From Flavobacteriales bacterium (lineage in GTDB: Bacteria; Bacteroidota; Bacteroidia; Flavobacteriales_G; JALEGO01), in assembly GCA_020628935.1 (NCBI GenBank), contig JAHDEG010000007.1:47878-111877 (forward strand): a stretch of DNA of 64,000 nucleotides. The letters run 5' to 3'. The translations under genes and the position numbers were made by a program. The notes beneath the pieces were generated by a model. It did not search any database. It was given only the letters and a program-made list of their open reading frames with translations, and had not been told where the DNA came from. This document shows positions 1-64,000 of this stretch, in pieces. The number at the start of each line of letters is the position of its first letter. Positions within the stretch are counted from its first letter, which is position 1.

Positions 1-1623
1 AATGCGCAAAATGACTCCCTAAAAATGGATGAAATCTATGTAGTAAAAGAGTTCAACCCAGTAGTTTCTTCAAACGGGAATAAAGTTTTATTTAGTCCAA
101 AAATTATTAAAAGCAGCATAGAAAAAAAGCCAACTAATTATTCTTTTATCAATAAAGATTATCCAATTACATTTAATCCTTCACCGATTAATGCTGCTAG
201 AATGAAAAAAGAATCTTTAAACAGGTTATATAAGTCATATTTAAAAGTGGGTATAGGAAATTACTTATCCACTCAAGCTGAAGGGCATTTTTCAAGTACA
301 AGATCGAGCAAAAAAATGATAGGAGCGCATTTTAGTCATAAGGGTTCATCGGCTAAAATTAAAAACACAGGTTTTGCAGGATACAGTGAAAATAACGTGG
401 GTTTATTTGCCGAAAAATTTGGAAGGAAAAAAGTATTTTCATCCAAAGTAAACTACAATTATAACACTTATCATTACTACGGTTATGACCCAGTATTCTT
501 TCCAGAGCTCAATAAAAAAAATACTGATGTATATTATTCTAAACCTTCCATTGAGCTTAATCTTTATGATTACCCACTCACTAAAGACACTATAACTAGC
601 ACCGTATCAAACATCGGCTTCAAATATCAATACCAAATCGATCACTTAAAAACGAATGAGCATAATCCAATTTTAAGCTACAAATTAACTAAACCAGTTA
701 ATACTGATTTACTTGAAATTAATACCCTACTAGATATAAATACAGCTAAACAATTAGATAGCATAAATAGTGCTAGTACAATTTTTTATGCAACACCATC
801 CTTCAAAACCAGAAAAGATAAACTATCAGTAAGTTTGGGTGCTGGAATATTTGTAAACGGTGAAACCGAAACTAAGCTGTATTTCAAACCAATAATAGAT
901 GCGCGATACAATTTAGTACAAAATATAATTGTACCGTACATTGGTATCACTGGAGATGTAAGAAGAAATAATTACTCTTCACTAGCTTTAATAAATCCTT
1001 ACATCAATTCCAATTTTATTTCCTTAAAGAACACTAATCAACAAATTAAATTATACGGAGGTATAAGAAGTGAAATAAGTAATGAAATAACCACTGATGT
1101 TAATATTTCATACGAACAACTCCAAAATACACCATTATTTATCAATGACACATTTGGAATTATTAACAATCAATTTATAGTTGTTTATGAAGATATGAGT
1201 ATCACAAAATTCAATGTAAGCGCATCTTACAATGTATTAAGTAATTTAGAAATCAATAGCTCTGTAGAATATAATATTTTTGATTTGAGCTCACAATTAA
1301 AAGCATGGCACAGACCCTCACTAGTAGTAAATGCTGGAGGCAGGTACAACATACAAAACAAGTTAATTCTTAGTACAAATATTATTTACAATGGCATTAG
1401 GTATGCTAAAATATATGGTATTGAAGATGGTTTTACAACTACCTTTCAAAGTAGGGAATTAAAAGCATTTCTAGATTTGAATATTGGAGCAGAATACAGA
1501 TATTCTAAAAAAATATCTGCTTTTGCTTACTTAAACAATATTACTGGAGGAAGATACTTACAATGGTACAATTACCCTGTTCAGCCTATCAATATTATAG
1601 GGGGAGTAAGTATGCTTTTTTAA
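1..1623 (+). CDS. Outer-membrane beta-barrel protein (putative porin-like), probably 5'-truncated by the window edge
   Basis: The frame of ORF 25..1623 stays open back to base 1, and the listed Met is not followed by a signal peptide, so the gene probably starts upstream. The sequence is rich in Y/N/G/S with alternating strand-like segments. The C-terminus ...IIGGVSMLF ends in Phe, as in OM beta-barrels. Confidence 0.5.
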   Translation, partial: NAQNDSLKMDEIYVVKEFNPVVSSNGNKVLFSPKIIKSSIEKKPTNYSFINKDYPITFNPSPINAARMKKESLNRLYKSYLKVGIGNYLSTQAEGHFSSTRSSKKMIGAHFSHKGSSAKIKNTGFAGYSENNVGLFAEKFGRKKVFSSKVNYNYNTYHYYGYDPVFFPELNKKNTDVYYSKPSIELNLYDYPLTKDTITSTVSNIGFKYQYQIDHLKTNEHNPILSYKLTKPVNTDLLEINTLLDINTAKQLDSINSASTIFYATPSFKTRKDKLSVSLGAGIFVNGETETKLYFKPIIDARYNLVQNIIVPYIGITGDVRRNNYSSLALINPYINSNFISLKNTNQQIKLYGGIRSEISNEITTDVNISYEQLQNTPLFINDTFGIINNQFIVVYEDMSITKFNVSASYNVLSNLEINSSVEYNIFDLSSQLKAWHRPSLVVNAGGRYNIQNKLILSTNIIYNGIRYAKIYGIEDGFTTTFQSRELKAFLDLNIGAEYRYSKKISAFAYLNNITGGRYLQWYNYPVQPINIIGGVSMLF

Positions 1624-1682
1624 ACTGTTAATTAACTGTTGAAAAATGCAGTCAATTTACCCAATAAAACCACTTAATGTGA

Positions 1683-3671
<1,989 letters not shown>

Positions 3672-3726
3672 ATAAATTGCAAAAAAAGCAACTTTTTGTG
3701 TCGTTTTAACGATTAAGGGGTAGGTT

Positions 3727-6700
3727 TTGAAATCATCCATCAAAATATTATCCCTTTTTTTATGCTTAGCATTTTCGCTAACAAATTTTTACAATGCTTC
3801 CGCAATCACCAATGCAACGGGAAACTTTCAACAGACTGTAACGCAGTATTCAAATGGATCAACAGATGATCCTATATACATCTATTGTGGCATCGATAGT
3901 AATTCAATGGGGCTCTCAGCTAGTAACGGTGTAGGTAATTTTAATTACCAATGGTCAAAGTACAATCCAGTAACTAACTCTTTTGATGCGTTTTTCACAG
4001 ACAACAATACGCAAACATCCTCCATAAATAATATTTCTTCAGGAGGATATAAAGTAAAAATATCAGATTTAAGTAATAGTGTAATTTCTTGCGAAATAAG
4101 CTGGGTATTTGCTTCTAAAGTAAACCATGAGATTAGTGTAAACAATAACTCTTGCAGCGATTATAATATAAGTTTAAATACCATTATTGAAGATAGCTTT
4201 AAGTACTACTATCCTCCAAAAGAAACATTAATAATAGATTCAAATACTTCAATTAATGTTTGTATAGATGCAGAACACTTTATACCATCAGACTTGGGTT
4301 TTGTTTTATATGGTCCAACCAATTGTGGAAGCCCAGCAGTTACGCTTGCTCCTCACCACAATGCGTTGGCCGGATGTTTAGGAGTAACTTGTCCGCCCCC
4401 AAATTTTCCTGGATCACAAATAACAAACCTTTGCTTTAATTCCGCTTCTACAAACAGCTTTTATATATGTGATGCTGGCTTCAGCAACCCTACTGGTGAA
4501 TACGCATGGTATGACGACACTTATTGTTCTTTGGGTGGAGGAGGATATCCTACAAGTACCTTTTCAGACTTTGAAGGATGCCTTGCTACTGATTCAGGAT
4601 GGGCCATTCAAGTTTTTGACGGCAGAAACGGAACAAGTGGCACACTCAAAAATGTAGATATTACCATATCTAAGCAAAACGGACTCTGTAATCCTATAGT
4701 AATTGAACATAAATCAGGAGCACTAAACCTACCTATAGACGATAATAAATTTACTACCTTAACCGCAACAAAATATACATTACCTGCATACACACAAAAT
4801 ATAACTAATGAACAAGATAGCTTTACTGTAGATTTTATAAACAGTAATCTATCAATTAACTGGACATCAGATAACCCAAACGTTACAATAAATACTCCTA
4901 ATTCAGACACCTTAAAAATCAGCAATCTACCACAAGAAGATACTTGGTTTTACGTCTCATCAACAAATTATTTCAACTGCACCTATGCCGATTCTATATT
5001 TTATCAAAGTCTTAATCAAAAAATTGACAGCATAACAATTATACCGCCTAGCTGTTTTGACAGCGCAACTGGTGAAATATTAATTCACGCCACGTGGGCC
5101 AATCAATTTAGTATTGATAACGGAACCTCTTGGCAATCATCAAACGAATTTAATAACATCACTAAGGGAAATTTTCAAATTATAGCCCTCTCTAGTTCAG
5201 GATGCTCAGATGACTCATTAATTACAGTCGCTGATCCTCCAAAATTAATTATCGATTCTTATGTTACAGCAAACCCATCGTGTAATAACACATGCAATGG
5301 AATGATAGAAATTAACCCAAACGGAGGAACACCTCCTTACACTCACACATGGAATATTAATAATTCGAACATAAACTCTCAAAATAATTTATGTGCCGGA
5401 AATTACCAAATCACCACAAGTGATGTTAACGGATGCATAAAAGACACTAGTTTTATACTAAACGAACCAGAACCTTTAGAAATAGTAACTGAAATAGATA
5501 GCGCTAACTGTAATGGAAATAACGGCAAAATAAGCCTTAATTACATTAGTGGCGGAACTCCTCCCCTGACCTATGTTTGGAATAACGGAAACTCTACGAA
5601 TACACTAAATAATGTCAACACTGGCATATATTCGGTAACGGTAACAGACAATAATTCTTGCGACAGCGTATTTAGTAATCTTGAAGTAATTTCAAAACAA
5701 AACCTAACTGTAAGTATAAATAAAATGGATACTACCCTTTGTTATGGAGCAAATATCAATTTAGAAGCAATCAGTTCAAGCGGAACAGCTCCATACACCT
5801 ATTTATGGAATAATGGTTCAAGCAATAAGACAATAACATCCGATAGTATTTTGGCAAACTGCTATGCAGTAACCGTTACAGATGCAACTGGATGTACAAA
5901 TCAATCAGAACAAACCTGCGTTAACTTATATGAACCAATTACAAACTCTATTGATCAGCTCTCATTAAAAATCTGTGAAGGAGATAGCCTAACTTTTACA
6001 ATTGAAGCAAATGGCGGAAATCCATCAAATCCATTAAATATTAATTGGGAAGGATTTAGCAGTAACAGTTTTTCACCTACAATTTATCCTCAAGGGGCAT
6101 TTCCTGACACCAACTATTATAAAGCAATAGTATCTGATGGAGGATGCAGTACAAACGATACCTCTTATTACGAAGTTAGTTTTTATGGAGCCCCAGAAAT
6201 AGATTTTTCATCAGATGTTACTGAAGGATGCGCGCCATTAAACGTAAATTTCAAACATGAGAATGAACAAAGTATTAATTGTATTTGGAAAATTGATAGC
6301 CTAACAACCCTTACTGGCTGCAGCAGCACCAATTTTACTTTTAACAAGGAAGGAATATTTGACGTAAATTTATTGGTGAATTTTGGAGGAAACTGCCTCA
6401 TTTCTACTACCAAAGAAAATTTCATAACAGTTAAAAAGTCTCCTGAGTTAGAATTTACAATCGAGAATCAAAACTTAACTTTAAACGATGCATCTACCAA
6501 GCTAACTAATCTCACCAACAGAAATAACAACACAAGCTGGAGTATTTATGATTCACAAAATAACATTTTGGTTTTAGAGGAAAGCTCGTACTCACCCACC
6601 GTTGATTTTTCAAGCTTTATTTCAAATCCCTCAAATAATTTTGCACTTGGCACCAACAATTTACTTTATGATGTAGAGCTCAAGGCTACAAACTCATTTG

Positions 6701-7029
6701 GTTGCAGCAATAGCTTAACTAAACAAGTTAGCATAGATGCCAATCATGCTATTTTTATACCAACTGCCTTTACACCAAATGCAGATAATATAAATGAAGA
6801 ATTTTTGCCACACGGTTTTGGTATACTACCAAACGAAGACTATGAATTTAAAATTTTTGATAGGTGGGGAACGCTAGTATTTGAAACCAACCTAAGCACT
6901 GAAGGCTGGAACGGCAAAACTAAAAATAATAAGTCAGCTAAAATGGGAGTGTACGCATGGAGTATACAATATAAAACCATAAAAGGTAAGCTTGTATACA
7001 AATCTGGGTATTTCAACCTACTTCTTTGA
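3727..7029 (+). CDS. Giant secreted adhesin-like protein with SprB repeats, a PKD-like domain and a T9SS type-B (gliding-motility CHU_C-type) C-terminal sorting domain
   Basis: It has a TTG start and the signal peptide MKSSIKILSLFLCLAFSL. Repeated C-x-G-x-NG-x-I...GGTPPYTxxWN units are SprB repeats. The C-terminus is IFIPTAFTPNADNINEEF...FKIFDRWGTLVFE...GWNGK...GVYAW. Confidence 0.85.
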   Translation: MKSSIKILSLFLCLAFSLTNFYNASAITNATGNFQQTVTQYSNGSTDDPIYIYCGIDSNSMGLSASNGVGNFNYQWSKYNPVTNSFDAFFTDNNTQTSSINNISSGGYKVKISDLSNSVISCEISWVFASKVNHEISVNNNSCSDYNISLNTIIEDSFKYYYPPKETLIIDSNTSINVCIDAEHFIPSDLGFVLYGPTNCGSPAVTLAPHHNALAGCLGVTCPPPNFPGSQITNLCFNSASTNSFYICDAGFSNPTGEYAWYDDTYCSLGGGGYPTSTFSDFEGCLATDSGWAIQVFDGRNGTSGTLKNVDITISKQNGLCNPIVIEHKSGALNLPIDDNKFTTLTATKYTLPAYTQNITNEQDSFTVDFINSNLSINWTSDNPNVTINTPNSDTLKISNLPQEDTWFYVSSTNYFNCTYADSIFYQSLNQKIDSITIIPPSCFDSATGEILIHATWANQFSIDNGTSWQSSNEFNNITKGNFQIIALSSSGCSDDSLITVADPPKLIIDSYVTANPSCNNTCNGMIEINPNGGTPPYTHTWNINNSNINSQNNLCAGNYQITTSDVNGCIKDTSFILNEPEPLEIVTEIDSANCNGNNGKISLNYISGGTPPLTYVWNNGNSTNTLNNVNTGIYSVTVTDNNSCDSVFSNLEVISKQNLTVSINKMDTTLCYGANINLEAISSSGTAPYTYLWNNGSSNKTITSDSILANCYAVTVTDATGCTNQSEQTCVNLYEPITNSIDQLSLKICEGDSLTFTIEANGGNPSNPLNINWEGFSSNSFSPTIYPQGAFPDTNYYKAIVSDGGCSTNDTSYYEVSFYGAPEIDFSSDVTEGCAPLNVNFKHENEQSINCIWKIDSLTTLTGCSSTNFTFNKEGIFDVNLLVNFGGNCLISTTKENFITVKKSPELEFTIENQNLTLNDASTKLTNLTNRNNNTSWSIYDSQNNILVLEESSYSPTVDFSSFISNPSNNFALGTNNLLYDVELKATNSFGCSNSLTKQVSIDANHAIFIPTAFTPNADNINEEFLPHGFGILPNEDYEFKIFDRWGTLVFETNLSTEGWNGKTKNNKSAKMGVYAWSIQYKTIKGKLVYKSGYFNLLL

Positions 7030-7069
7030 TTGATTTTATTTTTATATTCGTATACTATATATTACGAAA

Positions 7070-7642
7070 ATGAAATTAAAACAATTATCTCTGTTATTAA
7101 TACTTACCTCTCTTACAGTTGGCAGTATTAAAGCTCAAATTACAGTTGAGGGAATAACATTTGACAAAAATTATTCATATAAAAATAATAATCTTACCTT
7201 AAACGGTGCTGGGCTAAGAGAGAAACTATGGATAGATTTGTATGTAGCCGGATTGTATGTCGAAAATGTAGACCTGCATAAAAACAATATTGCCGATTTA
7301 AATAAACCAATGGCAATTAATATTGAAATAGTCTCAAGTTTAATTACAGGAGAAAAAATGGCAGATGCAATTCTCGAAGGTTTTGAAAAATCTACAAACA
7401 GCAATACAGCCCCTATTCAGAAGGAAGTTGATGCCTTTTTAAATGTTTTTAAGTCCAACCCATTCACTAAAGGTGATAAATGTAAATTAATTTACACACC
7501 TGAAGATGGAGTACAAATACTTATAAATGATAAATACACCAAAACAATTAAAGGTTTTGAATTTAAGAAAGCATTATTCAATATTTGGCTAGGTAAAAAC
7601 AGTGTTGATGATGACCTAAAAAAATCACTCCTTAAAAAGTAA
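7070..7642 (+). CDS. Chalcone-isomerase-like family protein (secreted)
   Basis: It has a signal peptide (…SIKAQ) followed by TVEGITF...LTLNGAGLREKLWIDLYVAGLYVE. This N-terminal pattern is typical of bacterial chalcone-isomerase-like periplasmic proteins. Confidence 0.6.
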   Translation: MKLKQLSLLLILTSLTVGSIKAQITVEGITFDKNYSYKNNNLTLNGAGLREKLWIDLYVAGLYVENVDLHKNNIADLNKPMAINIEIVSSLITGEKMADAILEGFEKSTNSNTAPIQKEVDAFLNVFKSNPFTKGDKCKLIYTPEDGVQILINDKYTKTIKGFEFKKALFNIWLGKNSVDDDLKKSLLKK

Positions 7643-7690
7643 CCTTTATACATTAATAAACGTAGTTTAAATTACAATAACCCATACGAT

Positions 7691-10600
7691 ATGAAAACAA
7701 ATTTTATTTTATTAATATTTGCACTCTTTCAAATTACATACTTGAACGCTCAAACAAGTTTCACTGCAAGCTCAAGCGGGAACTTTGGAGATGGAGCAAC
7801 TTGGGGTAACACTAGTCCAGGTGTTAGAGGTGTTGACTATCCAGGTTCTGGTGACACTGCTATCATACCTGCTGCTACGATTATTACAGTAGCCCAAAAT
7901 GATACATGTTCTGTAATTAGCCAGTTATTTGACGGTTCTTTCACAAGTTCTTTCATAATAAATAGTGGAGATACATTGATTATTGAAAATACTTGGACAA
8001 TGCTCACGACTGAAGATTTCGCAAATGTTGATGTTCAAGTTAACGGATTAGTTAATGTTGGAGGAAGATATTCTACAACTGTCATAAATTCAAGTTGTTT
8101 TGGAGGTATTACAATCGGAAGTTCAGGAGAACTTAATTTAAATTCTGTAGCAGCAAATCAAATTTTGTTAAACGGAACAGATAATTTGTTTACTATTCAA
8201 CAAGATGGAATCCTTAATGTAAGTGCAAATTTATTAATTAGACCTCAAAACGGGTCAGATGTAACGTTTAATGTAAACTCAAAAACTACATTTAATTCTT
8301 CATTAATACTTGCTCAATCGGGTAGCGGATCAACTATAAATGTTAATGTAGATGATACATTACACTTAAAAGATTTGACAATGAGTATTGTTGGAGGTGG
8401 AATAGGCTCAGATATTACATTAGACTTAACTACAGCTGGTGCAACAGTTTTCCTTTCTGGTAACTTTAACGCTCCTTCAGGAGGTACTATCGCTTCTAAT
8501 TTATCAAATTCATCTTCTTTTATATATAACGGCAGTTCACTACAAACCATTCAACTTAGCTCAAGCATTGTTTACCACAACTTAGTTATTGACAATCCTG
8601 TGGGAGCAAGAATTACCAAAATTTTAAAAAAAGCGCGAATATTAAATAATCTAATTATAAAGGATGGTGCGCAGTTTCGTTCAAATGGATTTAATGCCAG
8701 AGTTGGAGCCAATTTAACTTTTGAAGGAACAGGATCATTTGTACCAAATACTAATGACACCCTCAAATTAAACGGAACTGCACAGCAGATAATCGCTGGA
8801 GACCATAATTTCACTGGTGTAGTTTTAGTTTCTAATACATCAGCGAATGGTATAGACTTAGATCCTACATCTAACTTAACATTTAGCAAGCTTATTTTAG
8901 ATGCAAATGGAAATTTTGAAAGCAACGGAGCAAACTTTCAAATAACTGGTGATCTAATTGATAACGGAATCTTTACTATGGATTCTGGAGATACTTTAAC
9001 ATTTAATGGTGGCACCACTCAAACAGTTACTGGTAGAACAATTTTTGATGCAGTTAAGATAAATAATAATAGTACACTTAATCTTCTATCTGGTACAGAT
9101 AGTATTGTTTTTCAAGATATTATAATAGAAAGTAGTTCGGTATTAGATAATGATGATAAAAACTTTTCAGTGAGAGGCAACTGGGTAAACAATGCTGGCC
9201 CCAACGGCTTTACTCCTGAGCAAAACTCAAGAGTGCGTTTTAACGGTACAAATACTCAAAGCATTGAGGGGGCAGACTCAACGTATTTTGAAAATATTGT
9301 TATTAACAATAGCTCAGCATCGTTTCCGTCTGTCAACTTAAATCAAGTCGCAGTTCTTAGAGGTTTACTAGATGTTAATGATGGTCAATTAAATGCTAAT
9401 GGAAACTTAATATTAAATATTAACTCTGCTACAAGTTCAGGCGTATTGGGCAATCTGGGAGACTTTACACCCGAAACACCCTCAATTGTTGGAAATATTC
9501 AATATAAAAGGTCTTTAGAAGAAAACGATAGCGCTCATTGGTATTTAGTTGCATCACCTTTAATCAATCAGGCATTATCAGGTTGGACAGATGATACATA
9601 TTCGACTGGTTTCCCAGGCTCAGATGATCCTGGCTACTTATTCGTATCTATGTCAACTTGGGATGAATCAACTTGTTCTTTTACAACTCCAACCGCAGCT
9701 ACAGACAATTTAAATAACGGTTCAGATGAGTCTGGTTGGTTCGTTTATGCAAACACAGGTGAGGTATTAGACTTGGAAGGTGAAATCAAAGAAGGTACTG
9801 TTAGCATATCTGGTTTAACTTCATCAGCAACTGGATGTCCAGACGGAGATGGATGGCATCTAATAGGTAACCCTTACGCATCTCATGTTTTTTGGGATAA
9901 CGTCACGATGACAAATATTGCAGGTGCTTCGGGAGGCTCAGGATACGTTTTAAAAGAAGATGCTAGCGGAGATTACGTAGAATATGACCATAACACTGCT
10001 TCAGATATATTATCTGCAGGTGAAGGTATATGGGTTCAAGTAGCACCCGGACTACTTGGAACAGTAGAGTTTAATGAAGATGACAAAACATTAAGCACAC
10101 AAGATAACTTTAACTCTGTTCGTTTAACTTCAGATGTTGAAGAAGCTCTCTTGAACATTCACATGTTGGCAGATGGAACAAGAGAAGATAATGCAATAGT
10201 TGCTTTGAGAAGAGGTGTTAGTGTTGGTTATGAGTGGTTTAATGAAACTCAAAAAATAGCAAACGACAATAACTTTTTAAACATTGCTACAGAAGCTGAT
10301 TCTATTAAGTGCTTGTTCAACTCTATTCCAGATGAGGTTGATAGTATTAGAATTCCTATTAAATTTTACAGAAAGTTTAGCTCAGCAGGAAGTACCCATA
10401 CGTATGAACTCACCTTTAATAATGTAGAGGAGTTTTTATCCTACAACAAAGTATTGGTACTTGAGGATTCAGTTATGAATACATTTACAGAACTCACAAC
10501 TAACGGACAGCAAGTAACATTAATTGGCGATGATAACGGTGAAAGGAGATTCTTCTTAAACGTATACTCCCCTCTAGAATTCTCTAGCATCAACCCAACT

Positions 10601-12025
10601 TGCTTTAACACTTTAGATGGTTCAGCAATTGTTGAAGGAAGCGGTAATGGCCCATTTGATTATACTTGGATGGATAGTAATAACAACATTATTAGAAATG
10701 TAACTGGAGTACAAGGTGCCGATACCATAAACGGAATTGGCCAAGGAATATATAACGTTATTGTAAGTGGGAATTCTGATTTCGGAACTGTAACCAGCTT
10801 AGTAGAGCTCGTATCACCATTATCACCTGATGATATTGAAATTGATGTTGTTGCACCAACGTGTTTCAACGGAAATGATGGGGCTGCTTCAATTACATTC
10901 CCAGACACCGTAAATACAAACACATGGGAATGGTCATTTGGAGGCAACGATTCATTAGCTCAAAATCTTTCCTCAGGAAATTATACTGTTAGCATAAACA
11001 ATCCTAACGGCTGTATGGCAACAAAACAAGTCATTGTTCCGAACGGTCCGGAAATAATAATTAGCTCCACTACAACAGGTGTAAATTGCTACGGAGACGA
11101 AACCGGAGCCATATCTATAGCAACTCCAACTAGTAGTTATTATAGCATTGAGTGGTCTAATGGTAGTACTCAAGAATTTGTTTCGTCATTAACAGTTGGT
11201 ACATACACAGTAACTGTAACAGACTTAATTGATGGCTGTGAACAAATTGAATCTTATGAAATAATTGAACCAGACTCTATATCTACCAACGCAACCGTTA
11301 CTAATGTAAGCTGTAACGATGCACAAGATGGTTCAATTGTGGTAGATATTACTGGAGGAACTCCTCCTTACGAACTTGAATGGAATTTTGCTACACAATC
11401 AAATAGCAATCAATTAGATTCACTAAGTGGCGGTGTTTATATTGTAGAAATTGAAGATGCTCAAGAATGTATAACAAGTATGGCTGTTCAAGTTAATGAA
11501 CCCCAAGAAGTAAATGCCTTCTTTGAAATATTAAGTGACACTGTTCTCGTTAACGAAAATGTACTATTTGATAATTCTTCAATTGGAGCAAGTACATATG
11601 CGTGGGAATTTGGAGACGGTAATTCTAGTACACTACCAAACCCTACAAATGCCTATGCATCAGCAGGAGACTACGAGGTGATTTTAATTTCTAGTATTGA
11701 TGGTAACTGTGCCGACACTGCCTATGGTAACGTGAACGTTCAACTATTAACTAGCATAAACCCTAATTTTGATAATACTAACCCTATTCAAATAATTCAA
11801 AATACAAACAATCAAATTTTGTTAAATACGTATTTCGATAGACCTAGTTTTATTAAAATAGAAACGTATAACTCGGCTGGACAACTAGTTACACCAACCA
11901 TTTCCAGCACAGTACTGAATATTAGTTTAGAATTAGAAACCCCACAAACTAAGGGTATGTACTCTGTAATAGTCTTTGACAATAATGAAAAAATTCTTAC
12001 AACAAAGAAAATTATAATTAACTAG
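7691..12025 (+). CDS. Giant secreted protein (1444 aa) with SprB repeats, a PKD domain and a T9SS type-A (Por_Secre_tail) C-terminal sorting domain
   Basis: Signal peptide …YLNAQ. SprB repeats include CFNTLDGSA..GSGNGPFDYTW and CNDAQDGSIVVDITGGTPPYELEW. PKD motif YAWEFGDGNSSTLPNPTNAYASAGDYEV. C-terminal tail IKIETYNSAGQLV...KGMYSVIVFDNNEKILTTKKIIIN. Confidence 0.85.
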   Translation: MKTNFILLIFALFQITYLNAQTSFTASSSGNFGDGATWGNTSPGVRGVDYPGSGDTAIIPAATIITVAQNDTCSVISQLFDGSFTSSFIINSGDTLIIENTWTMLTTEDFANVDVQVNGLVNVGGRYSTTVINSSCFGGITIGSSGELNLNSVAANQILLNGTDNLFTIQQDGILNVSANLLIRPQNGSDVTFNVNSKTTFNSSLILAQSGSGSTINVNVDDTLHLKDLTMSIVGGGIGSDITLDLTTAGATVFLSGNFNAPSGGTIASNLSNSSSFIYNGSSLQTIQLSSSIVYHNLVIDNPVGARITKILKKARILNNLIIKDGAQFRSNGFNARVGANLTFEGTGSFVPNTNDTLKLNGTAQQIIAGDHNFTGVVLVSNTSANGIDLDPTSNLTFSKLILDANGNFESNGANFQITGDLIDNGIFTMDSGDTLTFNGGTTQTVTGRTIFDAVKINNNSTLNLLSGTDSIVFQDIIIESSSVLDNDDKNFSVRGNWVNNAGPNGFTPEQNSRVRFNGTNTQSIEGADSTYFENIVINNSSASFPSVNLNQVAVLRGLLDVNDGQLNANGNLILNINSATSSGVLGNLGDFTPETPSIVGNIQYKRSLEENDSAHWYLVASPLINQALSGWTDDTYSTGFPGSDDPGYLFVSMSTWDESTCSFTTPTAATDNLNNGSDESGWFVYANTGEVLDLEGEIKEGTVSISGLTSSATGCPDGDGWHLIGNPYASHVFWDNVTMTNIAGASGGSGYVLKEDASGDYVEYDHNTASDILSAGEGIWVQVAPGLLGTVEFNEDDKTLSTQDNFNSVRLTSDVEEALLNIHMLADGTREDNAIVALRRGVSVGYEWFNETQKIANDNNFLNIATEADSIKCLFNSIPDEVDSIRIPIKFYRKFSSAGSTHTYELTFNNVEEFLSYNKVLVLEDSVMNTFTELTTNGQQVTLIGDDNGERRFFLNVYSPLEFSSINPTCFNTLDGSAIVEGSGNGPFDYTWMDSNNNIIRNVTGVQGADTINGIGQGIYNVIVSGNSDFGTVTSLVELVSPLSPDDIEIDVVAPTCFNGNDGAASITFPDTVNTNTWEWSFGGNDSLAQNLSSGNYTVSINNPNGCMATKQVIVPNGPEIIISSTTTGVNCYGDETGAISIATPTSSYYSIEWSNGSTQEFVSSLTVGTYTVTVTDLIDGCEQIESYEIIEPDSISTNATVTNVSCNDAQDGSIVVDITGGTPPYELEWNFATQSNSNQLDSLSGGVYIVEIEDAQECITSMAVQVNEPQEVNAFFEILSDTVLVNENVLFDNSSIGASTYAWEFGDGNSSTLPNPTNAYASAGDYEVILISSIDGNCADTAYGNVNVQLLTSINPNFDNTNPIQIIQNTNNQILLNTYFDRPSFIKIETYNSAGQLVTPTISSTVLNISLELETPQTKGMYSVIVFDNNEKILTTKKIIIN

Positions 12026-12049
12026 AATACTATTCTAAGTAACTTTAAA

Positions 12050-12080
12050 GCCAGTAAATCAATGATTTACTGGCTTTTTT
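12050..12080 (+). terminator. Rho-independent terminator after the 1444-aa gene
   Basis: A perfect 11-bp stem (gccagtaaatc / gatttactggc) with a 3-nt loop is followed by TTTTTT. Confidence 0.8.
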
Positions 12081-12165
12081 ACGTTTAAAAAAAATATATA
12101 ATCAGTTATGTGTAGAATATTAACTTTATGTATGAACAACACTATATTGTTTGAATAATATTTGC

Positions 12166-12173
12166 TAAATTTG
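12166..12173 (+). promoter_or_regulatory. Candidate -7 box (TAaaTTTG) for the XrtF operon
   Basis: TAAATTTG matches TAnnTTTG. It ends 13 nt upstream of the ATG at 12187 and lies just downstream of the preceding terminator. Confidence 0.4.
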
Positions 12174-12186
12174 TGGCGTAATACAA

Positions 12187-12414
12187 ATGGTAAAAAAATA
12201 CTTCTACATAATTTTATTCTCAATTTGTGCGTTAACATTTAATTCGCATAAATTGTATGCTCCACCAGCTCCGCCAGCAGGTGGTGCTACTCCACCTTGC
12301 TGGCCTCCACCCTGTATTCCTATTGATGGGGCAACTGTATTGTTGGTTGCAGCAGGAATGTTAATTGGTGGAAGAGAAATAATGAAACTTAACCATAAGT
12401 CTTCTAAGGCATAA
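12187..12414 (+). CDS. Small secreted precursor with a PEP-CTERM-like (P-I-D type) C-terminal sorting tail; putative XrtF substrate
   Basis: The 75-aa product has three parts. First is the signal peptide MVKKYFYIILFSICALTFNSHKLYA. Next is the Pro-rich core PPAPPAGGATPPCWPPPCI. Last is P-I-D, the hydrophobic helix GATVLLVAAGMLIGG and the basic tail REIMKLNHKSSKA. The stop lies 3 nt before the exosortase ATG. Confidence 0.6.
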   Translation: MVKKYFYIILFSICALTFNSHKLYAPPAPPAGGATPPCWPPPCIPIDGATVLLVAAGMLIGGREIMKLNHKSSKA

Positions 12415-12417
12415 TAA

Positions 12418-12951
12418 ATGCAACTTTCTTTCTTTAAGAATCCGGCTGTAAGGTTTGTATTCAACTGTTTCGCACTTTATGTGCTTTGGTACGGTTTATA
12501 TGAAATTTGGTTACATCCTACAAGAATTTTAGATCGTCCGGTTGTTAATAGCATCGTATTTTTAAGCGAAAAATTTCTTAGTAGCATTGGTTATCAAATG
12601 GTAGACTTCGGAAGAATTGATTCTAGCATTAGCGCTATAGGAATAGATACTACTCACGGAGTGCAAATTGGAGACCCATGTAACGGAATTGCTATTTTTG
12701 CGCTCTTTGCTGGCTTTATAATCGCCTTTCCTGGAAAATGGGTAAGAAAACTATATTATATACCATTTGGTATTTCAATAATTTACACCGCTAACTTAAT
12801 AAGAATAATTGTTTTGTGCTTAATCGCTTATTACGCCCCAGAACAACTTGAATTTAATCATAATTACACGTTTACCACATTGGTTTACTCTGTAGTAATA
12901 CTACTATGGTATTACTGGATTAAAAAATTATCTAGTTTTAATAACACATGA
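12418..12951 (+). CDS. xrtF: Exosortase family protein, XrtF-like
   Basis: The 177-aa polytopic membrane protein has the exosortase signature residues in the expected order: DPCNGI (Cys), ANLIRI (Arg) and EFNHN (His). Its size and context match the Bacteroidota XrtF type. Confidence 0.7.
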   Translation: MQLSFFKNPAVRFVFNCFALYVLWYGLYEIWLHPTRILDRPVVNSIVFLSEKFLSSIGYQMVDFGRIDSSISAIGIDTTHGVQIGDPCNGIAIFALFAGFIIAFPGKWVRKLYYIPFGISIIYTANLIRIIVLCLIAYYAPEQLEFNHNYTFTTLVYSVVILLWYYWIKKLSSFNNT

Positions 12952-13484
12952 AAACAATTCACAAACTCGTTGTTTTTCTCTGTGGGGTACTATTAGTAAC
13001 ATTAGGTTTTTTTAGAGATTTCTTTTTTAAGACACTTAATGTACGCTTAAGCTACTTGTGGTACAAAGATGAAATATACTACCAAAAAGCAGGAGAACAG
13101 CTTTTTGGTAGTATGGATTACTATACCCTATATTACAGTAAATTTGGCTTCACAATAGTATGCAGTCTCATATATATGCTACTCACTATTATTATTACTT
13201 ACGTAATATTCAAAAAAACAAAGTTCATTAAATATATTTTATTGGCATATATCTTTATAATAGTAGCGTCTGCAATAATTTTTTTGAGCGGATATATTGT
13301 TGAATTGTTTTATGACCCAAGTGAACTAAAATATTTAAAGCAAATTACTAAATCTCCTTTACAAAGGCTGTACCTTCTTTCGCGATATATTATGGGGTTT
13401 GTACAATCCCCTATTTTGTCGGCAATATTAATTTTATCACTTTTTCTTTATAAGACTCCAGGCATGAAAGATCTTCCTTCTTAA
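12948..13484 (+). CDS. Exosortase F system-associated membrane protein (putative)
   Basis: The start overlaps the xrtF stop (ATGA). The 178-aa product has about 4 TM segments and is positioned as the invariant XrtF partner gene. The C-terminal region RYIMGFVQSPILSAILILSLFLY resembles that family. Confidence 0.55.
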   Translation: MKTIHKLVVFLCGVLLVTLGFFRDFFFKTLNVRLSYLWYKDEIYYQKAGEQLFGSMDYYTLYYSKFGFTIVCSLIYMLLTIIITYVIFKKTKFIKYILLAYIFIIVASAIIFLSGYIVELFYDPSELKYLKQITKSPLQRLYLLSRYIMGFVQSPILSAILILSLFLYKTPGMKDLPS

Positions 13485-14289
13485 AAAAAGCGAAGTATGT
13501 TGCAACAACGAAAATTGCAAAATCAGGTATCCCTACAACAATTAAGATAAACAAGTGAAAAAGAATACCTGCAAAAAGAAGTGGTTTCTTCAGCTGCTTA
13601 ACCCAAACTAAAATGGGGAACAACAATTGGTAAGCTAGAGCAAAGTATGTTCCAATAACAGTTATAACCTTAGAACTTAGTAAAAACGAAGCAAAAAAAG
13701 GAGTTGAATAAGTAGGATCAAGCAAAATAGCTTCTAATGCATTTCCAGAACCCCAATACTCACCAGAAAGCTTAAACCATCCAGAAAATAAATACATAAA
13801 AACAACCTGAAAGCGAATAGCCCAAAACATAAAGTTACTTATGAGTAGTGAGTATTCACTATTATTTTTTTTTATCGTTAAAAATATATTGAAAAATAAA
13901 ACCAGTAACATCAAAAAGCTTCCTCCAGTTGTAGCAGCATTAATTTTATTAAACAGAATAAATGTTAAAATATAAATCAATAAGGCAATAGACCTTGAGT
14001 ATTTGCTAGTAAAAACTCCTAATACTAATAGTGTTAAATAAAGTACTAAGTATAAAATTGTTTGAAAATCGGATGTAAAAAGTAATAAATTTAAAGCCTT
14101 AGAAACATAACTGGTAGGCATCACTCCTTGATAAGCATATGAATGATCAGATAATAAAATACCAAAAGAAGGAAGTATAAATAACAAATTAATTACTAGT
14201 GATATATATAATGCCTTCCTTAAAGCATTAATTTCCCACACATACCTATTTATGGAAACAAATCTTAAAACCTTATCAACTAAATACAT
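13411..14289 (-). CDS. HTTM-domain / SdpB-like polytopic membrane protein
   Basis: The 292-aa multi-TM protein carries RFQVVFMYLFSGWFKLSGEYWGSGNALEAIL, an HTTM-like motif (Q..Y..G..K.....W..G.A). It is paired with an SdpA/DUF5819-like gene that overlaps it by 10 bp. Confidence 0.5.
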   Translation of the reverse strand: MYLVDKVLRFVSINRYVWEINALRKALYISLVINLLFILPSFGILLSDHSYAYQGVMPTSYVSKALNLLLFTSDFQTILYLVLYLTLLVLGVFTSKYSRSIALLIYILTFILFNKINAATTGGSFLMLLVLFFNIFLTIKKNNSEYSLLISNFMFWAIRFQVVFMYLFSGWFKLSGEYWGSGNALEAILLDPTYSTPFFASFLLSSKVITVIGTYFALAYQLLFPILVWVKQLKKPLLFAGILFHLFILIVVGIPDFAIFVVATYFAFFKKEDLSCLESYKEKVIKLILPTK

Positions 14290-14897
14290 TTTTTTAGTGG
14301 CTTTAAGACAAAGTCATTTTCATAAACTTTTTTTTCAGGTAAATATTGCATTTGAGAAAATGTATTTAGCTGACAAGCTGGGTAGAGTTTTAACATACAT
14401 ATTTTAGATGTATCAACTATATTACCGTCATTTAACTTTTTAAGAGAATAGGAAACAGCCATCTTATAAGTATTAGAGGCTGAAACTATAGAATCAGCAT
14501 AACTTTTAGCGTATCCTAATGCATTATAACTCCTGTACATATTATCTAAATTTCTACTAAACTGAAGATGGATACGGTACTCAAAACCTGCTGATGATAA
14601 TCTATTCATATGATGGGTTCTAAGTAAATGAGATCCCAAATCAACATAAATAAATGAATCGCTATCTAAGAGTTTATATCCGCATAAAAACTGCTCTTGG
14701 CACAAAGGAGGTTCAGGAGCAAATAATCGCCAATCTTGGTGAAAGAATGGTCGCATATACCGTCCAACAATTCTATTTAAAAAATCTGGAGTGTAAATAC
14801 CTTGTGTGCAATAAATTACTGAAAAACTGAAGTGCATTATTATAAACGAACTAACAACAATTAAGAGCAGAATTAACTTATTTCGATTTTTTTTCAA
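14280..14897 (-). CDS. DUF5819 / SdpA-like protein (N-terminal membrane anchor)
   Basis: The 205-aa product has one N-terminal TM segment and the motif FFHQDWRLFAPEPP, typical of partners of SdpB/HTTM proteins. It is translationally coupled to the downstream HTTM gene. Confidence 0.45.
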   Translation of the reverse strand: MKKNRNKLILLLIVVSSFIIMHFSFSVIYCTQGIYTPDFLNRIVGRYMRPFFHQDWRLFAPEPPLCQEQFLCGYKLLDSDSFIYVDLGSHLLRTHHMNRLSSAGFEYRIHLQFSRNLDNMYRSYNALGYAKSYADSIVSASNTYKMAVSYSLKKLNDGNIVDTSKICMLKLYPACQLNTFSQMQYLPEKKVYENDFVLKPLKKCI

Positions 14898-14971
14898 GTA
14901 ATTTTATTTGCAATAATAAATACAAAGGTATTGAGAATGAATTAATGTATACTTTTAAGGCGTAAATAAAC

Positions 14972-16375
14972 ATGAAAATTACATATCCGATAATTTTATT
15001 TGCTGTTAACCTAGTAATAATGAGCCTAGAGCTAGTTGGAATTCGTATTCTAGCTCCGTTTTTCGGCACTTCATCTATTGTGTGGACAAGCATGATATCT
15101 ACCATATTTTGCAGCCTTACATTTGGTTATTTTTTGGGAGGATATATTTCAGAAAAATTTGAAAAAAATCAACAAAAAGCTCTACAAGCTACACTATTTT
15201 TTAGTTCAATTAGCTTGGCTATTATTGCTATTACCAAAGACCACCTTCTCTATTTTTCATCTAGCTTAACTGAAAATAATGAACTAAATGCTATAATAGC
15301 ATCAAGCAGTTTATTTTTAATACCCTCTACCCTACTATCAATAGCGCCAGTAATTATTGGCAAAATAATGCTAACAAAAACCAAAAAAAACGGCAGTAAA
15401 TTAAGTCAGATTTTCGCCATTTCTTCTTTAGGAGGAGTTGCGGGCTTGTGGTTAACAACCTTTATTTTCATACCGCACATTGGCAGTAATAAAATTCTGT
15501 TTTTTCTTTCCTCCATCGTAATTATAAGCTTCACTATACTCATATCTAAATACTCATTTAAAGGTTTGTCAATATTATTTGGTATTTACATGCTTACTGT
15601 TTCATTTAAAAAAGCAGAACATAATTACATAGACAAGGATAGTTTATACAATCGCATTCTAGTTTATGAAGATAATTTTGAAGGAAAAAAACTTAAAATA
15701 ATGCAATTAAACAATCGCATTAACGCAGCTATTGATGTAGCAAATCCTTATAAACCATATTACGGTTACAACATTAAAATATTAGACTTGGTAAAAAACA
15801 AAGAACAAAAACAAAATATATTAATATTAGGAGGAGCTGCACTAACTTTAAGCAATAGTATAGCTCAATTAACTGATGTTAATACTATTGATGTTTTAGA
15901 AATTGACAAACAATTAACTCACTTAGCCAATACACACTTTTTTAAGACAAACAATAAAATAAATGTGATAAATACAGAAGCAAGAAGCTATCTCAACAAA
16001 GTTGATACATCAAAAAAGTATGATGTAATTATTTGGGATGTTTTCACTAGCGAAAACAATATTCCTGATCACTTAACAACCAAACAGACAGCTAAAATAT
16101 TGAACAGAATTACAAATTCAGATGGAGACTTATACATGAACATACTTTCTCCATTAGATTATGAAAAAGGAGGCTTTTTATACTCTGAAATTAAAACCTT
16201 TAGATCAATTTTTACAAATAATGACATACACCCAGTTTCAAGCATAACTGATTCTAACATCACACAAAACATTATACTGCAGTTTAACAATAAGGCAAAC
16301 ACTCCTTTAAGAAAAAAAATTACTCAAAGAGGAATAATTATTACAGATGATTATTGTCCATTTTCTTATAAGTAA
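14972..16375 (+). CDS. Fused membrane (MFS-like)/spermidine-synthase-like protein
   Basis: The N-terminal motif SLELVGIRILAPFFGTSSIVWTSMISTIFCSLTFGYFLGGY is characteristic of this fusion family. The N-terminus has about 7 TM segments. The C-terminus has a Rossmann-like region (ILILGGAALTL ... DVIIWDVF). Confidence 0.6.
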   Translation: MKITYPIILFAVNLVIMSLELVGIRILAPFFGTSSIVWTSMISTIFCSLTFGYFLGGYISEKFEKNQQKALQATLFFSSISLAIIAITKDHLLYFSSSLTENNELNAIIASSSLFLIPSTLLSIAPVIIGKIMLTKTKKNGSKLSQIFAISSLGGVAGLWLTTFIFIPHIGSNKILFFLSSIVIISFTILISKYSFKGLSILFGIYMLTVSFKKAEHNYIDKDSLYNRILVYEDNFEGKKLKIMQLNNRINAAIDVANPYKPYYGYNIKILDLVKNKEQKQNILILGGAALTLSNSIAQLTDVNTIDVLEIDKQLTHLANTHFFKTNNKINVINTEARSYLNKVDTSKKYDVIIWDVFTSENNIPDHLTTKQTAKILNRITNSDGDLYMNILSPLDYEKGGFLYSEIKTFRSIFTNNDIHPVSSITDSNITQNIILQFNNKANTPLRKKITQRGIIITDDYCPFSYK

Positions 16376-16425
16376 GACAAATAAAAACGACATAAATTAA
16401 CCATATTTGTAGTTAAATTGCTAAC

Positions 16426-17316
16426 ATGGCTAAAAAGGTATTATTTGTTTTAATACAAATCGTTTTTATGGGGTTATTGACCTTTTTAGGTTACAAAACA
16501 TTGTTCCCAATTGAAACAATGGAAGCAGGTCTTTATAAGCATTCTTTTTCTAGCTGGTATGTATCGCCAATACTAGCACGAATTACAATTGGCTTACTCG
16601 TAATAGCTGGTATTCTGAATTTTATACACATAAAAAATAAACTGTGGAATGTAATCGTGTTTGCACTTGTGTGCCTAGTTTGTGTTGACGCTTTTTTTTT
16701 AGAACGTATCTCTTTTTCACAAGCAATTTTTAAATATCCCTTTGAAAAAACCATGTTTACAACAGCTACTTTAATCAGCTACTTGTTGTCAAATTATTTT
16801 AAACCTAAATCTTGGGGAGTTAACAGTAAAACTAAATACCTAATATACTTTGCTGGCCTTCTTATTATTATTCCTTTTATACTTAACCCAGTTTATCCCT
16901 CAAACTTTAATGGCTTATTTGCTTTAGAAAGAGATACTCAGCAGGCTTTAAATAAATTTGAAATAGAAAAACCTGCTTTTTTTAACAAAGCAGAAAATGA
17001 ACTAGTTTGCTTTTATAGTGTTACATGCTTTTATTGCAAAGTCGCTGCTGTAAAGCTTCATCAAACTAAGTTGGCTGATAAAAACTTCCCCAATACTAAA
17101 GTTATTTTTTGGGGAGACTCTGCAAGGGCTGAACGTTTTTTAGATATAACAAACACAAGCTTTAATTACGAACTTACAAAAGATGGAAAAATCTTTAAAG
17201 AATTAGCAGGGCCGTCATTTCCGCATTTTAAGTGGGTTGAAAAAGGTGAAATTAAAGCAGACTGGACTGGAGGAGATTTTAATTACGGTGTACTTGAAAA
17301 ACTAAAAAACAAATGA
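16426..17316 (+). CDS. Membrane protein with a C-terminal thioredoxin-like domain (CxxC)
   Basis: It has about 5 N-terminal TM segments. A soluble C-terminal part follows, containing VCFYSVTCFYCK (CFYC redox-type motif). The family is not recognised with certainty. Confidence 0.35.
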   Translation: MAKKVLFVLIQIVFMGLLTFLGYKTLFPIETMEAGLYKHSFSSWYVSPILARITIGLLVIAGILNFIHIKNKLWNVIVFALVCLVCVDAFFLERISFSQAIFKYPFEKTMFTTATLISYLLSNYFKPKSWGVNSKTKYLIYFAGLLIIIPFILNPVYPSNFNGLFALERDTQQALNKFEIEKPAFFNKAENELVCFYSVTCFYCKVAAVKLHQTKLADKNFPNTKVIFWGDSARAERFLDITNTSFNYELTKDGKIFKELAGPSFPHFKWVEKGEIKADWTGGDFNYGVLEKLKNK

Positions 17317-18356
17317 GCAAAGAAGAAAAAAGAACTGAATTGTCTGATCTTGGCGAATTTGGCCTAATTAAAGAAATAGCCGAAACAGTATCAAACAGCA
17401 ATAAAAAAACCGTTAAAGGTATAGGTGACGATGCCGCAGTTATTAGTGGAAGTAAAAAAAATACCCTACTGAGCACCGATATGTTGGTTGAAGGCATACA
17501 TTTTAATTTAGCTTATTGTCCATTAAAGCATTTGGGGTATAAAGCAGTGGCTGTCAACTTATCAGATATATATGCAATGAATGCAATTCCTTCACACATA
17601 ACAGTCTCTATGGCATTATCTAATCGTTTTTCACTTGAGGCCATAAAAGAGCTTTATGAAGGTATAAACCTTGCATGTGAAACATACGGAGTTGATTTAG
17701 TAGGTGGTGACACTACATCGTCTCCTACAGGCTTAATTATTAGCATTACTGCTGTTGGCGAAAGTAATAATGAAACAGTTTACAGAAACGGAGCTAAAGA
17801 ATATGACTTACTTTGTGTTAGCGGAGATTTAGGAGGAGCTTACGTTGGTTTACAAATACTTGAGCGAGAACACACTGTTTTTAAAGGAAACGATCAAGCA
17901 CAGCCAGAATTAAGTCAATATCCTTATGTATTAGAGAGACAACTAAAACCTGAACCTAGAAAAGACATTATAGAATTTTTCAATAAAGAGAATATTCTGC
18001 CCTCATCAATGATTGATATTTCTGACGGGCTTGCCTCTGAAATACTTCATATATGCGAACAGTCGCAAGTTGGTTGTACAATTTACGAAGAGCGACTACC
18101 CATTGATCAAGAAACATATAAAACAGCTGAAGAGTTGAACCTGTCTCCAACTATTTGTGCTTTAAATGGTGGAGAAGATTATGAATTACTATTCACTATG
18201 TCGCTAAAAGAATATGACAAAATAAAAGACTATAATGGAATCACTATTATTGGTCATATTACAGATAAGAATTCTGGAGCTAATATGGTATCGTCAGGTG
18301 AAACTGTAATACCAATAACTGCTCAAGGTTGGGATGCTCTTTTAAGGAAAGACTAA
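17313..18356 (+). CDS. thiL: Thiamine-monophosphate kinase
   Basis: The sequence LGEFGLIKEI...GIGDDAAVI...DMLVEGIHF...GYKAVAVNLSDIYAM...GGD is the classic ThiL/AIR-synthase-related pattern. The start overlaps the upstream stop (ATGA). Confidence 0.9.
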   Translation: MSKEEKRTELSDLGEFGLIKEIAETVSNSNKKTVKGIGDDAAVISGSKKNTLLSTDMLVEGIHFNLAYCPLKHLGYKAVAVNLSDIYAMNAIPSHITVSMALSNRFSLEAIKELYEGINLACETYGVDLVGGDTTSSPTGLIISITAVGESNNETVYRNGAKEYDLLCVSGDLGGAYVGLQILEREHTVFKGNDQAQPELSQYPYVLERQLKPEPRKDIIEFFNKENILPSSMIDISDGLASEILHICEQSQVGCTIYEERLPIDQETYKTAEELNLSPTICALNGGEDYELLFTMSLKEYDKIKDYNGITIIGHITDKNSGANMVSSGETVIPITAQGWDALLRKD

Positions 18357-18413
18357 AATTGATTTGTTAGAAGAATTGTTATTTATATATTAACGTTAAT
18401 AAAACTATAAAAC

Positions 18414-18929
18414 ATGTTATCACAAAAAATAGAAAAAGCACTGAACGAGCAAATTAAAATTGAAGCTGAATCATCTCAGTTCTATTTAGCTATGGCTTCA
18501 TGGGCCGAAGGAAAAGGTTTAGAGGGTGTATCTCAGTTTTTATACCAACATTCTGACGAAGAAAGAATGCATATGTTAAAGCTCTTTAAATTTGTAAATG
18601 AAAGAGGCGGACAAGCAATTGTATCTGATTTAAAGGCTCCTTCAACTAATTTTGAAGATGTAAAAGAAGTTTTCTCTAAATTATTAAGCCATGAAACTAT
18701 GGTTACAAATGAAATAAATAAATTGATTTTTTTGTGTTTAGAAGAAAAAGATTACACAACTCATAATTTCTTACAATGGTATGTTTCTGAACAAATTGAA
18801 GAAGAAGCTCTAGCTCGTACCATTTTAGATAAATTAAACCTATTAGGAACTGTAGATGGTGGCTTATATATGTTTGATAAAGACATTTTAAATATCTCTG
18901 TAACAAATAGCGGCAGCACATTAGCCTAA
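18414..18929 (+). CDS. ftnA: Non-heme ferritin
   Basis: The sequence LNEQIKIEAESSQFYLAMASWAEGKGLEGVSQFLYQHSDEERMHMLKLFKFVNERGG carries ferritin ferroxidase-centre residues (E..E..H, E). Confidence 0.9.
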   Translation: MLSQKIEKALNEQIKIEAESSQFYLAMASWAEGKGLEGVSQFLYQHSDEERMHMLKLFKFVNERGGQAIVSDLKAPSTNFEDVKEVFSKLLSHETMVTNEINKLIFLCLEEKDYTTHNFLQWYVSEQIEEEALARTILDKLNLLGTVDGGLYMFDKDILNISVTNSGSTLA

Positions 18930-18943
18930 TGTTATACAAACTC

Positions 18944-18984
18944 AAAAAAAATCTAAGACAATTTTATTGTCTTAGATTTTTTTA
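18944..18984. terminator. Bidirectional rho-independent terminator between convergent ferritin and acyltransferase genes
   Basis: A 10-bp perfect stem (atctaagaca / tgtcttagat) with a 7-nt loop is flanked by an A-run on the left and a T-run on the right. It overlaps the last codons of the minus-strand acyltransferase ORF. Confidence 0.7.
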
Positions 18985-19972
18985 AAAAAGGCTTTTCAAC
19001 AATTATATAAAACAATTGAGCAAAAGTTAAGCTAAGCACTACATACACAATAAACACCAACAGTTTACCAATAGCTGTATCATGAAAGTGTAATAACCCC
19101 AACTTCTTCATGAACATATCTAACACTATAATTAATAAGAAATGTGTTATATATAAGCTGTAAGATATTCTAGCTAAAAAATTAGTGACCTTATAATTCA
19201 AATTTCCTCCAAAATAAATCACCATAAAAGCTATAATAGCTGCTACTGTTTCCAATAAAGTTCTATTTATGTAACATGCTAAAATGCTTACTAAGGTAAT
19301 TATCCAAAAGTAATTATGGGTAATAAGTTCTTCCTTCCTCAAAAAAAGACCTATTCCTAGTGTAAAAAATCCTGCATAAATAAATATTTGTGCAACACTA
19401 AAATATCCGAGTATATAAATTATTAGCATACCAGCTAATATCAACCTTATTGAACTCCTTAATACTATAGGGAATAAAAAACCAATTAATAAATAAAACT
19501 GCCACTCTACTTCAAGGCTCCAAAACGGAAGAACAAACCATGAGCCCTCAGTTAATGAAACACAAAAGCCAATGTTAGAAAAGGTATTTATAAAATTAGG
19601 CTCAACTAATCCATCCACATAATTACCATTAACAAACTTAACCGTAAACTGAAAAATACAATAAAGCAAAATAACTGCATATGCCGGAGGAGCAATTCTA
19701 AGAAAACGTTTCCACAAATTATTGAAAAACAAGGATAACTGATAGTTATGCTTATATAAAGAATATGGTATTACAAAACCTGATATTACAAAGAAAACCT
19801 GCACACCGTATTTTCCATAAAAGAAAACATCATATAGGTAATTAAGTTTTACCTCAGGGAGTGTAGAGCTACTACAGTGTAAGAGAGTGACGGCAAATGC
19901 CGCTATCCCTCTTAAAAAATCGATATTTGTGAAACGTTTTTTTAAACTGTCGTTTTTACTGTCAAAAGTCAA
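18953..19972 (-). CDS. Acyltransferase family 3 membrane protein
   Basis: The N-terminal IDFLRGIAAFAVTLLHC, followed by FFVISGFVI and about 10 TM segments, is typical of the acyltransferase_3 family. Confidence 0.8.
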   Translation of the reverse strand: MTFDSKNDSLKKRFTNIDFLRGIAAFAVTLLHCSSSTLPEVKLNYLYDVFFYGKYGVQVFFVISGFVIPYSLYKHNYQLSLFFNNLWKRFLRIAPPAYAVILLYCIFQFTVKFVNGNYVDGLVEPNFINTFSNIGFCVSLTEGSWFVLPFWSLEVEWQFYLLIGFLFPIVLRSSIRLILAGMLIIYILGYFSVAQIFIYAGFFTLGIGLFLRKEELITHNYFWIITLVSILACYINRTLLETVAAIIAFMVIYFGGNLNYKVTNFLARISYSLYITHFLLIIVLDMFMKKLGLLHFHDTAIGKLLVFIVYVVLSLTFAQLFYIIVEKPFLKKSKTIKLS

Positions 19973-19984
19973 TCGTAATGGCTT

Positions 19985-22567
19985 TTATTTAGTTAAACTA
20001 TATACCCTAATTGTACCATCTGCCGTGCCAACTGCTAAATCCATTACGCCATCATTATTAATATCTTTTATGGGGAAAGAGGTATTTCCTTCAAGAGGAA
20101 ATGTTTCATAAAGCACTCCAAAGGAATCCATCAAATAAATCTTGTTAGAAAGTCGAGATGTTAAACCTAAATATTTTGACCCATCAAATTTAAACGTCTT
20201 AGGATGCTCGCTTACAGTACTATCTGCCCTGAAACTCGTTAAAACATTCTGATCCTGATCGTATACAATAGCTTCAGAGCCTTGTGTAAAAATATAGTTT
20301 ATAGGCTCTTTACTCGAATTATCGACAACAAATTTATGATCAGTTAAAAAAGTTTTAGTGTTAAAACTCTCTTGCTTGCTATTAAAGTATAATTTATTAA
20401 CAGTTCCTGTTTTATCCGTATACAGCAAGTGAGACTTGTTGATTGAGGTTGATTTAGAAATAAAAAACTCATTTTCTTCTGATAAGTCAATTTCCTGATT
20501 AATCTCTAACCTTTGCTCTCCTCTTCTGTCTAGCACATACACTTTCCCTTTACTATCTACTATTACAATATAGTCTTTATTGTTTACGGCTAAATGTTTT
20601 ATTGGCTGATCAACTTGTTTTTTCGTTTTTTCAAATTGCCATCCCTCCACTTGTTCGCCAGATATTTTATAATTTAAAATTTCATTCTTTTTTGTTGGAA
20701 CTAATAGCCTGTAGTCTCTGTTTTTTTCATAATCAAATAAGTTAATTCCTGACTTAGTTAATCCATGTTCAATTGTTATTGGATAGTTTTCTACATCCTT
20801 ACCATTTCTATCAAGCAAGTAAATCTTATTCTCAGTAGATAATAAAAGCTGATATTTATTATTCTTATAAGCATCTACCTGGTGAATTGCTCCAATTAAT
20901 TGGCCGTCTAGTTTCTTTTTCCAAAGTAGTTTACCAGCAGTACTTAATAGATAAACATTATCGTTAATATCCTGTATAAATATTTCTGTTAAATTATTTT
21001 TATGGTTTTTAAAGTAAAAAGGTTCACGTAACACAACATTTTCTGGTGAAAACTCCCATAATAAAGATGGAGCTTTTTTTGTTGTTGGATTGTACTTAGC
21101 TGATACCGTCATGTAAAAAAGATTATCTTTTTCTACATTAACCTGAAAAGCTAGCGCTTCAAATTTGTTGAAAATAAAATCGTACTTATCGTAATAAAGT
21201 AAGCTTTTGTCTGAAAAATACTCACTGAGTAATAACTTGTTCGCTGAGGGTTTCATGTACGAATACACATTACAGCTTCTAGAAAAATTGTCATTAAAAT
21301 TTAAAAAACTAATATCGGTAGTTATTGCATTAGCAGAATAATTTGACCCAAAAAATTGGCTAATTACTTCTTGTTTGGAAGCAAAAATGAGCAAGTCATC
21401 AATAATTTTAAAGTGATCAGCGCTAACACCTGAAAAAACTGAGCCAAACCGATTAACTAAAAAATCACTAGTGATTTCTTCTGACCTCAAGTAAGAAAGG
21501 GCTTTTTCCTTATCCTTAATTTTAAAAACTGCAACTTCATCATAAATACCTAATGTTGACTTTTTTAGGTACAACAATGCCATCTCATTCCCAAAAAAAG
21601 CTGAGACTTTCTTACTATCTTTTAATGATAGCGAAGTTTCTTTTTCAACTGACTTTACATAGGAGGAAAAGTTGCTTAATCCAACATAAAAGAAAAATGA
21701 ACTATACTTTGGTATAACATTAAACAAAGAAGGTTTGATAGGAACTTGGCCCTCAAGTACAGAGAGTATCTGAGCTGTAGAATCATTAGTGGTTATAAAT
21801 CCATTGCAATTTATATGATTAGGTTTAACAATTAAATCTAAAGAAATCCAACTACCCATTTGTTTTAAAACTTGAATTCGTTCTAGTGCTCGTTTATTCA
21901 TTGTTTGGTTAAACAGTATTGGTAAAGCCTTAAAGTTAATTAACAAGTTACCGTTTAAGTCATTTCCTGAATACTGATAAGCCTTCTTAAAATCAGAATC
22001 AGCATTTAAGCTGCTCTTATTCTTTAGTGCTATAATAGATTCCTCGACCAACGATATTTCTGGAGATATGACGCAAAAAGATTCAACTACACTGAAGTAT
22101 AAATTTTCTCCGTTTTTTGAAATTTCGGAAACCTCTCTACCCTCAACCATTTGAGATTGAGTAGTTGATTTTGCATGCAAAAACGTAGTGATATCTCCTT
22201 TTTGGGGAGGATTTAAAAATTCAATATAAGATATAAATTCAAACTTGGTACCCGAGGTTTGAATTGCAGAAGAAGTAATCTTTTTAATATAATCTTGATT
22301 TTCTCCTAAAGTACTCAATGAGCTATCTATTCCCGCCCAAAAAGGAATATTAATAAGGTCAGCCCATATAATGTTTGAACCTTTTAACTTATTAATTAAA
22401 TCAGAAAAATTATCTGCCTCTAAAATCAATGATGATCTATCAGGAATTAATTCATAAACACTAAGTTCAACTTTGTTAATGTATGATTTTCGGAAGGAAT
22501 AATAGCCGAATAATACAAGTGCAATTAAGAAAGCGCCTATTAGAGTGTATGTGATATATTTTTTCAA
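19985..22567 (-). CDS. Hypothetical membrane-anchored protein with a C-terminal beta-propeller-like/FG-GAP-like region
   Basis: The 860-aa product has one N-terminal TM segment (YTLIGAFLIALVLFGYY). The C-terminal third has repeated YLLxxxGKLLW / YLLDRNGKDV / VYVLDRRGE blade-like units and ends with DINNDGVMDLAVGTADGTIRVY. No family is assigned. Confidence 0.4.
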   Translation of the reverse strand: MKKYITYTLIGAFLIALVLFGYYSFRKSYINKVELSVYELIPDRSSLILEADNFSDLINKLKGSNIIWADLINIPFWAGIDSSLSTLGENQDYIKKITSSAIQTSGTKFEFISYIEFLNPPQKGDITTFLHAKSTTQSQMVEGREVSEISKNGENLYFSVVESFCVISPEISLVEESIIALKNKSSLNADSDFKKAYQYSGNDLNGNLLINFKALPILFNQTMNKRALERIQVLKQMGSWISLDLIVKPNHINCNGFITTNDSTAQILSVLEGQVPIKPSLFNVIPKYSSFFFYVGLSNFSSYVKSVEKETSLSLKDSKKVSAFFGNEMALLYLKKSTLGIYDEVAVFKIKDKEKALSYLRSEEITSDFLVNRFGSVFSGVSADHFKIIDDLLIFASKQEVISQFFGSNYSANAITTDISFLNFNDNFSRSCNVYSYMKPSANKLLLSEYFSDKSLLYYDKYDFIFNKFEALAFQVNVEKDNLFYMTVSAKYNPTTKKAPSLLWEFSPENVVLREPFYFKNHKNNLTEIFIQDINDNVYLLSTAGKLLWKKKLDGQLIGAIHQVDAYKNNKYQLLLSTENKIYLLDRNGKDVENYPITIEHGLTKSGINLFDYEKNRDYRLLVPTKKNEILNYKISGEQVEGWQFEKTKKQVDQPIKHLAVNNKDYIVIVDSKGKVYVLDRRGEQRLEINQEIDLSEENEFFISKSTSINKSHLLYTDKTGTVNKLYFNSKQESFNTKTFLTDHKFVVDNSSKEPINYIFTQGSEAIVYDQDQNVLTSFRADSTVSEHPKTFKFDGSKYLGLTSRLSNKIYLMDSFGVLYETFPLEGNTSFPIKDINNDGVMDLAVGTADGTIRVYSLTK

Positions 22568-22671
22568 AAAAAGAGCTATTTATGAAACAATCAATTTTCA
22601 CAAATAAAGATGTATAAATCTTAGCTATTAAGCTCGATTGTATATTTTTTTTTTCAAGAAATAAATGTTAA

Positions 22672-25600
22672 TCACCTAATTACGGTCACGTGCCCCGCTT
22701 TATTATGTCGCTCCCCTAAAATATCTTTATAAGTTAACTTCCATGAGTAAACACCCTGTGCAACTATCTCTTGCTTCCCTTGTTGCTCGTAATTTCCTTC
22801 CCAAGCTTTATTATAATTAACAGATCTAAAAATTAGTTCCCCCCAACGGTTATAAATGATAAAATCATATTCCGATTCATCCAAACCAAATATTATAGGG
22901 TAAAATGTTTCATTTTTCACATCAGAGTTAGGTGTAAATGCATTAGGCATATAAAAGTACACTATTGGCTCAATAACTACAGGGCTAATCGTTTCAGCCA
23001 TACAGCCTTCTTCAGTTGTCACCACTAATTTAACGGGATAGGTACCGGTGTCCTCAAGGGAAATTCTTAAATCATTATTATCACTGAAATAATTAATATA
23101 ATCAATTAAAGGATTTTGATCATTAGACATATCTAAAGTATCTATACCATTTTCGTCATAAAAAACCCAATCCCATGCAACTACATTAAATTGTGAAAGA
23201 TCTTGAAATAAAAATTTCATATTTAGTAAATCTGCAGTTTCTGGTGTAGTTGTAAACAAAGCTTGAGGAAAATCTACAACAGTAATTATACCCGTAGTTT
23301 GTGATAAGCAGCCCTCAATAGATATTGAATTTAGGGTTACATTATAATCTCCTGGCTGATCAAATACATATGAAGATGGTTGTGGATTACATTCTGATGA
23401 GAAAAACTGGTCGTAAAAATTCCAATAACAAGAGATAAAACTTGAGGTTGATGTATTAACAAATTCAACTGAATCATCAGGACATATTATGGTGTCGGAA
23501 GGAGTGAAAGATGGATTTATTTGTTCGTAAAAAGTTATCAAAACTGAGTCTGATACTGGTTGAGAGCAATCATCAGAAGCCACTACTGAGATAACAACTT
23601 CATCGGGATACTCACCAACTGGTTGAGTTGTGTAATTTGATGATGGAGTAAATCCATTTCCCCAGTCATATGTTTTTATTACGTTGGGATTACCGCCAAA
23701 AGCTTTTGCTTTGAGTATAATTTCATCTCCTACACATATTGTTTGATCTTGGAATGCTTCAACCCCCAAAGTAGGATATACATTCACACATGCCTGAGCT
23801 GGTAAAAAATCACATCCGTTTTCATCAATTACATCAACAGTATAACAGACAAATGAATCTGTTACCGCAACAATTGGACCAGGACCAGTTACTCCTGTAG
23901 ACCAAGTAAATGAGTAAGGGGGAATTCCTCCTGTTGCAGATGCAGAAAGAGAATATAAGCTATTGGTACAAACTGTAGTATCTACAAAACTTGTAGATAC
24001 AATACCTATTGATGGCCTTGGCACCAGTATAGAACCTTCTACCGGACAAACTCCGTTACTTAAAACTGTAACAGTATAAACATCTGAACTTAAATTTAAT
24101 TCAGTATTATTTGTTCCACCAGTACTCCAAATGTATGTGAAATTACCCGGAAAAGGACCACCAGATGCGGTAACAGTGGCAGATCCATCACTTGAATTGT
24201 AACAGTTGGTACTGTCAAAAGTCAATGATAACAATGGTTCAGAAATATTATGTACTTCTATACTTGCGATACTATCACAATTGTTATCATCTTCAATTGT
24301 AACTGTGTATACAGCTGGCATTAAATTTAATGCTGAATCGCTAATTTGTCCAGACGACCAAGTAAATCTGTAAGGAGGATTAGCACCTGTTACATTCACT
24401 ACTGCTGCAGACCCCGTATTGGTTTCACAATATGCACTATCACTAATTAAATCAAATGTAAATGGGGCGGGGTCGGTTAATATAAAGCTTGTATCAAGTT
24501 GGCAGTTTTTACTATCTGATATGGTTACCAAAAAAGTATCGGCACATAAACTAGAAACTATTGAAGATGTGCTGCCTTGGGACCAAATATAGCTATAAGG
24601 TGGGGTCCCGCCATTCACGCTTAATGCTAGACCTCCATCACATGAACTATTACACTGAATAGGGCTAGTTGTTAAATCAAAGCTTATGCTATCAGGCTCA
24701 CTTATTGTAATACTTGAATCAATTACACAAAATAATGAATCCTCCCATACCCCATACAAATTATAGGTGTTTACTGATAAGTTATTTACTACAGTAGAGT
24801 ATATTAATGTACTGTCTACTATTGGGTAAACGAAAAGCATACTATCAATTGAATTCGGTGAAAAGAACTCTACAGAACCATCTACATCACCTGGGCAACT
24901 TGTTTGTGTTGTAATTATACTATCTATATCTATCCCCCTAACTGTAACTGTGGAATAAGCCGTATCTCCGCATTCACCAGCGATTCCATAACCAATTTGA
25001 TGAACCCCGATACCAGCTAGAGAAGGAGAAAAAAATCCATTTGCAATACCTGGTCCAAACCAAGATCCTCCTGGGTACGATGCTACGAGTTCAACTGGAT
25101 CGTCAGTATTACAGAAAAGCTCTTGTATATTAATAAATAAATTTGGAACAAATGCTCCTGGCAATATATTGAATGTATCGTAAGCCACACAGCCCCCCTG
25201 ATCTGTTACTGTAACAGTATAATTACCATCAGGTAAATTTGTTGCTGTAGCCGTTGTTTGTACTGGATTTGTATTCCAAGAATAGTTGTAAGCGGGGCTA
25301 CCACCAGCTACTACTACTCCTGCCTCACCGTCATTAAATCCTTCACAAGATTCATCAACAAAAGTAGGAGTAAGTTCCATTTCTGGGCACCGTATGAGAA
25401 TTTCATCAACTCCTATACACCCTAATTGATCTGTTACGCTTACTTTAAAATCTCCGCATGGCAAATCTGTTACTGAAGTTGTTTCTCCGTTACTCCAAGC
25501 AAAAGTATAAGGTGGAGATCCACCTGTAATTACTGGAGCAGAATTATAAATAATATTACATGGGGCATTTAATACATCTGGTCCTAAATCAATTTGTAAA

Positions 25601-26781
25601 CCATCAACAGTTATACAGAATGACTGAGAAAAAGTGCCTGAATATGGGCAATTATCATCTATTAAATTTATTGTAAAGCAATAGGGTGTTGTACTAATGT
25701 CATCGCTAGTTGGTGTCCAGTTCAATGTTCCAATAGGATTTGTTGGATCTGAATTATCAATGGTAAACGTAGAACCTGGAATCTCGTTAACTATTTCCAT
25801 TGTAACATTTTGTCCTCCGTTTGGATCAAATGCTGCTATTTTAAGATCTAATGGGATACCTGGACAAACAATAGTGTCGTTAGATGCTGTCGAAGTTGTA
25901 TCTGAATCAAACCCTGATGCAAACGGATTGTTATTAGTACATGGAACCGTGTAAATTTGAATATCACGCATTACGGAACCTATTAAAACTCCATCTCTAT
26001 ACTCTTTAGCTTCTACCGCTATTACAGTAATTAATTGATTTAAAGAATTAAAGCAAAAAGAACCATTTTCTACATCAAATGTAAATGGAAAACTAGGATC
26101 GGCAGTTAAAGGATTATTTACTGAAAAACCAGGCTCATAGTTTACTAATGTATTTCCTGCCCCCATTGGTGTAATTAACTCAAAAGCAATTGAGTCTGCA
26201 TCAGGATTAATAACACCGTGATCGAAACAATAATCAGATTGTACACACACAAATGGAACTGGATTATTAGTAAAGGTTACTGAAGAATTACAAATTCCAC
26301 CAACATTATTAATTAAAGAACGAAGATGTAAACGCGTATTACCCGGGTTCGAGATTGTCGTAATAGCATTGTTTCTGCAACAGAACACCCAATCTATTGT
26401 CCAGTCAGGACATTCCTGAGGGAGTGTCACGTTTACAGAGTAAGTATACTTTTGAATTCCAGAAAACGAACCATTATTACAGGTACTTTGTACCGATGAG
26501 CAAACTGGAGAGACTTCTTCGGGCGGACCACTTTGAGTCATTTCTAATAGAATAGAATTATTCCCTGTAAATCCACAACTTGGTGAAGTTATTACTAATT
26601 CTGGTTCAGTAGGCGCATTGCTTCCATCGCAATCTCTGTAAAAAACAAGATTGATAACGTAATTATTTCCTCCAAGACATTCATATGTTAGATCTGCACC
26701 GGCTGCATGTGATGCAAATGATACATTTGACAAACACACCGTAAAGAAAAGTAAAACACAAGACAGTAAATTTTTACCCAT
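22672..26781 (-). CDS. Giant adhesin-like protein (1369 aa) with SprB repeats, PKD-like domains and a T9SS type-B C-terminal sorting domain
   Basis: The signal peptide is followed by the ASHAAGADLTYECLGGNNYVINLVFYRDCDG N-domain. There are multiple ...GGxPPYxxxWS SprB repeats. The C-terminus is FYMPNAFTPNSDVKNETFYPI...FIIYNRWGELIF...AWEGNY...GVYSW. Confidence 0.85.
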   Translation of the reverse strand: MGKNLLSCVLLFFTVCLSNVSFASHAAGADLTYECLGGNNYVINLVFYRDCDGSNAPTEPELVITSPSCGFTGNNSILLEMTQSGPPEEVSPVCSSVQSTCNNGSFSGIQKYTYSVNVTLPQECPDWTIDWVFCCRNNAITTISNPGNTRLHLRSLINNVGGICNSSVTFTNNPVPFVCVQSDYCFDHGVINPDADSIAFELITPMGAGNTLVNYEPGFSVNNPLTADPSFPFTFDVENGSFCFNSLNQLITVIAVEAKEYRDGVLIGSVMRDIQIYTVPCTNNNPFASGFDSDTTSTASNDTIVCPGIPLDLKIAAFDPNGGQNVTMEIVNEIPGSTFTIDNSDPTNPIGTLNWTPTSDDISTTPYCFTINLIDDNCPYSGTFSQSFCITVDGLQIDLGPDVLNAPCNIIYNSAPVITGGSPPYTFAWSNGETTSVTDLPCGDFKVSVTDQLGCIGVDEILIRCPEMELTPTFVDESCEGFNDGEAGVVVAGGSPAYNYSWNTNPVQTTATATNLPDGNYTVTVTDQGGCVAYDTFNILPGAFVPNLFINIQELFCNTDDPVELVASYPGGSWFGPGIANGFFSPSLAGIGVHQIGYGIAGECGDTAYSTVTVRGIDIDSIITTQTSCPGDVDGSVEFFSPNSIDSMLFVYPIVDSTLIYSTVVNNLSVNTYNLYGVWEDSLFCVIDSSITISEPDSISFDLTTSPIQCNSSCDGGLALSVNGGTPPYSYIWSQGSTSSIVSSLCADTFLVTISDSKNCQLDTSFILTDPAPFTFDLISDSAYCETNTGSAAVVNVTGANPPYRFTWSSGQISDSALNLMPAVYTVTIEDDNNCDSIASIEVHNISEPLLSLTFDSTNCYNSSDGSATVTASGGPFPGNFTYIWSTGGTNNTELNLSSDVYTVTVLSNGVCPVEGSILVPRPSIGIVSTSFVDTTVCTNSLYSLSASATGGIPPYSFTWSTGVTGPGPIVAVTDSFVCYTVDVIDENGCDFLPAQACVNVYPTLGVEAFQDQTICVGDEIILKAKAFGGNPNVIKTYDWGNGFTPSSNYTTQPVGEYPDEVVISVVASDDCSQPVSDSVLITFYEQINPSFTPSDTIICPDDSVEFVNTSTSSFISCYWNFYDQFFSSECNPQPSSYVFDQPGDYNVTLNSISIEGCLSQTTGIITVVDFPQALFTTTPETADLLNMKFLFQDLSQFNVVAWDWVFYDENGIDTLDMSNDQNPLIDYINYFSDNNDLRISLEDTGTYPVKLVVTTEEGCMAETISPVVIEPIVYFYMPNAFTPNSDVKNETFYPIIFGLDESEYDFIIYNRWGELIFRSVNYNKAWEGNYEQQGKQEIVAQGVYSWKLTYKDILGERHNKAGHVTVIR

Positions 26782-26940
26782 TTATTTTTTTATGTTAGTC
26801 ATACTAGTTTAATAAAAATAAAGAACCAACTACAGAAGTCAAAATAAAACAAAAAGTAGTATAACATTCAATAAGACAATTTATAAGCCAAGACCTCAGT
26901 ATGTACTATTTTTAGACGATATTATTTTTCGAATGGTTGC

Positions 26941-28662
26941 TTAATTAGTATCAATTAATTGAAATTGAAAATTTTTAAATTGTAAAAAATCAATATTGGT
27001 ATTCTGAACTCCCGACCTTAGATTGAACTTTTTAAAGTCAAAATTCATTCCTAAACCAGTATAGTTTACATTGTTAATACAATCACTAAATCTTGCTCCG
27101 GCTTTTAATAATTGTTTACCAAAATAATAAGCAGAATTATATCCTGATAAAAAATACTTGCTTAAAAATTGACCTTGTTGAACATAAAATTTTGATTGTA
27201 ACGGTTTAAGCATCAAACTATTTTCTGATGTAAAATAAGAACACACTAAGTGTAGGTTCAATCTTTGCAGATAGGAAGGATCAATAAATGTATAATCTTT
27301 CCATTTTTCATCTCCCACAAGTAATATTTCATGGTTGCCGGCTACTAAATTTAACTGGGTAATAAAATCACTAACAAAAGCTTTATCATTTGACATTAAT
27401 AAAATTATATTTTTACGGCTTGCAGACATATTTTTACGGACAACACTAATTTTTAGATCGAAAAAATTGACATACACAGCCGAATCTTCAACAAATGCTT
27501 CATCCTGACTGTGTAAGAAATTAAATTTAGAAATTATGTTTTTTGCAATGTCTTTATGTTTTCCATCCTGATCAACTATAATTAATTTTTCCTTAGAAAA
27601 ATTCTCTGAAATCCAGTTTCCGATTTTCTCTAACTTTATTGATGAACTAGGAAACGTAAGATATGTATATGGAGACTCTTCAAGTACTTTTGAAGATATT
27701 GGCACTGGGCAAACTATAGGTATACTATAAAAATTAGCTTCATCTGAAACTATTTTAAATTGCTTTGAATATAAAGGACCAATAATTAGATCGTTGTTCT
27801 TAAAATCTGGAGTTTTAATTAGTTTTTTTACGTTAGAAGAATCATTTTTAGTATCATATACTTTGAGGTTTACACTTAACCCTTCATTCTTTAAGGAATC
27901 TAAAGCCATTTTCACTCCACAGTAAATATCTAAAGCAGGAGCAGATTTTCCATAAACGGGTGAACCGCTAGCCATATTTTCTTTGTTAACCTCTGTAAAA
28001 AAAGGCAAGAAAAGTGCTATTTGATAAACATCTTTCTGAACCAATGGTACGAGAGTATCATTGGTGAGTAATTGAGAGGATGTATCTGTCACACTAAGAT
28101 CACCTTCTACTTTATCCCATATTTTTTGCAACTCTATTTGGGTATCATTGTCAATACTTTCTTCCGAGGAGTTTGCAATTTCATCTTCTTGAGGTGTGAT
28201 TGTTCGTTCTTGAATTAAAGCTTTTTCAGGAAGCATTATTATATCGCCTTCTTTTAAACCCTGAGTCTCAACATCTGGATTAAGGCGTAGGATATCTCCA
28301 ATTTGTACTTGGAATTTCTTAGATAATGAGTAAAGTGTTTCCTTTTTAACAACTATATGTTCTCTTTTTGAAGAAAAGCCTGGTTTTGAAAGACTAACCG
28401 ATTTCTGAGGCTTTAAAACTGGGATAAAAATAACTTGCCCTACTTGTAACTGTTTATCTCTCAGAGCCAAGTTATTGTCAATAATCTGCTGGGAGGAAAC
28501 ATCGTATAGCCTGGAAATACCATATAAAGTTTCTTGTTTTTTTATTTCGTGTACATAAAATTGAACTCCATCAATAGATCTTATATCGGTAGTTTTTTGT
28601 TGAGCAAGAACAACAGAAACTGAGAACAGACTTATAAAAAGAAAACTAAAAAAATTTTTCAC
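26941..28662 (-). CDS. Secreted protein with two LysM peptidoglycan-binding domains and a periplasmic-binding-protein (type I)-like C-terminal domain
   Basis: Signal peptide …VVLAQQ. The two LysM units are HEIKKQETLYGISRLYDVSSQQIIDNN...VGQVIFIP and VVKKETLYSLSKKFQVQIGDILRLNP...EGDIIMLP. The PBP-like assignment for the remaining ~350 aa is tentative. Confidence 0.65.
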   Translation of the reverse strand: MKNFFSFLFISLFSVSVVLAQQKTTDIRSIDGVQFYVHEIKKQETLYGISRLYDVSSQQIIDNNLALRDKQLQVGQVIFIPVLKPQKSVSLSKPGFSSKREHIVVKKETLYSLSKKFQVQIGDILRLNPDVETQGLKEGDIIMLPEKALIQERTITPQEDEIANSSEESIDNDTQIELQKIWDKVEGDLSVTDTSSQLLTNDTLVPLVQKDVYQIALFLPFFTEVNKENMASGSPVYGKSAPALDIYCGVKMALDSLKNEGLSVNLKVYDTKNDSSNVKKLIKTPDFKNNDLIIGPLYSKQFKIVSDEANFYSIPIVCPVPISSKVLEESPYTYLTFPSSSIKLEKIGNWISENFSKEKLIIVDQDGKHKDIAKNIISKFNFLHSQDEAFVEDSAVYVNFFDLKISVVRKNMSASRKNIILLMSNDKAFVSDFITQLNLVAGNHEILLVGDEKWKDYTFIDPSYLQRLNLHLVCSYFTSENSLMLKPLQSKFYVQQGQFLSKYFLSGYNSAYYFGKQLLKAGARFSDCINNVNYTGLGMNFDFKKFNLRSGVQNTNIDFLQFKNFQFQLIDTN

Positions 28663-28793
28663 TTTTGTCTTAGTTGAATGATTAATGACATTTACTATTT
28701 AAACCATCATATATTCATTGTTAATGTAATATAACAAAAGTATATTTTTATTAGGGAAATAATGCTACTATATCTTAAAACTAACCCTACTTT

Positions 28794-30335
28794 TCAGTTA
28801 TTTACTAACTGATTTACAAAAGATGGTCCGTACATGGCATAGTTTTCTAAAAAACTATCAATACGTTCTTGAGGACTGCCATCGGGGAAAAATTTTAATT
28901 TTAATTTTGTTACCTTACTAAGATTTTGTTCTTGCTTATTTTTTAGTGCCTTTATTGCCTTAGATTTAACTTGCTCTAAAATTTTTTCAGCATTACGGGC
29001 ACTTGCTGCTCCAAAAGCTTTCAATGAAGGATCAATAGTTGCTAGTTTAATTTCAATAGTTTTAAATACAGCATCCACCTGAGCAATTTCGGAATCTATG
29101 TTAAATGATTCATTTTTAGAAATAAATCGTTTTTTTAAGGTTTCTAAATCTAAGAAAAAATCTGAACAGTTAAATCCTAATTTGTTCAGCACGTTTACAT
29201 CTTTTTCACTGAGTATTAAATATGAATCTCTTAGACCCAATAAGGGCAACCTTTTATCAAATGATTTAAAAACGTTTTTAAGTTGAAGCCAATAAGATAT
29301 CTCTCCCGGACCGCCTATATAGGCTAAATTAGGTAATATAATTTCTTGATATAATGGTCTTAATATCACATTAGGACTAATAAAGTCTGGTTGTTTATTA
29401 AGCTTATCAATTAAGTCGTCTTGAGAATACTTAACAGCTCCTATTTTAAAAGAATCATTTTTTTCAACTTTAATGAGCTGTCTACCTTCTTTATTTAAAG
29501 CAAATAAATTAACTGGCCTAGAAAAGGCTTGCTCTTTATAACCTAAGTTATTCAAAAACTCATTTGTTTGCTTAATTGCTATATCAGATGTTTTGTTTTT
29601 TATCTCATCAACTGAATATTTGAGAAATTCTTTTTTAAGAACTGTTGAATCTGCATCAATAATTACTAAACCATGTTCTTTAAAGAAATGGTTCCAAAAA
29701 ATACGAGTGGCTTGAGATAAAGTAAAATTGTTATTGTATGCTTGTTTAAGCAGTTCTATTAATTCTTCTGAGCTTGGAGATGTACCTAATAAATTTTGAA
29801 CTTCGGCTATTAACTCACTAATTTTATCTAATGAAAATTGACCTACTGCACCCGCTTGCTCAGAATTCCAAGTTATTTTATTTCTAAAAATACTTACGTT
29901 CTGAATTTCCTCAAAATCGTGATCTTCTGAGGCCAACCAAAAAACGGGCACTATATTACAGTTAGGGAATTTTATAGAATATTTTTTAGCCCAATTAATC
30001 ACGCTTGCGATTTTATAAGCTGTAAAAAGCGGACCACCAAATAAGCTTAATTGATGCCCAGTTGTGATCGTAAAGGTATTTTCATTTTGAAGCTCAAAAA
30101 CTTTTTCAGGAATTGATAAACTACATGATTCATATTGCTTCTCGAGTTCCTGAACTAATCTATTTCTTTTTTCTGAAGAAAAGTTTTTACGATACTCTAA
30201 TTGCTCTTTAATACTTGTTTCATCATCAATAAAACCGTTATGCAAGTGTTCTAAATTTGCCTTTCTAGATAAGCAATCATTAATAAGTTTAGGGTAGGTT
30301 TTAAGTTTAACCCCATCTAATTTTATTAGTTTCAT
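28794..30335 (-). CDS. bshC: Bacillithiol biosynthesis cysteine-adding enzyme BshC
   Basis: The 513-aa product has the motif TITTGHQLSLFGGPLFTAYKIASVI near residue 90 and IGGPGEISYWLQLK later. Both are characteristic of BshC. Confidence 0.8.
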   Translation of the reverse strand: MKLIKLDGVKLKTYPKLINDCLSRKANLEHLHNGFIDDETSIKEQLEYRKNFSSEKRNRLVQELEKQYESCSLSIPEKVFELQNENTFTITTGHQLSLFGGPLFTAYKIASVINWAKKYSIKFPNCNIVPVFWLASEDHDFEEIQNVSIFRNKITWNSEQAGAVGQFSLDKISELIAEVQNLLGTSPSSEELIELLKQAYNNNFTLSQATRIFWNHFFKEHGLVIIDADSTVLKKEFLKYSVDEIKNKTSDIAIKQTNEFLNNLGYKEQAFSRPVNLFALNKEGRQLIKVEKNDSFKIGAVKYSQDDLIDKLNKQPDFISPNVILRPLYQEIILPNLAYIGGPGEISYWLQLKNVFKSFDKRLPLLGLRDSYLILSEKDVNVLNKLGFNCSDFFLDLETLKKRFISKNESFNIDSEIAQVDAVFKTIEIKLATIDPSLKAFGAASARNAEKILEQVKSKAIKALKNKQEQNLSKVTKLKLKFFPDGSPQERIDSFLENYAMYGPSFVNQLVNN

Positions 30336-31645
30336 GAAACTACCTCTGCTATTAAATCAAATTCGTTAGCTTCAATTATTTTCACCTTAGCAAAGTCGCC
30401 TAGCCTTACAAATGAGTTTTTTCTGTTTACTAATACTTCGTTATCAACATCAGGAGAATCAAATTCAGTTCTTCCTACGAAATTATCACCTTCAACTTTA
30501 TCAAAAAGCACTTTGTATATTTTACCTACTCGTTTTTGATTTAACTCTAAAGATATTTGAGATTGAAGCTCCATTATTTCACTTGCCCTGTTTTGCTTTG
30601 TATCAAAAGGGACGTCATCTTCTAAATTAAAGGCGTGAGTATTTTCTTCATGAGAGTAAGTAAAAATACCTAAACGGTCAAATTTCATATCTCTCACCCA
30701 ATCATACATTTCTTTAAAGTCTTGCACTGTTTCACCAGGATAACCTGCGATAAGGGTAGTTCTTATTGCAATTCCTGGCACTAGCTCTCTCATTTTTTGA
30801 ATAAGTGCCGTAGTTTTTTCTTTAGTGGTACCACGTCTCATTGATTTCAACATTTTTGTTGATGCATGCTGTAGTGGGATATCTAAATAATTACAAATTT
30901 TGGAATTATTTCTCATTACTTCTAATACATCATCTGGAAATCCTGTTGGAAAAGCATAATGTAAACGTATCCATTCTATACCTTCAACTTTACATAGTTC
31001 TGAAAGTAAATCTGCTAACCTCCGTTTACCGTATAAATCAATCCCGTAGTAAGTGGAGTCTTGAGCTATAATCATTAGTTCTTTAACGCCTTGAGATGCT
31101 AAGTGTTTAGCATTACTGACTAATTGCTCTATTGGTGTTGATTTGTGTTTACCTCTCATTATTGGAATAGCACAAAATGAACACGGCCTATCGCAGCCTT
31201 CAGCAATTTTAAAATAAGCATAATGCGAAGGAGTTGTGAGTAAACGCTCTCCTACTAATTCATGCTTATAATCTGCCTTTAAAGTTTTAAGTAAACGAGG
31301 TAAGTCTCTAGTTCCAAAAAAAGAATCTACTTCGGTAATTTCACCTTCTAAGTCTTCTTTATATCTTTCAGACAGGCATCCTGTTACGTATAACTTATCT
31401 ATTAAGCCATCCTTTTTGGCCTCCGCATAATTAAGTATTGTATCAATAGATTCTTGCTTGGCATTTTCAATGAAACCACAGGTATTAATTATGACAATGT
31501 CTCTATCAGAATCTGTAGATTCGTGCTTAACGTCATAGTCATTAGCCTTGAGCTGCCCCATTAAAACCTCTGAGTCATATATGTTTTTCGCGCAACCTAG
31601 AGTTACAATATTAACCTTGTTTTTTCTTAAGGTTCTTGCTTTCAT
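30332..31645 (-). CDS. rimO: Ribosomal protein S12 methylthiotransferase
   Basis: The N-terminal MTTase domain is VNIVTLGCAKNIYDSEVLMG. The radical-SAM motif is CDRPCSFCAIP. A C-terminal TRAM domain is present. Length (437 aa) and overall pattern fit RimO. Confidence 0.85.
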   Translation of the reverse strand: MKARTLRKNKVNIVTLGCAKNIYDSEVLMGQLKANDYDVKHESTDSDRDIVIINTCGFIENAKQESIDTILNYAEAKKDGLIDKLYVTGCLSERYKEDLEGEITEVDSFFGTRDLPRLLKTLKADYKHELVGERLLTTPSHYAYFKIAEGCDRPCSFCAIPIMRGKHKSTPIEQLVSNAKHLASQGVKELMIIAQDSTYYGIDLYGKRRLADLLSELCKVEGIEWIRLHYAFPTGFPDDVLEVMRNNSKICNYLDIPLQHASTKMLKSMRRGTTKEKTTALIQKMRELVPGIAIRTTLIAGYPGETVQDFKEMYDWVRDMKFDRLGIFTYSHEENTHAFNLEDDVPFDTKQNRASEIMELQSQISLELNQKRVGKIYKVLFDKVEGDNFVGRTEFDSPDVDNEVLVNRKNSFVRLGDFAKVKIIEANEFDLIAEVVS

Positions 31646-31657
31646 ACTTGACTTTAT

Positions 31658-32644
31658 TTAAGATTTATTGGTAGGATCTGATGTTCCGAAAAGAGAATCT
31701 ATAAACTCAAATTTATTAAAGACTTGCAAATGATTTTCCCCCTCACCAACACCAATGTACTTTACTGGTATTTGAAATTGATCAGATATACCAATTACAA
31801 CACCACCTTTTGCAGTCCCATCTAATTTAGTTAGAGCTAACGAAGAAACTTCAGTAGCTTTTGTAAATTGTTTGGCTTGCTCAATAGCATTTTGACCTGT
31901 AGAAGCATCTAAAACTAACATTACATCATGAGGTGCATTAGGAATAACCTTTTGCATAACTTGCTTGATCTTTGTTAGCTCGTTCATTAGGTTAATTTTA
32001 TTGTGCAATCTACCTGCAGTATCAATAATTACTACATCTGCATCCTTTGATTTTGCCGATTCTAATGTATCAAAAGCTACTGAAGCAGGATCTGAACCCA
32101 TTTTCTGGGCAATAACAGGCACTCCTACTCTTTCCCCCCAAATTTGTAATTGCTCAGTTGCCGCTGCTCTAAATGTATCTGCAGCACCTAATACAACGTT
32201 TAAACCTTGGGCTTTAAATTGATTAGCCAGCTTACCTATTGTTGTTGTTTTACCAACTCCGTTAACACCAACTACCATAATAACATATGGGCCATCAGTT
32301 TTAGGAACAGAAAACTCAAAATTATTGTTTTCATTAGCATCAATAAGAAGAGTAGATATTTCTTGTTTAAGAATATTGTTTAACTCTTTAGTGTCAACAT
32401 ATTTATCTTTGGCAACACGCTCTTCAATTTTATCAATAACCTTTAATGTAGTATTTACACCAACATCAGAAGCTATCAATATTTCTTCTAGGTTATCAAG
32501 AACCTCATCATCTACAGTAGACTTACCAACGACTGCACGCGACAGTTTAGAAAAAAAACTTTGTTTGGTTTTTTCTAAACCTTTGTCTAAATCTTCTTTT
32601 TTCTCTTTAGAGAAAATATTAGATATTTTATCAAATAAACCCAT
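31658..32644 (-). CDS. ftsY: Signal recognition particle receptor FtsY
   Basis: SRP-GTPase motifs are present: VGVNGVGKTTTIGKLA, DTAGRLHN, TKLDGTAKGG and IKYIGVGE. Confidence 0.95.
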   Translation of the reverse strand: MGLFDKISNIFSKEKKEDLDKGLEKTKQSFFSKLSRAVVGKSTVDDEVLDNLEEILIASDVGVNTTLKVIDKIEERVAKDKYVDTKELNNILKQEISTLLIDANENNNFEFSVPKTDGPYVIMVVGVNGVGKTTTIGKLANQFKAQGLNVVLGAADTFRAAATEQLQIWGERVGVPVIAQKMGSDPASVAFDTLESAKSKDADVVIIDTAGRLHNKINLMNELTKIKQVMQKVIPNAPHDVMLVLDASTGQNAIEQAKQFTKATEVSSLALTKLDGTAKGGVVIGISDQFQIPVKYIGVGEGENHLQVFNKFEFIDSLFGTSDPTNKS

Positions 32645-32654
32645 GTTTAGAATT

Positions 32655-32687
32655 AAAAAAAGGCTTCAATCTAAAGAAAGAAGCCTT
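32655..32687 (-). terminator. Rho-independent terminator after rpmG-DUF4295, upstream of ftsY
   Basis: The minus strand reads aaggcttc-(12 nt loop)-gaagcctt followed by a T-run of 7. Confidence 0.65.
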
Positions 32688-32709
32688 CGTATACTATTAA
32701 TTTAAAAAA

Positions 32710-32865
32710 TTACTTAGCCTTAATAAACTCAGCAACTTTTTCTTTAGATACTATTTCTGATTTAAAAGAATAAAATCCAGTTTTTGGAGACTTCACCATT
32801 TTAATAACTTTTGCAAAATCTTTTGCTCCACCTTTGGATAAACTCGCTACAACTTTCTTTGCCAT
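32710..32865 (-). CDS. DUF4295 family small protein (not in the supplied ORF track, 51 aa)
   Basis: My hand translation of the minus strand is MAKKVVASLSKGGAKDFAKVIKMVKSPKTGFYSFKSEIVSKEKVAEFIKAK. The composition and the position between rpmG and ftsY are typical of Bacteroidota DUF4295. Confidence 0.7.
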   Translation of the reverse strand: MAKKVVASLSKGGAKDFAKVIKMVKSPKTGFYSFKSEIVSKEKVAEFIKAK

Positions 32866-32872
32866 TTCTTAA

Positions 32873-33055
32873 TTATTTAATTTCTTTATGAACTGTATAT
32901 TTTTTCATTACAGCATTGAATTTTTTTAACTCAATACGATCAGGAGTGTTTTTTCTGTTTTTTGTAGTTACGTATCTAGATGTACCTGGAAGACCACTAT
33001 TCTTATGCTCAGTACATTCTAAAATAACTTGTACTCTACTATCTTTCTTTGCCAT
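32873..33055 (-). CDS. rpmG: 50S ribosomal protein L33
   Basis: The 60-aa product [60 protein letters not shown] shows the canonical L33 pattern. Confidence 0.95.
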
Positions 33056-33214
33056 TTGAAATAATTTGGAACACGAATTTAAGCAAAGTATTTAGATTAA
33101 TAAAATATTTTACTCCTAAGATTAAGTAATTAACCTAAGACACAAAAACTTGTTAGTACTTAACTACGAATTTATACTGTATTAAAAGTATAAATAACTT
33201 AAATTCCTAAGCTT

Positions 33215-33901
33215 TTAAAATGCTTCTTTACTTTTTGACCTTCCTTTTGAATCAAATTTAGTCCACAATCCAACTTTTTGATAATCTAACATATCAATAT
33301 TATACACTAGTTGCCCAGAAGCCTTTATTTGTCCGTTAGGATAATATTCCTTTTTATCATACAAAAGCTGCTTTTTATTCACTAACTCTAAAATGGACTG
33401 AGGTATTCCTCCTTCATAAAACATTTTTTGACTTATGACATAATCAACTTTTCGATTATATTCCTCATAAAACTCAAGCGTTCCGTCCGGATAAAAGTCT
33501 TGCCACAACTGAGCTATCCCTTTAACATATTTCACACTGGATTTTAATTGCCCGTTAGAGTAATATATTTTCATAGTGCTTCGTATATCATCTATTGTAC
33601 GAAACTCTCGCTCTAGCTGACCATTAGGATAATAATTTTTGTAATTTCTTAGTTGACCATCGATATAGTATCCGTAGTGAAGAAGATCGCCTGTTTCATA
33701 GTAATCTTTAATTGCTTGCTTACAAGCGTACCCACCGCATTTACGTACTGAATCACCCCCAATTACAAAGTTTAACTTATCATAAACATTTATACCATAC
33801 TGAGGATCCATAACCTTATCAAAGCTAAATGTACCACCTCTCTTTTGTGCTTTAGAATAAATGCTTGAAAGCAATAGTATAAATATGTAAATGTTTCTCA
33901 T
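33215..33901 (-). CDS. MORN-repeat-variant (YwqK-like) secreted protein
   Basis: It has a signal peptide and repeated YYPNGQL / YYSNGQLK / FYPDGTL / YYPNGQIK units, the MORN variant repeat. Confidence 0.75.
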   Translation of the reverse strand: MRNIYIFILLLSSIYSKAQKRGGTFSFDKVMDPQYGINVYDKLNFVIGGDSVRKCGGYACKQAIKDYYETGDLLHYGYYIDGQLRNYKNYYPNGQLEREFRTIDDIRSTMKIYYSNGQLKSSVKYVKGIAQLWQDFYPDGTLEFYEEYNRKVDYVISQKMFYEGGIPQSILELVNKKQLLYDKKEYYPNGQIKASGQLVYNIDMLDYQKVGLWTKFDSKGRSKSKEAF

Positions 33902-33902
33902 A

Positions 33903-34940
33903 TTAGCCCAAAAGTATTTTTAAGTTACATCTGACTACCTCCCCCATTGTATCGCAAGAATCAAATTCATTGGTTTTATGAAACTGATTTAACTCTTCTT
34001 TTAGTTGATTTACTTTCTCTGAAGTTGACAGTTTATCAAATTTCATGCTATCTACTAATTCCTTTAATTTATACCTCGATGCATACACTCTTTTCGCCAT
34101 AAGAGTACGCTCTTCCTGCTGATATTGTTTCACCGTTTCGGGAGTAATTAATTTAAGCCCTAGAGCTACTATTGGATTATTTTCCTTAAAATATTGTGGT
34201 AGATACAAAGTGCGTTTTCCTTCATACGATTGCTGATCAAAATCTATTGCTCTTATTCGGTACTGTTCTTCCTCAAAATCAGGTGTAATATCTATTACAT
34301 AATTATAGGACCTCATATCCCCCAATAAACGTAAAAAACAGCGCTCATTAAACTTAATAAATTCTTTAGCTATCCTTACTTTATTTGTTGTAGCTCTAGG
34401 GAGGTATTCTTTAATAAATTGGTCGCCAGGAATACCTGCAATGTGATCTTCTATAAGAGTGTTTTCGTTTACCAAGTAGTTTATACGATTTGGAGATAAC
34501 ATGTGTTCAAGTTCTAAACCATATATTCTGGAAGCATCGGCACGTTTCACATAAAAATAATCATAATTATCATTGAATTGATTTACGATTCTGATTCTGA
34601 AAGGGTTTGAATTACCAAATGTGCAATAATCGATTCTATCGACATATAAATGTTCCATCACCGTTAGATCTCCAGCAGTTCTTAGCAGGGCATATATTTT
34701 AGTTAACCCTTTGTTGATTTCATCAGATTCAGATTTATCAAACATTAGGCTCTCCCAAAGTGTATCTTCACCGTTTTTATTATACAAAGGAAAAGAATTA
34801 CTGTATCTTTTTAAATCATCATAAGCAATTGGAATCTCTTCTTCTCTGCCGTGGTTAACCAAGTAACTTCTTAAGTCTGTACTTACCTTGAATGGCGGCT
34901 TTTTTTTTGATATAAAATCTATGTCGTTTTCTGAATTCAT
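33903..34940 (-). CDS. Hypothetical protein (345 aa from the preferred start)
   Basis: This long ORF has no family I can recognise. I prefer the ATG at 34940 (MNSENDIDF...) over the ORF-track start at 35027, whose first 29 residues (MLCLYHKYFFFVTT...) look non-coding. Confidence 0.5.
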   Translation of the reverse strand: MNSENDIDFISKKKPPFKVSTDLRSYLVNHGREEEIPIAYDDLKRYSNSFPLYNKNGEDTLWESLMFDKSESDEINKGLTKIYALLRTAGDLTVMEHLYVDRIDYCTFGNSNPFRIRIVNQFNDNYDYFYVKRADASRIYGLELEHMLSPNRINYLVNENTLIEDHIAGIPGDQFIKEYLPRATTNKVRIAKEFIKFNERCFLRLLGDMRSYNYVIDITPDFEEEQYRIRAIDFDQQSYEGKRTLYLPQYFKENNPIVALGLKLITPETVKQYQQEERTLMAKRVYASRYKLKELVDSMKFDKLSTSEKVNQLKEELNQFHKTNEFDSCDTMGEVVRCNLKILLG

Positions 34941-35040
34941 GCTGATTATTCGAAAATAGCTAAAAGTTTGATGGATTATTGCTACTGTCGTAACAAAAAA
35001 AAAATACTTGTGGTATAAACAGAGCAAAAATGTAGTTTAT

Positions 35041-35595
35041 ATGTTCAATCGAATGAAGTATATAGTATTATTTGTATTTACGGTCAGTCTAGTATCATTT
35101 AATAATTACTTAATTGCACAAGAGAGCACTGAAATAAGTCAGGAAGACTTAAAAAACATTGTTCATACTTTGCCGTTACAACTCACTCAAAAATCTATAA
35201 GTATTGGGTATGAGAGGCTTTTATCAAGCAATAAAATAGGGATTAATGTTTACGGAATTTTAGCATTAAAAGACCGTACAAAAGATCTTAATCTTGAATT
35301 AAGATACTACTTAAATAGAAGTCAGAACAAAAGTTATAATATTGGAATTATTGACATTCAAAATTGCTTTTTTGAACATTTTGTGGGCATATCAGGAACG
35401 CATCTTTCGAAACCTGGATATTTATATTATAAATCTCAAGTCATAGGTGGCTCCAGAATACAATTACAATCTAACTTTAATTTTTCAATCTATTTAGTTA
35501 GTGGACCGGGCTATATAATTAAAGAACGATTCGATTCAGGAGAAAAAACATATTACACGACTGATTTAAGAGTTAGTGTAGGATTGCGATTCTAA
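35041..35595 (+). CDS. Hypothetical small outer-membrane beta-barrel-like protein
   Basis: The preferred start at 35041 (or 35053) gives the signal peptide MKYIVLFVFTVSLVSFNNYLIAQ. The C-terminus ...DLRVSVGLRF ends in Phe. No family is assigned. Confidence 0.45.
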   Translation: MFNRMKYIVLFVFTVSLVSFNNYLIAQESTEISQEDLKNIVHTLPLQLTQKSISIGYERLLSSNKIGINVYGILALKDRTKDLNLELRYYLNRSQNKSYNIGIIDIQNCFFEHFVGISGTHLSKPGYLYYKSQVIGGSRIQLQSNFNFSIYLVSGPGYIIKERFDSGEKTYYTTDLRVSVGLRF

Positions 35596-36006
35596 AATAT
35601 ACTGCAATGCCAGTTTATATGATGCTAATCCAAAGCCTGTAATTGTTCCCATACAAACTTCAGATAAATAAGAAGTTCTTCTGTAAAAACTGCGGGTATT
35701 TATATTTGAAACATGAACTTCAATAACAGGTATAGCAACGCTAGAAACTGCATCAGCAATTGCTAAAGATGAATGTGTATAAGCACCAGGATTAATTATT
35801 ACTGCTACATAATCTTTTGAGGAATTATGAATAGCGGCTGTAATATCTGCCTCGGCATTAATGTATCTAACATTAAAGTTAATGCTTGTCATATCATGCT
35901 TTAGCTTAACAAAATAATCATCTATGTTCTGAGAACCATAAATACCGGTTTCTCTAACTCCGATTTGTTTAATATTAGGACCATTAATTATCAAAACAGA
36001 TTTCAT
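35566..36006 (-). CDS. aroQ: Type II 3-dehydroquinate dehydratase
   Basis: Type II DHQase signature: VLIINGPNIKQIGVRETGIYG ... INPGAYTHSSLAIADA ... IEVHVSNI. Confidence 0.92.
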   Translation of the reverse strand: MKSVLIINGPNIKQIGVRETGIYGSQNIDDYFVKLKHDMTSINFNVRYINAEADITAAIHNSSKDYVAVIINPGAYTHSSLAIADAVSSVAIPVIEVHVSNINTRSFYRRTSYLSEVCMGTITGFGLASYKLALQYILESQSYTNS

Positions 36007-36009
36007 ATT

Positions 36010-36894
36010 TTAAGTATTTAAAGTTGGCACAATGACTTTTAAAGAATTTGGTTGAATAGAAAAGTGTAGTTTCTTACCAAGTTCAAAAACATCTCCGTCC
36101 AATTGAACCAAATCTTCGTTTTGCTCAATCACACAGCTCGTGGTTTCATATGTTTCGTAGTACTTAGATTGATCTATATTTCTTAGAAATAACCTAGCTG
36201 CTAATCCAGGAGCCTGCAAAGCCGGAAAATCTTTCATGATACAAATTTTGAATTTACCATCGTTAATTTTAGCATGGGGAGCGATATGAGCATTATTACC
36301 ATATTGACCAGAATTGGCTATCGTAATCAAAAACGCATCAAACTGGTGACTTTTATCATTGAAACTTACCTTATAATTTGAAGATTTGAATTTTGTAAAT
36401 TCGGTTAGTACAATTTTGGTGTATGTTTGAAGTCCGCGAGTTTTTTCAAGAGAAAATTCATTTGCAACGTGAGCGTCAAAACCAACACCTGCTACCCCCA
36501 AAAAAGAGTGATTATTAACTAGTAATGTATCAATACAGAATACATTTCCATCCAATATGTTTGAAATTGCATCATCTAAATTTAGAGGGATACCTAATTC
36601 TCTTGCAAGTCCGTTGCCAGAACCCAGGGGCAATATACCTAATGCAACATTTGTATTAACAAGTGTTTTACCAATTTCATGAACTGTTCCATCCCCACCT
36701 ACTGCCACAACAGTTGTAAAACCTTCTTGAATGGCTCTAGTACACATTACTTCACCTCTTTCGGTTTCAGTAGTGAATAATAAGCTGTATTTTTCGTTTC
36801 TCCTGGAAAAGACACTGTCAATAGCTGCAACAACACTACGTTTCCGTTGAACTCCAGAAATTGGATTTATAATAAAACACGTTTTATTCATCAA
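36010..36894 (-). CDS. Diacylglycerol/lipid kinase family protein (YegS/BmrU-like)
   Basis: IINPISG ... VVAVGGDGTVHEIG ... LGILPLGSGNGLAR is the DAGK catalytic-domain pattern. Confidence 0.85.
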   Translation of the reverse strand: MMNKTCFIINPISGVQRKRSVVAAIDSVFSRRNEKYSLLFTTETERGEVMCTRAIQEGFTTVVAVGGDGTVHEIGKTLVNTNVALGILPLGSGNGLARELGIPLNLDDAISNILDGNVFCIDTLLVNNHSFLGVAGVGFDAHVANEFSLEKTRGLQTYTKIVLTEFTKFKSSNYKVSFNDKSHQFDAFLITIANSGQYGNNAHIAPHAKINDGKFKICIMKDFPALQAPGLAARLFLRNIDQSKYYETYETTSCVIEQNEDLVQLDGDVFELGKKLHFSIQPNSLKVIVPTLNT

Positions 36895-38773
36895 TTAAAA
36901 CTAACTTATTATTAATCATTCTGTTATTATAAGAATGAATATAAGATTTCGCATTTATAGTGTCTAGGTTATATATATTTCCTTCAAATTTTTTGCCAAA
37001 AAGATTTTCCACCCTTTGTAAATTTAGATTTTCACCATCTAAACTATACCAGTAAATTGCTCTTTCAGTAATAAATTGATAACTATTATTTGTGTAAGTG
37101 ACTGAAAAAGTCCAGTTTGGCTCGCCTAACATATTGTTACCAAATTTTAAGTAAGGGAGATCATAATTTAGATAACCTAAAAGTGTAGGTTGAATATCAA
37201 TTTGTTGAGTTATAAGTTTATTTAATTCGCTATTCGAGCTTGAAGGATCATATATAAAAAACGGAATTTGATAATCTCTCCAATACTTTCGTTTTTTTAG
37301 AGACAGAGATGTTGGCGGGCAATGATCTGCTGTAAATACGAAAACAGTATTATCAAACCAAGGCTCTTTACTTGCATTGGTGAAAAACTGCTGTAGAGCA
37401 AAATCTATATACTGAACCATTTTTAGCATTTCATTACCTGCTTTACCCTCAAATTTATTTTTGTATTCTTTAGGCAATTTATAAGGATGATGCGTTGATA
37501 AACTAAAAAAAGTAGAAAAGAACGGCTGGTCAAATTGATTGATTTCTTCTAATGTAAAATTTAGAAAAGCATGATCATAAATACCCCAATAGCCATCGTA
37601 ATCATCTTTATGTGGATATTCGTTTTTCCCGTAGTATTTATCATAACCGATGGAATTAACAAATGAATCAAAACCCATTGTGCCATTTATTCCTCCATGG
37701 AAAAAAGCAGAAAAATATCCTTTCCTTTTTAAGAGCGAAGCTATACTACTTAGATTGTTTTGTGCGTATGTAGAAGACACTATAGGCGTATTCATTAAAG
37801 TGGGTAACCCAGAAATTACTGCTGGAACTCCATCAATTGATCTCCTGCCGTTAGATAAGCAATTTTCGAACACCAAACTATGTTGCATTAATGAATCTAA
37901 AAAATGAGTATATGTTTCCTCGGTATGAGAAAGGAATCCGCTATAAGATGATGATAGACTTTCTATAATTATTAAAACAACATTTTTTGGTTTGAACTTA
38001 GTTTGTGCAGTAAAAAGTGATGATTCATAATTCTTAATTACATTACTACTGCTTTGCTCATTGAATTTTATTAACTCTTCTTTACCATAACTTCTGATAA
38101 AAGTAAAGCAAGAATTAAGTATAAATTTAGTTTCAGAAGGGGCTACATATTTAGATGCATCCATTATTCCAATTGGCCTGAGTTGCGTACCTCCTCTTGC
38201 TCCTAAAAAACAAAAACCAATTAGTAAAATATAAGCAAAGACTGGAGTTAATTGGTCTTTAAATTTAATTGGATTGTGAAATACAGGCACTACTCTATTG
38301 GACCATTTATTAAAACAATAGCTTACTATTAACATTAAGAATATAAACATAAGTATGTAATACCAATAATTCAATAGAATTTTAGGCACTTGAAGTTTAA
38401 AATCATTGCCTGTATTCATAAACTGAATAAAGTCGTACGTTAATCTACGGTTTGTATAGTTAACATATTCTATATCTAAACAATTAACTAAAAGTGTGAA
38501 AAAAGTAGATATAATAAATAAAAGTTTAATCAGTGACCTATAATAGTGTTGCCTCTGTAAATATAATATTGGTAATAATGATAGTAATATAAATGGTGAG
38601 TAAGCATAAAAAATAGCTGAGATATCGAATCTTAAGCTATTGTAAACCCAGTCGAAAAAAGCAATATTACTACCATACTTAACTATAAATATCAATTTAG
38701 TAACAAAAAAATGTACTAATGCTAGCAGCATAGCAATTAAAAACCGGTATATATAAATTGAATATTCGCGCAT
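36884..38773 (-). CDS. LTA-synthase-family sulfatase-like transferase (phosphoglycerol/phosphoethanolamine-transferase-like membrane protein)
   Basis: Five N-terminal TM segments are followed by an extracytoplasmic sulfatase-fold domain (VVLIIIESLSSSY ... TADHCPP). I prefer the ATG at 38773, because the GTG at 38788 lies inside the upstream terminator hairpin. Confidence 0.75.
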   Translation of the reverse strand: MREYSIYIYRFLIAMLLALVHFFVTKLIFIVKYGSNIAFFDWVYNSLRFDISAIFYAYSPFILLSLLPILYLQRQHYYRSLIKLLFIISTFFTLLVNCLDIEYVNYTNRRLTYDFIQFMNTGNDFKLQVPKILLNYWYYILMFIFLMLIVSYCFNKWSNRVVPVFHNPIKFKDQLTPVFAYILLIGFCFLGARGGTQLRPIGIMDASKYVAPSETKFILNSCFTFIRSYGKEELIKFNEQSSSNVIKNYESSLFTAQTKFKPKNVVLIIIESLSSSYSGFLSHTEETYTHFLDSLMQHSLVFENCLSNGRRSIDGVPAVISGLPTLMNTPIVSSTYAQNNLSSIASLLKRKGYFSAFFHGGINGTMGFDSFVNSIGYDKYYGKNEYPHKDDYDGYWGIYDHAFLNFTLEEINQFDQPFFSTFFSLSTHHPYKLPKEYKNKFEGKAGNEMLKMVQYIDFALQQFFTNASKEPWFDNTVFVFTADHCPPTSLSLKKRKYWRDYQIPFFIYDPSSSNSELNKLITQQIDIQPTLLGYLNYDLPYLKFGNNMLGEPNWTFSVTYTNNSYQFITERAIYWYSLDGENLNLQRVENLFGKKFEGNIYNLDTINAKSYIHSYNNRMINNKLVLIDE

Positions 38774-38801
38774 AAAAAAGCCCCTCACTTACGTGAGAGG
38801 C
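38774..38801 (-). terminator. Rho-independent terminator after the 293-aa lipoprotein gene
   Basis: The minus strand reads gcctctcac-gtaa-gtgaggggc (one mismatch) followed by TTTTTT. The T-run runs directly into the ATG of the next gene. Confidence 0.6.
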
Positions 38802-38826
38802 TAAATTTAATAACTATAAATTAATA

Positions 38827-39705
38827 TTAATCTTGAATCTTAACTTTTAATGTCATTGACCCAGAGTTCGTATTGTTTCCAGTTAAGTCAGTAACTTGAG
38901 CGATACCTCTTTTACCAGCAACTGTTTCAAATACAAATTTACTTCCAATAACCATTTGAGTTAATTTAGACGAAGTAATATCTGTTTCTACCACAAGTTG
39001 AGAATCATCAATCACTAAACTGTAATCCAAAGTAGTAACCTTGAATCGTGTTGCATTTTTTACTGCAAAATCTTCACAGAAATCAAAATTACCAGTTCCA
39101 CCATTAACAGTAACGTCATCAGGAGCTGAGATAGTCGCTGCATTCGCATTTCCGAAATAATGTAAAAAGTCAACATCCGCAGAGTTTGCTTCAGCCTGAG
39201 TTTGAGTATATACCAAGTTTGAAGATGTTGCATAAAAGCTACCAGTAGTATTGTTCTGGTTTCCTAAAATAACAACTGTATACTCAGTAACTGTACCAGC
39301 CTGATTTTCAGAGGCTACTACGGTAACTGTTAATTCTTCAGTAGTAGTAACAGCCTCTTTATCATCGTCAGTTACAGCTAATGTGATTTTAAAATTATCA
39401 CCAGCAGCAGCTTGACTAGGGATAGTAAATGTCTCAGCAATAGTAGCACTACCACCGTCAACATCCATAGTTTTAGGATATCCAGAAACAGAAGAACCGC
39501 TAGAAGCAGAAACAACGTCTAATTTGTAAGAAGCCAAACCTTCAGCATCTGTTAAAGTTGCTGCAATAGCAACTACACTGTCTGGCATAACCATACCTTC
39601 GGTCACAAAACCAGAAATTACTGGATCAGAATTATCTTTTCCACAACTAATAGCCGTCATCGCAATTACAACAGCTACCATAAAAATTGAACTTAATCTT
39701 TTCAT
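38827..39705 (-). CDS. Lipoprotein, T/S/A/V-rich, Ig-like beta-sandwich-type composition
   Basis: The preferred start at 39705 gives MKRLSSIFMVAVVIAMTAISCGKDN, with a lipobox Cys. The ORF-track extension to 39771 adds 22 unlikely residues. No family is assigned. Confidence 0.55.
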   Translation of the reverse strand: MKRLSSIFMVAVVIAMTAISCGKDNSDPVISGFVTEGMVMPDSVVAIAATLTDAEGLASYKLDVVSASSGSSVSGYPKTMDVDGGSATIAETFTIPSQAAAGDNFKITLAVTDDDKEAVTTTEELTVTVVASENQAGTVTEYTVVILGNQNNTTGSFYATSSNLVYTQTQAEANSADVDFLHYFGNANAATISAPDDVTVNGGTGNFDFCEDFAVKNATRFKVTTLDYSLVIDDSQLVVETDITSSKLTQMVIGSKFVFETVAGKRGIAQVTDLTGNNTNSGSMTLKVKIQD

Positions 39706-39862
39706 TTTCTTTTGTTTTTTAATTAATGTTTGGCAAAGATATAAAGTTATTTTGACAAAAAGCTTAAGCACTGCATTTAATTTTTTCAGTAATACAACAA
39801 ATAACTTGTTGGATTCAAAGTATTATTCTAATTTTAAAACTTAAATCTTAAAATTCGTTAAA

Positions 39863-40234
39863 ATGAAAAAAATTTCTCTTTTTGCAACACTTGTTATTGG
39901 AGCATTTGTAATTGCATCTTGTGGTGGTGTTGAAGAAAAATTAGATAACGCAGCTGAAAACGCTATGGAAAACGCTGAAAACGCTGCTGATGCTGTAGGT
40001 GACGCTGCCTCTAACGCAGGTGAAAGTGTTGCAGACGGTGCAGAGAGCATGTCTGACAAAGCTAGCGAGATGGCTAGTGAAGCTGGTGAATCATTAGAAG
40101 AGGCTGGTGAAAACATTGTTGAAGGAGCTGAAAACGCAGGTAATACTGTAAAAGAAGCTGGTTCAGATGCAATGGATAAAGCAGGTGATGCTTTAGATAA
40201 TGCTGGTGACAAGTTAAATGATGCTACTAAGTAA
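39863..40234 (+). CDS. Small acidic low-complexity lipoprotein (A/E/G/N/D-rich, helical-repeat-like)
   Basis: The lipoprotein signal is MKKISLFATLVIGAFVIASCGG. About 95 aa of degenerate xAG(E/D)xxxxA repeats follow. A strong terminator follows the gene. The antisense ORF 39841..40275 is a compositional mirror. Confidence 0.6.
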   Translation: MKKISLFATLVIGAFVIASCGGVEEKLDNAAENAMENAENAADAVGDAASNAGESVADGAESMSDKASEMASEAGESLEEAGENIVEGAENAGNTVKEAGSDAMDKAGDALDNAGDKLNDATK

Positions 40235-40263
40235 TTAAAGTTATCAATAATTTTATTGATTGA

Positions 40264-40298
40264 AGAGGTGAACAAAATTTGTTCACCTCTTTTTTTTT
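40264..40298 (+). terminator. Rho-independent terminator
   Basis: A 13-nt inverted repeat (agaggtgaacaaa / tttgttcacctct) is followed by T8. Confidence 0.85.
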
Positions 40299-40323
40299 AC
40301 CTTAGTTTCAAACTATTATATTG

Positions 40324-42312
40324 ATGGAATTTTCCAAATATGCCAAGTCTCTGAACAACGAGGAGCTCGTTTCTATTTACGAACAAATTTTATTACCCCG
40401 TAAAATAGAAGAAAAAATGCTCATTTTACTACGGCAAGGTAAAATATCTAAATGGTTCTCAGGTATTGGCCAAGAAGCCATATCCACAGCAACTACACTA
40501 GCACTTCACCCAGATGAATACATCCTCCCAATGCACAGAAACTTAGGTGTTTTCACAGGAAGGAACATTGACTTAAAGCAACTCTTCCTACAATTTCAAG
40601 GAAAAGAACACGGCTTTACAAACGGGAGAGATCGATCTTTTCATTTCGGAAGTATGAAACATCACATAATAGGTATGATATCGCACCTTGGACCACAAAT
40701 GGGTATTGCAGATGGTATAGCTTTAGCACATAAATTATCAGGAGAAGAAAAAGCAGTTGCAGTTTTTACAGGTGATGGTGGTGCCAGTCAAGGTGATTTC
40801 CACGAATCAATAAATGTAGCAGCAGTATGGGACTTACCAGTTATTTTTATGATAGAAAATAATGGTTATGGACTTTCTACCCCATCTAGCGAACAGTTTA
40901 AGTGTAAGCAATTTATAGACAAAGCAATCGGTTATGGAATAGAAGGTATTCAGGTAGACGGCAACAATGTACTTGAAGTTTTCAGCAAATTAAAGAATGT
41001 GGCCGAGTCTATTAGAGAAAATCCACGACCTGTAATTTTTGAATGTCTTACTTTTAGAATGCGAGGACATGAAGAAGCTTCAGGCACAAAATATATACCA
41101 AAAGAATTAATGGAACATTGGGCTACCAAAGACCCTATTTCTAACTATGAAAATTATCTCTTAAGGTCAGGTATTCTTACCGAAGAAACTAAAAACGAAA
41201 TATCAAGAGCCTTCAATACTCAAATAAACAATGCTGTTAAAGAGGCTTTTGAATCCCCTCAACTAGTAGTTAATCAGATAAAAGAGATTGAAAACGTTTA
41301 TAAAAAACACAACTTTATAGAAGTAAAACCAAAGCTTAATAATTTAACAGAAGTTAGGTTAGTAGATGCAATTTCTAACGGATTAAAAACCGCTATGGAA
41401 CTAGATGAAAAAGTAATAGTAATGGGACAAGATGTTGCTGATTATGGTGGTGTTTTTAAAGTTACAGAAGGTTTTGTTGAGCAATTTGGCAAAGACCGAG
41501 TTCGCAATACACCTTTATGTGAATCGGCAATTGTTGGTACTTCACTAGGCTTATCTTTAAAAGGATATAAACCCGTTATGGAAATGCAATTTGCAGATTT
41601 TGTTACCTGTGGTTTTAATCAGATTATTAACAACTTAGCAAAAATAAATTATCGTTGGGAAGGAAATGCAAGCGTAGTAATACGAATGCCTACTGGAGCT
41701 GGTGTAGCTGCCGGACCATTTCACTCTCAATCAAACGAAGCTTGGTTTTTTCACACACCAGGGTTAAAAATTGTTTATCCTTCCAACCCCTACGATGCAA
41801 AAGGGTTATTATTGGAAGCTATAAACGACCCTAACCCAGTATTGTTTTTTGAGCACAAAGCACTATATAGAAGTTTAAAAGGTGAAATACCACTTAATGA
41901 ATATTACACCTGTGAAATTGGTAAAGCAAATATTGTTACAAAAGGCGAAGAACTAACTATTATCACCTACGGGATGGGAGTGCACTGGGCTAAAAACACA
42001 CTTGAAAAAAACTCAAGCATTGGTGCTGAACTAATTGACCTAAGAAGTTTAACACCCTTAGACACTGAAACTATAATTAATTCGGCACAAAAAACTGGTA
42101 AAGTGATTATACTTCATGAAGACACCTTAACAGGAGGAATTGGTGCAGAAATTTCAGCAATTATTAATGAACAATGCTTTGAATACCTAGACGCCCCCAT
42201 AATGAGAGTGGCCTCATTAGACACCCCAGTTCCGTTTAACCCACTATTAGAAGAAAACTTTTTGCCGTTAAAAAGATTTGAAGAAAAATTAATTGAATTA
42301 GTTAATTACTAA
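40324..42312 (+). CDS. Fused alpha/beta E1 component of a 2-oxoacid (branched-chain/pyruvate family) dehydrogenase
   Basis: The N-terminal half has the TPP-binding motif GDGGASQGDFHESINVAAVWDLPVIFMIENNGYG. The C-terminal half is transketolase-like (beta-subunit MGQDVADYGGVFKVTEG...RVRNTPLCESAIVG). I prefer the ATG at 40324 over the TTG at 40321. Confidence 0.88.
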   Translation: MEFSKYAKSLNNEELVSIYEQILLPRKIEEKMLILLRQGKISKWFSGIGQEAISTATTLALHPDEYILPMHRNLGVFTGRNIDLKQLFLQFQGKEHGFTNGRDRSFHFGSMKHHIIGMISHLGPQMGIADGIALAHKLSGEEKAVAVFTGDGGASQGDFHESINVAAVWDLPVIFMIENNGYGLSTPSSEQFKCKQFIDKAIGYGIEGIQVDGNNVLEVFSKLKNVAESIRENPRPVIFECLTFRMRGHEEASGTKYIPKELMEHWATKDPISNYENYLLRSGILTEETKNEISRAFNTQINNAVKEAFESPQLVVNQIKEIENVYKKHNFIEVKPKLNNLTEVRLVDAISNGLKTAMELDEKVIVMGQDVADYGGVFKVTEGFVEQFGKDRVRNTPLCESAIVGTSLGLSLKGYKPVMEMQFADFVTCGFNQIINNLAKINYRWEGNASVVIRMPTGAGVAAGPFHSQSNEAWFFHTPGLKIVYPSNPYDAKGLLLEAINDPNPVLFFEHKALYRSLKGEIPLNEYYTCEIGKANIVTKGEELTIITYGMGVHWAKNTLEKNSSIGAELIDLRSLTPLDTETIINSAQKTGKVIILHEDTLTGGIGAEISAIINEQCFEYLDAPIMRVASLDTPVPFNPLLEENFLPLKRFEEKLIELVNY

Positions 42313-42683
42313 ATTAAAATCAACCAATTCAATACCATATTTATATTTTGTAATTTCCTGCCATAAAATTAAACCATTGTGGCCCAGGCAGAACAATAAC
42401 AAAACAAGTCGCTCTTACTTCGCTAAAACTAAGCATGTAATTGAACACAAAAAATAGATTTTAAGCTAAAAAATCAATGAAAATTTAGTTTAAAAAACCA
42501 AAAACTATTAAATCTGAACTTTTTTTTAGTAAAACTAGCACACTAAAAAAAACATCGTTCCTCTTATTCTACGGGGCACTAAACGCACACCATCCTAGAT
42601 TTTAATTTTTGTATACCTAAAATTACCTATACCCAAGGTAATGGTATATGAGTAAATATATAGGAAACCACAAAACATTAATT

Positions 42684-43184
42684 ATGCAAAACACAGTATT
42701 TAAAAACATTTTCGTAGTAGACGATAACAAGCTTTTTTTGACAGGAGCAAAAGGATTTTTAGAGAAAAAGTTTAACACGCAAGTTAATTGTCACGAAACG
42801 CTAACTAGTTGTTTAGGCTCGCTTGATAAACAACCAGATTTAGTTTTTATGGATTATAATCTGAATAACAAAAATAAAAGCTTCAATGGTTTTTGGGCAG
42901 CTAAAAAAATCAGAAAAAAAATAAAAAACATTCCGATTGTTATGGTCTCAAACGAGAGAAAAGCATCAGCCATTGCTCGTTTTTTTAAAGGTGGCATAAC
43001 TGACTATATACCTAAAAGTTCAATTGTTTTAAGCGAAATGACCGATACAATTATGGAGTTAGAGGTTCAACAAAAACTGAATGAAATAAAAAAAACAGAG
43101 AATAAATTCTTTTTACTTGTAGTAACCGCTTTTCTAATTATTCCAATACTAGCTGTTCTATTTTATCAGCTGGTTTTGCAATAA
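42684..43184 (+). CDS. Receiver-domain protein with a C-terminal transmembrane tail anchor
   Basis: The receiver (REC) signature residues are present: FVVDDN, the acceptor DLVFMDYNL, VMVSNE and YIPKS. A single hydrophobic helix FFLLVVTAFLIIPILAVLFYQLVL sits at the extreme C-terminus. I prefer the start at 42684 (MQNTVFKN). Confidence 0.7.
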   Translation: MQNTVFKNIFVVDDNKLFLTGAKGFLEKKFNTQVNCHETLTSCLGSLDKQPDLVFMDYNLNNKNKSFNGFWAAKKIRKKIKNIPIVMVSNERKASAIARFFKGGITDYIPKSSIVLSEMTDTIMELEVQQKLNEIKKTENKFFLLVVTAFLIIPILAVLFYQLVLQ

Positions 43185-43277
43185 TTAATTAGAAAAAAAT
43201 ATAATCATACCTAATAATACATATTTACAAGCATCAACATATTAAATAATTTGATTACAGGACTAAAAACTAAAACT

Positions 43278-43853
43278 ATGAAAACAACAAACACAAAATT
43301 AAATTTATTAATACTTTTTATCATTTTAAATTTTAACGCATATTCACAAGAAAACTCTATTACACTTGTAAACTATGATCATGTTGAACTAAATCAAATA
43401 TCTGATTTTGAATTACTTACAGGTTACGGAATAGAACTCACACTAAATGAAAATGATGAACAAAAATTTGTAAATTATCAACTGCAAATTTTTGTTCAAA
43501 CCGATAAAAATGAATTAATTCCACTACAATTTAAAACCATTGCAAGTGATATTCATGAAAGATTAGGTACAGATAAATTATCATTGTGGTTTTCAAAAAA
43601 TTGGACTAAAAACCTGCCCAAAAACTTTTTACCTAGTGGAGTATTAGAAACATACTGGAATCAAAGTGACTTTAAAAAATTGAAAGTTGTTTGCTACGGA
43701 TCTAGCAAATATGAATATAAATCATTACCTAGCACATTAACTTTATCAGAATACAATAACGAAATGGCAAATAGTACCAGCAGGGAAATCGTTTATAGTC
43801 AAAATTTTAATATAACAACAAGTAATTTAACTGGGTATTGTTCTGAAGATTAA
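43278..43853 (+). CDS. Hypothetical secreted protein
   Basis: The ATG at 43278 gives the signal peptide MKTTNTKLNLLILFIILNFNAYSQ. No family is recognised. Confidence 0.45.
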   Translation: MKTTNTKLNLLILFIILNFNAYSQENSITLVNYDHVELNQISDFELLTGYGIELTLNENDEQKFVNYQLQIFVQTDKNELIPLQFKTIASDIHERLGTDKLSLWFSKNWTKNLPKNFLPSGVLETYWNQSDFKKLKVVCYGSSKYEYKSLPSTLTLSEYNNEMANSTSREIVYSQNFNITTSNLTGYCSED

Positions 43854-44221
43854 AGTTTTAGAGAGATATTTAACTCTACAGAAACATTTTTAAAGTAATT
43901 AAGTGTTTCATCAAGTAAAGATTTAAACTTAACAGTATTTATTTTTATATCTAAGTTTTGTAAAACCTGAATTTGTTCAACAAGCTTTGTAAAACCATAA
44001 CAACCTGCAGTGCCTTTTATTTGATGAAGTGAATGCTTAATTTGACTAGACCTTACTATTCCCTCATTAAAACTTTCGTAAACAAGTTTAAACTCATTTA
44101 ATAATTCAGCAAATAAATTAGGAAATAAGTCGTTAATATCTTCATCTTTTAAAAAACTTAAATTACTCATCTCAAAATGTGAATCAACTGCTTTTAAGTT
44201 AACTCGTACAGGTTTGTCCAT
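43850..44221 (-). CDS. Hpt (histidine phosphotransfer) domain protein
   Basis: The 123-aa helical protein has the Hpt motif HSLHQIKGTAGCYGF. Confidence 0.7.
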   Translation of the reverse strand: MDKPVRVNLKAVDSHFEMSNLSFLKDEDINDLFPNLFAELLNEFKLVYESFNEGIVRSSQIKHSLHQIKGTAGCYGFTKLVEQIQVLQNLDIKINTVKFKSLLDETLNYFKNVSVELNISLKL

Positions 44222-44286
44222 ATATAAGATTAAAAGTTAGTCTAAACTACTGAAACTAAATTATAAAATAGTATTTTGTTTCTATT

Positions 44287-44685
44287 ATGGGCACTCTCAA
44301 AATACTAATGATTGAAGATAACGAATTAATATTTAATCTTCTTGAGAAAAAAATCCTCAGACATAATCAATCTGATAACATGCAAGTACATTTAGAATCA
44401 TCTTTAAAAAGAGGTCACGAAAATTATCTTAAGAATAATTACAACGCTTTATTGTTAGATTTAAATTTACCTGATTCTTCTGGTTTTAACACACTAAAGC
44501 AAGCATTAAAACTATTTGACATACCCATTCTTGTTCTAAGTTCTATTGATAAAGATAATGATGTGGCGCTTGATTGCGTTAGAATAGGTGCTCAAGATTT
44601 TATTAGAAAAAAAGTGCTTTCACCAGAAGATATTTACCAAAGAATATTGTATGCAATTATAAGACACGAGAAAACGCAGAAATAA
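44287..44685 (+). CDS. Single-domain response regulator (REC only)
   Basis: REC signature residues: ILMIEDNE, the acceptor ALLLDLNLPDSSG, LVLSS and FIRKK. Confidence 0.85.
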   Translation: MGTLKILMIEDNELIFNLLEKKILRHNQSDNMQVHLESSLKRGHENYLKNNYNALLLDLNLPDSSGFNTLKQALKLFDIPILVLSSIDKDNDVALDCVRIGAQDFIRKKVLSPEDIYQRILYAIIRHEKTQK

Positions 44686-44721
44686 GTAATTAACAATAGC
44701 TCAATTTAAACTACAGCCTAC

Positions 44722-46641
44722 ATGAAAAATATTTTATTAGTTGATAATAGCGTTTCTGTACTTAATTACGTATCGGTTGTTATCGAAAAATTCTCTAATA
44801 ATGATTTTCAGGTTATAACTTCAGAAAAATATAATAATGCCATTAAGGTATTATCTGAAAAACACATTGACTTAATTCTGCTTGACTTAAACCTAGAAGA
44901 CTCTAACGGAGTTGAAACTTTCCATAAGCTAAGAAAACAAAATGGGTTAGTGCCAATAATAATACTAACCTCATCATCTGAAGAAGGTTTGTACTCCGAA
45001 ACATTAAAAATGGGAGCTCAAGACTTTATTAATAAAAGTGATCTAAACACTAATCCTCAAATGTTAATCAGGTCTATAAGATTTTCAATTGAACGCTTTA
45101 AATTTTCGAAGGAAAAAAGAATACTATCATCTATTGCTTCCAAAACATTTAACAACGTTTTAATTTTAAATAGAGAAGGTGAAATTCAATGGGTTAACGA
45201 TGCATTCGAAAAAAACTACGGGTACAAATTTGAGGAGATTAAAAATACTAAAGGAGAAATATTGAGAAAAGAATTGCCTCAATGGATAGCTAATAGCAAT
45301 ATATTAGAAAACTCTATTAAAGAAAATAAGCCCATACAATACGAACTCAAAAACTATCCTAAATACGGTGGATATTTTTGGTCATCTGTAACTATCTCTC
45401 CAGTTTTTGAAAACCCTAATAGTACTTTTTCTTACTTTATAGTAGTTGAATCGGACATCACAGAACGGGTTTTGTATGAAAGAAAGTTACAAAAAGCAAA
45501 AAATATAGCCATAAGAGCCAGAAAAGCGGAAGAGGAATTTATTGAAAATATAAGCCACGAAATAAGAACACCATTAAATGGAATTATAGGTTTAACTGAC
45601 CTAAGCCTTGAGCAAAATGATCTATCGCCAGACCAAAGGTTATCTCTGGAAAAAGTACTCTATTCTTCTAGATTTTTACTAAACATCATTGGGGATGTAT
45701 TAGATTTTTCTAAAATATCAAAAGGAAATATAGAGATTGAAAGCATCGAATTTGATCTTTTACAACTACTTGAGGAAATAAAACTATCTAATAGACTTGC
45801 TCTAAACAAAAACATGGAAGTAGAATTTATAACAGTGTTCTCTAATAAATTACCAGAAAAAATAATTGGTGATAGCACAAAAATCAAACAGATTATAGTT
45901 AATATACTTTCTAATGCATTTAAGTTTACTAATAGAGGATTTGTAAAAATGTCTGTTTGCCCAACTATGACAAAGGAAACTGAGTTTTTGAAAATTACAA
46001 TTGAAGATACTGGTATAGGTATTGAGGCTAGCAAACAGAATAAAATTTTTGAAAAATTTAAACAAGAAGATGTATCAACATCTCGAAAATATGGAGGTAC
46101 GGGTTTAGGGTTATCAATAGTAAAAAAACTAGTTACTTTGATGGATGGAAAATTAGTGCTAAGTAGCACTAAAACGAAAGGTACCAGGTTTGATATTTAT
46201 ATCCCCTTTAAACAAGGAAAAAAAATTATATTAGACAATGAAAAAACAGAGCAAGAACTTACAAATATTTTCAAATGTAAAAGTATTTTAGTAGCAGAGG
46301 ATAATCAAATCAATCAGTTATATATAAAAAACCTTTTCAAAAATTGGGGTGTAGAAATTTCTTGTGCAATTGACGGTCAAGAAGCTATTTCAATGGCAGA
46401 AGAAAAGTTGTATGATGTAATTTTAATGGATGTACAAATGCCAAATAAAGATGGATATGTAGCAACAAAAGAAATCAGAAAACTTAACTCACACTACGCA
46501 AACACTCACATAATAGCGTTAACTGCTTCTGCCAGCACGAAACAAAAACAGAAATGCTTAAAATCAGGTATGAACGATTATATGACAAAGCCATTTAAAA
46601 AAGAAGACCTCAAACGAAAACTAAACGAAATTTTTACTTAA
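44722..46641 (+). CDS. Hybrid sensor histidine kinase: REC-PAS-HisKA-HATPase-REC
   Basis: The N-terminal REC has ILLVDNS and LILLDLNLEDSNG. A PAS-like segment follows (NREGEIQWVNDAFEKNYGY). The H-box is ISHEIRTPLNGIIGL, the N-box NILSNAFKFT, and the G-boxes IEDTGIGI and GGTGLGLSIVKKL. The C-terminal REC has ILVAEDNQIN and VILMDVQMPNKDG. Confidence 0.9.
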   Translation: MKNILLVDNSVSVLNYVSVVIEKFSNNDFQVITSEKYNNAIKVLSEKHIDLILLDLNLEDSNGVETFHKLRKQNGLVPIIILTSSSEEGLYSETLKMGAQDFINKSDLNTNPQMLIRSIRFSIERFKFSKEKRILSSIASKTFNNVLILNREGEIQWVNDAFEKNYGYKFEEIKNTKGEILRKELPQWIANSNILENSIKENKPIQYELKNYPKYGGYFWSSVTISPVFENPNSTFSYFIVVESDITERVLYERKLQKAKNIAIRARKAEEEFIENISHEIRTPLNGIIGLTDLSLEQNDLSPDQRLSLEKVLYSSRFLLNIIGDVLDFSKISKGNIEIESIEFDLLQLLEEIKLSNRLALNKNMEVEFITVFSNKLPEKIIGDSTKIKQIIVNILSNAFKFTNRGFVKMSVCPTMTKETEFLKITIEDTGIGIEASKQNKIFEKFKQEDVSTSRKYGGTGLGLSIVKKLVTLMDGKLVLSSTKTKGTRFDIYIPFKQGKKIILDNEKTEQELTNIFKCKSILVAEDNQINQLYIKNLFKNWGVEISCAIDGQEAISMAEEKLYDVILMDVQMPNKDGYVATKEIRKLNSHYANTHIIALTASASTKQKQKCLKSGMNDYMTKPFKKEDLKRKLNEIFT

Positions 46642-46647
46642 GTAGAT

Positions 46648-46989
46648 ATGCTTTTTTTTAACCCTTCAAAAATTGATGAAATTTGCTCTGACGACAACGA
46701 GTTTAAGCAACAAATTATAAAAACTTATAACGAAGTTACCTTAGACTCTATAGAAAAAATTAAAAACGCTGTTATAAACGAACAAATAGATGATATAAAA
46801 TTTCATGCACATAAATTAAAATCAAGCTTCGATTTTTTAGGCGCAAAGTCACTTTCCTATAAGTGTATGAGGATAGAAAGTAACTGTATTAACAAAACAT
46901 TAACCCCAAATAACAAAACCGAAATTAATGATTTTATAATTCTGCTAGAAGATTCAATATATGAAATTAATTCATTAATTAACCAATAG
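46648..46989 (+). CDS. Hpt domain protein
   Basis: The 113-aa helical protein has the motif IKFHAHKLKSSFDFLGA (H-x-x-K-x-S...G). Confidence 0.7.
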   Translation: MLFFNPSKIDEICSDDNEFKQQIIKTYNEVTLDSIEKIKNAVINEQIDDIKFHAHKLKSSFDFLGAKSLSYKCMRIESNCINKTLTPNNKTEINDFIILLEDSIYEINSLINQ

Positions 46990-46998
46990 GATCTGCAA

Positions 46999-47655
46999 AT
47001 GAAAACAGTTAATATAATAATCGCTGACGACCACCAATTAATCATTGATGCTCTTAAAGCATATCTAGAAAAAACAGAGGATATTAATGTTATTGCTACA
47101 GCTAGTAATAGTGATCAACTTTTAAAGCTTGTAAATATGTACGCAAACAAACTTGATGTTATTTTACTCGATTATCATATGCCAACGATGAGTATAGATG
47201 ATCTATTGTTGAATATTAAAAAAATTGATAGTGAATTAAAAACCGTTATCTTATCCTCAGAAAAAAAGATAGAAAACATTATCACTGCACTTAACAATGA
47301 TGCTTTGGGGTATGTACTTAAGGATTGTGATAAAAAAGAAATTAAAGAAGCCATCCTTGCTGCAAAAAAAGCTAAAAACTATTTTTCGAGTGAAATCAAA
47401 ACCATTTTATCAAATAGTTTCATTCAAAACACAGGTGGTAAATCGCAAAACTACAAACTCCCTATATCGGATCGAGAATTAGAAATTTTAAATCTTACCA
47501 GTAATGGTTTAACTAACCACGAAATATCAGACGAATTAGGCATTAGTTTTAGAACTGTTGACACTCACAAAAGAAATATGCTAAAAAAAACTGGTGCTAA
47601 AAATATAACCCATCTAGTAAAACTTGCACTAAAGTTTAAAGAAATCAAAATATAA
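46999..47655 (+). CDS. NarL/LuxR-family response regulator (REC + LuxR-type HTH)
   Basis: The REC domain has IIIADDHQ and VILLDYHMP. The C-terminal LSDRELEILNLTSNGLTNHEISDELGISFRTVDTHKRNMLKK is a LuxR/GerE HTH. Confidence 0.9.
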   Translation: MKTVNIIIADDHQLIIDALKAYLEKTEDINVIATASNSDQLLKLVNMYANKLDVILLDYHMPTMSIDDLLLNIKKIDSELKTVILSSEKKIENIITALNNDALGYVLKDCDKKEIKEAILAAKKAKNYFSSEIKTILSNSFIQNTGGKSQNYKLPISDRELEILNLTSNGLTNHEISDELGISFRTVDTHKRNMLKKTGAKNITHLVKLALKFKEIKI

Positions 47656-47657
47656 CT

Positions 47658-48053
47658 ATGAAACTGAATACTATATTACTAATTGATGACTCTAAAAGCA
47701 CAAATAGTTTAAATGAGAAGCTCATATTAAAATCTGGGATTTGCAAAAAGGTTACCTCCTTCGAAAACCCTAAGCTAGCCATGGAATTTATAAATATTGA
47801 TAATATAAATTCCATAGATTTAATTCTAATTGATTTATTAATGCCTGAGCTTTCAGGAATTGATGTATTAAAAAACATTTCAGCCAAGTTTTCACAAGTA
47901 AAGAAAAAACCTATTTTAATTGTACTAACCGACAGTAAAGACACTGAGAAATATAATCTAGTTAAAGACTTTCTCGGGGCTGATGATTACATAAGAAAAC
48001 CACTAGATGAGGATGATTTATTAGAAATAATTGATCAACACTTCAGAAACTAA
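47658..48053 (+). CDS. Single-domain response regulator (REC only)
   Basis: REC signature residues: ILLIDDSKS, the acceptor LILIDLLMPELSG, IVLTDS and YIRKP. Confidence 0.85.
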   Translation: MKLNTILLIDDSKSTNSLNEKLILKSGICKKVTSFENPKLAMEFINIDNINSIDLILIDLLMPELSGIDVLKNISAKFSQVKKKPILIVLTDSKDTEKYNLVKDFLGADDYIRKPLDEDDLLEIIDQHFRN

Positions 48054-48062
48054 GAAGTCATA

Positions 48063-50663
48063 ATGAAAAAACCATCAGAAATTGAAAGAGTAAGAGACTT
48101 AATCTCTTATCAAATTTTAGACACTGAATCAAACTCAGAATTTGACGAATTGGTAGATCTTGCTTCAGTTATTTGTGATGTACCGATGGCACTTGTTAGC
48201 TTACTCGATGATAAAAGACAGTGGTTTAAAGCTAAAAAAGGAATTGAAGTTCAAGAAACAGACAAAGAAATATCATTTTGCAAACATGCAATTCTAAGTG
48301 ATGAAATTTATGAAATAAATGATGCTCGAAACAATGACTTATTTAAAAACAACCCCCTTGTAACTCAAGAAACGAACCTCAGATTTTATGCAGGAGTTCC
48401 TTTGATAAATAAAAATGGAAATGCCTTAGGTACTGTTTGTGTTTTAGATAACAAACCAAAAGTACTGAATGAGTCTCAAAAGAAAGCCCTCAAAATAATA
48501 GGCAACCAGGTATTACTACTAATCGAAAAGCATAAAAAAGAGCTAGACTTTGATATTTATAAAAACTTTTTTGACAATACATCAAACTTACTTTGCATAC
48601 TGGACGAAAAAGAAAAATTTGAATTTGTAAATGATCACTTCACCTCTTCTTTAGGCTGGAAATTAAACGACATTTCAGCAATGCAATTCAATGACCTAGT
48701 TGATGAAAAAACAAATTTTGATTTTAATATTAAAAATTCTAATTCTAAAAAAACATCATTTAAAACAAGGTTTAAATCTTCAAAAGGAAATTGGGAGTAT
48801 GTAATTTGGAACGGCTTTTACACAAAGTCAAAACTATTATACCTAACAGGACAAAATGTTACTAAACGAGAAAAATTAGAAAATGAAAAAGCACTTATTT
48901 TAGATACTAGCCAAGATATTATCTGCACAGGTGATAAAAACGGGCGCTTTTTAAGCTCCAACGCAGCTATGAAAGCCATATTAGGCTATGATATTGAAGA
49001 TATTATTGGTCAAAAATGGAATAACTTTATTCTTGACGAAGACTTAAGTGTTGCTCAACAGTTTTTTGAAAGGCTTGTAGAATACAAGCAACCAGTAAAT
49101 AATGTAGAATTGAGATTTATTGATAAAAATAAATCCTTGAAAACAATATCTTGGAGTGCGACTTGGAATGAATTACAAAACCATTTCTTCGCCTTCGGTA
49201 GAGACATTACCTCAACCATTGATGCAGTAAGAGAAAGAGATAAACTATTCAAAAACTCTACAGATGTTATAATTGTAGCTACTGAACGTGGAGATATAGA
49301 AAGTACAAACCCAGCATTTCAAGAGTTAATCGGATATAGTGAAACAGAAATTAATGCTACAAACCTTTTTGATATTGTTAGTAAGCAAGATCAAAAAGTT
49401 CTTTCTGATGCAATTGCAAGCATGAAGCGTGGTATTAAAACAGATCAGCTTATTATTAATTTCACATCCAAAGACAATAAAACAGTAACGTTATCTATTA
49501 ACGCTTATATTGACTCTCAGTCGAAAAAATTCTTTTGTGTGGCAAGAGATGTAACATCCTCCGAAAAACAAAAACTTGATTTGATTGAAACCAACGCGAG
49601 GCTAAAAGCAATAACTGAGGCATTACCAGATGCTGCTTTCGTACTTAATAAAAATGGAAAATACATTGATGTAATAGTTAATAACGCTGATGTACTTGTT
49701 AAAAAAACAAGGTTTCTAATTGGCAAAACAATCAAAGAAGTAATGCCAGAAGAATCATGGCGACCAATTCAAGATGTAATTGATAAGTGCATTTCAGAAA
49801 ATAAAGTCCAAGAAATTGAATATACTGTCCCAATTAATGGAACCTTAAACTGGTTTGTTGGCCGGTGTGCGAAAATGTATACTAGTGATAACGAATTAGA
49901 CGCTGTCGTATGGATTGCTTACAACATAGAAAACATTAAACAGAGGGAACGTAAACTAGAAAAGCAAAAAATTATCATTGAAAAATACTCTAAAGAACTA
50001 GAACAGTTTGCTTACATAACAACGCACGATATTAAGGCACCAATCGATAATATTGAAGGCTATCTAGAACTTTTGAAAATGGATATTGAGCCTACAAATA
50101 CCGATGCGCTAAACAGCATCAATTGGATTGACCAGAGCGTTTTAGACACAAAAAGAATACTCTCAGACTTAACATATTCGCTAAAATTAGGAGAGGCCAA
50201 GAAAAAAAACTTTACAAAAATTAATCTTCAACAACTCGTTGATAGCATACTAAATAACCACTCTCACGAGATAACTACCCAAGGCATAGTAATTGGAGTT
50301 GATTTTCATGAGTGCGAAACTATTGAATATGATAAATCTGGTTTAAGAAGTATCTTAGATAACTTAATTTCAAATGCAATTAAATACAGAGATACCAATA
50401 GTGTTTCTGAACTAAAAATTAGTAGCACAAAGGCAAACAACAATATTGTATTATCTGTATCAGATAATGGATTAGGAATTAATCTCGAACAAGATAAAGA
50501 AAAATTGGAAGGATTGTTTCAAAGAATTAGCCAGAACATACCAGGCTCTGGAATGGGTATTTACATAATTAATAAAATACTCGAAAATTATGGAGGATCA
50601 CTAGAAGTTCAAAGTGAAGTAGGTGTAGGATCAACGTTTAAAATAGTACTCACTAATAATTAA
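48063..50663 (+). CDS. Cytoplasmic GAF-multiPAS sensor histidine kinase
   Basis: There is no TM segment. The N-terminal GAF domain reads ERVRDLISYQILDTESNSEFDELVDLASVICDVPMALVSLLDDKRQWFKAKKG...RFYAGVPL. About 475 aa follow with several PAS-like units. The H-box is ITTHDIKAPIDNIEGY, the N-box LISNAIKY, and the G-boxes VSDNGLGI and GSGMGIYI. Confidence 0.88.
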   Translation: MKKPSEIERVRDLISYQILDTESNSEFDELVDLASVICDVPMALVSLLDDKRQWFKAKKGIEVQETDKEISFCKHAILSDEIYEINDARNNDLFKNNPLVTQETNLRFYAGVPLINKNGNALGTVCVLDNKPKVLNESQKKALKIIGNQVLLLIEKHKKELDFDIYKNFFDNTSNLLCILDEKEKFEFVNDHFTSSLGWKLNDISAMQFNDLVDEKTNFDFNIKNSNSKKTSFKTRFKSSKGNWEYVIWNGFYTKSKLLYLTGQNVTKREKLENEKALILDTSQDIICTGDKNGRFLSSNAAMKAILGYDIEDIIGQKWNNFILDEDLSVAQQFFERLVEYKQPVNNVELRFIDKNKSLKTISWSATWNELQNHFFAFGRDITSTIDAVRERDKLFKNSTDVIIVATERGDIESTNPAFQELIGYSETEINATNLFDIVSKQDQKVLSDAIASMKRGIKTDQLIINFTSKDNKTVTLSINAYIDSQSKKFFCVARDVTSSEKQKLDLIETNARLKAITEALPDAAFVLNKNGKYIDVIVNNADVLVKKTRFLIGKTIKEVMPEESWRPIQDVIDKCISENKVQEIEYTVPINGTLNWFVGRCAKMYTSDNELDAVVWIAYNIENIKQRERKLEKQKIIIEKYSKELEQFAYITTHDIKAPIDNIEGYLELLKMDIEPTNTDALNSINWIDQSVLDTKRILSDLTYSLKLGEAKKKNFTKINLQQLVDSILNNHSHEITTQGIVIGVDFHECETIEYDKSGLRSILDNLISNAIKYRDTNSVSELKISSTKANNNIVLSVSDNGLGINLEQDKEKLEGLFQRISQNIPGSGMGIYIINKILENYGGSLEVQSEVGVGSTFKIVLTNN

Positions 50664-50667
50664 CAAA

Positions 50668-51045
50668 ATGAAAAAAATTGACTCAGCATTGATTATTGAC
50701 GATAGCCCAGCATTTATTAATTTGGTGAAAAAATATCTTCAAAAATTTAATTTGTGTGATACTTTTTTCGAGGCTACTAATGGAAAAGATGCACTAAGTT
50801 ATTTTAAGAAAGATAAGCTCCCGTCAGTAGTGTTTTTAGATATTAACATGCCCATTATGAATGGTTTTGATGTACTCGAAACACTTTCTTCAGAAAATAA
50901 AGATTACAGCTCATCTCATATTGTTATGATGTCATCATCCGTTTACAAGGAAGATATAAAACGTTCAAAAACGTTTCCTAATGTATCTTACTTTACTAAA
51001 CCTATAAACATTCAAAAAATAGAAGAAATTTGGAAAAAACTTTAA
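50668..51045 (+). CDS. Single-domain response regulator (REC only)
   Basis: REC signature residues: ALIIDDSPA, the acceptor VVFLDINMPIMNG, VMMSSS and YFTKP. Confidence 0.85.
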   Translation: MKKIDSALIIDDSPAFINLVKKYLQKFNLCDTFFEATNGKDALSYFKKDKLPSVVFLDINMPIMNGFDVLETLSSENKDYSSSHIVMMSSSVYKEDIKRSKTFPNVSYFTKPINIQKIEEIWKKL

Positions 51046-51053
51046 TAAAAATT

Positions 51054-51359
51054 ATGAAAATGGAAAAAAACAAAACTCAAGAACCAACTAATATTTCAAA
51101 ACTCGATGCAGTAAAAGAGCTGATTTTTGGTCAAAATATGCAAGAGTATGATCAAAAATTTGAAACGATTGAGCAATTAATAGATCAGAAATTTAAGCAA
51201 CTCACAGAACAACTAAATACATTAGAAAAAGCTAATAATTTAAACCTAGACCAAGCTAAATCTGAACTAAACAATAAGCTAGATCAACTATCAAATGATA
51301 AGTTAGATCGTTCAAAATTAGCCAATCTGCTTAGGTCTCTTGCAGATAAAATTGAATAA
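51054..51359 (+). CDS. Small coiled-coil protein (101 aa), unknown family
   Basis: It is K/E/Q/L/N-rich with heptad-like spacing (QKFETIEQLIDQKFKQLTEQLNTLEKANNLNLDQAKSELNNKLDQL). I prefer the ATG at 51054 over the TTG at 51030, which overlaps the upstream REC gene. Confidence 0.5.
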   Translation: MKMEKNKTQEPTNISKLDAVKELIFGQNMQEYDQKFETIEQLIDQKFKQLTEQLNTLEKANNLNLDQAKSELNNKLDQLSNDKLDRSKLANLLRSLADKIE

Positions 51360-52114
51360 TGATGAGTTCAACAGATCCATTTGAAGAACTTAAATCTATA
51401 ATCTTACAAGAAGAGCGAAAAAAAAATAATGCAATAACAGAAGATTTAAAAAATAAGCTACTCGATAAAATAAATAAGATAGAAAATGAATTAAATGACC
51501 CTAACAAATTTTCTACTAAAATTGAAGGCTCAAAAAATCAGATCATTGATGTTTTAGGCCCGGTAATGGGTAGGATGATTAAAAAATACATAGCTACCGA
51601 AATCGCAAAGCTAAATGATAACATTAGTTCACAAACCAATAAATTAACCTCCGCTCAATATTGGAAAGAGAAAATTTTCAAAAATAAGAAAACAGATATC
51701 ACTAAAATTAATCAACCAGAAATTGAAGAAATTTTAATGATTAATAAAGAGAGTGGTTTGCTTCTTGGTTGCTATATAAATAATGAACGATTAGATAAGG
51801 ATATGATAGCAGGCATGCTAACAGCGATTAAAGCATTCATGGAAGATACCTTCTCTAATAAAGCTCAAGAAGTTGGGTTTATTGAGTACAGCGACTACGG
51901 CATACTGCTTCACAGCCTTGGTTCATACTACTATTCAGTAGTGTTTTCTGGGAGGAAAAGTAAGCAATTTGAAGAGTTTATAATTAAAGAATTAAACACA
52001 TTCTCAGAAACACAGGTAGGTAATATAAATAAAAACAATAATGAAAACTTCAATGATAAAATGAAGTTATATTTTGAAAATACATGCAAGAAATTAAAAG
52101 AAAAATTGTTCTAA
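51359..52114 (+). CDS. Coiled-coil protein with a C-terminal Roadblock/LC7-like (longin-like) domain, putative GTPase partner
   Basis: The start overlaps the upstream stop (TAATG). The N-terminal ~110 aa are helical and charged. The C-terminal IEEILMINKESGLLLGCYINNERLDKDMIAGMLTAIKAFMEDTF...VGFIEYSDYGILLHSLGSYYYSVVFSGRKS...FEEFIIKEL follows the strand-strand-helix-strand-strand-strand-helix order expected for a Roadblock fold. This was judged by eye only. Confidence 0.45.
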   Translation: MMSSTDPFEELKSIILQEERKKNNAITEDLKNKLLDKINKIENELNDPNKFSTKIEGSKNQIIDVLGPVMGRMIKKYIATEIAKLNDNISSQTNKLTSAQYWKEKIFKNKKTDITKINQPEIEEILMINKESGLLLGCYINNERLDKDMIAGMLTAIKAFMEDTFSNKAQEVGFIEYSDYGILLHSLGSYYYSVVFSGRKSKQFEEFIIKELNTFSETQVGNINKNNNENFNDKMKLYFENTCKKLKEKLF

Positions 52115-52548
52115 TAGGTTGTAAAGGCGTTGGTAAAACATCTTTAATTAAAAAATTTGTACACAATCACTTTGATGAGAAGTATTTAAGTACCATTGGA
52201 GTTAAAGTAGACAAAAAAGAGGTTGTCATTGGAGATAATAACATATCACTTATATTGTGGGATGTTGCCGGAGAGCTACTAAACGATAGAATGTTATCCT
52301 CTTACACACTTGGAGCTCACGCTATTGTATATGTGCACGATCTAACAAGACCTGAAAGCTTCAATACCTGCTTGAGCACACTAGAAAAAATTAAGTGTGA
52401 TAAAAAAATAATAGTGGGAAATAAAACTGATTTAATTACTGCTAACAATAATAATTTTAGCACCAAATCCGATTACACAACAAGTGCGAAATCTGGTGAA
52501 GGAGTTGAAAAACTATTTCTAGAAATTGCTGAAAGCTCAATTAATTAA
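52084..52548 (+). CDS. Ras-superfamily (Rab-like) small GTPase
   Basis: G1 is LIGCKGVGKTS, switch I YLSTIGVKV, G3 LWDVAGE, G4 VGNKTDL and G5 TSAKSGEGVEKLF. The 154-aa product has no C-terminal Cys. The start overlaps the upstream gene by 31 nt. Confidence 0.85.
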   Translation: MQEIKRKIVLIGCKGVGKTSLIKKFVHNHFDEKYLSTIGVKVDKKEVVIGDNNISLILWDVAGELLNDRMLSSYTLGAHAIVYVHDLTRPESFNTCLSTLEKIKCDKKIIVGNKTDLITANNNNFSTKSDYTTSAKSGEGVEKLFLEIAESSIN

Positions 52549-52637
52549 ACTCACTGATCATAAGTAAGTTTCAATATGAATTAGTGAGTTAATAAATATT
52601 TTGAACATCCCACTCCCTTAATGACTTAACTACAAAA

Positions 52638-55130
52638 TTACTTGACTATCAAAAAGTGAAAATCCATTAGTGATGGATCTATGGATGAACCAGAAGGATT
52701 AAATAACTTTACTGTTACGAGGTCAGCAGACGATACATACGTTTGAGCAACAATTAAATTACCTAAGCTACCATTCGGAGAAACCGACACCGCAGAGCCA
52801 ATTTCGGCACCTGCAACAGTAAATGATTGTGTAAAAACTATTCCCGGATTAATACTAGGTACATCGCCTGCCACACTAACTTTTAGTATAGTTTGCAACT
52901 CACTACCGTTATCACCAACTTTTAATGTTCCATTATCTTTAATTGTAACATCACCATTTGTTACTAGGTCACCTGTAGCACCGTTAATTACTAATAGTGT
53001 ATCACCAACATTCACATTTTCATTAATATTTAGTGGACCATTAGATATAATTGAGTCAGTAAACGTTGAAACACCTAAAACAGAAATATTAGCATTATTT
53101 ATTACATCGCTCGAATTAGTTACAACACCAGTATTAGAAACTGTTCCGAAATTAGACACGGCATCGAAGTTAGAAACCACTCCAAAATTAGAAACTGCGT
53201 CAAATGTATTTACAGGAGATGAAAAACTGGCCGATTGAGAAAAAGTAGCTGTTGAATTTACTGAAAAAGAATTGCCTGACCCCGAACCAAATGAAGCATC
53301 TTCATTCACTGAAATACTAGATGCGCTGAATGAACCCGCGCTAAATGTATTTGCATTTAAGACATTAACATCAATGGTATCTATATCAGCTACATCAGCA
53401 TTTATATAATTGGTTATAGTGCTATCTAAATAACCTACATCAGAAGCTATAATTGAGGATTGTATAGTATCTGATACTATATTTTGAGCCTCTACATAAA
53501 CAGGAGTAATCGAGTCAGGATCAAAATCAAAATTGGTTGAATTAAATTCTAAATAATTTGCATAAATTGTATCTGAAGTAATTTGTTGAGCGGCAACATT
53601 ATCTACTTCCAACTCATCAACTCTAGCGGTATCAACTTCTAAAACCTCAACTGTAATTGAATCTGTCACAACCATGTTTGTAGTTATCCAATTTGAATTT
53701 ATCATATCAATAGTTGCATTTTGAGCATCTAATTCTTCAGTCTCTAACCAATTTGAAGCAATAGAATCAGCGCCTAATATGTTTGTTTCAATAGAATCAG
53801 AAACCAGCGCATCAATACTTGCTTGTGGAGCCTCAAACATATCAGCATAAAGCCAAACAGCATCTAACTCATTTGCACTTATTGTATTTACATTAATCGA
53901 ATCTGAAACTAGAACTACTGTGTTAATAGTGTCAGAAGTTAAGTTAGAAATGGTTCCTTGCTCAGAACTTAACATATTAGCATCTAACCAAACGGCATCT
54001 AACTCTCCTACTTCCAAAATATCAGTTTGAATAGAATCTGATGTTAATTCTGTTATTTCTCCCTGAGAAGAACTTAGCATATTGGCATTTAACCAAACTG
54101 CATCTAACTCGTTTACATTTAAAACATTAGTCTCTATAGAATCTGCAACTATGGTGTCAGCCAATAAAGAATTTACACTCCCCATTGAACCAACAAACTC
54201 ATCTGCTGAAATCCAGTTTACAGATAATGAGTCTACACCCAAAGAAATAACATTAAGAGAGTCGGCATTAATAACATTAAAAAATGATGTATTTGCATTT
54301 ATGTATGACATTGTAGCACTATCTCCATTTAGGTTAAGAACATCTATATGATCAGCATTTATAGAATCGGCTGATAAAAGCTCAGCTTCATAGTCTGCAG
54401 CACGTATACTTTGTGCCGTAATTGAATCAAAAGTTGCCGTTTCGCCTTCTAATTCAAAAATATAAGACGAAATTGCGTTTACAACTTCGGTAGATAAAGT
54501 ATCTGCAGTAATTGTTGTTGCAGATACAATTGTAACATTTACAGTATCTGATTCAATAACCCCAGCGACTATTTCATCAACACTAATAGTGCTAGAACCA
54601 GCCCAAATTCCGTTATTAAACGTAAGCAAGTTACCGTTTTGTATGTTGCTCGTATCTACGTCTAACAAATTACTAAGTGTAATGTATTCAATACCTGTAT
54701 TTAATGCCGTATCTGCTACCATCGCGTAAGGTACAGTTAACAATTGTGAAGTACCTACATCTTCCATTCCACTTGCAAAATCGACTTTTACATTTAAAAA
54801 ATGATCTGCAGTTCCCCAATCAATATCCTCAAAAGTAAAAGCAGAACCTGCTCCAGTGTTGGTGCCTGTTCCTATTACCACATTTAACAAGCCGTGGCTG
54901 TTGGTAGTAGTAATAAAGTTCTCTTGCCAAGCAACAGAGCCGTTAACACCACCTTCTAAAATATTCATTTGAATTAATAGGGTTCTATTAGGCTGAATTT
55001 CACCATCAGAGTCTCTTATAATACCTTGGTAGCTTATTCCGCTAGGTACTTGTGAGTATCCATTGTTTGTGATAGCTATAAATGCTACAAAAATTACGCT
55101 AAATAAAACTTTATTTAAAATTGTTCTCAT
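52638..55130 (-). CDS. Secreted fibre-like repeat protein (830 aa) with no recognisable T9SS sorting domain
   Basis: The ATG at 55130 gives the signal peptide MRTILNKVLFSVIFVAFIAITNNGYSQ. The N-domain is ISYQGIIRDSDGEIQPNRTLLIQMNILEGG..WQENF.TTTNSHGLLNVVIGTG. The central ~450 aa consist of degenerate (S/A)D(S/T)I-type short repeats, with three ELDAVWL(N/D/Y)A(N/D)M copies. The C-terminus has none of the type-A or type-B tail motifs seen in neighbouring genes. Confidence 0.6.
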   Translation of the reverse strand: MRTILNKVLFSVIFVAFIAITNNGYSQVPSGISYQGIIRDSDGEIQPNRTLLIQMNILEGGVNGSVAWQENFITTTNSHGLLNVVIGTGTNTGAGSAFTFEDIDWGTADHFLNVKVDFASGMEDVGTSQLLTVPYAMVADTALNTGIEYITLSNLLDVDTSNIQNGNLLTFNNGIWAGSSTISVDEIVAGVIESDTVNVTIVSATTITADTLSTEVVNAISSYIFELEGETATFDSITAQSIRAADYEAELLSADSINADHIDVLNLNGDSATMSYINANTSFFNVINADSLNVISLGVDSLSVNWISADEFVGSMGSVNSLLADTIVADSIETNVLNVNELDAVWLNANMLSSSQGEITELTSDSIQTDILEVGELDAVWLDANMLSSEQGTISNLTSDTINTVVLVSDSINVNTISANELDAVWLYADMFEAPQASIDALVSDSIETNILGADSIASNWLETEELDAQNATIDMINSNWITTNMVVTDSITVEVLEVDTARVDELEVDNVAAQQITSDTIYANYLEFNSTNFDFDPDSITPVYVEAQNIVSDTIQSSIIASDVGYLDSTITNYINADVADIDTIDVNVLNANTFSAGSFSASSISVNEDASFGSGSGNSFSVNSTATFSQSASFSSPVNTFDAVSNFGVVSNFDAVSNFGTVSNTGVVTNSSDVINNANISVLGVSTFTDSIISNGPLNINENVNVGDTLLVINGATGDLVTNGDVTIKDNGTLKVGDNGSELQTILKVSVAGDVPSINPGIVFTQSFTVAGAEIGSAVSVSPNGSLGNLIVAQTYVSSADLVTVKLFNPSGSSIDPSLMDFHFLIVK
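53113..53202. repeat. Five imperfect tandem copies of an 18-bp unit inside the 830-aa gene
   Basis: The units start at 53113, 53131, 53149, 53167 and 53185, with consensus rAAtTTAGAaACnnnnyCr. On the coding strand they give the hexapeptide repeats DAVSNF/GVVSNF/DAVSNF/GTVSNT/GVVTNS. Confidence 0.7.
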
Positions 55131-55163
55131 AATAATTAACAATTGAAGTGGGGACTAATTTTT

Positions 55164-56582
55164 TTATTCGTGTAGATATAACCAAGCATCACCAAAACCA
55201 GATGCCTTAACTCTATCTAATTCTTTTAATGCGGAAGGCAGATTTCCTAATTTTTCGAGATATATATAATAATACCCTCTCTTTTTATTAAATACCAACA
55301 ATGGGTTATACCCTTTAGCTCTTATTTTTTCTTGTTCCTCACTAGCAAAATCTTTGTTTAGGAAGGATTTAACGACAATATAATATCCTTTTTCTAGCTC
55401 ATCTAAACTCGCTAGTTCGGTGTTTATGGCTCCTGATTTAAATTCATCCGTTAAACCATCGTTGGCGTCATTACTCTGGTTACTTTTTGCAGAGTTATTT
55501 TCTGCAGCGGAATTAGCTGCTATTTCCATCTCTTTTAGCTTTTGCTCGTATGTGCTTTTTAATTCTTCATTCGCCTGTTTTTCCTTCTTAAGGTTTGAGT
55601 TTAAGCTGTCAAGTTTTGTATTTAGGGTAACCGACTCCATTTCTAACTTCATTTTTTCTTGCTCTAAGGATTTATCCTTCACACCAATCGAAAATCCTGC
55701 AAAAACCTCGTGTGTGCTCGTTGCATAGTTATAAATATCTTCTCCAAAACCATGATCATATGAGTAGCCAATTAAAAACGATTCTTTTATTTTTATGCCA
55801 AGAGTGCCAATTACAGAGCTATTATTTCTGTAAACTGCCCCAAGATTAACTATGTTTTTCCAATTTAAAACCGCTCCAAAATCTAATGAAACAGGAGTAT
55901 TTGCAATTAATCGTGCAACAACAACTGGTTTTAACCAAAAAACTTCTTCTTTTAAATTAAAATTATAAGAACTGTTCAACACAAAATGAGGCATTGAAGC
56001 TAATGAGTATTTTAAAGTCCCATTTTCAACATCAACTGGTGACTGCAATAAATTAAAGGCTCCCACGCCCAATTGAAACTCACTAAATGAGTATTTTAAG
56101 CCAACATTTGCATCAATAGCAGCTCCTCTGAATTGAGTATTAGAAACTAAAACTTGATCTGAATAATCAGCAACATCTATTAAAGAAGCGTTAATTTTAT
56201 TTTCTCTGTAAATTCCTTCTAAACCAAAATCCAGAGCATGCTTGTCAGTTAGTGCTACATGATAGGCATATGATAAACGTGCGTTAAAGTTTTCTAGAAC
56301 TCCATATTGCTCTGTATTAACAACAGTACCCAAAGCCATGTTGTTAGCTATTTTACCTCTTAAAGATAAATACTTAATAGTTGGTGAGTTAGAAAGATTA
56401 AGCCACTGTTTGCGGTAACCCAAAACTCCACTAACGCCTTCACCATAAGCACCTGCAGGACTAATATAATAATCGTTAAAAAGATACTGATTTGACAAAG
56501 ACAACGATTGCGATAGAGCAACCCCACTTGAAATCAGTAAAATGGCAAGGATATAAATTTTATTCATTTGCTTTATATTCAT
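55164..56582 (-). CDS. T9SS PorP/SprF-family outer-membrane protein fused to a coiled-coil linker and a C-terminal SPOR (peptidoglycan-binding) domain
   Basis: The signal peptide is followed by LSLSNQYLFNDYYISPAGAYGE...GYRKQWLNLSNSPT, the PorP/SprF N-terminal signature, within a ~300-aa beta-barrel-like region. A K/E-rich helix follows (EQEKMKLEMESVTLNTKLDSLNSNLKKEKQANEELK). The SPOR-like end reads GYYIVVKSFLNKDFASEEQEKIRAKGYNPLLVFNKKRGYYYIYLEKLGNLPSALKELDRVKASGFGDAWLYL. Confidence 0.75.
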   Translation of the reverse strand: MNIKQMNKIYILAILLISSGVALSQSLSLSNQYLFNDYYISPAGAYGEGVSGVLGYRKQWLNLSNSPTIKYLSLRGKIANNMALGTVVNTEQYGVLENFNARLSYAYHVALTDKHALDFGLEGIYRENKINASLIDVADYSDQVLVSNTQFRGAAIDANVGLKYSFSEFQLGVGAFNLLQSPVDVENGTLKYSLASMPHFVLNSSYNFNLKEEVFWLKPVVVARLIANTPVSLDFGAVLNWKNIVNLGAVYRNNSSVIGTLGIKIKESFLIGYSYDHGFGEDIYNYATSTHEVFAGFSIGVKDKSLEQEKMKLEMESVTLNTKLDSLNSNLKKEKQANEELKSTYEQKLKEMEIAANSAAENNSAKSNQSNDANDGLTDEFKSGAINTELASLDELEKGYYIVVKSFLNKDFASEEQEKIRAKGYNPLLVFNKKRGYYYIYLEKLGNLPSALKELDRVKASGFGDAWLYLHE

Positions 56583-57844
56583 CTGAGTAAGGTTATTGTG
56601 CCCGAAAAAGAACTCTCTTCACTATCACACTGAATGGTGAAATAGTAAGTATCGTTAGGTAAAACTTCACCATTTCGTGTTCCTTCCCAGTCATTTTTAT
56701 AATCGGCACTTTCATAAACAATATTACCTACCTGATTAAATACTGTTAGCGGACATCCTGTAAAGAAAGGTAAGTTTCTGATAGTAAACGCGTCATTAAC
56801 ATTGTCATTATTTGGTGTGATAAGATTAGTATAGTCAATAAAGTAATTGTCATAAACCAATACGTTAATTGTCGCAGTAGTCTCGCAACCCAAAGCACTT
56901 GTGCCAGTAACCGAATAAGTTGTTGTTTCGGTAGGATTAATAACTACTTCACTTAAAGTTGTTGATGAAACTGTTTCAGAAGGAGACCAAACATAAGAAT
57001 TTGCACCACTAGCAGAAAGTGAAATGGTTTCTCCTGCTACCAATGAAGTATCACTAGTTACACTAAGTTGTGGGCTAGCTTCTTGAGATAAAATAATACT
57101 ATCACGGTTAGCACAGCCATTCGTATTATTAACAAGAATATAATAAAGACCAGAATCAATAACAGTAATTGAATTCGAAGATTGACCTGTAGACCAAAAA
57201 AACGTACCAGTTGTAATTGCAGTTAAGGTAACGTTTCCATTGTCACATAAAACTGAATCGCCCGAAACTACAATTTCTGCTTGAGGCGCAGCAAATATCT
57301 GAAGTGGTTTTTGAACTGTATCTGAACAAAAATTGTCTGACGTAACCAGTTTTACACTATAGTTATTTGCAGTTGAGTAAATATGTACTGGTGATTCTTC
57401 TATAGAAACATCACCATCATTAAAATCCCAAACATAAGATAAACTGTCTCCCTCGGGATCACTACTTAAATTATTAAAATTTACATTACTCCCTTCACAA
57501 CCATTTACAACTGCAAAATCTGCATTTGGCAAGCTTCTTAAAACAACCGCGCGGTATACTACTGAAGTATCAGGTATATCAGAAATAACTTGTATCCCTA
57601 CATTCATAGCCATTAAAGATGTTAACTCAACCGCTATTGAGTTTCCAGTAGCGTCTGAAAAATCTCCATCTCCATTAACATCCCAATTAACAGCAGTGAT
57701 ATTTGCTGTACTAGTAGAAGTTGACGTTAACTGACTTGTAGCACCAGTACAAACCGTATCAGAAATAAAACTGGCTACTGTTTGTGATTTAGCGCTAAAC
57801 GCAGAGAGAAAGGAAAATAAAAAAGATAAAATTACTAATCTCAT
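56579..57844 (-). CDS. PKD-domain protein with a T9SS type-B C-terminal sorting domain
   Basis: It has a signal peptide and the PKD motif YVWDFNDGDVSIEESPVHIYSTANNYSVKL. The C-terminus is NLITPNNDNVNDAFTIRNL...LTVFNQVGNIVYE...DWEGTRNGEVLPNDTYYF. The stop overlaps the PorP/SprF start (ATGA). Confidence 0.85.
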   Translation of the reverse strand: MRLVILSFLFSFLSAFSAKSQTVASFISDTVCTGATSQLTSTSTSTANITAVNWDVNGDGDFSDATGNSIAVELTSLMAMNVGIQVISDIPDTSVVYRAVVLRSLPNADFAVVNGCEGSNVNFNNLSSDPEGDSLSYVWDFNDGDVSIEESPVHIYSTANNYSVKLVTSDNFCSDTVQKPLQIFAAPQAEIVVSGDSVLCDNGNVTLTAITTGTFFWSTGQSSNSITVIDSGLYYILVNNTNGCANRDSIILSQEASPQLSVTSDTSLVAGETISLSASGANSYVWSPSETVSSTTLSEVVINPTETTTYSVTGTSALGCETTATINVLVYDNYFIDYTNLITPNNDNVNDAFTIRNLPFFTGCPLTVFNQVGNIVYESADYKNDWEGTRNGEVLPNDTYYFTIQCDSEESSFSGTITLLR

Positions 57845-57847
57845 ATA

Positions 57848-58363
57848 TTATATTTTAGTAAGCTTAATGTCATTAAATATTGTATTATCTGAAGTAGATA
57901 CCTTAATAATATAAATACCCGATGGTAAAGTTGATGTTTGAATAACTGCTTTTTCACCAGTAACTGCAGAATTTGAGAACTTAAGTAGGCTAACCTGCTT
58001 ACCTGTAACATCAAAAATGTTTACTTGAAGATCTTTAAAATAAGCTCCTCCAAAATCTAAGTTAATTTCTTCTGAAAAAGGATTTGGATAAGCCTTTACC
58101 AATAAAGAAGCTGCTCTGGTGTTTAAAGTTGAAACAAAAATACCGTAACCCGGTTGATGAAATCCTTGAGTAATAGATTTATTTTGAGACTCTAGAGTTG
58201 GTACAATAACTTGCCCAATTGTGGAGGATAAGCGGTCGTTAATACCCGAGTACTCAATAAAGCCTGCACCAATTACAAAAGGTCCGACTTGTTGAGCTGC
58301 TAAATTTGATATAGCAAAATTTGCAGTCATAAAAACCAAAGACAAGAGTACACTTTTCTTCAT
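57848..58363 (-). CDS. Small secreted protein with a T9SS type-A (Por_Secre_tail) C-terminal domain
   Basis: Signal peptide MKKSVLLSLVFMTANFAISNLAAQ (an alternative start lies at 58375). The C-terminus is VKAYPNPFSEEINLDF...LQVNIFDVTGKQV...LPSGIYIIKVSTSDNTIFNDIKLTKI. Confidence 0.8.
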   Translation of the reverse strand: MKKSVLLSLVFMTANFAISNLAAQQVGPFVIGAGFIEYSGINDRLSSTIGQVIVPTLESQNKSITQGFHQPGYGIFVSTLNTRAASLLVKAYPNPFSEEINLDFGGAYFKDLQVNIFDVTGKQVSLLKFSNSAVTGEKAVIQTSTLPSGIYIIKVSTSDNTIFNDIKLTKI

Positions 58364-58454
58364 ATTAAACAACATTGCTATTTTTAATTGTAAATCACAA
58401 GAACATCTTTAAAAAAAGTGAACAACACATTGTGAATAGCCACACTTAAAACAA

Positions 58455-59165
58455 CTATTTTGATTTTTTCAAAAGAAAAACAAACTGGTATGTATACCTT
58501 ATTGGCAATACTCGCCAAGCCAACCATTTAGTTAAGGTTTTAAAAAAACTACTGAAGCCATTTTTGAATTCAATATGAGTATTGTTTTTTATCCAATTAT
58601 CTGGTTCAACACCAACAACGTCAAACCCATTTTTAACAAAAACCTCAGACCATTCGTTTTTACTTAGCAAGGTTTCACCTATCTCTTGTTGACTGGTTCC
58701 TTCTTCTTTTAACAACAAATACATGAAATAATCTTTGTTAGGTACCACTATACAAAATAAAGCTGATTCATCACCTACTCTTTTCATTTCACTTAACGCC
58801 TTTGAAGGATCGGTAAAGTGCTCTAAAGAGCCCAAACATGTAATTAACTGAAAAGAGTTTTCAGAAAACGGCAACTGCTCAGCCGAACCTTGAACAATTC
58901 TAGATTTCAGGGTGTTTTTTTGAGCAACTTTAACCGCCTCATCAGAAATATCAACCCCACTTGTAACACATTTTTTCTCCTCTAATAAGCCTAGTAAATG
59001 GCCTGCACCACAAGCAATATCTAACACTTTAATAGCCTTATTAATTTCAAAGTGTTTTTCAATTATTTTAATAAACTGCACATATGCTTTCTTTGGGCGC
59101 ATTGTGGAAGAGCCCTGCCTTCCATACAATTTATTATACCACAACCTTACTTTTTCTTGATCCAA
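58455..59165 (-). CDS. Class I SAM-dependent methyltransferase
   Basis: The SAM-binding motif I is KVLDIACGAGHL. Downstream come acidic loop VDISDE and the FQLITCLGSLEHF pattern. Confidence 0.8.
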   Translation of the reverse strand: MDQEKVRLWYNKLYGRQGSSTMRPKKAYVQFIKIIEKHFEINKAIKVLDIACGAGHLLGLLEEKKCVTSGVDISDEAVKVAQKNTLKSRIVQGSAEQLPFSENSFQLITCLGSLEHFTDPSKALSEMKRVGDESALFCIVVPNKDYFMYLLLKEEGTSQQEIGETLLSKNEWSEVFVKNGFDVVGVEPDNWIKNNTHIEFKNGFSSFFKTLTKWLAWRVLPIRYTYQFVFLLKKSK

Positions 59166-59170
59166 ATTAT

Positions 59171-60385
59171 TTATTTATATTTTTCTATCACACTCAGTAT
59201 TTTACTGGTTGCACCTTTGTTATTAATTATATATTCTTCAAGTTCGCTATTAAATTTTGGTTTAGAAGGATAAAAATCAATTAAAAATTCTTTGAAATTT
59301 TCTGCGGTATTTATCACCTTAGCTAAAGCTCTCTTTTTCACCTCTTCTGCTTCACTAAATCGTTCGTGATTTGGTCCAAATGAAACAGGAACTCCATAAA
59401 CTATTGGTTCTAAAATATTATGTATTCCTACCCCGAATCCTCCACCTATATAAACCAAATTAGCATATCTATACAACTTAGATAAGTACCCCATTTCATC
59501 AAAAACCATAACATCTAAGGCCATAACATTTTCTCTAGTAGAAGTCGAGTAATAGCTGACATTACAATTAAAATATTTAACTAATTCTTCTTTACCCAAT
59601 AATTCATGAGGAACTATCAGATATTTAAATAAAGATCCTGCTTCACTATTAATAACCTCAGACAGCACTGATAAATCTTTAGGCCATACGCTTCCCAAAA
59701 TAACGAGTGGTTTACCTCCCTTAAAATGTTCGATAATTTTATTGTGGTAGGACTCATTTTTCAACATTAACGTCTGATCTAATCGTGTGTCACCCGCAAC
59801 AATCGATTTTATACCATATTTTTCTAATAGTTTTTGAGAGGATGTTGTTTGCACAAAAATTTCTGTGGTAAAACCTAATATCTTTCTAAATAAACTACCA
59901 TACCATTTAAAAAAAGGTTGAGATTCTTTAAAATGAGCTGAAACAATAAATAAAGGAATACCTAAACTCTTAATTACTTTAAAGTAATAATACCAAAACT
60001 CATATTTAATTACAAATACCATTGTAGGGTTTATCGCTCGGACAAAATCTTTTGCATTTTGAGGGCTATCTAACGGTAAATAGTAAATTTCATTTATACT
60101 TGAATCATTTTTTTTAGCATTGTAACCCGATGGTGAAAAAAAGGAAACTATAATTGTACACTCTTCTTTTAGCTTCAGTACTTTTATTAAAGGTTTAGCT
60201 TGCTCAAACTCACCTGTAGAAGCACAGTGAAACCAATAACGATTATTTTTAGCAAGAGTTTGTTTTGAAATACTTTGATTTTTACGCCCTAAAATCCATT
60301 CTTTAGCTTTCGCATTGAATAGCGAAACAAAATGAAGCGCAACACCATAAAACCATATACCAACTCTGTAAAAAACCGCTGACAT
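59171..60385 (-). CDS. waaA: 3-deoxy-D-manno-octulosonic acid (Kdo) transferase
   Basis: The 404-aa product has N-terminal WFHCASTGEFEQAKPLI and C-terminal VYIGGGFGVGIHNILEPIVYGVPVSFGPN, typical of WaaA/KdtA. Confidence 0.8.
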   Translation of the reverse strand: MSAVFYRVGIWFYGVALHFVSLFNAKAKEWILGRKNQSISKQTLAKNNRYWFHCASTGEFEQAKPLIKVLKLKEECTIIVSFFSPSGYNAKKNDSSINEIYYLPLDSPQNAKDFVRAINPTMVFVIKYEFWYYYFKVIKSLGIPLFIVSAHFKESQPFFKWYGSLFRKILGFTTEIFVQTTSSQKLLEKYGIKSIVAGDTRLDQTLMLKNESYHNKIIEHFKGGKPLVILGSVWPKDLSVLSEVINSEAGSLFKYLIVPHELLGKEELVKYFNCNVSYYSTSTRENVMALDVMVFDEMGYLSKLYRYANLVYIGGGFGVGIHNILEPIVYGVPVSFGPNHERFSEAEEVKKRALAKVINTAENFKEFLIDFYPSKPKFNSELEEYIINNKGATSKILSVIEKYK

Positions 60386-60386
60386 T

Positions 60387-61148
60387 TTAATAAAAGTAAT
60401 ACTCGTCTGGTGACTTCCGTTTAAAAAGTATAGTGATACCTACTTCCAAACCAAAAGAAAAATCCATTCGTAAGTCATCTTCTTTCATCATAGTACTAAA
60501 ATTATATGATCGTCTGTTTTTTGTGAATCCTTGAACCATATCAAGTCCAGCAAAAAAGCCAACCATCCTACCAGATGGAAAATGCCTAAATTTTATTGAT
60601 TCCTTAGCATATAAACCATTTGTTAATCTGTCGTAACCTTTAACATACTCTCTTTGTACTTGTGGAATTACAAAATCTTTACTGTAAAGCAATATTTTAT
60701 GCTGCATGAAGCCCAATCCTCCCGAAAAAGAAATACCTGAACCATTTGTATTTTTAAAGTTTAATATTTTACCAGTCATTAACTCAACATTAAAACCACG
60801 TTGCCATAAAAGAACATTTGCTATTTCTCCCTCACCCGTAATTATAAAACCATTATCATTAATTAAATTATCTAGAATATCTGTTTGCTTAACAGTATCC
60901 TTAAACATAAATGAACCACCTAATTGCCATAACCAATTATTAGCTGTTTTAACATCTAACTTGCCTCCAATAGTTGAGTACGTAAAAAAACGCTCTCCCA
61001 TATCAAGTATTGGAGCATTAAATCCGTAGGCAAAACTAATACCCATATGAACATCGTTGGTATCTCCACCGTTGGTATATGCCAACAAACCCTTGTTTAT
61101 CAATACTAAAATAAACAAGATTACTGTATGTTTTAAAGCTATTTTCAT
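60387..61148 (-). CDS. Hypothetical outer-membrane beta-barrel-like protein
   Basis: It has a signal peptide, alternating G/F/Y-rich strands and an aromatic C-terminus (...DEYYFY). It is adjacent to waaA. No family is assigned. Confidence 0.4.
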   Translation of the reverse strand: MKIALKHTVILFILVLINKGLLAYTNGGDTNDVHMGISFAYGFNAPILDMGERFFTYSTIGGKLDVKTANNWLWQLGGSFMFKDTVKQTDILDNLINDNGFIITGEGEIANVLLWQRGFNVELMTGKILNFKNTNGSGISFSGGLGFMQHKILLYSKDFVIPQVQREYVKGYDRLTNGLYAKESIKFRHFPSGRMVGFFAGLDMVQGFTKNRRSYNFSTMMKEDDLRMDFSFGLEVGITILFKRKSPDEYYFY

Positions 61149-61201
61149 TACCTCAATATTACCAAATTTAGTTATCTTCGCGAGACTTTAAACCTTAGAA
61201 T

Positions 61202-62350
61202 ATGAATATTGAGTTAGTTGATCTCAAAAATCAGTATAAGAAAATTAAGAGCGAAGTAGATGAATCCATTATGGACATTCTTTCTAATGCTACCTTTATA
61301 AACGGACCTAAGGTTAAATCGTTTACCGCAAATTTAGCAAAATACTTAAACGTTAAGCATGTTATTCCTGTCGCAAACGGAACAGATGCATTGCAAATAG
61401 CATTAATGGCATTAGACCTTAAGCCTGGAGATGAAGTAATTACGCCTAGTTTTACATATATCGCTACTGCCGAAGTAATTGCATTATTAAAATTAAAACC
61501 TGTATTTGTTGATGTTGAATTAGACACGTTTACTATTAATTGTAATTCGTTAAAGCGAATGATTTCTGACAAAACAAAAGCCATAATTCCGGTACATCTT
61601 TATGGGCAATGTGCGAATATGGAAGACATAATGGCCATTGCACAAAAAAATAACCTGAAAGTAGTTGAAGATACCGCTCAAGCTATTGGCTCAGACTATA
61701 CATTCTCGAACGGAGAAAAAAGCAAGGCGGGCACAATAGGTGACATTGGTTGCACTTCGTTTTTCCCATCTAAAAACCTTGGTTGTTATGGTGATGGAGG
61801 AGCAATCTTTACAAATAATGATGACTTAGCCGCAAAAATTAAAATGATCGCCAATCATGGGCAAAGCAAAAGATACTATCACGATGTTATTGGTGTTAAT
61901 TCCAGATTAGATAGCATTCAAGCGGCTGTATTAGATGTTAAGCTGAAACATTTAGACTCTTATTGCCAAGAAAGACAAAAAGTAGCCAAGTTTTATAACG
62001 AACTTTTTAAACCGTTTTCTGATCTTATTGAAACACCTTCTGAAGCAAGCTTTAGCACTCATGTGTACCACCAATACACAATTAAACTGAAAGGTATTGA
62101 TAGAGAAGAATTTCAAAATGCATTAAGCGCAAAAAAAGTACCTTCTAACATTTATTATCCTTTACCAATACACCTTCAAAAAGGTTTTTTAAACTTAGAT
62201 AGAAGATTAGATAATTTAGAAAATACTGAAAAGCTAATGAAAAGCGTACTATCACTTCCCATTCATACGGAAATGGATGATGAGCAACTTAATTATATAA
62301 AAGAAGCGATAGTTAGCTATTTAAAAACACAAAAATCACTTGTTAAATGA
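61202..62350 (+). CDS. DegT/DnrJ/EryC1/StrS-family sugar aminotransferase (PLP-dependent)
   Basis: VDLKNQYKKIKSEVDESIMDILSNATFINGPKV..F...AKYLNVKHVIPVANGTDALQIAL is present. The SFFPSKNLGCYGDGG segment contains the PLP lysine. Confidence 0.88.
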   Translation: MNIELVDLKNQYKKIKSEVDESIMDILSNATFINGPKVKSFTANLAKYLNVKHVIPVANGTDALQIALMALDLKPGDEVITPSFTYIATAEVIALLKLKPVFVDVELDTFTINCNSLKRMISDKTKAIIPVHLYGQCANMEDIMAIAQKNNLKVVEDTAQAIGSDYTFSNGEKSKAGTIGDIGCTSFFPSKNLGCYGDGGAIFTNNDDLAAKIKMIANHGQSKRYYHDVIGVNSRLDSIQAAVLDVKLKHLDSYCQERQKVAKFYNELFKPFSDLIETPSEASFSTHVYHQYTIKLKGIDREEFQNALSAKKVPSNIYYPLPIHLQKGFLNLDRRLDNLENTEKLMKSVLSLPIHTEMDDEQLNYIKEAIVSYLKTQKSLVK

Positions 62351-63663
62351 AAATTGCAGTAGTAGGAACAGGTTACGTAGGATTAGTTTCAGGCACATGT
62401 TTTGCCGAAACTGGTAACAATGTAATTTGTGTAGATATTGATAAAGAAAAAGTAGACAAGCTCAAATCAGGTATACTAACTATATATGAACCACAGTTAG
62501 ATGTTTACTTTGAAAGAAACATTAAACAAAATAGACTTTCCTTTACCACCAATTTACAAGAAGCTATTGAAGAAGCAGAAGTGATTTTTTTAGCACTTCC
62601 AACACCTCCTGGTGAAGATGGTAGTGCAGATTTATCTTATGTACTTGGTGTTGCTGAGCAACTAGGTTCTATGATAAAAGATTACAAAGTTATTGTTGAT
62701 AAAAGTACTGTACCAGTTGGTACAGCAGATAGAGTACACAAAGCATTAGCTAAAAACGCAACCTGCGATTTTGATGTAGTTTCTAATCCTGAGTTTTTAA
62801 GAGAAGGTTACGCGGTAGAAGATTTCTTAAAACCAGAAAGAGTAGTTATTGGCACCTCTTCTGAAAGAGCTCAAAAAGTAATGAAAAGACTTTACGAACC
62901 ATTTGTAAGACAAGGTAATCCAATCATTATGATGGATGAAAAATCTGCAGAATTAACTAAATATGCAGCAAACTCCTTTCTTGCAACAAAAATATCTTTC
63001 ATGAACGAAATCGCGAATCTTTGTGAACTCGTTGATGCAGATGTTGACATGGTAAGAATGGGAATGGGATCAGACTCAAGAATTGGCAAACGTTTCTTAT
63101 TTCCAGGTATTGGTTATGGAGGAAGTTGCTTCCCTAAAGATGTGCAAGCACTAGTTAAAACTGCTAATGAGTATAAGTATGATTTCAAAATACTTGACAC
63201 AGTATTAGATGTAAACGATAACCAAAAGAAAATTATCGTAGAAAAAATTAAAAAATACTATAACAACGATTTAAAAGGTAAAACATTTGCCATTTGGGGA
63301 CTCGCATTTAAACCTAATACCGATGATATTAGAGAAGCACCGGCATTGAGTATTATTGAAAGCTTATTAGAAGCTGGTGCAACTGTTAAAGCTTACGACC
63401 CTGAAGCTATGAATAATGTGAAAAGGCTTTTAGGCGATAAAATAGAATTTGCCATAAATCAATATGATGCACTTACAAATGCAGATGCACTTGTTATATG
63501 TACAGAATGGTCTGTGTTTAGAAATCCTGATTTTGATAAAATTAAATCAGAACTAAAAGAGGCTGTTATCTTTGATGGTAGAAATGTATTTGAAATGAAC
63601 CGCCCAGAAGAAAAAGGTTTTTACTATAACAGTATGGGAAGACAAATTATTGAAAAAAAATAA
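62347..63663 (+). CDS. ugd: UDP-glucose 6-dehydrogenase
   Basis: The N-terminal NAD-binding motif is [24 protein letters not shown] is present, as is the catalytic [11 protein letters not shown]. The start overlaps the upstream stop (ATGA). Confidence 0.92.
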
Positions 63664-64000
63664 TGGAAAAAGAAAGAGTATTAATTACTGGAGCTGCAGG
63701 CTTTTTAGGTTCTCATTTAAGTGATCGTTTTTTAAAGGAAGGATACCATGTTATTGGCATGGACAACCTTATTACAGGTAGCAAAAAAAATATTGAACAT
63801 CTTTTACCAAGAGATGATTTTGAGTTTCATCATCATGATGTAACTAAGTTTGTTCACGTTCCAGGAGATGTGAAATATATATTACACTTTGCATCGCCTG
63901 CTAGCCCAATTGATTATCTAAAAATTCCAATACAAACATTAAAAGTTGGAGCATTAGGAACACATAATTTATTAGGATTAGCAAAAGAAAAAAATGCACG
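63663..64000 (+). CDS. UDP-glucuronate decarboxylase-like NAD-dependent epimerase/dehydratase (3'-truncated by the window edge)
   Basis: My hand translation from the ATG at 63663 (TAATG overlap with ugd) is [47 protein letters not shown]... . This is the SDR extended-family pattern typical of UXS-like enzymes. Confidence 0.75.

Follow-up and report, generated by a model that had tools for sequence, protein, structure and literature searches.

A divergent PID-CTERM/exosortase X locus in a Flavobacteriales bacterium that probably forms a one-enzyme, one-substrate sorting cassette

Introduction

Exosortases and archaeosortases use a Cys/Arg/His triad; this triad, the logic of dedicated protein-sorting systems and the lipid attachment that depends on archaeosortase A (ArtA) are summarised in a preprint by Haft (10.1101/2023.06.07.544157). 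Within the family, a coupling of cleavage with lipid attachment has been demonstrated solely for archaeosortase A, described with PGF-CTERM substrates in Haloferax volcanii (10.1101/2023.06.07.544157). The XrtF system of Flavobacterium johnsoniae (Fjoh_1448 and Fjoh_1449; models TIGR04128 and TIGR04127) consists of a small Bacteroidota exosortase of ~175 aa and an adjacent small polytopic partner, and has no described cognate substrate. [quoted passage not shown]

The system closest to the locus studied here, PID-CTERM/exosortase X (XrtX), is already catalogued as the NCBIfam models NF046080-82 and the Pfam family PF28310 'PID_CTERM', and the locus is a divergent copy of it. The first-pass annotation of this DNA had mentioned that curated collections list a PID-CTERM class, and these entries confirm that the class exists. 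A full-text literature search on PID-CTERM and exosortase X (XrtX) returned no relevant paper.

Results and Discussion

Organisation of the locus

The window analysed, a 64-kb stretch of DNA, contains three genes of interest on the forward strand. Gene 1 (12187-12414), recognised as an open reading frame and by homology, encodes a 75-aa PID-CTERM-type mini-protein; gene 2 (12418-12951) encodes the 177-aa exosortase X, assigned by model NF046081 and by its catalytic triad; and gene 3 (12948-13484) encodes a 178-aa membrane protein that homology and synteny identify as a divergent homologue of the XrtX-associated membrane protein. The tight coupling first noted for these genes was borne out, with a gap of 3 nt between genes 1 and 2 (12415-12417) and an ATGA overlap between genes 2 and 3 (12948-12951). 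The same order of PID-tail ORF, XrtX and membrane partner is common to most of the 80 related loci that were compared, and this order, together with an exosortase above the XrtX cutoff, is what the locus shares with the catalogued PID-CTERM/XrtX system. Altogether, the locus most likely represents a dedicated sorting cassette in which one exosortase X serves one PID-CTERM substrate.

Analysis of the non-coding region upstream of gene 1 confirmed the strong terminator that had been proposed on the 5′ side of the cassette. An intrinsic-terminator-like element (12047-12083, forward strand) lies between the preceding putative T9SS cargo gene and gene 1, with a hairpin of 14-bp stem and 3-nt loop at 12047-12077 followed by a T-run, and the 161-nt spacer between both genes has a folding z-score of −3.4. 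In an Rfam search the hairpin gave sub-threshold matches only. The cassette had also been credited with its own TAnnTTTG box. The sequence TAAATTTG, an unverified candidate for a Bacteroidota −7 promoter box, is indeed read directly at 12166-12173 of the forward strand, 13 nt before the ATG of gene 1, but the window shows no excess of this motif (88 occurrences vs 109 expected), so that the box alone does not constitute evidence of a promoter. Matches in a sigma-70 scan were at chance level.

Gene 2 encodes an exosortase of the XrtX type

Profile searches were carried out with the product of gene 2, which had been described as an exosortase of the XrtF type. The exosortase assignment was supported by a score of 183.2 bits against the XrtX model NF046081 (cutoff 170), with positions 2-165 of the 168 in the model covered, and by 64 bits against the signature model TIGR04178 (cutoff 23), whereas the score against the EpsH/XrtA model TIGR02602 (16.6 bits) was far under the cutoff of 105.55. 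The three exosortase motifs previously read in the protein are present, namely GDPCNGI with Cys88 (12679-12681), NLIRI with Arg129 (12802-12804) and FNHNY with His148 (12859-12861), all encoded on the forward strand, and the triad is invariant in 23 homologues. The XrtF type, on the contrary, was not upheld: the XrtF model TIGR04128 was the next best after XrtX at 98.5 bits, 85 bits lower, and XrtX was the best exosortase model for each of the 23 homologues.

An AF2 model of XrtX (pLDDT 87) is made of helices and a beta-hairpin. From the secondary structure of this model and the positive-inside distribution, in which residues K107, R110, K111, K169 and K170 would face the cytoplasm, Cys88 and His148 would lie at periplasmic helix ends. 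Comparison of the model with the PDB gave no significant structural neighbour, and to our knowledge no exosortase fold has been solved. A search of genome contigs with this enzyme identified 531 species-level loci.

Gene 3 encodes a divergent membrane partner

The product of gene 3 is a membrane protein of roughly four helices with a 17-aa insertion at aa ~120-140. Its initial description as the XrtF-associated partner did not hold, since no match to the XrtF-associated model TIGR04127 was found at E≤1 and the only match was to the XrtX-associated model NF046082, at 25.3 bits and thus well under the cutoff of 75; this score and the insertion distinguish gene 3 from the curated XrtX partner. 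Homologues of gene 3 were found by tblastn downstream of the exosortase gene in 46 loci (E down to 9e-15), and all 27 syntenic homologues match NF046082. Positions G20, N31, K65, Y142, R146, S154 and P155 are conserved. Judged by its sequence, gene 3 is clearly homologous to the proteins encoded at this position in relatives. Its AF2 model, derived from a two-sequence alignment, was mediocre (pLDDT 69).

These data bear on the possibility that the locus encodes an exosortase of the XrtF type together with the XrtF-associated protein, the small ORF being the long-missing XrtF substrate. The score of gene 2 does exceed the XrtF cutoff of 90 bits, several of its homologues carry the older JGI label XrtF, and 3 of the 27 partner homologues show a faint match to TIGR04127 (E ~0.005). 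We regard this explanation as highly improbable in view of the lead of XrtX here and in the homologues, of the lack of a TIGR04127 match for gene 3, and of the existence of a separate curated trio (NF046080, NF046081 and NF046082) that fits exactly such an arrangement. The faint matches in the three partner homologues suggest that XrtX and XrtF are probably sister systems.

Gene 1 encodes a PID-tail mini-protein

The product of gene 1 starts with a signal-peptide-like segment, M1-A25 (12187-12261), judged by inspection, which is followed by a 19-aa Pro/Gly/Cys core, P26-I44 (12262-12318; PPAPPAGGATPPCWPPPCI), containing Cys38 and Cys43. Next come the P-I-D motif, P45-I46-D47 (12319-12327), a hydrophobic transmembrane segment, G48-G62 (12328-12372), and a basic tail, R63-A75 (12373-12411). 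The layout attributed earlier to this protein, an N-terminal signal peptide plus a tripartite sorting signal of PID, helix and basic cluster, can therefore be read from the sequence. No other PID-type tail was found within the window, and a gene call for gene 1 is present in an NCBI assembly. A lipoprotein-type signal was considered and rejected, as no lipobox cysteine is conserved among the homologues.

The similarity of gene 1 to the PID-CTERM family extends to its size (~74 aa in the family) and to the signature CxPPPC-(I/V)-P-I-D-G with a helix and a basic tail after it. Gene 1 departs from the family in carrying PIDGA and GGRE where the family has PIDGG and GGKK, respectively, a deviation shared by its closest relative (locus L087). 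The score against NF046080 was 20.0 bits (E 4e-4), under the cutoff of 26, and no PF28310 match is on record for the gene 1 protein or for its closest relative; for these reasons we file it as a divergent PID-CTERM homologue and not as a model-defined member. With regard to annotation, a subclade with PIDGA tails thus escapes the curated thresholds for both PID-CTERM and the partner protein. That genes 1 and 3 fall under the curated cutoffs (20 vs 26 and 25 vs 75 bits, respectively) counts against the assignment of the cassette.

The small ORF had been presented as a peculiarly minimal substrate. The comparison of the 80 related loci did not support any peculiarity of this locus, revealing instead a standard architecture across the family: exactly one small PID-tail ORF, with a median of 74 aa and nearly always directly upstream of the exosortase gene, was found in 63 of them, and no passenger domain was detected in the PID-tail ORFs of these loci. 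The conservation of a small ORF beside the exosortase, anticipated in the first-pass annotation, was also evident by tblastn, which located a syntenic small ORF in 30 loci (E down to 2e-11), and NF046080 is matched by all 31 aligned small ORFs. Two PID proteins, of 149 aa (L025) and 334 aa (L068), appeared to be long only because of in-frame ATGs further upstream; in both, the signal peptide starts at an internal Met, and they were discarded. Database homologues amount to >4300 clusters at 90% identity, one of them named by NCBI as 'PID-CTERM protein-sorting domain-containing protein'; the best 150 cluster representatives at 50% identity are all 53-130 aa long, and the match is always C-terminal.

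Conservation within the small ORF is concentrated next to the motif. Among 61 complete copies, 60 have exactly two cysteines in the core, just before the PID motif; their spacing is of 4 residues in 40 copies, and the last Cys stands 1 residue before the PID proline in 46. In the alignment of gene 1 homologues, Cys38 and Pro45 are invariant and Cys43 and Asp47 nearly so. By comparison, the first two-thirds of the core, on its N-terminal side, form a variable, low-complexity Gly/Pro stretch. Comparison of gene 1 with its closest relative gave a dN/dS of ~0.08, with dS near saturation, a value that points to purifying selection on the small ORF. A chance ORF, or a mere leader or regulatory peptide for xrtX, might be suspected from the short length, the low complexity and the missed model cutoffs. 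Such an origin is hardly conceivable and is refuted by the conservation at the protein level, with the invariant Cys and Pro positions, in the 63 loci, by the dN/dS value, by the thousands of database homologues, and by the retention of the ORF beside the cargo gene even in a case where xrtX is 14 kb away. On these sequence grounds, the small ORF is more than a chance occurrence.

The predicted signal-peptidase site of gene 1 is LYA|PP, with Pro at +1, a residue that is also found at this position in 13 of 61 homologues. Proline at +1 is unfavourable for signal peptidase I, and for this reason the N-terminal helix might stay uncleaved in the subclade of gene 1. This observation, along with the lack of a passenger domain and the persistence of the cargo-peptide pair without an adjacent XrtX in some loci, would be compatible with an unprocessed two-helix membrane hairpin (uncleaved signal anchor plus C-terminal helix) acting as a structural subunit of a complex with XrtX and its partner or with the cargo. 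We consider a hairpin of this kind very unlikely, because the signal-peptidase site is an ordinary A|Q or A|G in about two-thirds of the homologues, the tail is a standard tripartite sorting signal with the motif abutting the helix, and the protease triad of the adjacent enzyme is intact.

The small gene is usually paired with a T9SS cargo gene

The gene upstream of the cassette (7691-12025, forward strand) encodes a 1444-aa putative T9SS type A cargo with SprB repeats, PKD and a probable C-terminal sorting domain, as judged from Pfam, TIGR04183 and synteny. The Pfam domains found were SprB, PKD_4 and Por_Secre_tail; the C-terminus scored 27.1 bits against PF18962 (Por_Secre_tail; cutoff 27) and 20.9 bits against TIGR04183 (cutoff 23). 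A homologue of the central region of this cargo (aa 371-1100) is encoded directly upstream of the small ORF and on the same strand in 36 of 63 loci, and TIGR04183 is carried by 37 of 40 upstream neighbours, the usual partner of the small gene being a T9SS type A cargo of ~1000 aa. The junctions between cargo and peptide genes often overlap. The pair is kept without an adjacent XrtX in loci L081, L082 and L086, and an adjacent cargo is absent in ~40% of the related loci. The unit described initially as three genes usually includes a T9SS cargo gene at its upstream end, and the peptide probably acts in concert with this T9SS type A cargo, whose gene directly precedes that of the peptide in most relatives. 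Close relatives differ from the locus studied here in lacking the terminator-containing 161-nt spacer, their cargo-to-peptide gaps being of 9-31 nt. The strong terminator that stands between the cargo gene and the cassette in the window counts against the link with the cargo.

Proposed mechanism

In the mechanism we propose for the one-substrate cassette, the product of gene 1 would be exported by the Sec pathway and remain in the inner membrane, anchored through its C-terminal helix and with the basic tail on the cytoplasmic side, which would leave the P-I-D motif at the outer face of this membrane. XrtX, as a polytopic membrane cysteine protease, would cut at or just after P-I-D by means of Cys88, Arg129 and His148, predicted to lie at or near periplasmic helix ends. 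The acyl-enzyme would most likely pass the new C-terminus on to an acceptor in the envelope, lipid or glycan, simple release being the less likely outcome. The product would be a Pro/Gly-rich peptide of ~19-21 residues whose sole conserved feature, Cys-x4-Cys, stands directly before the cut, and in which a disulfide might form. Gene 3 would act as an obligate membrane partner of XrtX; a function in the presentation of the substrate or of the acceptor is our guess. By analogy, the surface peptide attached to lipid or glycan that the first-pass annotation had suggested is a reasonable expectation for the product. We know of no acceptor for any bacterial exosortase.

Hydrolytic release after cleavage by XrtX would instead yield a soluble periplasmic or extracellular peptide that might act in signalling, as a toxin, or as a ligand of metals or thiols. 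The tiny mature part with its conserved Cys pair would suit such a product, and the one-step transpeptidase activity of exosortases and archaeosortases is unsettled (10.1101/2023.06.07.544157). This outcome is nevertheless unlikely: there is no recurrent exporter, immunity or receptor gene in the loci, the variable Gly/Pro part of the core resembles a spacer and not a ligand, and the characterised relative ArtA couples cleavage with lipid attachment (10.1101/2023.06.07.544157).

The mini-peptide might also serve as an envelope anchor or adaptor for the neighbouring T9SS type A cargo, with a polyproline/glycine stalk, a cross-linkable Cys-x4-Cys hinge and its C-terminus on a lipid or glycan, in which case XrtX would belong to the type IX secretion and attachment pathway as one of its branches, as would, by extension, the sister system XrtF. 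This proposal, which we regard as rather unlikely, is based on the fact that the cargo-peptide pair outlasts the adjacency of xrtX, on the frequent overlap of the gene junctions, and on F. johnsoniae xrtF mutants being phenocopies of T9SS mutants.

Comparison with other sorting systems

The PEP-CTERM/exosortase A (EpsH) system resembles this cassette in its tripartite signal, where the motif directly adjoins the helix, and in having an enzyme of the same superfamily with the same Cys/Arg/His triad. It differs in that XrtA has 8 or more helices, recognises P-E-P and handles many substrates with real passenger domains, whereas the cassette combines a minimal enzyme of ~five helices, the motif P-I-D and one substrate without passenger. 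Archaeosortase A is homologous to XrtX, and the re-anchoring proposed above is modelled on it; this archaeal enzyme acts on large S-layer glycoproteins, with a motif and a lipid chemistry other than those of the cassette. The MYXO-CTERM and JDVT-CTERM signals resemble gene 1 in their invariant Cys, often two that are close and non-adjacent, right at the signature motif, and JDVT-CTERM is a dedicated one-target system co-operonic with its enzyme (10.1101/2023.06.07.544157). Those systems rely on CPBP/Rce1-type proteases (myxosortases) and not on exosortases, and their Cys, thought to be lipidated, are inside the motif, unlike the Cys pair of the cassette, which is just N-terminal to P-I-D.

Having one apparent substrate, with a mature part of ~20 residues, the cassette is close to the simplest test case for exosortase attachment, and owing to this small size the C-terminal adduct of the peptide would be directly readable by mass spectrometry. 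The T9SS-like phenotype of XrtF mutants parallels the T9SS-cargo neighbourhood of the XrtX cassette. The exosortase paradigm predicts an EPS locus, and none was found in the window; polysaccharide genes (Wzz/BY-kinase, Wzx and glycosyltransferases) adjoin the cassette in several relatives. The recurrent pairing with T9SS cargo, joined by a pairing with polysaccharide loci in some genomes, suggests a hypothesis for the biofilm and colonisation phenotype associated with XrtF.

Identity of the exosortase and its partners

Gene 1, encoding a PID-CTERM-type mini-protein of 75 aa, was located at positions 12187-12414 (+), followed by the exosortase gene (gene 2, 177 aa) at 12418-12951 (+) and the gene for a membrane partner protein (gene 3, 178 aa) at 12948-13484 (+). 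These co-directional genes are joined by a 3-nt gap (genes 1 and 2) and an ATGA overlap (genes 2 and 3), as described in the first-pass annotation, which had classified the exosortase as XrtF. In an NCBIfam search, the product of gene 2 reached 183.2 bits against the exosortase X model NF046081 (cutoff 170), in comparison with 98.5 bits against the XrtF model TIGR04128 (cutoff 90) and 64 bits against the exosortase/archaeosortase signature model. The same ranking of XrtX over XrtF was obtained for 23 of 23 database homologues, several of them labelled XrtF by JGI following an older nomenclature. These data indicate that gene 2 encodes XrtX and not XrtF.

The exosortase motifs that had been quoted for gene 2 are present in the sequence, and residues Cys88, Arg129 and His148 are invariant among its homologues. 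An AF2 model of the protein (pLDDT 87) consisted of five long helices and a beta-hairpin, and a structure search revealed no similar solved structure. Judging from the distribution of Lys and Arg residues, the loop at 104-114 and the C-terminus probably face the cytoplasm, in which case both Cys88 and His148 would sit where helices end on the periplasmic side.

Gene 3 had been considered an XrtF-associated partner. Its product had no match to the corresponding model in the NCBIfam search and scored 25.3 bits against NF046082 (XrtX-associated membrane protein), far under the cutoff of 75; a 17-aa insertion in this protein is common only to its nearest relative. The gene 1 product scored 20.0 bits against NF046080 (PID_CTERM), also under the cutoff (26). 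The PID-CTERM/XrtX kind is already curated as NF046080-82 and PF28310, and the PID-CTERM class mentioned in the first-pass annotation does exist (NF046080 and PF28310); a literature search found no publication on the system. We rated the locus as a new, divergent copy of a curated kind, with an identity that is ordinary for a curator.

Conservation in related loci

With each species represented by a single genome, a scan identified 531 loci encoding gene 2 relatives, of which 80 were fetched for comparison. Searches with tblastn detected a syntenic small ORF in 30 of the 80 loci with gene 1 as query (E-values down to 2e-11) and the downstream ORF in 46 with gene 3 (E-values down to 9e-15). With an HMM built from the tails, exactly one small PID-tail ORF was found in 63/80 loci, bearing out the expected conservation of a small ORF beside the exosortase; several of the 17 loci with no match lacked upstream sequence. 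Each of the 31 small ORFs that were aligned matched NF046080, as each of the 27 aligned partner proteins matched NF046082. On sequence comparison, genes 1 and 3 fall outside model-defined membership at the curated thresholds, yet their homology and position are clear. A 'PIDGA' tail is shared by the small ORF of L087, the nearest relative of the cassette (XrtX 73% identical), an ORF that also lacks a Pfam match on record; the window therefore belongs to a subclade escaping the curated thresholds. The dN/dS of gene 1 against L087 was about 0.08, with dS near saturation.

The minimal substrate as a family rule

Gene 1 can be divided into a signal-peptide-like region (M1-A25), a core (P26-I44, PPAPPAGGATPPCWPPPCI), the P-I-D motif (P45-I46-D47), a hydrophobic stretch (G48-G62) and a basic tail (R63-A75), in exact agreement with the parse proposed earlier. 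The likely signal-peptidase site is LYA|PP. A Pro at +1, as here, disfavours cleavage by signal peptidase I; it occurs in 13 of 61 homologues, among which the Bacteroidota A|Q site was found in 22 and A|G in 18.

The description of this protein as sorting signals plus a 20-mer is accurate, but it is not peculiar to the locus. Small ORFs of the related loci had a median length of 74 aa, and no passenger domain was found in any of them; the core, counted from the likely signal-peptidase site up to P-I-D, was 11-34 aa long (median 21 aa) and consisted of Gly plus Pro to 62%. Profile search of 5.8 billion proteins gave >4300 clusters, the best 120 spanning 68-103 aa and nearly all carrying Pfam PF28310 (PID_CTERM); one cluster bears the NCBI name 'PID-CTERM protein-sorting domain-containing protein'. 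In a 50%-identity library, the best 150 representatives were all 53-130 aa long, and the match was C-terminal in every case. Minimal substrate thus describes the whole known family. Two apparently long PID proteins were rejected as artefacts of upstream in-frame ATGs.

Of the 61 complete copies, 60 have exactly two Cys residues; the two are separated by four residues in 40 copies, and in 46 the second Cys comes one residue ahead of the PID proline. With its proline surroundings, this Cys-x4-Cys pair resembles the CPPC hinge of IgG, an analogy that points to possible inter-chain disulfides.

A distinct mini-protein subfamily was observed in L017, L030, L033, L043, L051, L067, L072, L074 and L080 (small ORFs at about 3700-3980), with a (GM)n-rich core, a conserved '...KKNPA' C-terminus, the motif CGGPFPPCP(I/V)PLD(S/N) replacing CWPPPC(I/V)PIDGG, and paired cargo homologues of roughly 800 aa. 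An outlier, L068, may represent a different subfamily (an exosortase Y is also represented among the NCBIfam models): its target (186-1187) has a core of roughly 70 aa with at least eight Cys and no Gly/Pro tract, ends in '...TTIPLDGG' followed by a helix and RRRREEEE, and adjoins a longer exosortase (208 aa; 1224-1850).

Association with T9SS cargo and proposed mechanism

In 36 of 63 loci, the small ORF is immediately preceded by a co-directional gene homologous to the central region of the window's 1444-aa putative T9SS cargo (7691-12025, +), often at a distance of -4 to +60 nt; 37 of 40 such neighbours carry a T9SS type A sorting domain. On a Vicingaceae chromosome (L066), xrtX and the partner gene lack an adjacent small ORF; the small gene is found about 14 kb away, directly downstream of a 994-aa cargo homologue. 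The cargo-peptide pair is kept in L082 and L086, with the exosortase absent within 6-8 kb, and all four genes (cargo, peptide, XrtX, partner) are contiguous in L084 and L085. This cargo pairing of the mini-protein, which goes unmentioned in the first-pass annotation, provides a testable lead.

In the window, cargo gene and small ORF are separated by a 161-nt spacer (12026-12186) containing the strong terminator that had been claimed, a hairpin with a 14-bp stem and a T-run (12047-12077) located 3' of the cargo gene. The gaps are 9-31 nt in the close relatives L001, L002, L032 and L087, and the terminator spacer is found only in the window, so that, judging from this arrangement, the cassette appears to be transcriptionally uncoupled from the cargo gene. 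The octamer TAAATTTG proposed as its own promoter box, a candidate Bacteroidota -7 box, is present at 12166-12173; its motif occurs 88 times in the window against 109 expected and thus shows no enrichment, making it compatible with such a box but not evidence for one.

By analogy, the gene 1 product would be exported by Sec, its C-terminal helix would keep it in the inner membrane, and XrtX would cleave at or after P-I-D. The peptide might then simply be released, which we consider rather unlikely; transfer of its newly formed C-terminus onto a lipid or glycan of the envelope, to which we give about an even chance, is favoured because archaeosortase A, the only homologue studied, couples tail removal to lipid attachment (10.1101/2023.06.07.544157). 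The XrtF sister system was addressed in one genetic study, where deletion of xrtF or Fjoh_1449 abolished colonisation and biofilm formation as did deletion of porU, porV, porZ or sprA (PMC10936215); this T9SS-like phenotype fits the T9SS neighbourhood described above. The XrtX system offers unusually clean access to exosortase chemistry.

Genomic neighbourhood

Polysaccharide genes (glycosyltransferases, sulfotransferase, pyruvyl transferase, Wzz/BY-kinase, Wzx flippase, WbqC) surround or border the cargo-peptide(-XrtX) module in several relatives, being located at 1-2836 in L081, 1-4799 and 8932-16231 in L082, 1-2708 and 7957-10120 in L084, and 449-2818 and 7412-9582 in L085. L081 and L082 are set among glycosyltransferases; L084 and L085 are flanked by Wzz/BY-kinase, Wzx flippase, WbqC and, just downstream, a 525-aa fusion of DUF5684 and Peptidase_S26 (signal-peptidase-I family). 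No polysaccharide genes were found within the 64-kb window, which contains none of these neighbours nor the fusion.

Two more large SprB-repeat proteins, with CHU_C (type B) T9SS sorting domains, are encoded at 3727-7029 (+) and 22672-26781 (-); with the putative cargo gene at 7691-12025, the big T9SS cargo genes come to three in 27 kb. Two genes converge on the cassette: one at 13411-14289 (-), which encodes an HTTM/SdpB-like membrane protein and shares 74 nt tail-to-tail with gene 3, and one at 14280-14897 (-) for a DUF5819 protein. Such 3'-3' overlaps, of 8-101 nt, occur in eight related loci (L001, L002, L006, L012, L013, L021, L024 and L046), and among the 80 loci, 19 have HTTM downstream of Xrt, 18 of these in convergent orientation. 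A fused MFS/spermidine-synthase protein (14972-16375, +; NF037959, 181 bits) adjoins the HTTM/DUF5819 pair and is also a neighbour in L001, L005 and L032, the most closely related loci.

Follow-up and report, generated by a model that had tools for sequence, protein, structure and literature searches.

Group 1 Rup modules, including their coiled-coil family, were described computationally in 2014 by Wuichet and Sogaard-Andersen (PMC4316618). Such a module comprises a Rab/Ras-like GTPase that lacks the glutamine of G3, a coiled-coil protein encoded upstream and a conserved protein, termed 'unknown', which in its long forms has a TM segment and OmpA. It is linked to His-Asp signalling genes, and its canonical fourth gene, directly after that of the GTPase, encodes a kinase or GGDEF/EAL protein with an invariant-Gln N-terminal domain. 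Rup GTPases are still little studied. Systems combining a histidine kinase, a Roadblock protein and a GTPase do have precedent in the actinobacterial conservons CvnA-D, operons in which a Ras-like GTPase is encoded with a histidine kinase, a protein of Roadblock fold and one more small partner, and whose wiring is, like that of the locus described here, still poorly understood (PMC13343842, PMC13621833). In the Frz-FrzX/FrzZ/RomR-MglA/MglB system of Myxococcus xanthus, proteins that consist of or contain a receiver, and that lack an enzymatic output, target a small GTPase as well as its Roadblock GAP (PMC10329633, PMC3441718).

The locus examined here (Table 1) lies within a 64-kb window, the whole stretch of DNA analysed, of a T9SS/SprB-type Bacteroidota bacterium and is chromosomal. 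It can be read as a variant of the Rup system with a phosphorelay placed upstream of the GTPase. The canonical fourth gene is absent. In its stead, eight genes of two-component type are found upstream, and none of them encodes the invariant-Gln N-terminal domain. The conservons occur in another phylum, their GTPase is a member of the MglA family (Group 2) rather than a Rup, their DUF742 GEF-like protein is absent here, and their kinase is membrane-bound without receiver or Hpt relay, whereas the kinases here are soluble and associated with a relay. The Frz module serves as a proposed functional model for the REC-only proteins of the block. It differs in its GTPase (MglA rather than Rup), in being a CheA-type chemosensory system rather than one of PAS/GAF HisKA kinases, and in that the Myxococcus polarity-module genes do not form one operon.

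Table 1. Positions in the window and predicted products of the block
Feature	Position	Strand	Description
Whole block	42313..52637		10.3 kb, 13 genes; absent at nearest relative's syntenic site
REC_TM178	42648..43184 (alternative start 42684)	+	REC with C-terminal TM tail, 178 aa; phospho-Asp D69
sec200	43251..43853	+	200 aa, signal-like N-terminus; between REC_TM178 and HptA123
HptA123	43850..44221	-	Probable Hpt, His66 in HQIKGT; divergent from main array
REC132	44287..44685	+	Single-domain response regulator, D58; opens ten-gene array; Pfam 51.7 bits
HyHK639	44722..46641	+	Soluble hybrid kinase, REC(D55, DN pocket)-PAS-HisKA(H279)-HATPase-REC(D570)
In-frame TAA	46639..46641	+	Sole separator of HyHK639 and HptB113, followed by two codons and ATG; direct reading
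HptB113	46648..46989	+	Hpt, His55 in HKLKSS; Pfam Hpt 32.4 bits
NarL218	46999..47655	+	REC(D58) and GerE/LuxR HTH; Pfam Response_reg 69.5 bits, GerE 63.4 bits
REC131	47658..48053	+	Single-domain response regulator, D59; Pfam 62 bits
GAFHK866	48063..50663	+	Soluble kinase, GAF-4xPAS-HisKA(H655)-HATPase
REC125	50668..51045	+	Single-domain response regulator, D58; Pfam 69.6 bits
cc	51054..51359	+	Group 1 Rup partner protein of coiled-coil type
X251	51359..52114	+	Rup-partner, 251 aa; N-terminal helical region, C-terminal Roadblock/longin-like domain (residues ~114-250)
Rup154	52084..52548	+	Rab/Ras-like small GTPase, Group 1 Rup type; Pfam Ras 99 bits

Composition of the phosphorelay

An initial annotation had counted seven REC domains within 8.4 kb, two HisKA/HATPase cores, two Hpt proteins (one on the opposite strand) and one NarL-type output, and a Pfam search of the region from 42.6 to 51.0 kb bore out each of these counts. 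Response_reg scored above its gathering score in six proteins, and in HyHK639 at both ends. HyHK639 gave 60 bits for HisKA and 94 bits for HATPase_c, and REC_TM178 55.8 bits for Response_reg. GAFHK866 gave 69 bits for HATPase_c and 26.5 bits for HisKA, just below the cut-off of 26.9, with the H-box THDIKAP present. HptA123 likewise fell just short (23.8 bits against 24.6), although it matches Hpt/P1 regions of NCBIfam kinase models and is a probable histidine phosphotransfer protein; its AF2 single-sequence model was of too low quality for use. NarL218 is the only DNA-binding output of the array.

The possibility that some receivers had lost the conserved Asp or Lys was checked by alignment with CheY. 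All seven have the equivalents of D57 and K109 without exception, T/S87 and Y/F106 are also kept throughout, and the acidic pair reads DN in the N-terminal REC of HyHK639 and DD or ED in the other six. Hydropathy analysis placed the only TM segment in REC_TM178 (approximately residues 153-176, with a KD maximum of 3.03 at residues 154-172), so that the description of a tail-anchored receiver and two TM-free cytoplasmic kinases was correct. Pairwise identity among the receivers is only 15-29%, and they are therefore not recent duplicates. In 74 loci of ~20 kb anchored on hybrid kinases, REC counts were mostly one or two with a maximum of six, which places seven in 8.4 kb at the extreme of this sample; REC-rich clusters do nevertheless exist elsewhere. 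The REC-rich span includes one non-signalling gene, sec200, which has no Pfam or NCBIfam match and whose membership of the signalling system is uncertain.

HyHK639 and HptB113 share the same reading frame when the sequence is read directly, and their read-through product is colinear with one-polypeptide HK-REC-Hpt kinases of four other loci (L001, L003, L048, L062), as with unorthodox kinases of the ArcB/BarA/TorS type. HptB113 matches the TorS Hpt region (NCBIfam) and is, by its frame and colinearity, an Hpt domain that has been separated from an unorthodox kinase of the REC-PAS-HK-REC-Hpt type. The core of HyHK639 is 40-45% identical to Bacteroidota HK-REC-Hpt kinases. Compared with the L062 kinase, which is of REC-PAS-HK-REC-Hpt form, HyHK639 plus HptB113 is 37-38% identical across residues 245-711 and 28% identical along the entire length, and a receiver gene follows in both cases; the L062 kinase is, however, paired with a CheB methylesterase and not with a NarL regulator. 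Further differences from unorthodox kinases are that the Hpt is here a separate protein of 113 aa, freed by an in-frame stop, and that an additional receiver, with a DN pocket, stands at the N-terminus of HyHK639 ahead of its PAS domain.

The second kinase, GAFHK866, has no ortholog that we could find among 5.8 billion proteins. Of the receivers flanking it, REC131 came closest, among the REC sets compared, to those of Rup-linked kinases, though the match is weak (32%), and REC125 ends 8 bp before the Rup module (junction sequence).

Together the hybrid kinase, the Hpt proteins and the NarL regulator imply a multi-step His-Asp-His-Asp relay, and to this extent the initial proposal of a relay rather than simple pairs holds. 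The accompanying remark that most receivers lack an output overlooked the adjoining same-strand Rup genes (51054-52548), and the annotation also missed the origin of HptB113 and the absence of a dedicated Rup kinase. The REC-only proteins might mainly drain phosphoryl groups by back-transfer through the Hpt proteins, sharpening or ending NarL218 signalling, with no targets of their own and with the GTPase module irrelevant. Four receivers do lack an output domain, two Hpt proteins would make reverse transfer possible, and such sinks are documented for Che-like relays that include hybrid kinases (PMC3868531). This behaviour cannot be read from sequence, which speaks neither for nor against it. 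We regard it as improbable, given that the REC-only proteins all keep T/S87 and Y/F106, switch residues typical of conformational signalling, that the membrane anchor of one of them points to a localised function, and that to serve a single output with four sinks so distant from one another would be unusually redundant.

The Rup module and its missing kinase

The genes cc, X251 and Rup154 constitute, from their homologies, a Group 1 Rup module. The ORF listed for cc begins at a TTG (51030), but its homologs fit the ATG at 51054. The protein is 35-43% identical to the product of the gene upstream of X in three other loci (L075, L078, L079), and a custom-built cc HMM matches this position in ~70 loci. 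Rup154, 38-40% identical to the GTPases of the same three loci, has the motifs GCKGVGKT (G1), DVAGE without Gln (G3), NKTD (G4) and SAK (G5), and thus lacks the catalytic Gln; its best PDB matches are Rab1A and Rab6. X251 is a short soluble form without the BON/OmpA tail carried by long members of its family, for which 166 homologs and 4788 cluster representatives were found. In the AF2 model (mean pLDDT 68.8, C-terminal blocks 84-93) its C-terminus models as a Roadblock/longin fold. Foldseek, with E values near 1e-4, matched this single model to MglB 6hjm (E 2e-4, TM 0.55-0.59) and also to LAMTOR and the Sec22b longin, while the sequence profile reached E=0.075, to an AP-4 sigma longin. By contrast, PMC4316618 counted no MglB coupling for Rup.

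Fifty Rup loci extend 2.5 kb or more beyond the GTPase gene, and in 45 of them an HKcore-REC gene, with or without Hpt, comes directly next; nothing of this kind follows in the present block or in L117. Rup-linked kinases are arranged as Q..N domain-HisKA-HATPase-REC, with or without Hpt, and their invariant N-terminal Q..N domain, the presumed link between kinase and GTPase, was present in all 46 examined but is absent from all proteins of the window. A dedicated Rup kinase may lie outside the window, which spans just 64 kb of this genome. A relay upstream of the Rup triad with no dedicated kinase after it was found only here among 89 loci, and in the 35 other Rup loci that include 8 kb or more of upstream sequence, the upstream REC count never exceeds three. 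The arrangement is thus a one-off, which argues against coupling of relay and GTPase.

Organization and origin of the block

Ten genes (44287-52548) form a same-strand array in which neighbours overlap or lie 2-36 bp apart. No terminator-like site occurs on that strand, and from the spacing the genes are inferred to be co-transcribed. The array consists of the unorthodox kinase with its cut-off Hpt and NarL regulator, the GAF-4xPAS kinase between two receivers, and the Rup module. At the syntenic site in the nearest relative (L163), the E1dh product is 75% identical and is followed after ~200 bp by a convergent surf834 homolog (36%) and a PorP/SprF homolog (52%), with relay and Rup triad jointly missing. 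This single event, in a relative at 75% protein identity, shows that the relay and Rup genes moved together once; that they are an old conserved unit does not follow. Conservation of the whole set as a block in relatives was not borne out, since no orthologous relay cluster was found in the databases searched, which also counts against coupling, and the nearest relative lacks the entire block.

The block might alternatively be a recently acquired or eroding AT-rich insert, in which the kinase stop and a lost Rup-linked kinase represent degradation. Its GC content (0.294 against 0.33 in the flanks), its absence from the nearest relative, the in-frame TAA between REC and Hpt and the missing fourth gene fit this, but such decay seems very unlikely: all 13 ORFs are intact with the catalytic His, Asp, Lys and G-box residues kept, HptB113 has its own ATG two codons past the stop, free-standing Hpt proteins are a normal design, and searches for kinase remnants, an integrase, a tRNA and flanking repeats found none.

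A less remote alternative, though still a doubtful one, is that signalling genes piling up in a variable region have brought independent circuits side by side: an ordinary multi-step relay of HyHK639-HptB113-NarL218, a CheY-like REC131-GAFHK866-REC125 set, a fragment of REC_TM178 and HptA123, and a Rup triad whose kinase lies elsewhere or was lost. The low identity among receivers, the unrelated sensor domains of the two kinases, the unique arrangement and the missing Rup-coupling domain all favour this, and at least one other Rup module (L117) is also without an adjacent kinase. HyHK639 moreover groups with generic hybrid kinases, to which it is 44-47% identical against ~40% for Rup-linked ones; being equally close to generic kinases, it shows no sign of descent from a Rup kinase. 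Against independent circuits are the ten same-strand genes with gaps of at most 36 bp and no terminator-like site, the joint gain or loss of relay and triad relative to the nearest relative, the kinase or receiver linkage of 45 of 50 Rup modules, which makes an unlinked module the exception, and the presence of five receivers for two kinases, which cannot all form one-to-one pairs.

A possible connection between relay and GTPase

We give about an even chance to the reading that one branched relay feeds NarL218 and, via the REC-only proteins, the Rup switch, forming one signalling system. Since the Rup module elsewhere nearly always comes with its own kinase and here has a relay instead, the relay and GTPase probably work together, and the multi-gene relay would stand in for the missing dedicated kinase. 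Cytoplasmic signals at the PAS and GAF domains would lead to autophosphorylation at H279 and H655. Along the hybrid arm, phosphoryl transfer would run from H279 to D570, then to H55 of HptB113 and D58 of NarL218, resulting in transcription, while branch points cross-connecting both kinases could be provided by the N-terminal REC of HyHK639 and by the four REC-only proteins.

Having no output domain, the REC-only proteins are expected to act on protein partners, of which the X/Rup switch would be the likeliest. Phosphorylated receivers might modulate a GAP or GEF activity of X251, or the localisation of the X/Rup switch, and coupling could run from relay to GTPase or from GTPase to relay. By analogy, the REC-only proteins would most likely act on X/Rup as FrzX, FrzZ and RomR do on MglB/MglA in Myxococcus. 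The position of NarL218 after the hybrid kinase has a parallel in other Rup loci, where DNA-binding regulators of NtrC or LytTR type follow the Rup-linked HK-REC-Hpt genes (L095/L096, L127/L128).

Receivers, kinases and Hpt proteins of the relay

Listing of the open reading frames and Pfam searches gave a domain inventory in agreement with that of the initial annotation, which had counted seven receiver (REC) domains, two kinase cores, two Hpt proteins and one DNA-binding output between 42684 and 51045. All seven REC domains matched PF00072 with scores of 51.7–161 bits, above the gathering score of 30.2. When these were aligned with CheY, D57 and K109 were invariant in 7/7, as were T/S87 and Y/F106, and the acidic pair (CheY D12/D13) was DD or ED in 6/7, the exception being the first of the two receivers in the hybrid kinase HyHK639 (N-terminal), where it is DN. 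The objection foreseen at the outset, that several receivers might lack the conserved Asp and Lys, therefore fails. Pairwise identity among the seven receivers was 15–29%, so that they did not arise by local amplification. By inspection, which is not decisive, the FATGUY-type intermediate-receiver motif (PMC9981736) was present in none of the seven. A hydropathy scan placed a transmembrane (TM) segment in REC_TM178 only, and both kinases are soluble, as had been proposed.

Coordinates of the features of the relay, the Rup triad and the adjoining T9SS cargo operon
Feature	Position	Strand	Description
REC_TM178	42648/42684–43184		receiver with hydrophobic C-terminal tail
sec200	43251–43853		200 aa, signal-like N-terminus; between REC_TM178 and HptA123
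HptA123	43850–44221	minus	probable Hpt, marginal Pfam score
REC132	44287–44685		lone receiver (Pfam)
HyHK639	44722–46641		REC-PAS-HisKA-HATPase-REC (Pfam)
HptB113	46648–46989		Hpt (Pfam)
NarL218	46999–47655		REC + GerE (Pfam)
REC131	47658–48053		lone receiver (Pfam)
GAFHK866	48063–50663		GAF, 4 PAS, HisKA, HATPase (Pfam)
REC125	50668–51045		lone receiver (Pfam)
cc	ATG at 51054		small protein, 8 bases after REC125
X	51359–52114		251 aa
Rup154	52084–52548		GTPase, 154 aa (Pfam Ras, 99 bits)
T9SS cargo operon	52638–58375	minus	convergent on the Rup gene

Across 74 loci of approximately 20 kb, each anchored on a hybrid kinase, the REC count was usually one or two with a maximum of six, and seven REC domains within 8.4 kb put the window at the upper extreme of this sample. 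Taken alone, the receiver-rich relay belongs to a known kind, of which it is an extreme but ordinary example. The phosphate-sink design that had been raised along with a branched relay, in which a receiver competes for phosphoryl groups, is rapidly dephosphorylated and has no downstream target, appears quite improbable. By sequence, all of the receivers are intact and look switch-competent, and the REC-only proteins carry no output domain.

From their Pfam matches and motifs, both kinases are HisKA-type histidine kinases: HyHK639 (HisKA 60.4 bits, HATPase_c 94.3 bits, H-box histidine H279) and GAFHK866 (HATPase_c 69.1 bits, H-box histidine H655 in THDIKAP), the HisKA of the latter being marginal (26.5 bits, cut-off 26.9). 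HptB matched PF01627 with 32.4 bits (motif HKLKSS) and HptA with 23.8 bits, under the cut-off of 24.6 (motif HQIKGT). Two kinase cores are thus counted from Pfam and motifs, one of them marginal in score; of the two Hpt proteins, HptB is supported by its score and HptA, with the expected His motif, is a probable one. A single-sequence AF2 model of HptA (pLDDT 46.8) was discarded. GAFHK866, the second soluble kinase, is flanked by two proteins with CheY-like sequences.

HyHK639 and HptB share a reading frame, separated (46639–46650) by a TAA at 46639–46641, two codons and the ATG. The read-through product is colinear over residues 245–711 with HK-REC-Hpt kinases of other Bacteroidota encoded as one polypeptide, and it can be aligned over its full length to a 797-aa REC-PAS-HisKA-HATPase-REC-Hpt kinase of another locus, L062, where the gene for a single-domain receiver follows. 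The shared frame and the colinearity mark HptB as an Hpt domain split off from an unorthodox kinase. As the TAA terminates the kinase before the Hpt, this is not a single-chain unorthodox kinase; HyHK639 and HptB would work like one while being encoded as two proteins, unless the TAA is a sequencing error. Either the gene of an unorthodox kinase has truly been divided at this stop codon, or the stop arose in sequencing or assembly. Together, HyHK639, HptB and NarL218 have the architecture of a textbook four-step relay that ends in NarL218. The domain counts and the soluble kinases of the initial annotation therefore stand, and its interpretation is supported in part; the Hpt/kinase split and the true end of the array had been overlooked. 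The kinase of L062 has the architecture of HyHK639 plus HptB and is wired to a chemotaxis-type methylesterase, the gene order in this Hyphomicrobiales MAG (440–4319) being CheB (REC + methylesterase), the REC-PAS-HisKA-HATPase-REC-Hpt kinase and a single REC.

The same-strand array and the Rup triad

Ten genes lie on one strand between 44287 and 52548 with gaps of 2–36 bp or overlaps, and no terminator-like sites were found on that strand over this interval, the only use made of a sigma-70 promoter scan that is unsuited to Bacteroidota. No Rfam families were found within 42–53 kb. The signaling inventory up to 51045 is sound; the array does not end there, since a triad of genes starts 8 bases beyond REC125.

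The neighborhood of Group 1 Rup GTPases was described computationally by Wuichet and Sogaard-Andersen (PMC4316618). In it, a Rab/Ras-like GTPase whose G3 motif has no glutamine is accompanied by three partners: a coiled-coil protein; a protein whose conserved domain is of unknown kind and is often extended by a TM segment and OmpA; and a kinase or GGDEF/EAL output protein whose N-terminal domain has an invariant Gln. Rup154 found Rab1A and Rab6 as its best PDB matches and possesses the motifs of a eukaryote-like small single-domain GTPase (GCKGVGKT, NKTD, SAK). Its G3 motif is WDVAGE, and those of its relatives WDIAGE or WDLAGE; it lacks the catalytic Gln, the feature taken from PMC4316618 to mark Group 1 Rup. 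The proteins cc, a coiled coil by homology, and X are homologous to the products of genes in at least 80 loci, as expected of Rup-adjacent genes, and the order cc, X, GTPase, hybrid kinase is fixed in the homolog contexts and in 80 metagenomic loci searched with home-made HMMs. Judged by these sequence features, the triad is a Group 1 Rup neighborhood, with all testable features concurring save the fourth gene.

Protein X has 166 homologs in a 90%-clustered database, and its matches among cluster representatives number 4788 at a threshold of E ≤ 1e-3; the short-form homologs are without any Pfam domain, and long members of the family carry BON and OmpA. Pfam found no Robl_LC7 match in X. An AF2 model built on a 40-sequence alignment was confident in the C-terminal half (pLDDT 84–93), where residues 114–222 have the secondary-structure order alpha-beta-beta-alpha-beta-beta-beta-alpha. 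Foldseek matched this half to MglB (6hjm, E 2e-4, TM 0.55–0.59), with further matches of X to LAMTOR/Ragulator subunits, an Asgard Roadblock and longin domains including Sec22b; the sole match of the sequence profile was AP-4 sigma (E 0.075). X therefore probably partners the GTPase as a Roadblock/longin-type protein. This reading of the Rup partner is new relative to the 2014 survey, which counted zero MglB coupling for Rup (PMC4316618). One JGI annotation of an X-family member hints at Roadblock.

There is a precedent for receivers acting on a Roadblock/GTPase module, the role proposed below for the REC-only proteins. In Myxococcus, the receivers FrzX, FrzZ and RomR act on MglB (Roadblock)/MglA (GTPase) (PMC10329633, PMC3441718), and the architectural analogue is the actinobacterial G protein system, where a Ras-like GTPase is combined with a kinase, a Roadblock protein and a GEF-like protein (PMC13343842, PMC13621833). 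The locus is not a conservon, which has an MglA-family GTPase, a Pfam MglB Roadblock, DUF742 and a CvnA-type membrane kinase in Actinomycetota, whereas the window has a Rab-like Rup GTPase, an X without the Robl_LC7 match, no DUF742, soluble kinases and a Bacteroidota host.

The missing Rup-linked kinase and the 10.3-kb block

Fifty loci, the window included, extend 2.5 kb or more beyond the GTPase gene. A kinase core and receiver (with or without Hpt) directly follow the GTPase in 45 of them, the N-terminal domain is on another protein in three, and nothing follows in two, the window and L117. In the window, the gene next to the GTPase gene is the convergent T9SS cargo gene. Rup-linked kinases share an N-terminal domain in which Q..N is invariant (46/46). 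Neither HMMs built from 5 and from 46 sequences nor tblastn found this domain in the six frames of the 64-kb window, and the window holds no kinase or GGDEF/EAL protein with the invariant-Gln N-terminal domain. The Rup triad is thus complete, with its usual kinase missing from the window. A 'DIT...Q...KN' likeness of HyHK639 to this domain had the wrong spacing and was dropped.

Upstream of X, 32 of 35 loci with at least 8 kb before this gene have no receivers; two others have one and three, respectively, against seven in the window. Where Rup-linked kinases have an Hpt, the next regulator is DNA-binding, either NtrC-like (L095/L096) or LytTR-type (L127/L128), and by analogy NarL218 would have this role. 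The window's kinases, REC and Hpt are no more similar to Rup-linked kinases than to generic kinases, and this similarity was rejected as evidence of descent from the former, as was a weak best rank of REC131 (32%).

It had been suggested that the set be looked for in relatives as a conserved block. No orthologous relay cluster was found in the databases searched, and in L163, the nearest relative, the whole 10.3-kb block is absent from the syntenic position: there, the E1 dehydrogenase gene is followed, after ~200 bp, by convergent homologs of the 834-aa exported protein (36%) and the PorP/SprF protein (52%) of the T9SS operon. The interval 42313–52637, containing relay and Rup triad, is therefore one insertion/deletion difference. 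This shows that relay and triad travelled together once; long-term conservation does not follow. The GC content of the block is 0.294, versus 0.328 and 0.334 in the flanks, and no tRNA, integrase, or direct or inverted flanking repeats were found around it. Aligning the intergenic DNA to that of L163 added no information. That the block is a decaying island is very improbable, its ORFs and motifs being intact. By sequence, catalytic residues are intact throughout, and the spacing is operon-like.

HyHK639 has solely paralogs, with at most 45% identity, in the GTDB species genomes, and GAFHK866 has no ortholog among 5.8 billion proteins, its partial matches being 31–39% identical. The genome scan for hybrid kinases was set aside as a test of conservation, since all 74 loci were paralogs without Hpt, Rup or X homologs and therefore uninformative. 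The lineage is poorly sampled, because the best relative of even the adjacent housekeeping E1 dehydrogenase, that of L163, is 75% identical.

Possible coupling of the relay to the GTPase

The window is chromosomal Bacteroidota DNA carrying gyrB, bshC and ftsY. It encodes three very large SprB-repeat/CHU_C adhesins (3727–7029, 7691–12025, 22672–26781) with CHU_C or Por_Secre_tail sorting domains; these look like gliding-type adhesins, and the organism is therefore probably a glider. The T9SS operon encodes the 834-aa protein, which is repeat-rich with no Pfam domain, a 472-aa PorP/SprF protein with a fused C-terminal SPOR domain, a 421-aa PKD+CHU_C protein and a 175-aa Por_Secre_tail protein. 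The gliding/T9SS context invoked by the initial annotation is thus real by gene content, and adjacency is its sole link to the relay. The product of sec200, for which no family assignment was detectable, is a possible extracytoplasmic partner.

It is an even question whether the multi-gene relay stands in for the missing dedicated Rup kinase. The two kinases would be cross-connected by the N-terminal receiver of HyHK639 together with the four REC-only proteins. As these receivers have no output domains, they would, by analogy with Myxococcus, exert their effect on protein partners, X/Rup being the most plausible of these. The fuller version, that the seven-receiver relay is a split, expanded replacement of the Rup kinase whose REC-only proteins bind X or the GTPase in a phosphorylation-dependent manner, is unlikely as a whole; one of these proteins, REC_TM178, would be membrane-anchored. 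A member of the Bacteroidota with gliding and a T9SS would then use a His-Asp relay to control which nucleotide state a Rab-type switch is in, or where it is located. The alternative that relay and triad are independent adjacent circuits, with the Rup kinase elsewhere, is rather doubtful. If relay and GTPase are unrelated, the locus is merely an unusually receiver-rich, otherwise ordinary two-component cluster.

In joining the relay to a kinase-less Rup module, the locus varies in a new way a system that is known yet uncharacterized. Among bacterial proteins, those most similar to eukaryotic Rab, Ras and Rho are the Group 1 Rup GTPases, none of which had been experimentally characterized by the 2014 survey (PMC4316618); literature searches found no later study. 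If X is truly Roadblock/longin, Rup joins MglA/MglB, conservons and Rag/Ragulator in one GTPase-plus-Roadblock design, which bears on the age of this pairing. If phosphorylated REC acts on X/GTPase, the closest bacterial relatives of Rab/Ras would already be paired with a Roadblock/longin regulator. The locus is a natural dissection of such a system, with kinase, intermediate receiver, Hpt and terminal regulators as separate small soluble proteins, which makes it feasible to profile phosphotransfer and to test binding to the GTPase module.

A number of smaller features were observed at the comparison loci. The N-terminal domain of Rup-linked kinases (L078, L081–L162) has no Pfam match, spans the first ~140 residues and ends in 'D-x-T-x-H-Y ... 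Q-x-[RK]-N-E-S'. This end resembles the D-I/V-T cap and signaling helix after PAS, and the domain may therefore be a divergent PAS-like module. It occurs on a protein without kinase core in L075, L151 and L154. Tandem GTPase genes or GTPase/N-terminal-domain duplications occur in L113, L117, L125, L131, L132 and L142, L117 having two GTPases and zero kinase. Roseivirga-type loci (L078, L081, L082; about 8950–9650) have a TM-anchored PG_binding_1 protein ahead of cc, which may substitute for the OmpA tail that X has elsewhere; no gene of this kind is present in the window. Within the window, a 123-aa lipoprotein-like ORF of low complexity, rich in Ala, Glu and Asn and weakly matching apolipoprotein-type sequences (39841–40275, minus strand), is wholly overlapped by an antisense 'shadow' ORF (39863–40234, plus strand), and in L164 a small gene is likewise placed ahead of the E1 dehydrogenase gene.

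Follow-up and report, generated by a model that had tools for sequence, protein, structure and literature searches.

A Group 1 Rup GTPase module in a Flavobacteriales genome and a predicted longin/Roadblock-type domain in its DUFX protein

The longin/Roadblock fold serves as a docking platform for small GTPases in eukaryotes and in Myxococcus. Its elements follow the order ββαβββαα in longin domains and αββαβββα, with an optional last helix and the N-terminal helix packing under the sheet, in Roadblock domains (Levine et al., 2013). The Group 1 Rup GTPases were the bacterial proteins closest to eukaryotic Rab, Ras and Rho in a survey from 2014 (Wuichet and Søgaard-Andersen, 2014, Genome Biol Evol 7:57; PMC4316618). 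There, their gene neighborhood was described as encoding a coiled-coil protein, a protein with an “Unc” domain, with or without a transmembrane helix and OmpA, and an output protein. Table S2 of this survey lists the order DUFY>DUFX>Rup for Lacinutrix, Krokinobacter, Cellulophaga and others. DUFX and DUFY were left without an assigned fold, the invariant Gln of the fourth protein was proposed as a GAP residue acting in trans, and an analogy with the conservons was put forward (PMC4316618). A literature search for Group 1 Rup, locus tags and bacterial longin domains yielded nothing beyond this survey. Group 1 Rup GTPases are widespread in Bacteroidota, Cyanobacteria, Chloroflexi and Proteobacteria.

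A Group 1 Rup cassette behind a two-component cluster

We analyzed a 64,000 nt stretch of DNA from a Flavobacteriales bacterium (the window), in which three consecutive genes, termed S, M and G, follow a group of two-component genes:

44722..51045, + strand: two-component cluster of six genes, directly upstream of S (Pfam domains)
51054..51359, + strand: S (DUFY), 101 aa from its ATG (ORF)
51359..52114, + strand: M (DUFX), 251 aa (ORF)
52084..52548, + strand: G, Group 1 Rup GTPase, 154 aa, Rab-like (Pfam Ras)

For S and M, the coordinates and peptides of the original prediction, which was made from the DNA letters, were found to be correct when checked against the ORFs: the S peptide includes LDAVKELIFGQNMQEY, and the M peptide includes FEELKSIILQEERKKN, IEEILMINKESGLLLGCY, YYYSVVFSG and FEEFIIKEL. 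An alternative upstream TTG start at 51030 would extend S to 109 aa; the public annotation gives 101 aa (P0121). The stop codon of S overlaps the start codon of M in TAATG, and 31 nt are common to the 3′ end of M and G. The gene directly downstream of M, and overlapping with it, encodes a small GTPase of the Ras family. A convergent gene lies 3′ of G. On the other side, only 8 nt separate the end of the last REC gene from the start codon of S, and the upstream cluster (in the order hybrid histidine kinase, Hpt, LuxR-type response regulator, REC, GAF-PAS histidine kinase, REC) is probably co-transcribed with S, M and G. It may represent the signaling input or output of the module.

G matches Pfam Ras (2.4e-28) and Roc (8.8e-22) and carries the motifs GCKGVGKT (G1), WDVAGE (G3), NKTD (G4) and SAK (G5). 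Among solved structures, its best relatives are without exception Rabs (Rab1A, 2.2e-21). At the position of Ras Gln61, G has a Glu, and the Asp of G3 is kept. This column was examined in 78 GTPases, namely the G of the window plus the locus copies, and contains E, N, T, F, Y, D or K, but Gln in none of the 78; a Glu is present at Ras position 59 or 61 in every GTPase of the census. Inspection of the G sequence revealed no MglA-like Arg in switch I.

The order S>M>G is kept in 83 of 84 fetched Bacteroidota loci, a small ORF homologous to S and with the same N-terminal motif being located upstream of M in 83/84. Behind M, a gene for a P-loop GTPase is present in at least 78 of the 84 loci, usually with an overlap of 8–14 nt. 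The same order was found in a distant locus of the long form, together with BON+OmpA and a sigma54 activator, and in one apparent case S and M are fused in frame (P0213). Bacteroidetes genera for which Table S2 gives this order recur among our loci. With a single-domain Ras-superfamily GTPase, eukaryote-like G1–G5 motifs, no Gln in G3, an adjoining DUFY, and a DUFX homologous to fusions with a transmembrane helix and OmpA, we conclude that S, M and G are the DUFY, DUFX and Rup of a Group 1 Rup module. They share its gene order and three protein families in the Bacteroidetes form without OmpA, including the GTPase without a G3 Gln. The window differs in that the cassette follows a six-gene two-component cluster, in that M belongs to the short variants, its 23-aa repeat being present once, and in that the fourth gene is absent. 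In related loci, this gene is found 3′ of G in 71 of 78 cases, and its protein has an invariant N-terminal Q. No such N-terminal “Q-domain” was found in the six frames of the window, and in the closest relative the Q is replaced by Y. The locus is mostly ordinary: it adds one more example to a cassette already described, in a form which has lost the usual output gene.

Conservons (CvnA-D) likewise encode a small GTPase, a protein of the longin/Roadblock superfold and a histidine kinase together. However, the conservon GTPase belongs to MglA Group 2, CvnB is a true member of Robl_LC7, and CvnC (DUF742) has no counterpart here; neither Robl_LC7 nor DUF742 was matched by any of nine neighboring proteins scanned. 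Conservon identity was rejected due to the wrong GTPase family and the missing DUF742 protein, and the family of M is not related to CvnB of the conservons, whose GTPase is of the MglA family.

Architecture of the S and M proteins

The following features were located within S and M:

51102..51149, + strand: conserved N-terminal motif of S, LDAVKELIFGQNMQEY (alignments and logo)
51380..51406, + strand: N-terminal motif of M, FEELKSIIL (alignment and logo)
51560..51628, + strand: single 23-aa repeat unit of M, PVMGRMIKKYIATEIAKLNDNIS (invariant columns)
51719..52105, + strand: predicted longin/Roadblock-like domain of M, residues ~121–249, β1 β2 α1 β3 β4 β5 α2 α3 (AlphaFold)
51794..51853, + strand: helix α1 of this domain, DKDMIAGMLTAIKAFMEDTF, where conservation across the family is highest (alignment)

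Both products had been predicted to contain coiled coils, which was borne out for S only. Heptad periodicity of S is significant (0.78 for the best 28-residue window, compared with 0.49±0.09 for the maxima of shuffled sequences; p=0.01), and S is clearly a cytoplasmic heptad coiled-coil protein. In contrast, residues 7–94 of M are helical in the AlphaFold model with low to moderate confidence, but heptads in the N-terminal half of M are not significant in a crude heptad test (p=0.48). No family above threshold was found for S or M in Pfam and NCBIfam scans. A single-sequence search with S retrieved S alone, because the word index is insensitive to the low-complexity sequence of S; a profile search detected 141 relatives. 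Their N-terminal motif has the consensus KIEAIKxLIFGENIQxY, in which the Gly is invariant (alignments, logo).

M consists of N-terminal helices, one Pro-punctuated 23-aa repeat, and the predicted longin/Roadblock-like domain at the C-terminus. The consensus of its N-terminal motif is FxxLRxILL, with L11 and L15 nearly invariant in the alignment. The repeat segment is amphipathic with a net positive charge and has two invariant residues, P68 and G71; relatives of M contain between one and seven copies at an exact spacing of 23 aa. The segment has a hydrophobic moment of 0.53, a value merely suggestive of a membrane-binding amphipathic helix, and such a role for the conserved Pro-Gly segment is speculation. 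A sequence search found 166 homologs of M, while a profile search (E≤1e-3) recovered 4853 representatives of clusters at 50% identity; species loci number at least 593. An exact-sequence look-up for the contig of the window protein had no result. The M profile also retrieves members of 528–1159 aa with BON and OmpA, and in these long forms α2 and α3 of the domain precede a transmembrane helix. Given a family of this size, which was already listed as DUFX in 2014, M does not represent the “unusual scaffold form” it was initially taken for.

Similar N-termini of S and M had also been proposed, and a common pattern exists at the level of the families: the logos of both show Φ-x-x-Φ-[RK]-x-Φ-Φ-Φ as a conserved motif where the first helix starts. 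The pairwise similarity is another matter, as BLASTP of S against M of the window found nothing (E=14). When both alignments were compared using hhalign, the motifs aligned in register with P=0.0039 and a probability of 8.5% in one run, and with P=3.1e-4 and 39% using broader alignments, where 0 of 120 column permutations reached the score. However, reversed-profile controls came near (15.5 and 17.1 versus 20.3). Whole-length hhalign of locus-derived alignments was dropped as evidence, as it aligned other coiled-coil regions and the reversed control scored as high. An HMM of S reached 19.4 bits against M sequences, with reversed sequences reaching 16.5, and an HMM of the motif only had no significant match. 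Using a PSSM of the S motif, M scored no better than controls, although in 102 of 265 proteins it was the M motif that gave the best match. Thus, the shared motif is a real pattern of the two families, but the statistics support it weakly and do not prove homology.

The first claim of the original prediction, according to which S and M are paralogs with an ancestral N-terminal helix through which they form a hetero-oligomeric coiled coil, is plausible but not established by these statistics, and in our view rather doubtful. It would explain the common motif and its in-register alignment, the full S-like “ILLGED...F..L” or “ILFGEE” of the M proteins P0139 and P0104, the similar appearance of the S-M pair in the distant locus, and the fusion in P0213. 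On the other hand, the low hhalign probabilities, a reversed control that equals the score with another alignment, and the failure of BLASTP, motif HMM and PSSM to exceed the background argue against it, and short amphipathic helix motifs converge easily.

Fold of the C-terminal domain of M

AlphaFold models were obtained for full-length M and for the domain only (pLDDT 77.6 and pTM 0.73 for the latter). The predicted ~120-aa alpha/beta region is present in these models, and the order of elements is ββαβββαα in both. Model confidence is moderate (pLDDT 71–78 over the models), and within the domain it is lowest for helix α1 (pLDDT ~61–71); short low-confidence helices precede β1 at residues 99–108 and 114–118. 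A Foldseek search, one of the checks suggested for this region, pointed to the longin/Roadblock superfold: every one of the best 50 PDB matches listed is a domain of the longin or Roadblock type, and 49 reach E≤1e-3. The E-values are modest (3e-5 to 1e-3, TM up to 0.63). The best match is Sec22b (3e-5, TM 0.57/0.63, 105–109 columns); others are LAMTOR (1.2e-4, TM 0.50/0.63), the C-terminal domains of Rag proteins (~2e-4), MglB (2e-4, TM 0.44/0.48), MglC (8e-4), and AP sigma subunits, COPZ1 and Ykt6 (2e-4 to 8e-4).

In Pfam, no longin or Roadblock model reaches its threshold in 47 relatives of M, and the M of the window gives no such match at all. Nevertheless, sub-threshold matches recur: Fuz_longin_1 in 14 of the 47 (best 8.4e-4), Intu_longin_1 in 8, and Clat_adaptor_s in 2. 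The first longin domains of Fuz/Mon1 and Intu/Ccz1 score 14–17 bits compared to thresholds of 24–26, and the Fuz/Intu matches cover α1 and β3–β4. Robl_LC7 (PF03259) is matched by a single relative (E=0.052) and not by M of the window. A profile search of M against PDB sequences gave nothing significant; the best match, weak but collinear, was AP-4 sigma, which has the longin fold.

Based on these models and matches, residues ~121–249 of M are predicted to adopt the longin/Roadblock superfold, an assignment of DUFX which is new here. Since the order of strands and helices is combined with recurrent sub-threshold matches to longin families, we favor a longin domain over Roadblock proper. The Roadblock fold originally suspected stands as far as the superfold is concerned, with MglB, MglC, LAMTOR and Rag C-terminal domains among the best 50 Foldseek matches listed, but its specific form is disfavored by the predicted longin order and the one Robl_LC7 match in 47.

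Conservation is concentrated in helix α1, where G152, M153, T155, A156, I157 and F160 are invariant and D146, D148, A151, L154, K158, E162 and A164 nearly so; the helix is nearly invariant on all faces. Nearly invariant residues of α2 and α3 are L208, F215 and F239. No Arg, Gln or Asn is invariant in the M family (alignment). In longin/Roadblock dimers, the “top” helix forms both the interface between the subunits and the face that binds the GTPase (Levine et al., 2013), and by analogy α1 of M may have a corresponding role.

Possible function of the module

We consider it fairly probable that M serves as a platform for the binding and regulation of G and that S is the coiled-coil partner of M. 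The C-terminal domain of M would dock the adjacent Rab-like GTPase, probably as a dimer formed through β3 and the extremely conserved α1, and would control or read its nucleotide state. As Arg, Gln and Asn are all missing from the invariant residues of M, and G lacks both the catalytic Gln and an MglA-type Arg, a role in nucleotide exchange or as a stabilizing platform, as for Mon1-Ccz1, TRAPP or Ragulator, is favored over an MglB-type GAP. S most likely assembles with the N-terminal helices of M into a stalk. In other phyla, a transmembrane helix leads from M to BON and OmpA domains in the periplasm, which would tether the module to the cell wall, whereas the Bacteroidota form, including M of the window, would be soluble or bound peripherally. 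The fourth gene usually present encodes a signaling output protein with a conserved N-terminal domain; in the window it is absent, and the cassette closes a two-component cluster. Ragulator-Rag offers a speculative analogy, with LAMTOR and Rag C-terminal domains among the best structural matches and a helical partner (LAMTOR1) combined with an α/β platform. However, there is no sequence relation, and S is a canonical coiled coil instead of an extended wrap.

This proposal depends on a fold derived from models of moderate confidence and on modest Foldseek E-values, and no significant sequence match to a solved structure or Pfam family exists. The fold could be an artifact of modeling and the domain an unrelated α/β sandwich, its function unconnected to the GTPase. 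We regard this as highly improbable, because two independent models agree, a single superfold accounts for all of the best 50 Foldseek matches listed and is also indicated, independently, by sub-threshold sequence signals, and the coupling of the gene to a GTPase is near-universal. If the superfold is accepted, M might instead be a Roadblock GAP of the MglB/CvnB type, as implied by the original prediction, whose dimer binds G-GTP and repositions the catalytic residues of the GTPase itself. MglA-MglB of Myxococcus and Thermus likewise combine a bacterial small GTPase with a neighboring protein of this superfold (E~2e-4), MglB and MglC are found among the structural matches (2e-4 to 1e-3), and the JGI name of one homolog as well as the adjoining small GTPase gene would fit. 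However, MglB-type activation requires residues intrinsic to the GTPase (Levine et al., 2013), and neither a Gln at Ras position 61 in the 78 GTPases nor a switch-I Arg in G is visible. The invariant positions of M include no Arg, Gln or Asn which could act in trans, the nearly absent Robl_LC7 signal and the predicted longin order separate M from MglB, as does a helical N-terminal extension of ~115 aa, and G is Rab-like rather than of the MglA family. A GAP of this type is, therefore, improbable.

The role of M might also be more passive, i.e., that of a tether or effector which binds G-GTP and localizes it with the nucleotide cycle unchanged, hydrolysis being left to the fourth protein or to the Glu at position 59 or 61 of G. 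A precedent for binding by such a domain is the longin domain of SRα, which binds SRβ. Longin/Roadblock platforms which are neither GEF nor GAP exist (Levine et al., 2013), long forms of M are anchored by the transmembrane helix with BON and OmpA, and one of the two Glu positions is always occupied in the GTPases. The 2014 survey, moreover, assigned the candidate catalytic Gln to the fourth protein and no role to DUFX (PMC4316618), so that M could be a tether only. Nevertheless, M and G remain tightly coupled in the window and its clade, which lack the Gln of the fourth protein or the whole gene, and the near-invariance of α1 across phyla suggests more than a simple anchor. We rate a purely passive M as unlikely, although this reading overlaps with the regulatory platform favored here.

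If M is such a platform, the rule that a longin/Roadblock dimer serves as GTPase platform would be extended from MglA/MglB to a second bacterial GTPase family, and the predicted fold of DUFX provides a testable architecture of GTPase platform, coiled-coil stalk and, in some phyla, cell-wall anchor. A further step leads to the tri-longin RabGEFs (Mon1-Ccz1, Fuzzy-Inturned, HPS1-HPS4), which likewise pair the order ββαβββαα, predicted for M, with a Rab-like GTPase, and whose first longin domains are the Pfam families most often matched by relatives of M. However, M has one domain after a helical stalk instead of three, and the matches are sub-threshold, with none for M of the window. It is unlikely, in our view, that DUFX is a genuine bacterial domain of longin order, specifically related to the catalytic first longin domain of Mon1/Fuzzy/HPS1-type RabGEFs, and an exchange factor for Group 1 Rup. 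If true, longin domains would also occur outside archaea and eukaryotes, and the pairing of longin GEF and Rab would either predate eukaryotes or have been gained horizontally along with the GTPase. Should the longin order and the signal resembling Mon1/Fuzzy hold, they would bear on the origin of eukaryotic Rab regulators.

As to existing annotation, JGI labels one M homolog “Roadblock/LC7/MglB family”; the JGI names “hemerythrin” and “OmpA” on short M homologs look like annotation carry-over.

Gene cassette and genomic neighbourhood

Three adjoining ORFs, S (DUFY), M (DUFX) and G (a Rab-like GTPase), are tightly packed on the + strand between 51054 and 52548.

51054-51359, + strand: S, ORF of 101 aa counted from ATG
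51359-52114, + strand: M, ORF of 251 aa
52084-52548, + strand: G, ORF of 154 aa
52108-52131, + strand: G1 motif of G
52246-52263, + strand: G3 motif of G

The ATG start of S is used by public annotation (database homologue P0121); with an alternative upstream start, TTG at 51030, the protein would have 109 aa. TAATG is common to the stop of S and the start of M, and the last 31 nt of M are also the beginning of G. All peptides quoted in the original prediction were found in ORFs of the window (G+C approx. 31%). No family of Pfam or NCBIfam was matched by S or M.

The cassette was found to be widespread. A word-indexed search returned 166 homologues of M, nearly all lacking names, and a profile search (E<=1e-3) returned 4853 cluster representatives. 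The signature GMLTAIK[AS]F occurs in at least 593 species-level genome loci, without exception in Bacteroidota (Flavobacteriaceae, Roseivirga, Cyclobacteriaceae, Saprospiraceae, Chitinophagales). Gene order was counted in 84 fetched loci: in 83, M is immediately preceded by an ORF of 110-140 aa that bears the S-type N-terminal motif, and in at least 78 it is followed by a P-loop GTPase ORF, which usually overlaps M by 8-14 nt. Longer M homologues (528-1159 aa) continue from the M part into a hydrophobic segment followed by BON and OmpA domains; the gene order is kept at one of these loci (S-like, long M, Ras-like GTPase, sigma54 activator). A few DUFX homologues (P0035, P0040, P0051, P0072) bear pipeline names such as “hemerythrin”, “MinE” or “OmpA” despite the absence of those domains, which looks like annotation carry-over.

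The trio corresponds to the neighbourhood that Wuichet and Søgaard-Andersen (2014; PMC4316618) described for Group 1 Rup GTPases. Their survey describes a Ras-like GTPase without the G3 glutamine, alongside a cytoplasmic coiled-coil protein and a conserved unknown-domain protein, the latter often with a transmembrane helix and then OmpA, as well as a signalling output protein with an invariant Gln in its N-terminal region. Its Table S2 lists “DUFY>DUFX>Rup” in Lacinutrix, Krokinobacter, Cellulophaga, Croceibacter and Flavobacterium branchiophilum, and “DUFX:OmpA” in other taxa. Since the cassette is common and was previously catalogued, the suggestion of an unusual scaffold form is not supported. 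According to the survey authors no Rup member had been characterised, and we found no literature on these Group 1 proteins after 2014. In Roseivirga (L004, R. misakiensis, 4978-5607; also L008, L009, L021), a separate gene of approx. 209-238 aa lies just 5′ of the cassette; in L004 it encodes a hydrophobic segment at the N-terminus and a PG_binding_1 domain, and the gene may stand in for the OmpA domain that DUFX carries as a fusion in other phyla.

Fold of the C-terminal domain of M

An AlphaFold model of full-length M (54 input sequences, mean pLDDT 70.7) shows two long helices, 7-45 and 48-94, both of low confidence, and a C-terminal domain predicted with confidence (β121-129, β135-140, α147-164, β172-177, β180-187, β190-197, α202-222, α228-249). 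The same order, ββαβββαα, was obtained when residues 108-251 were modelled alone (70 input sequences, pLDDT 77.6, pTM 0.73). Using either model in Foldseek against PDB, all 50 of the top-ranked matches listed are longin or Roadblock domains. Among them are the Sec22b longin domain (E=3e-5; TM 0.57/0.63 over 105-109 columns), LAMTOR subunits (E=1.2e-4), the RagA/RagC C-terminal domains (E~2e-4), MglB (E=2e-4, 94 columns), and AP sigma subunits, COPZ1, Ykt6 and MglC (E 2e-4 to 8e-4). The Roadblock fold originally predicted for M was therefore right at the level of the superfold. Longin domains are ordered ββαβββαα, and Roadblock is the circular permutant αββαβββα (Levine et al., 2013); in both models M has the longin order, and the domain is better termed longin-like than Roadblock proper.

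Sequence comparisons gave sub-threshold signals. The sole match of the family profile to PDB sequences was AP-4 sigma, collinear, with E=0.096 and 0.51. When M family members were scanned one by one against Pfam, longin families were matched most often, always below threshold. Among 70 full-length and 47 domain-only sequences, Fuz_longin_1 (longin domain 1 of FUZ/MON1/HPS1) was matched by 22 and 14, and Intu_longin_1 by eight in each set; Clat_adaptor_s came next, and Robl_LC7 appeared once. The Fuz_longin_1 matches span α1 (the first helix of the domain) to β4 in the expected register, at 14-17 bits against a 26-bit cut-off. M of the window itself had no sub-threshold match to a longin family. 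Conservation within the family peaks in α1 (D-x-D-M-x-A-G-M-L-T-A-I-K-x-F-x-E-D-A-F), which has six invariant residues. In longin/Roadblock dimers, the ‘top’ helix and β3 form the dimer interface and GTPase-binding face (Levine et al., 2013); by analogy, we infer that α1 would serve M in this way. New here are the fold assignment for DUFX and a hint of likeness to RabGEF catalytic longin domains, which, if confirmed, would be of interest for GTPase evolution.

Helical regions and N-terminal likeness of S and M

Of two coiled-coil proteins originally proposed, one was confirmed. Heptad periodicity is clear in S (p=0.01 against shuffles), and its family keeps hydrophobic positions at 3-4-3-4 spacing across approx. 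50 residues. The N-terminal half of M is helical in the AlphaFold model, but a crude heptad test was not significant (p=0.48). A conserved Pro/Gly unit in the middle of M (PVMGRMIKKYI..., 51560-51628; P68 and G71 invariant) is a helical repeat of 23 residues punctuated by Pro (P-Φ-Φ-G-x-x-Φ-x-x-x-Φ..., Φ being hydrophobic), present once in M of the window and in up to 5-7 copies, spaced by exactly 23, in relatives (P0176, P0254, P0256, P0263). The segment is amphipathic with net positive charge; a membrane-peripheral role is speculation.

Comparisons of S and M
BLASTP, S against M of the window: E=14
hhalign, first pair of family alignments: motifs in register, P=0.0039, probability 8.5%
hhalign, whole-length locus-derived alignments: best score in another region, equalled by the reversed profile
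hhalign, N-terminal segments alone: 13.9 against a permuted null of 8.0±1.9, reached by 3/150
hhalign, broad alignments (198 S, 250 M): in register, 20.3, P=3.1e-4, probability 39%
S HMM against M sequences: top score 19.4 bits, reversed sequences up to 16.5

The score of 20.3 was reached by none of 120 permutations (reversed controls, 15.5 and 17.1). A motif-only HMM gave no significant match, and a PSSM of the S motif did not beat its controls on M proteins, its best match falling on the M motif position in 102 of 265. In each family helix 1 opens with a conserved Φ-x-x-Φ-[RK]-x-Φ-Φ-Φ, and in some M proteins the sequence is fully S-like (‘ILLGED...F..L’); a distant pair is NLAQIRDIIVGED (S-like) and ALSRLRDILLSED (M-like). 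We read the likeness as a real, if statistically weakly supported, shared pattern, which could reflect either common ancestry or a mode of binding that both families use. The 293-aa database protein P0213 apparently joins the C-terminal half of S in-frame to a complete M N-terminus; its gene is partial, at a contig end, so the junction may be natural or an assembly/frameshift artefact.

The GTPase, its proposed partners and the fourth gene

G belongs to the Ras family of GTPases (Pfam Ras, 2.4e-28), and all 60 of the best solved relatives listed are Rabs, Rab1A first (2.2e-21). Among 78 family GTPases (G of the window and copies from loci L001-L084), none has Gln at the Ras-61 position. Glu occupies position 59 in 49 sequences (DxEGx); Ala is found there in 28, 27 of which have Glu at 61 (DxAGE, the window included). 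Glu is thus at 59 or 61 in 76 of the 77 GTPases with a residue there, L078 (DVAGT) being the sole exception. This looks like a covarying pair, and the Glu, which alternates between two nearby positions, may have an intrinsic role in catalysis or in positioning Mg/water. At Ras position 12, 69 of the 78 have Phe; G of the window has Lys.

In the best-supported reading, the longin/Roadblock-type domain of M would be a platform binding G, while S and the helical N-terminal half of M would form a coiled-coil assembly. M could alternatively act on G as an MglB-type or finger-type GAP. This is unlikely on sequence grounds, because no Arg, Gln or Asn is invariant in the M family, and G has neither the catalytic Gln nor, on inspection, an MglA-like switch-I Arg. 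An exchange factor or stabilising platform, or a pure tether/effector, would fit M better.

In 71 of 78 related loci (L004-L084, checked downstream of the GTPase gene), G is followed by a protein of approx. 200-640 aa, mostly a histidine kinase, whose conserved N-terminal domain (...Q.I..D..G....SD..LF......HPFFES...) has an invariant Gln, in agreement with the output protein described in 2014 (PMC4316618). An HMM of this domain found no match in any frame of the window, 52548-52640 directly after G included, and the gene 3′ of G is convergent. The locus of the closest relative of M (L085; 47% identity) keeps a kinase-REC fourth gene (2637-4145), with Tyr where the invariant Gln is expected. 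We conclude that the window lineage has lost the fourth component. A two-component cluster ends 8 nt upstream of S on the same (+) strand, its Pfam domains giving, in order, a REC-PAS hybrid histidine kinase, Hpt, a LuxR-type response regulator, REC, a GAF-PAS histidine kinase and REC; we infer that it may replace the fourth gene.

On the opposite strand 3′ of G lie type IX secretion genes (PorP/SprF+SPOR, CHU_C, Por_Secre_tail), which, along with the G+C content of the window, place its source in the Bacteroidota. The 834-aa ORF at 52638-55142 (- strand) has a signal-like N-terminal segment and several long internal repeats (...ELDAVWL.ANMLSS.QG.I..LTSD...) and matched nothing in Pfam; because the secretion genes adjoin it, its probable product is a surface protein or a cargo of type IX secretion.
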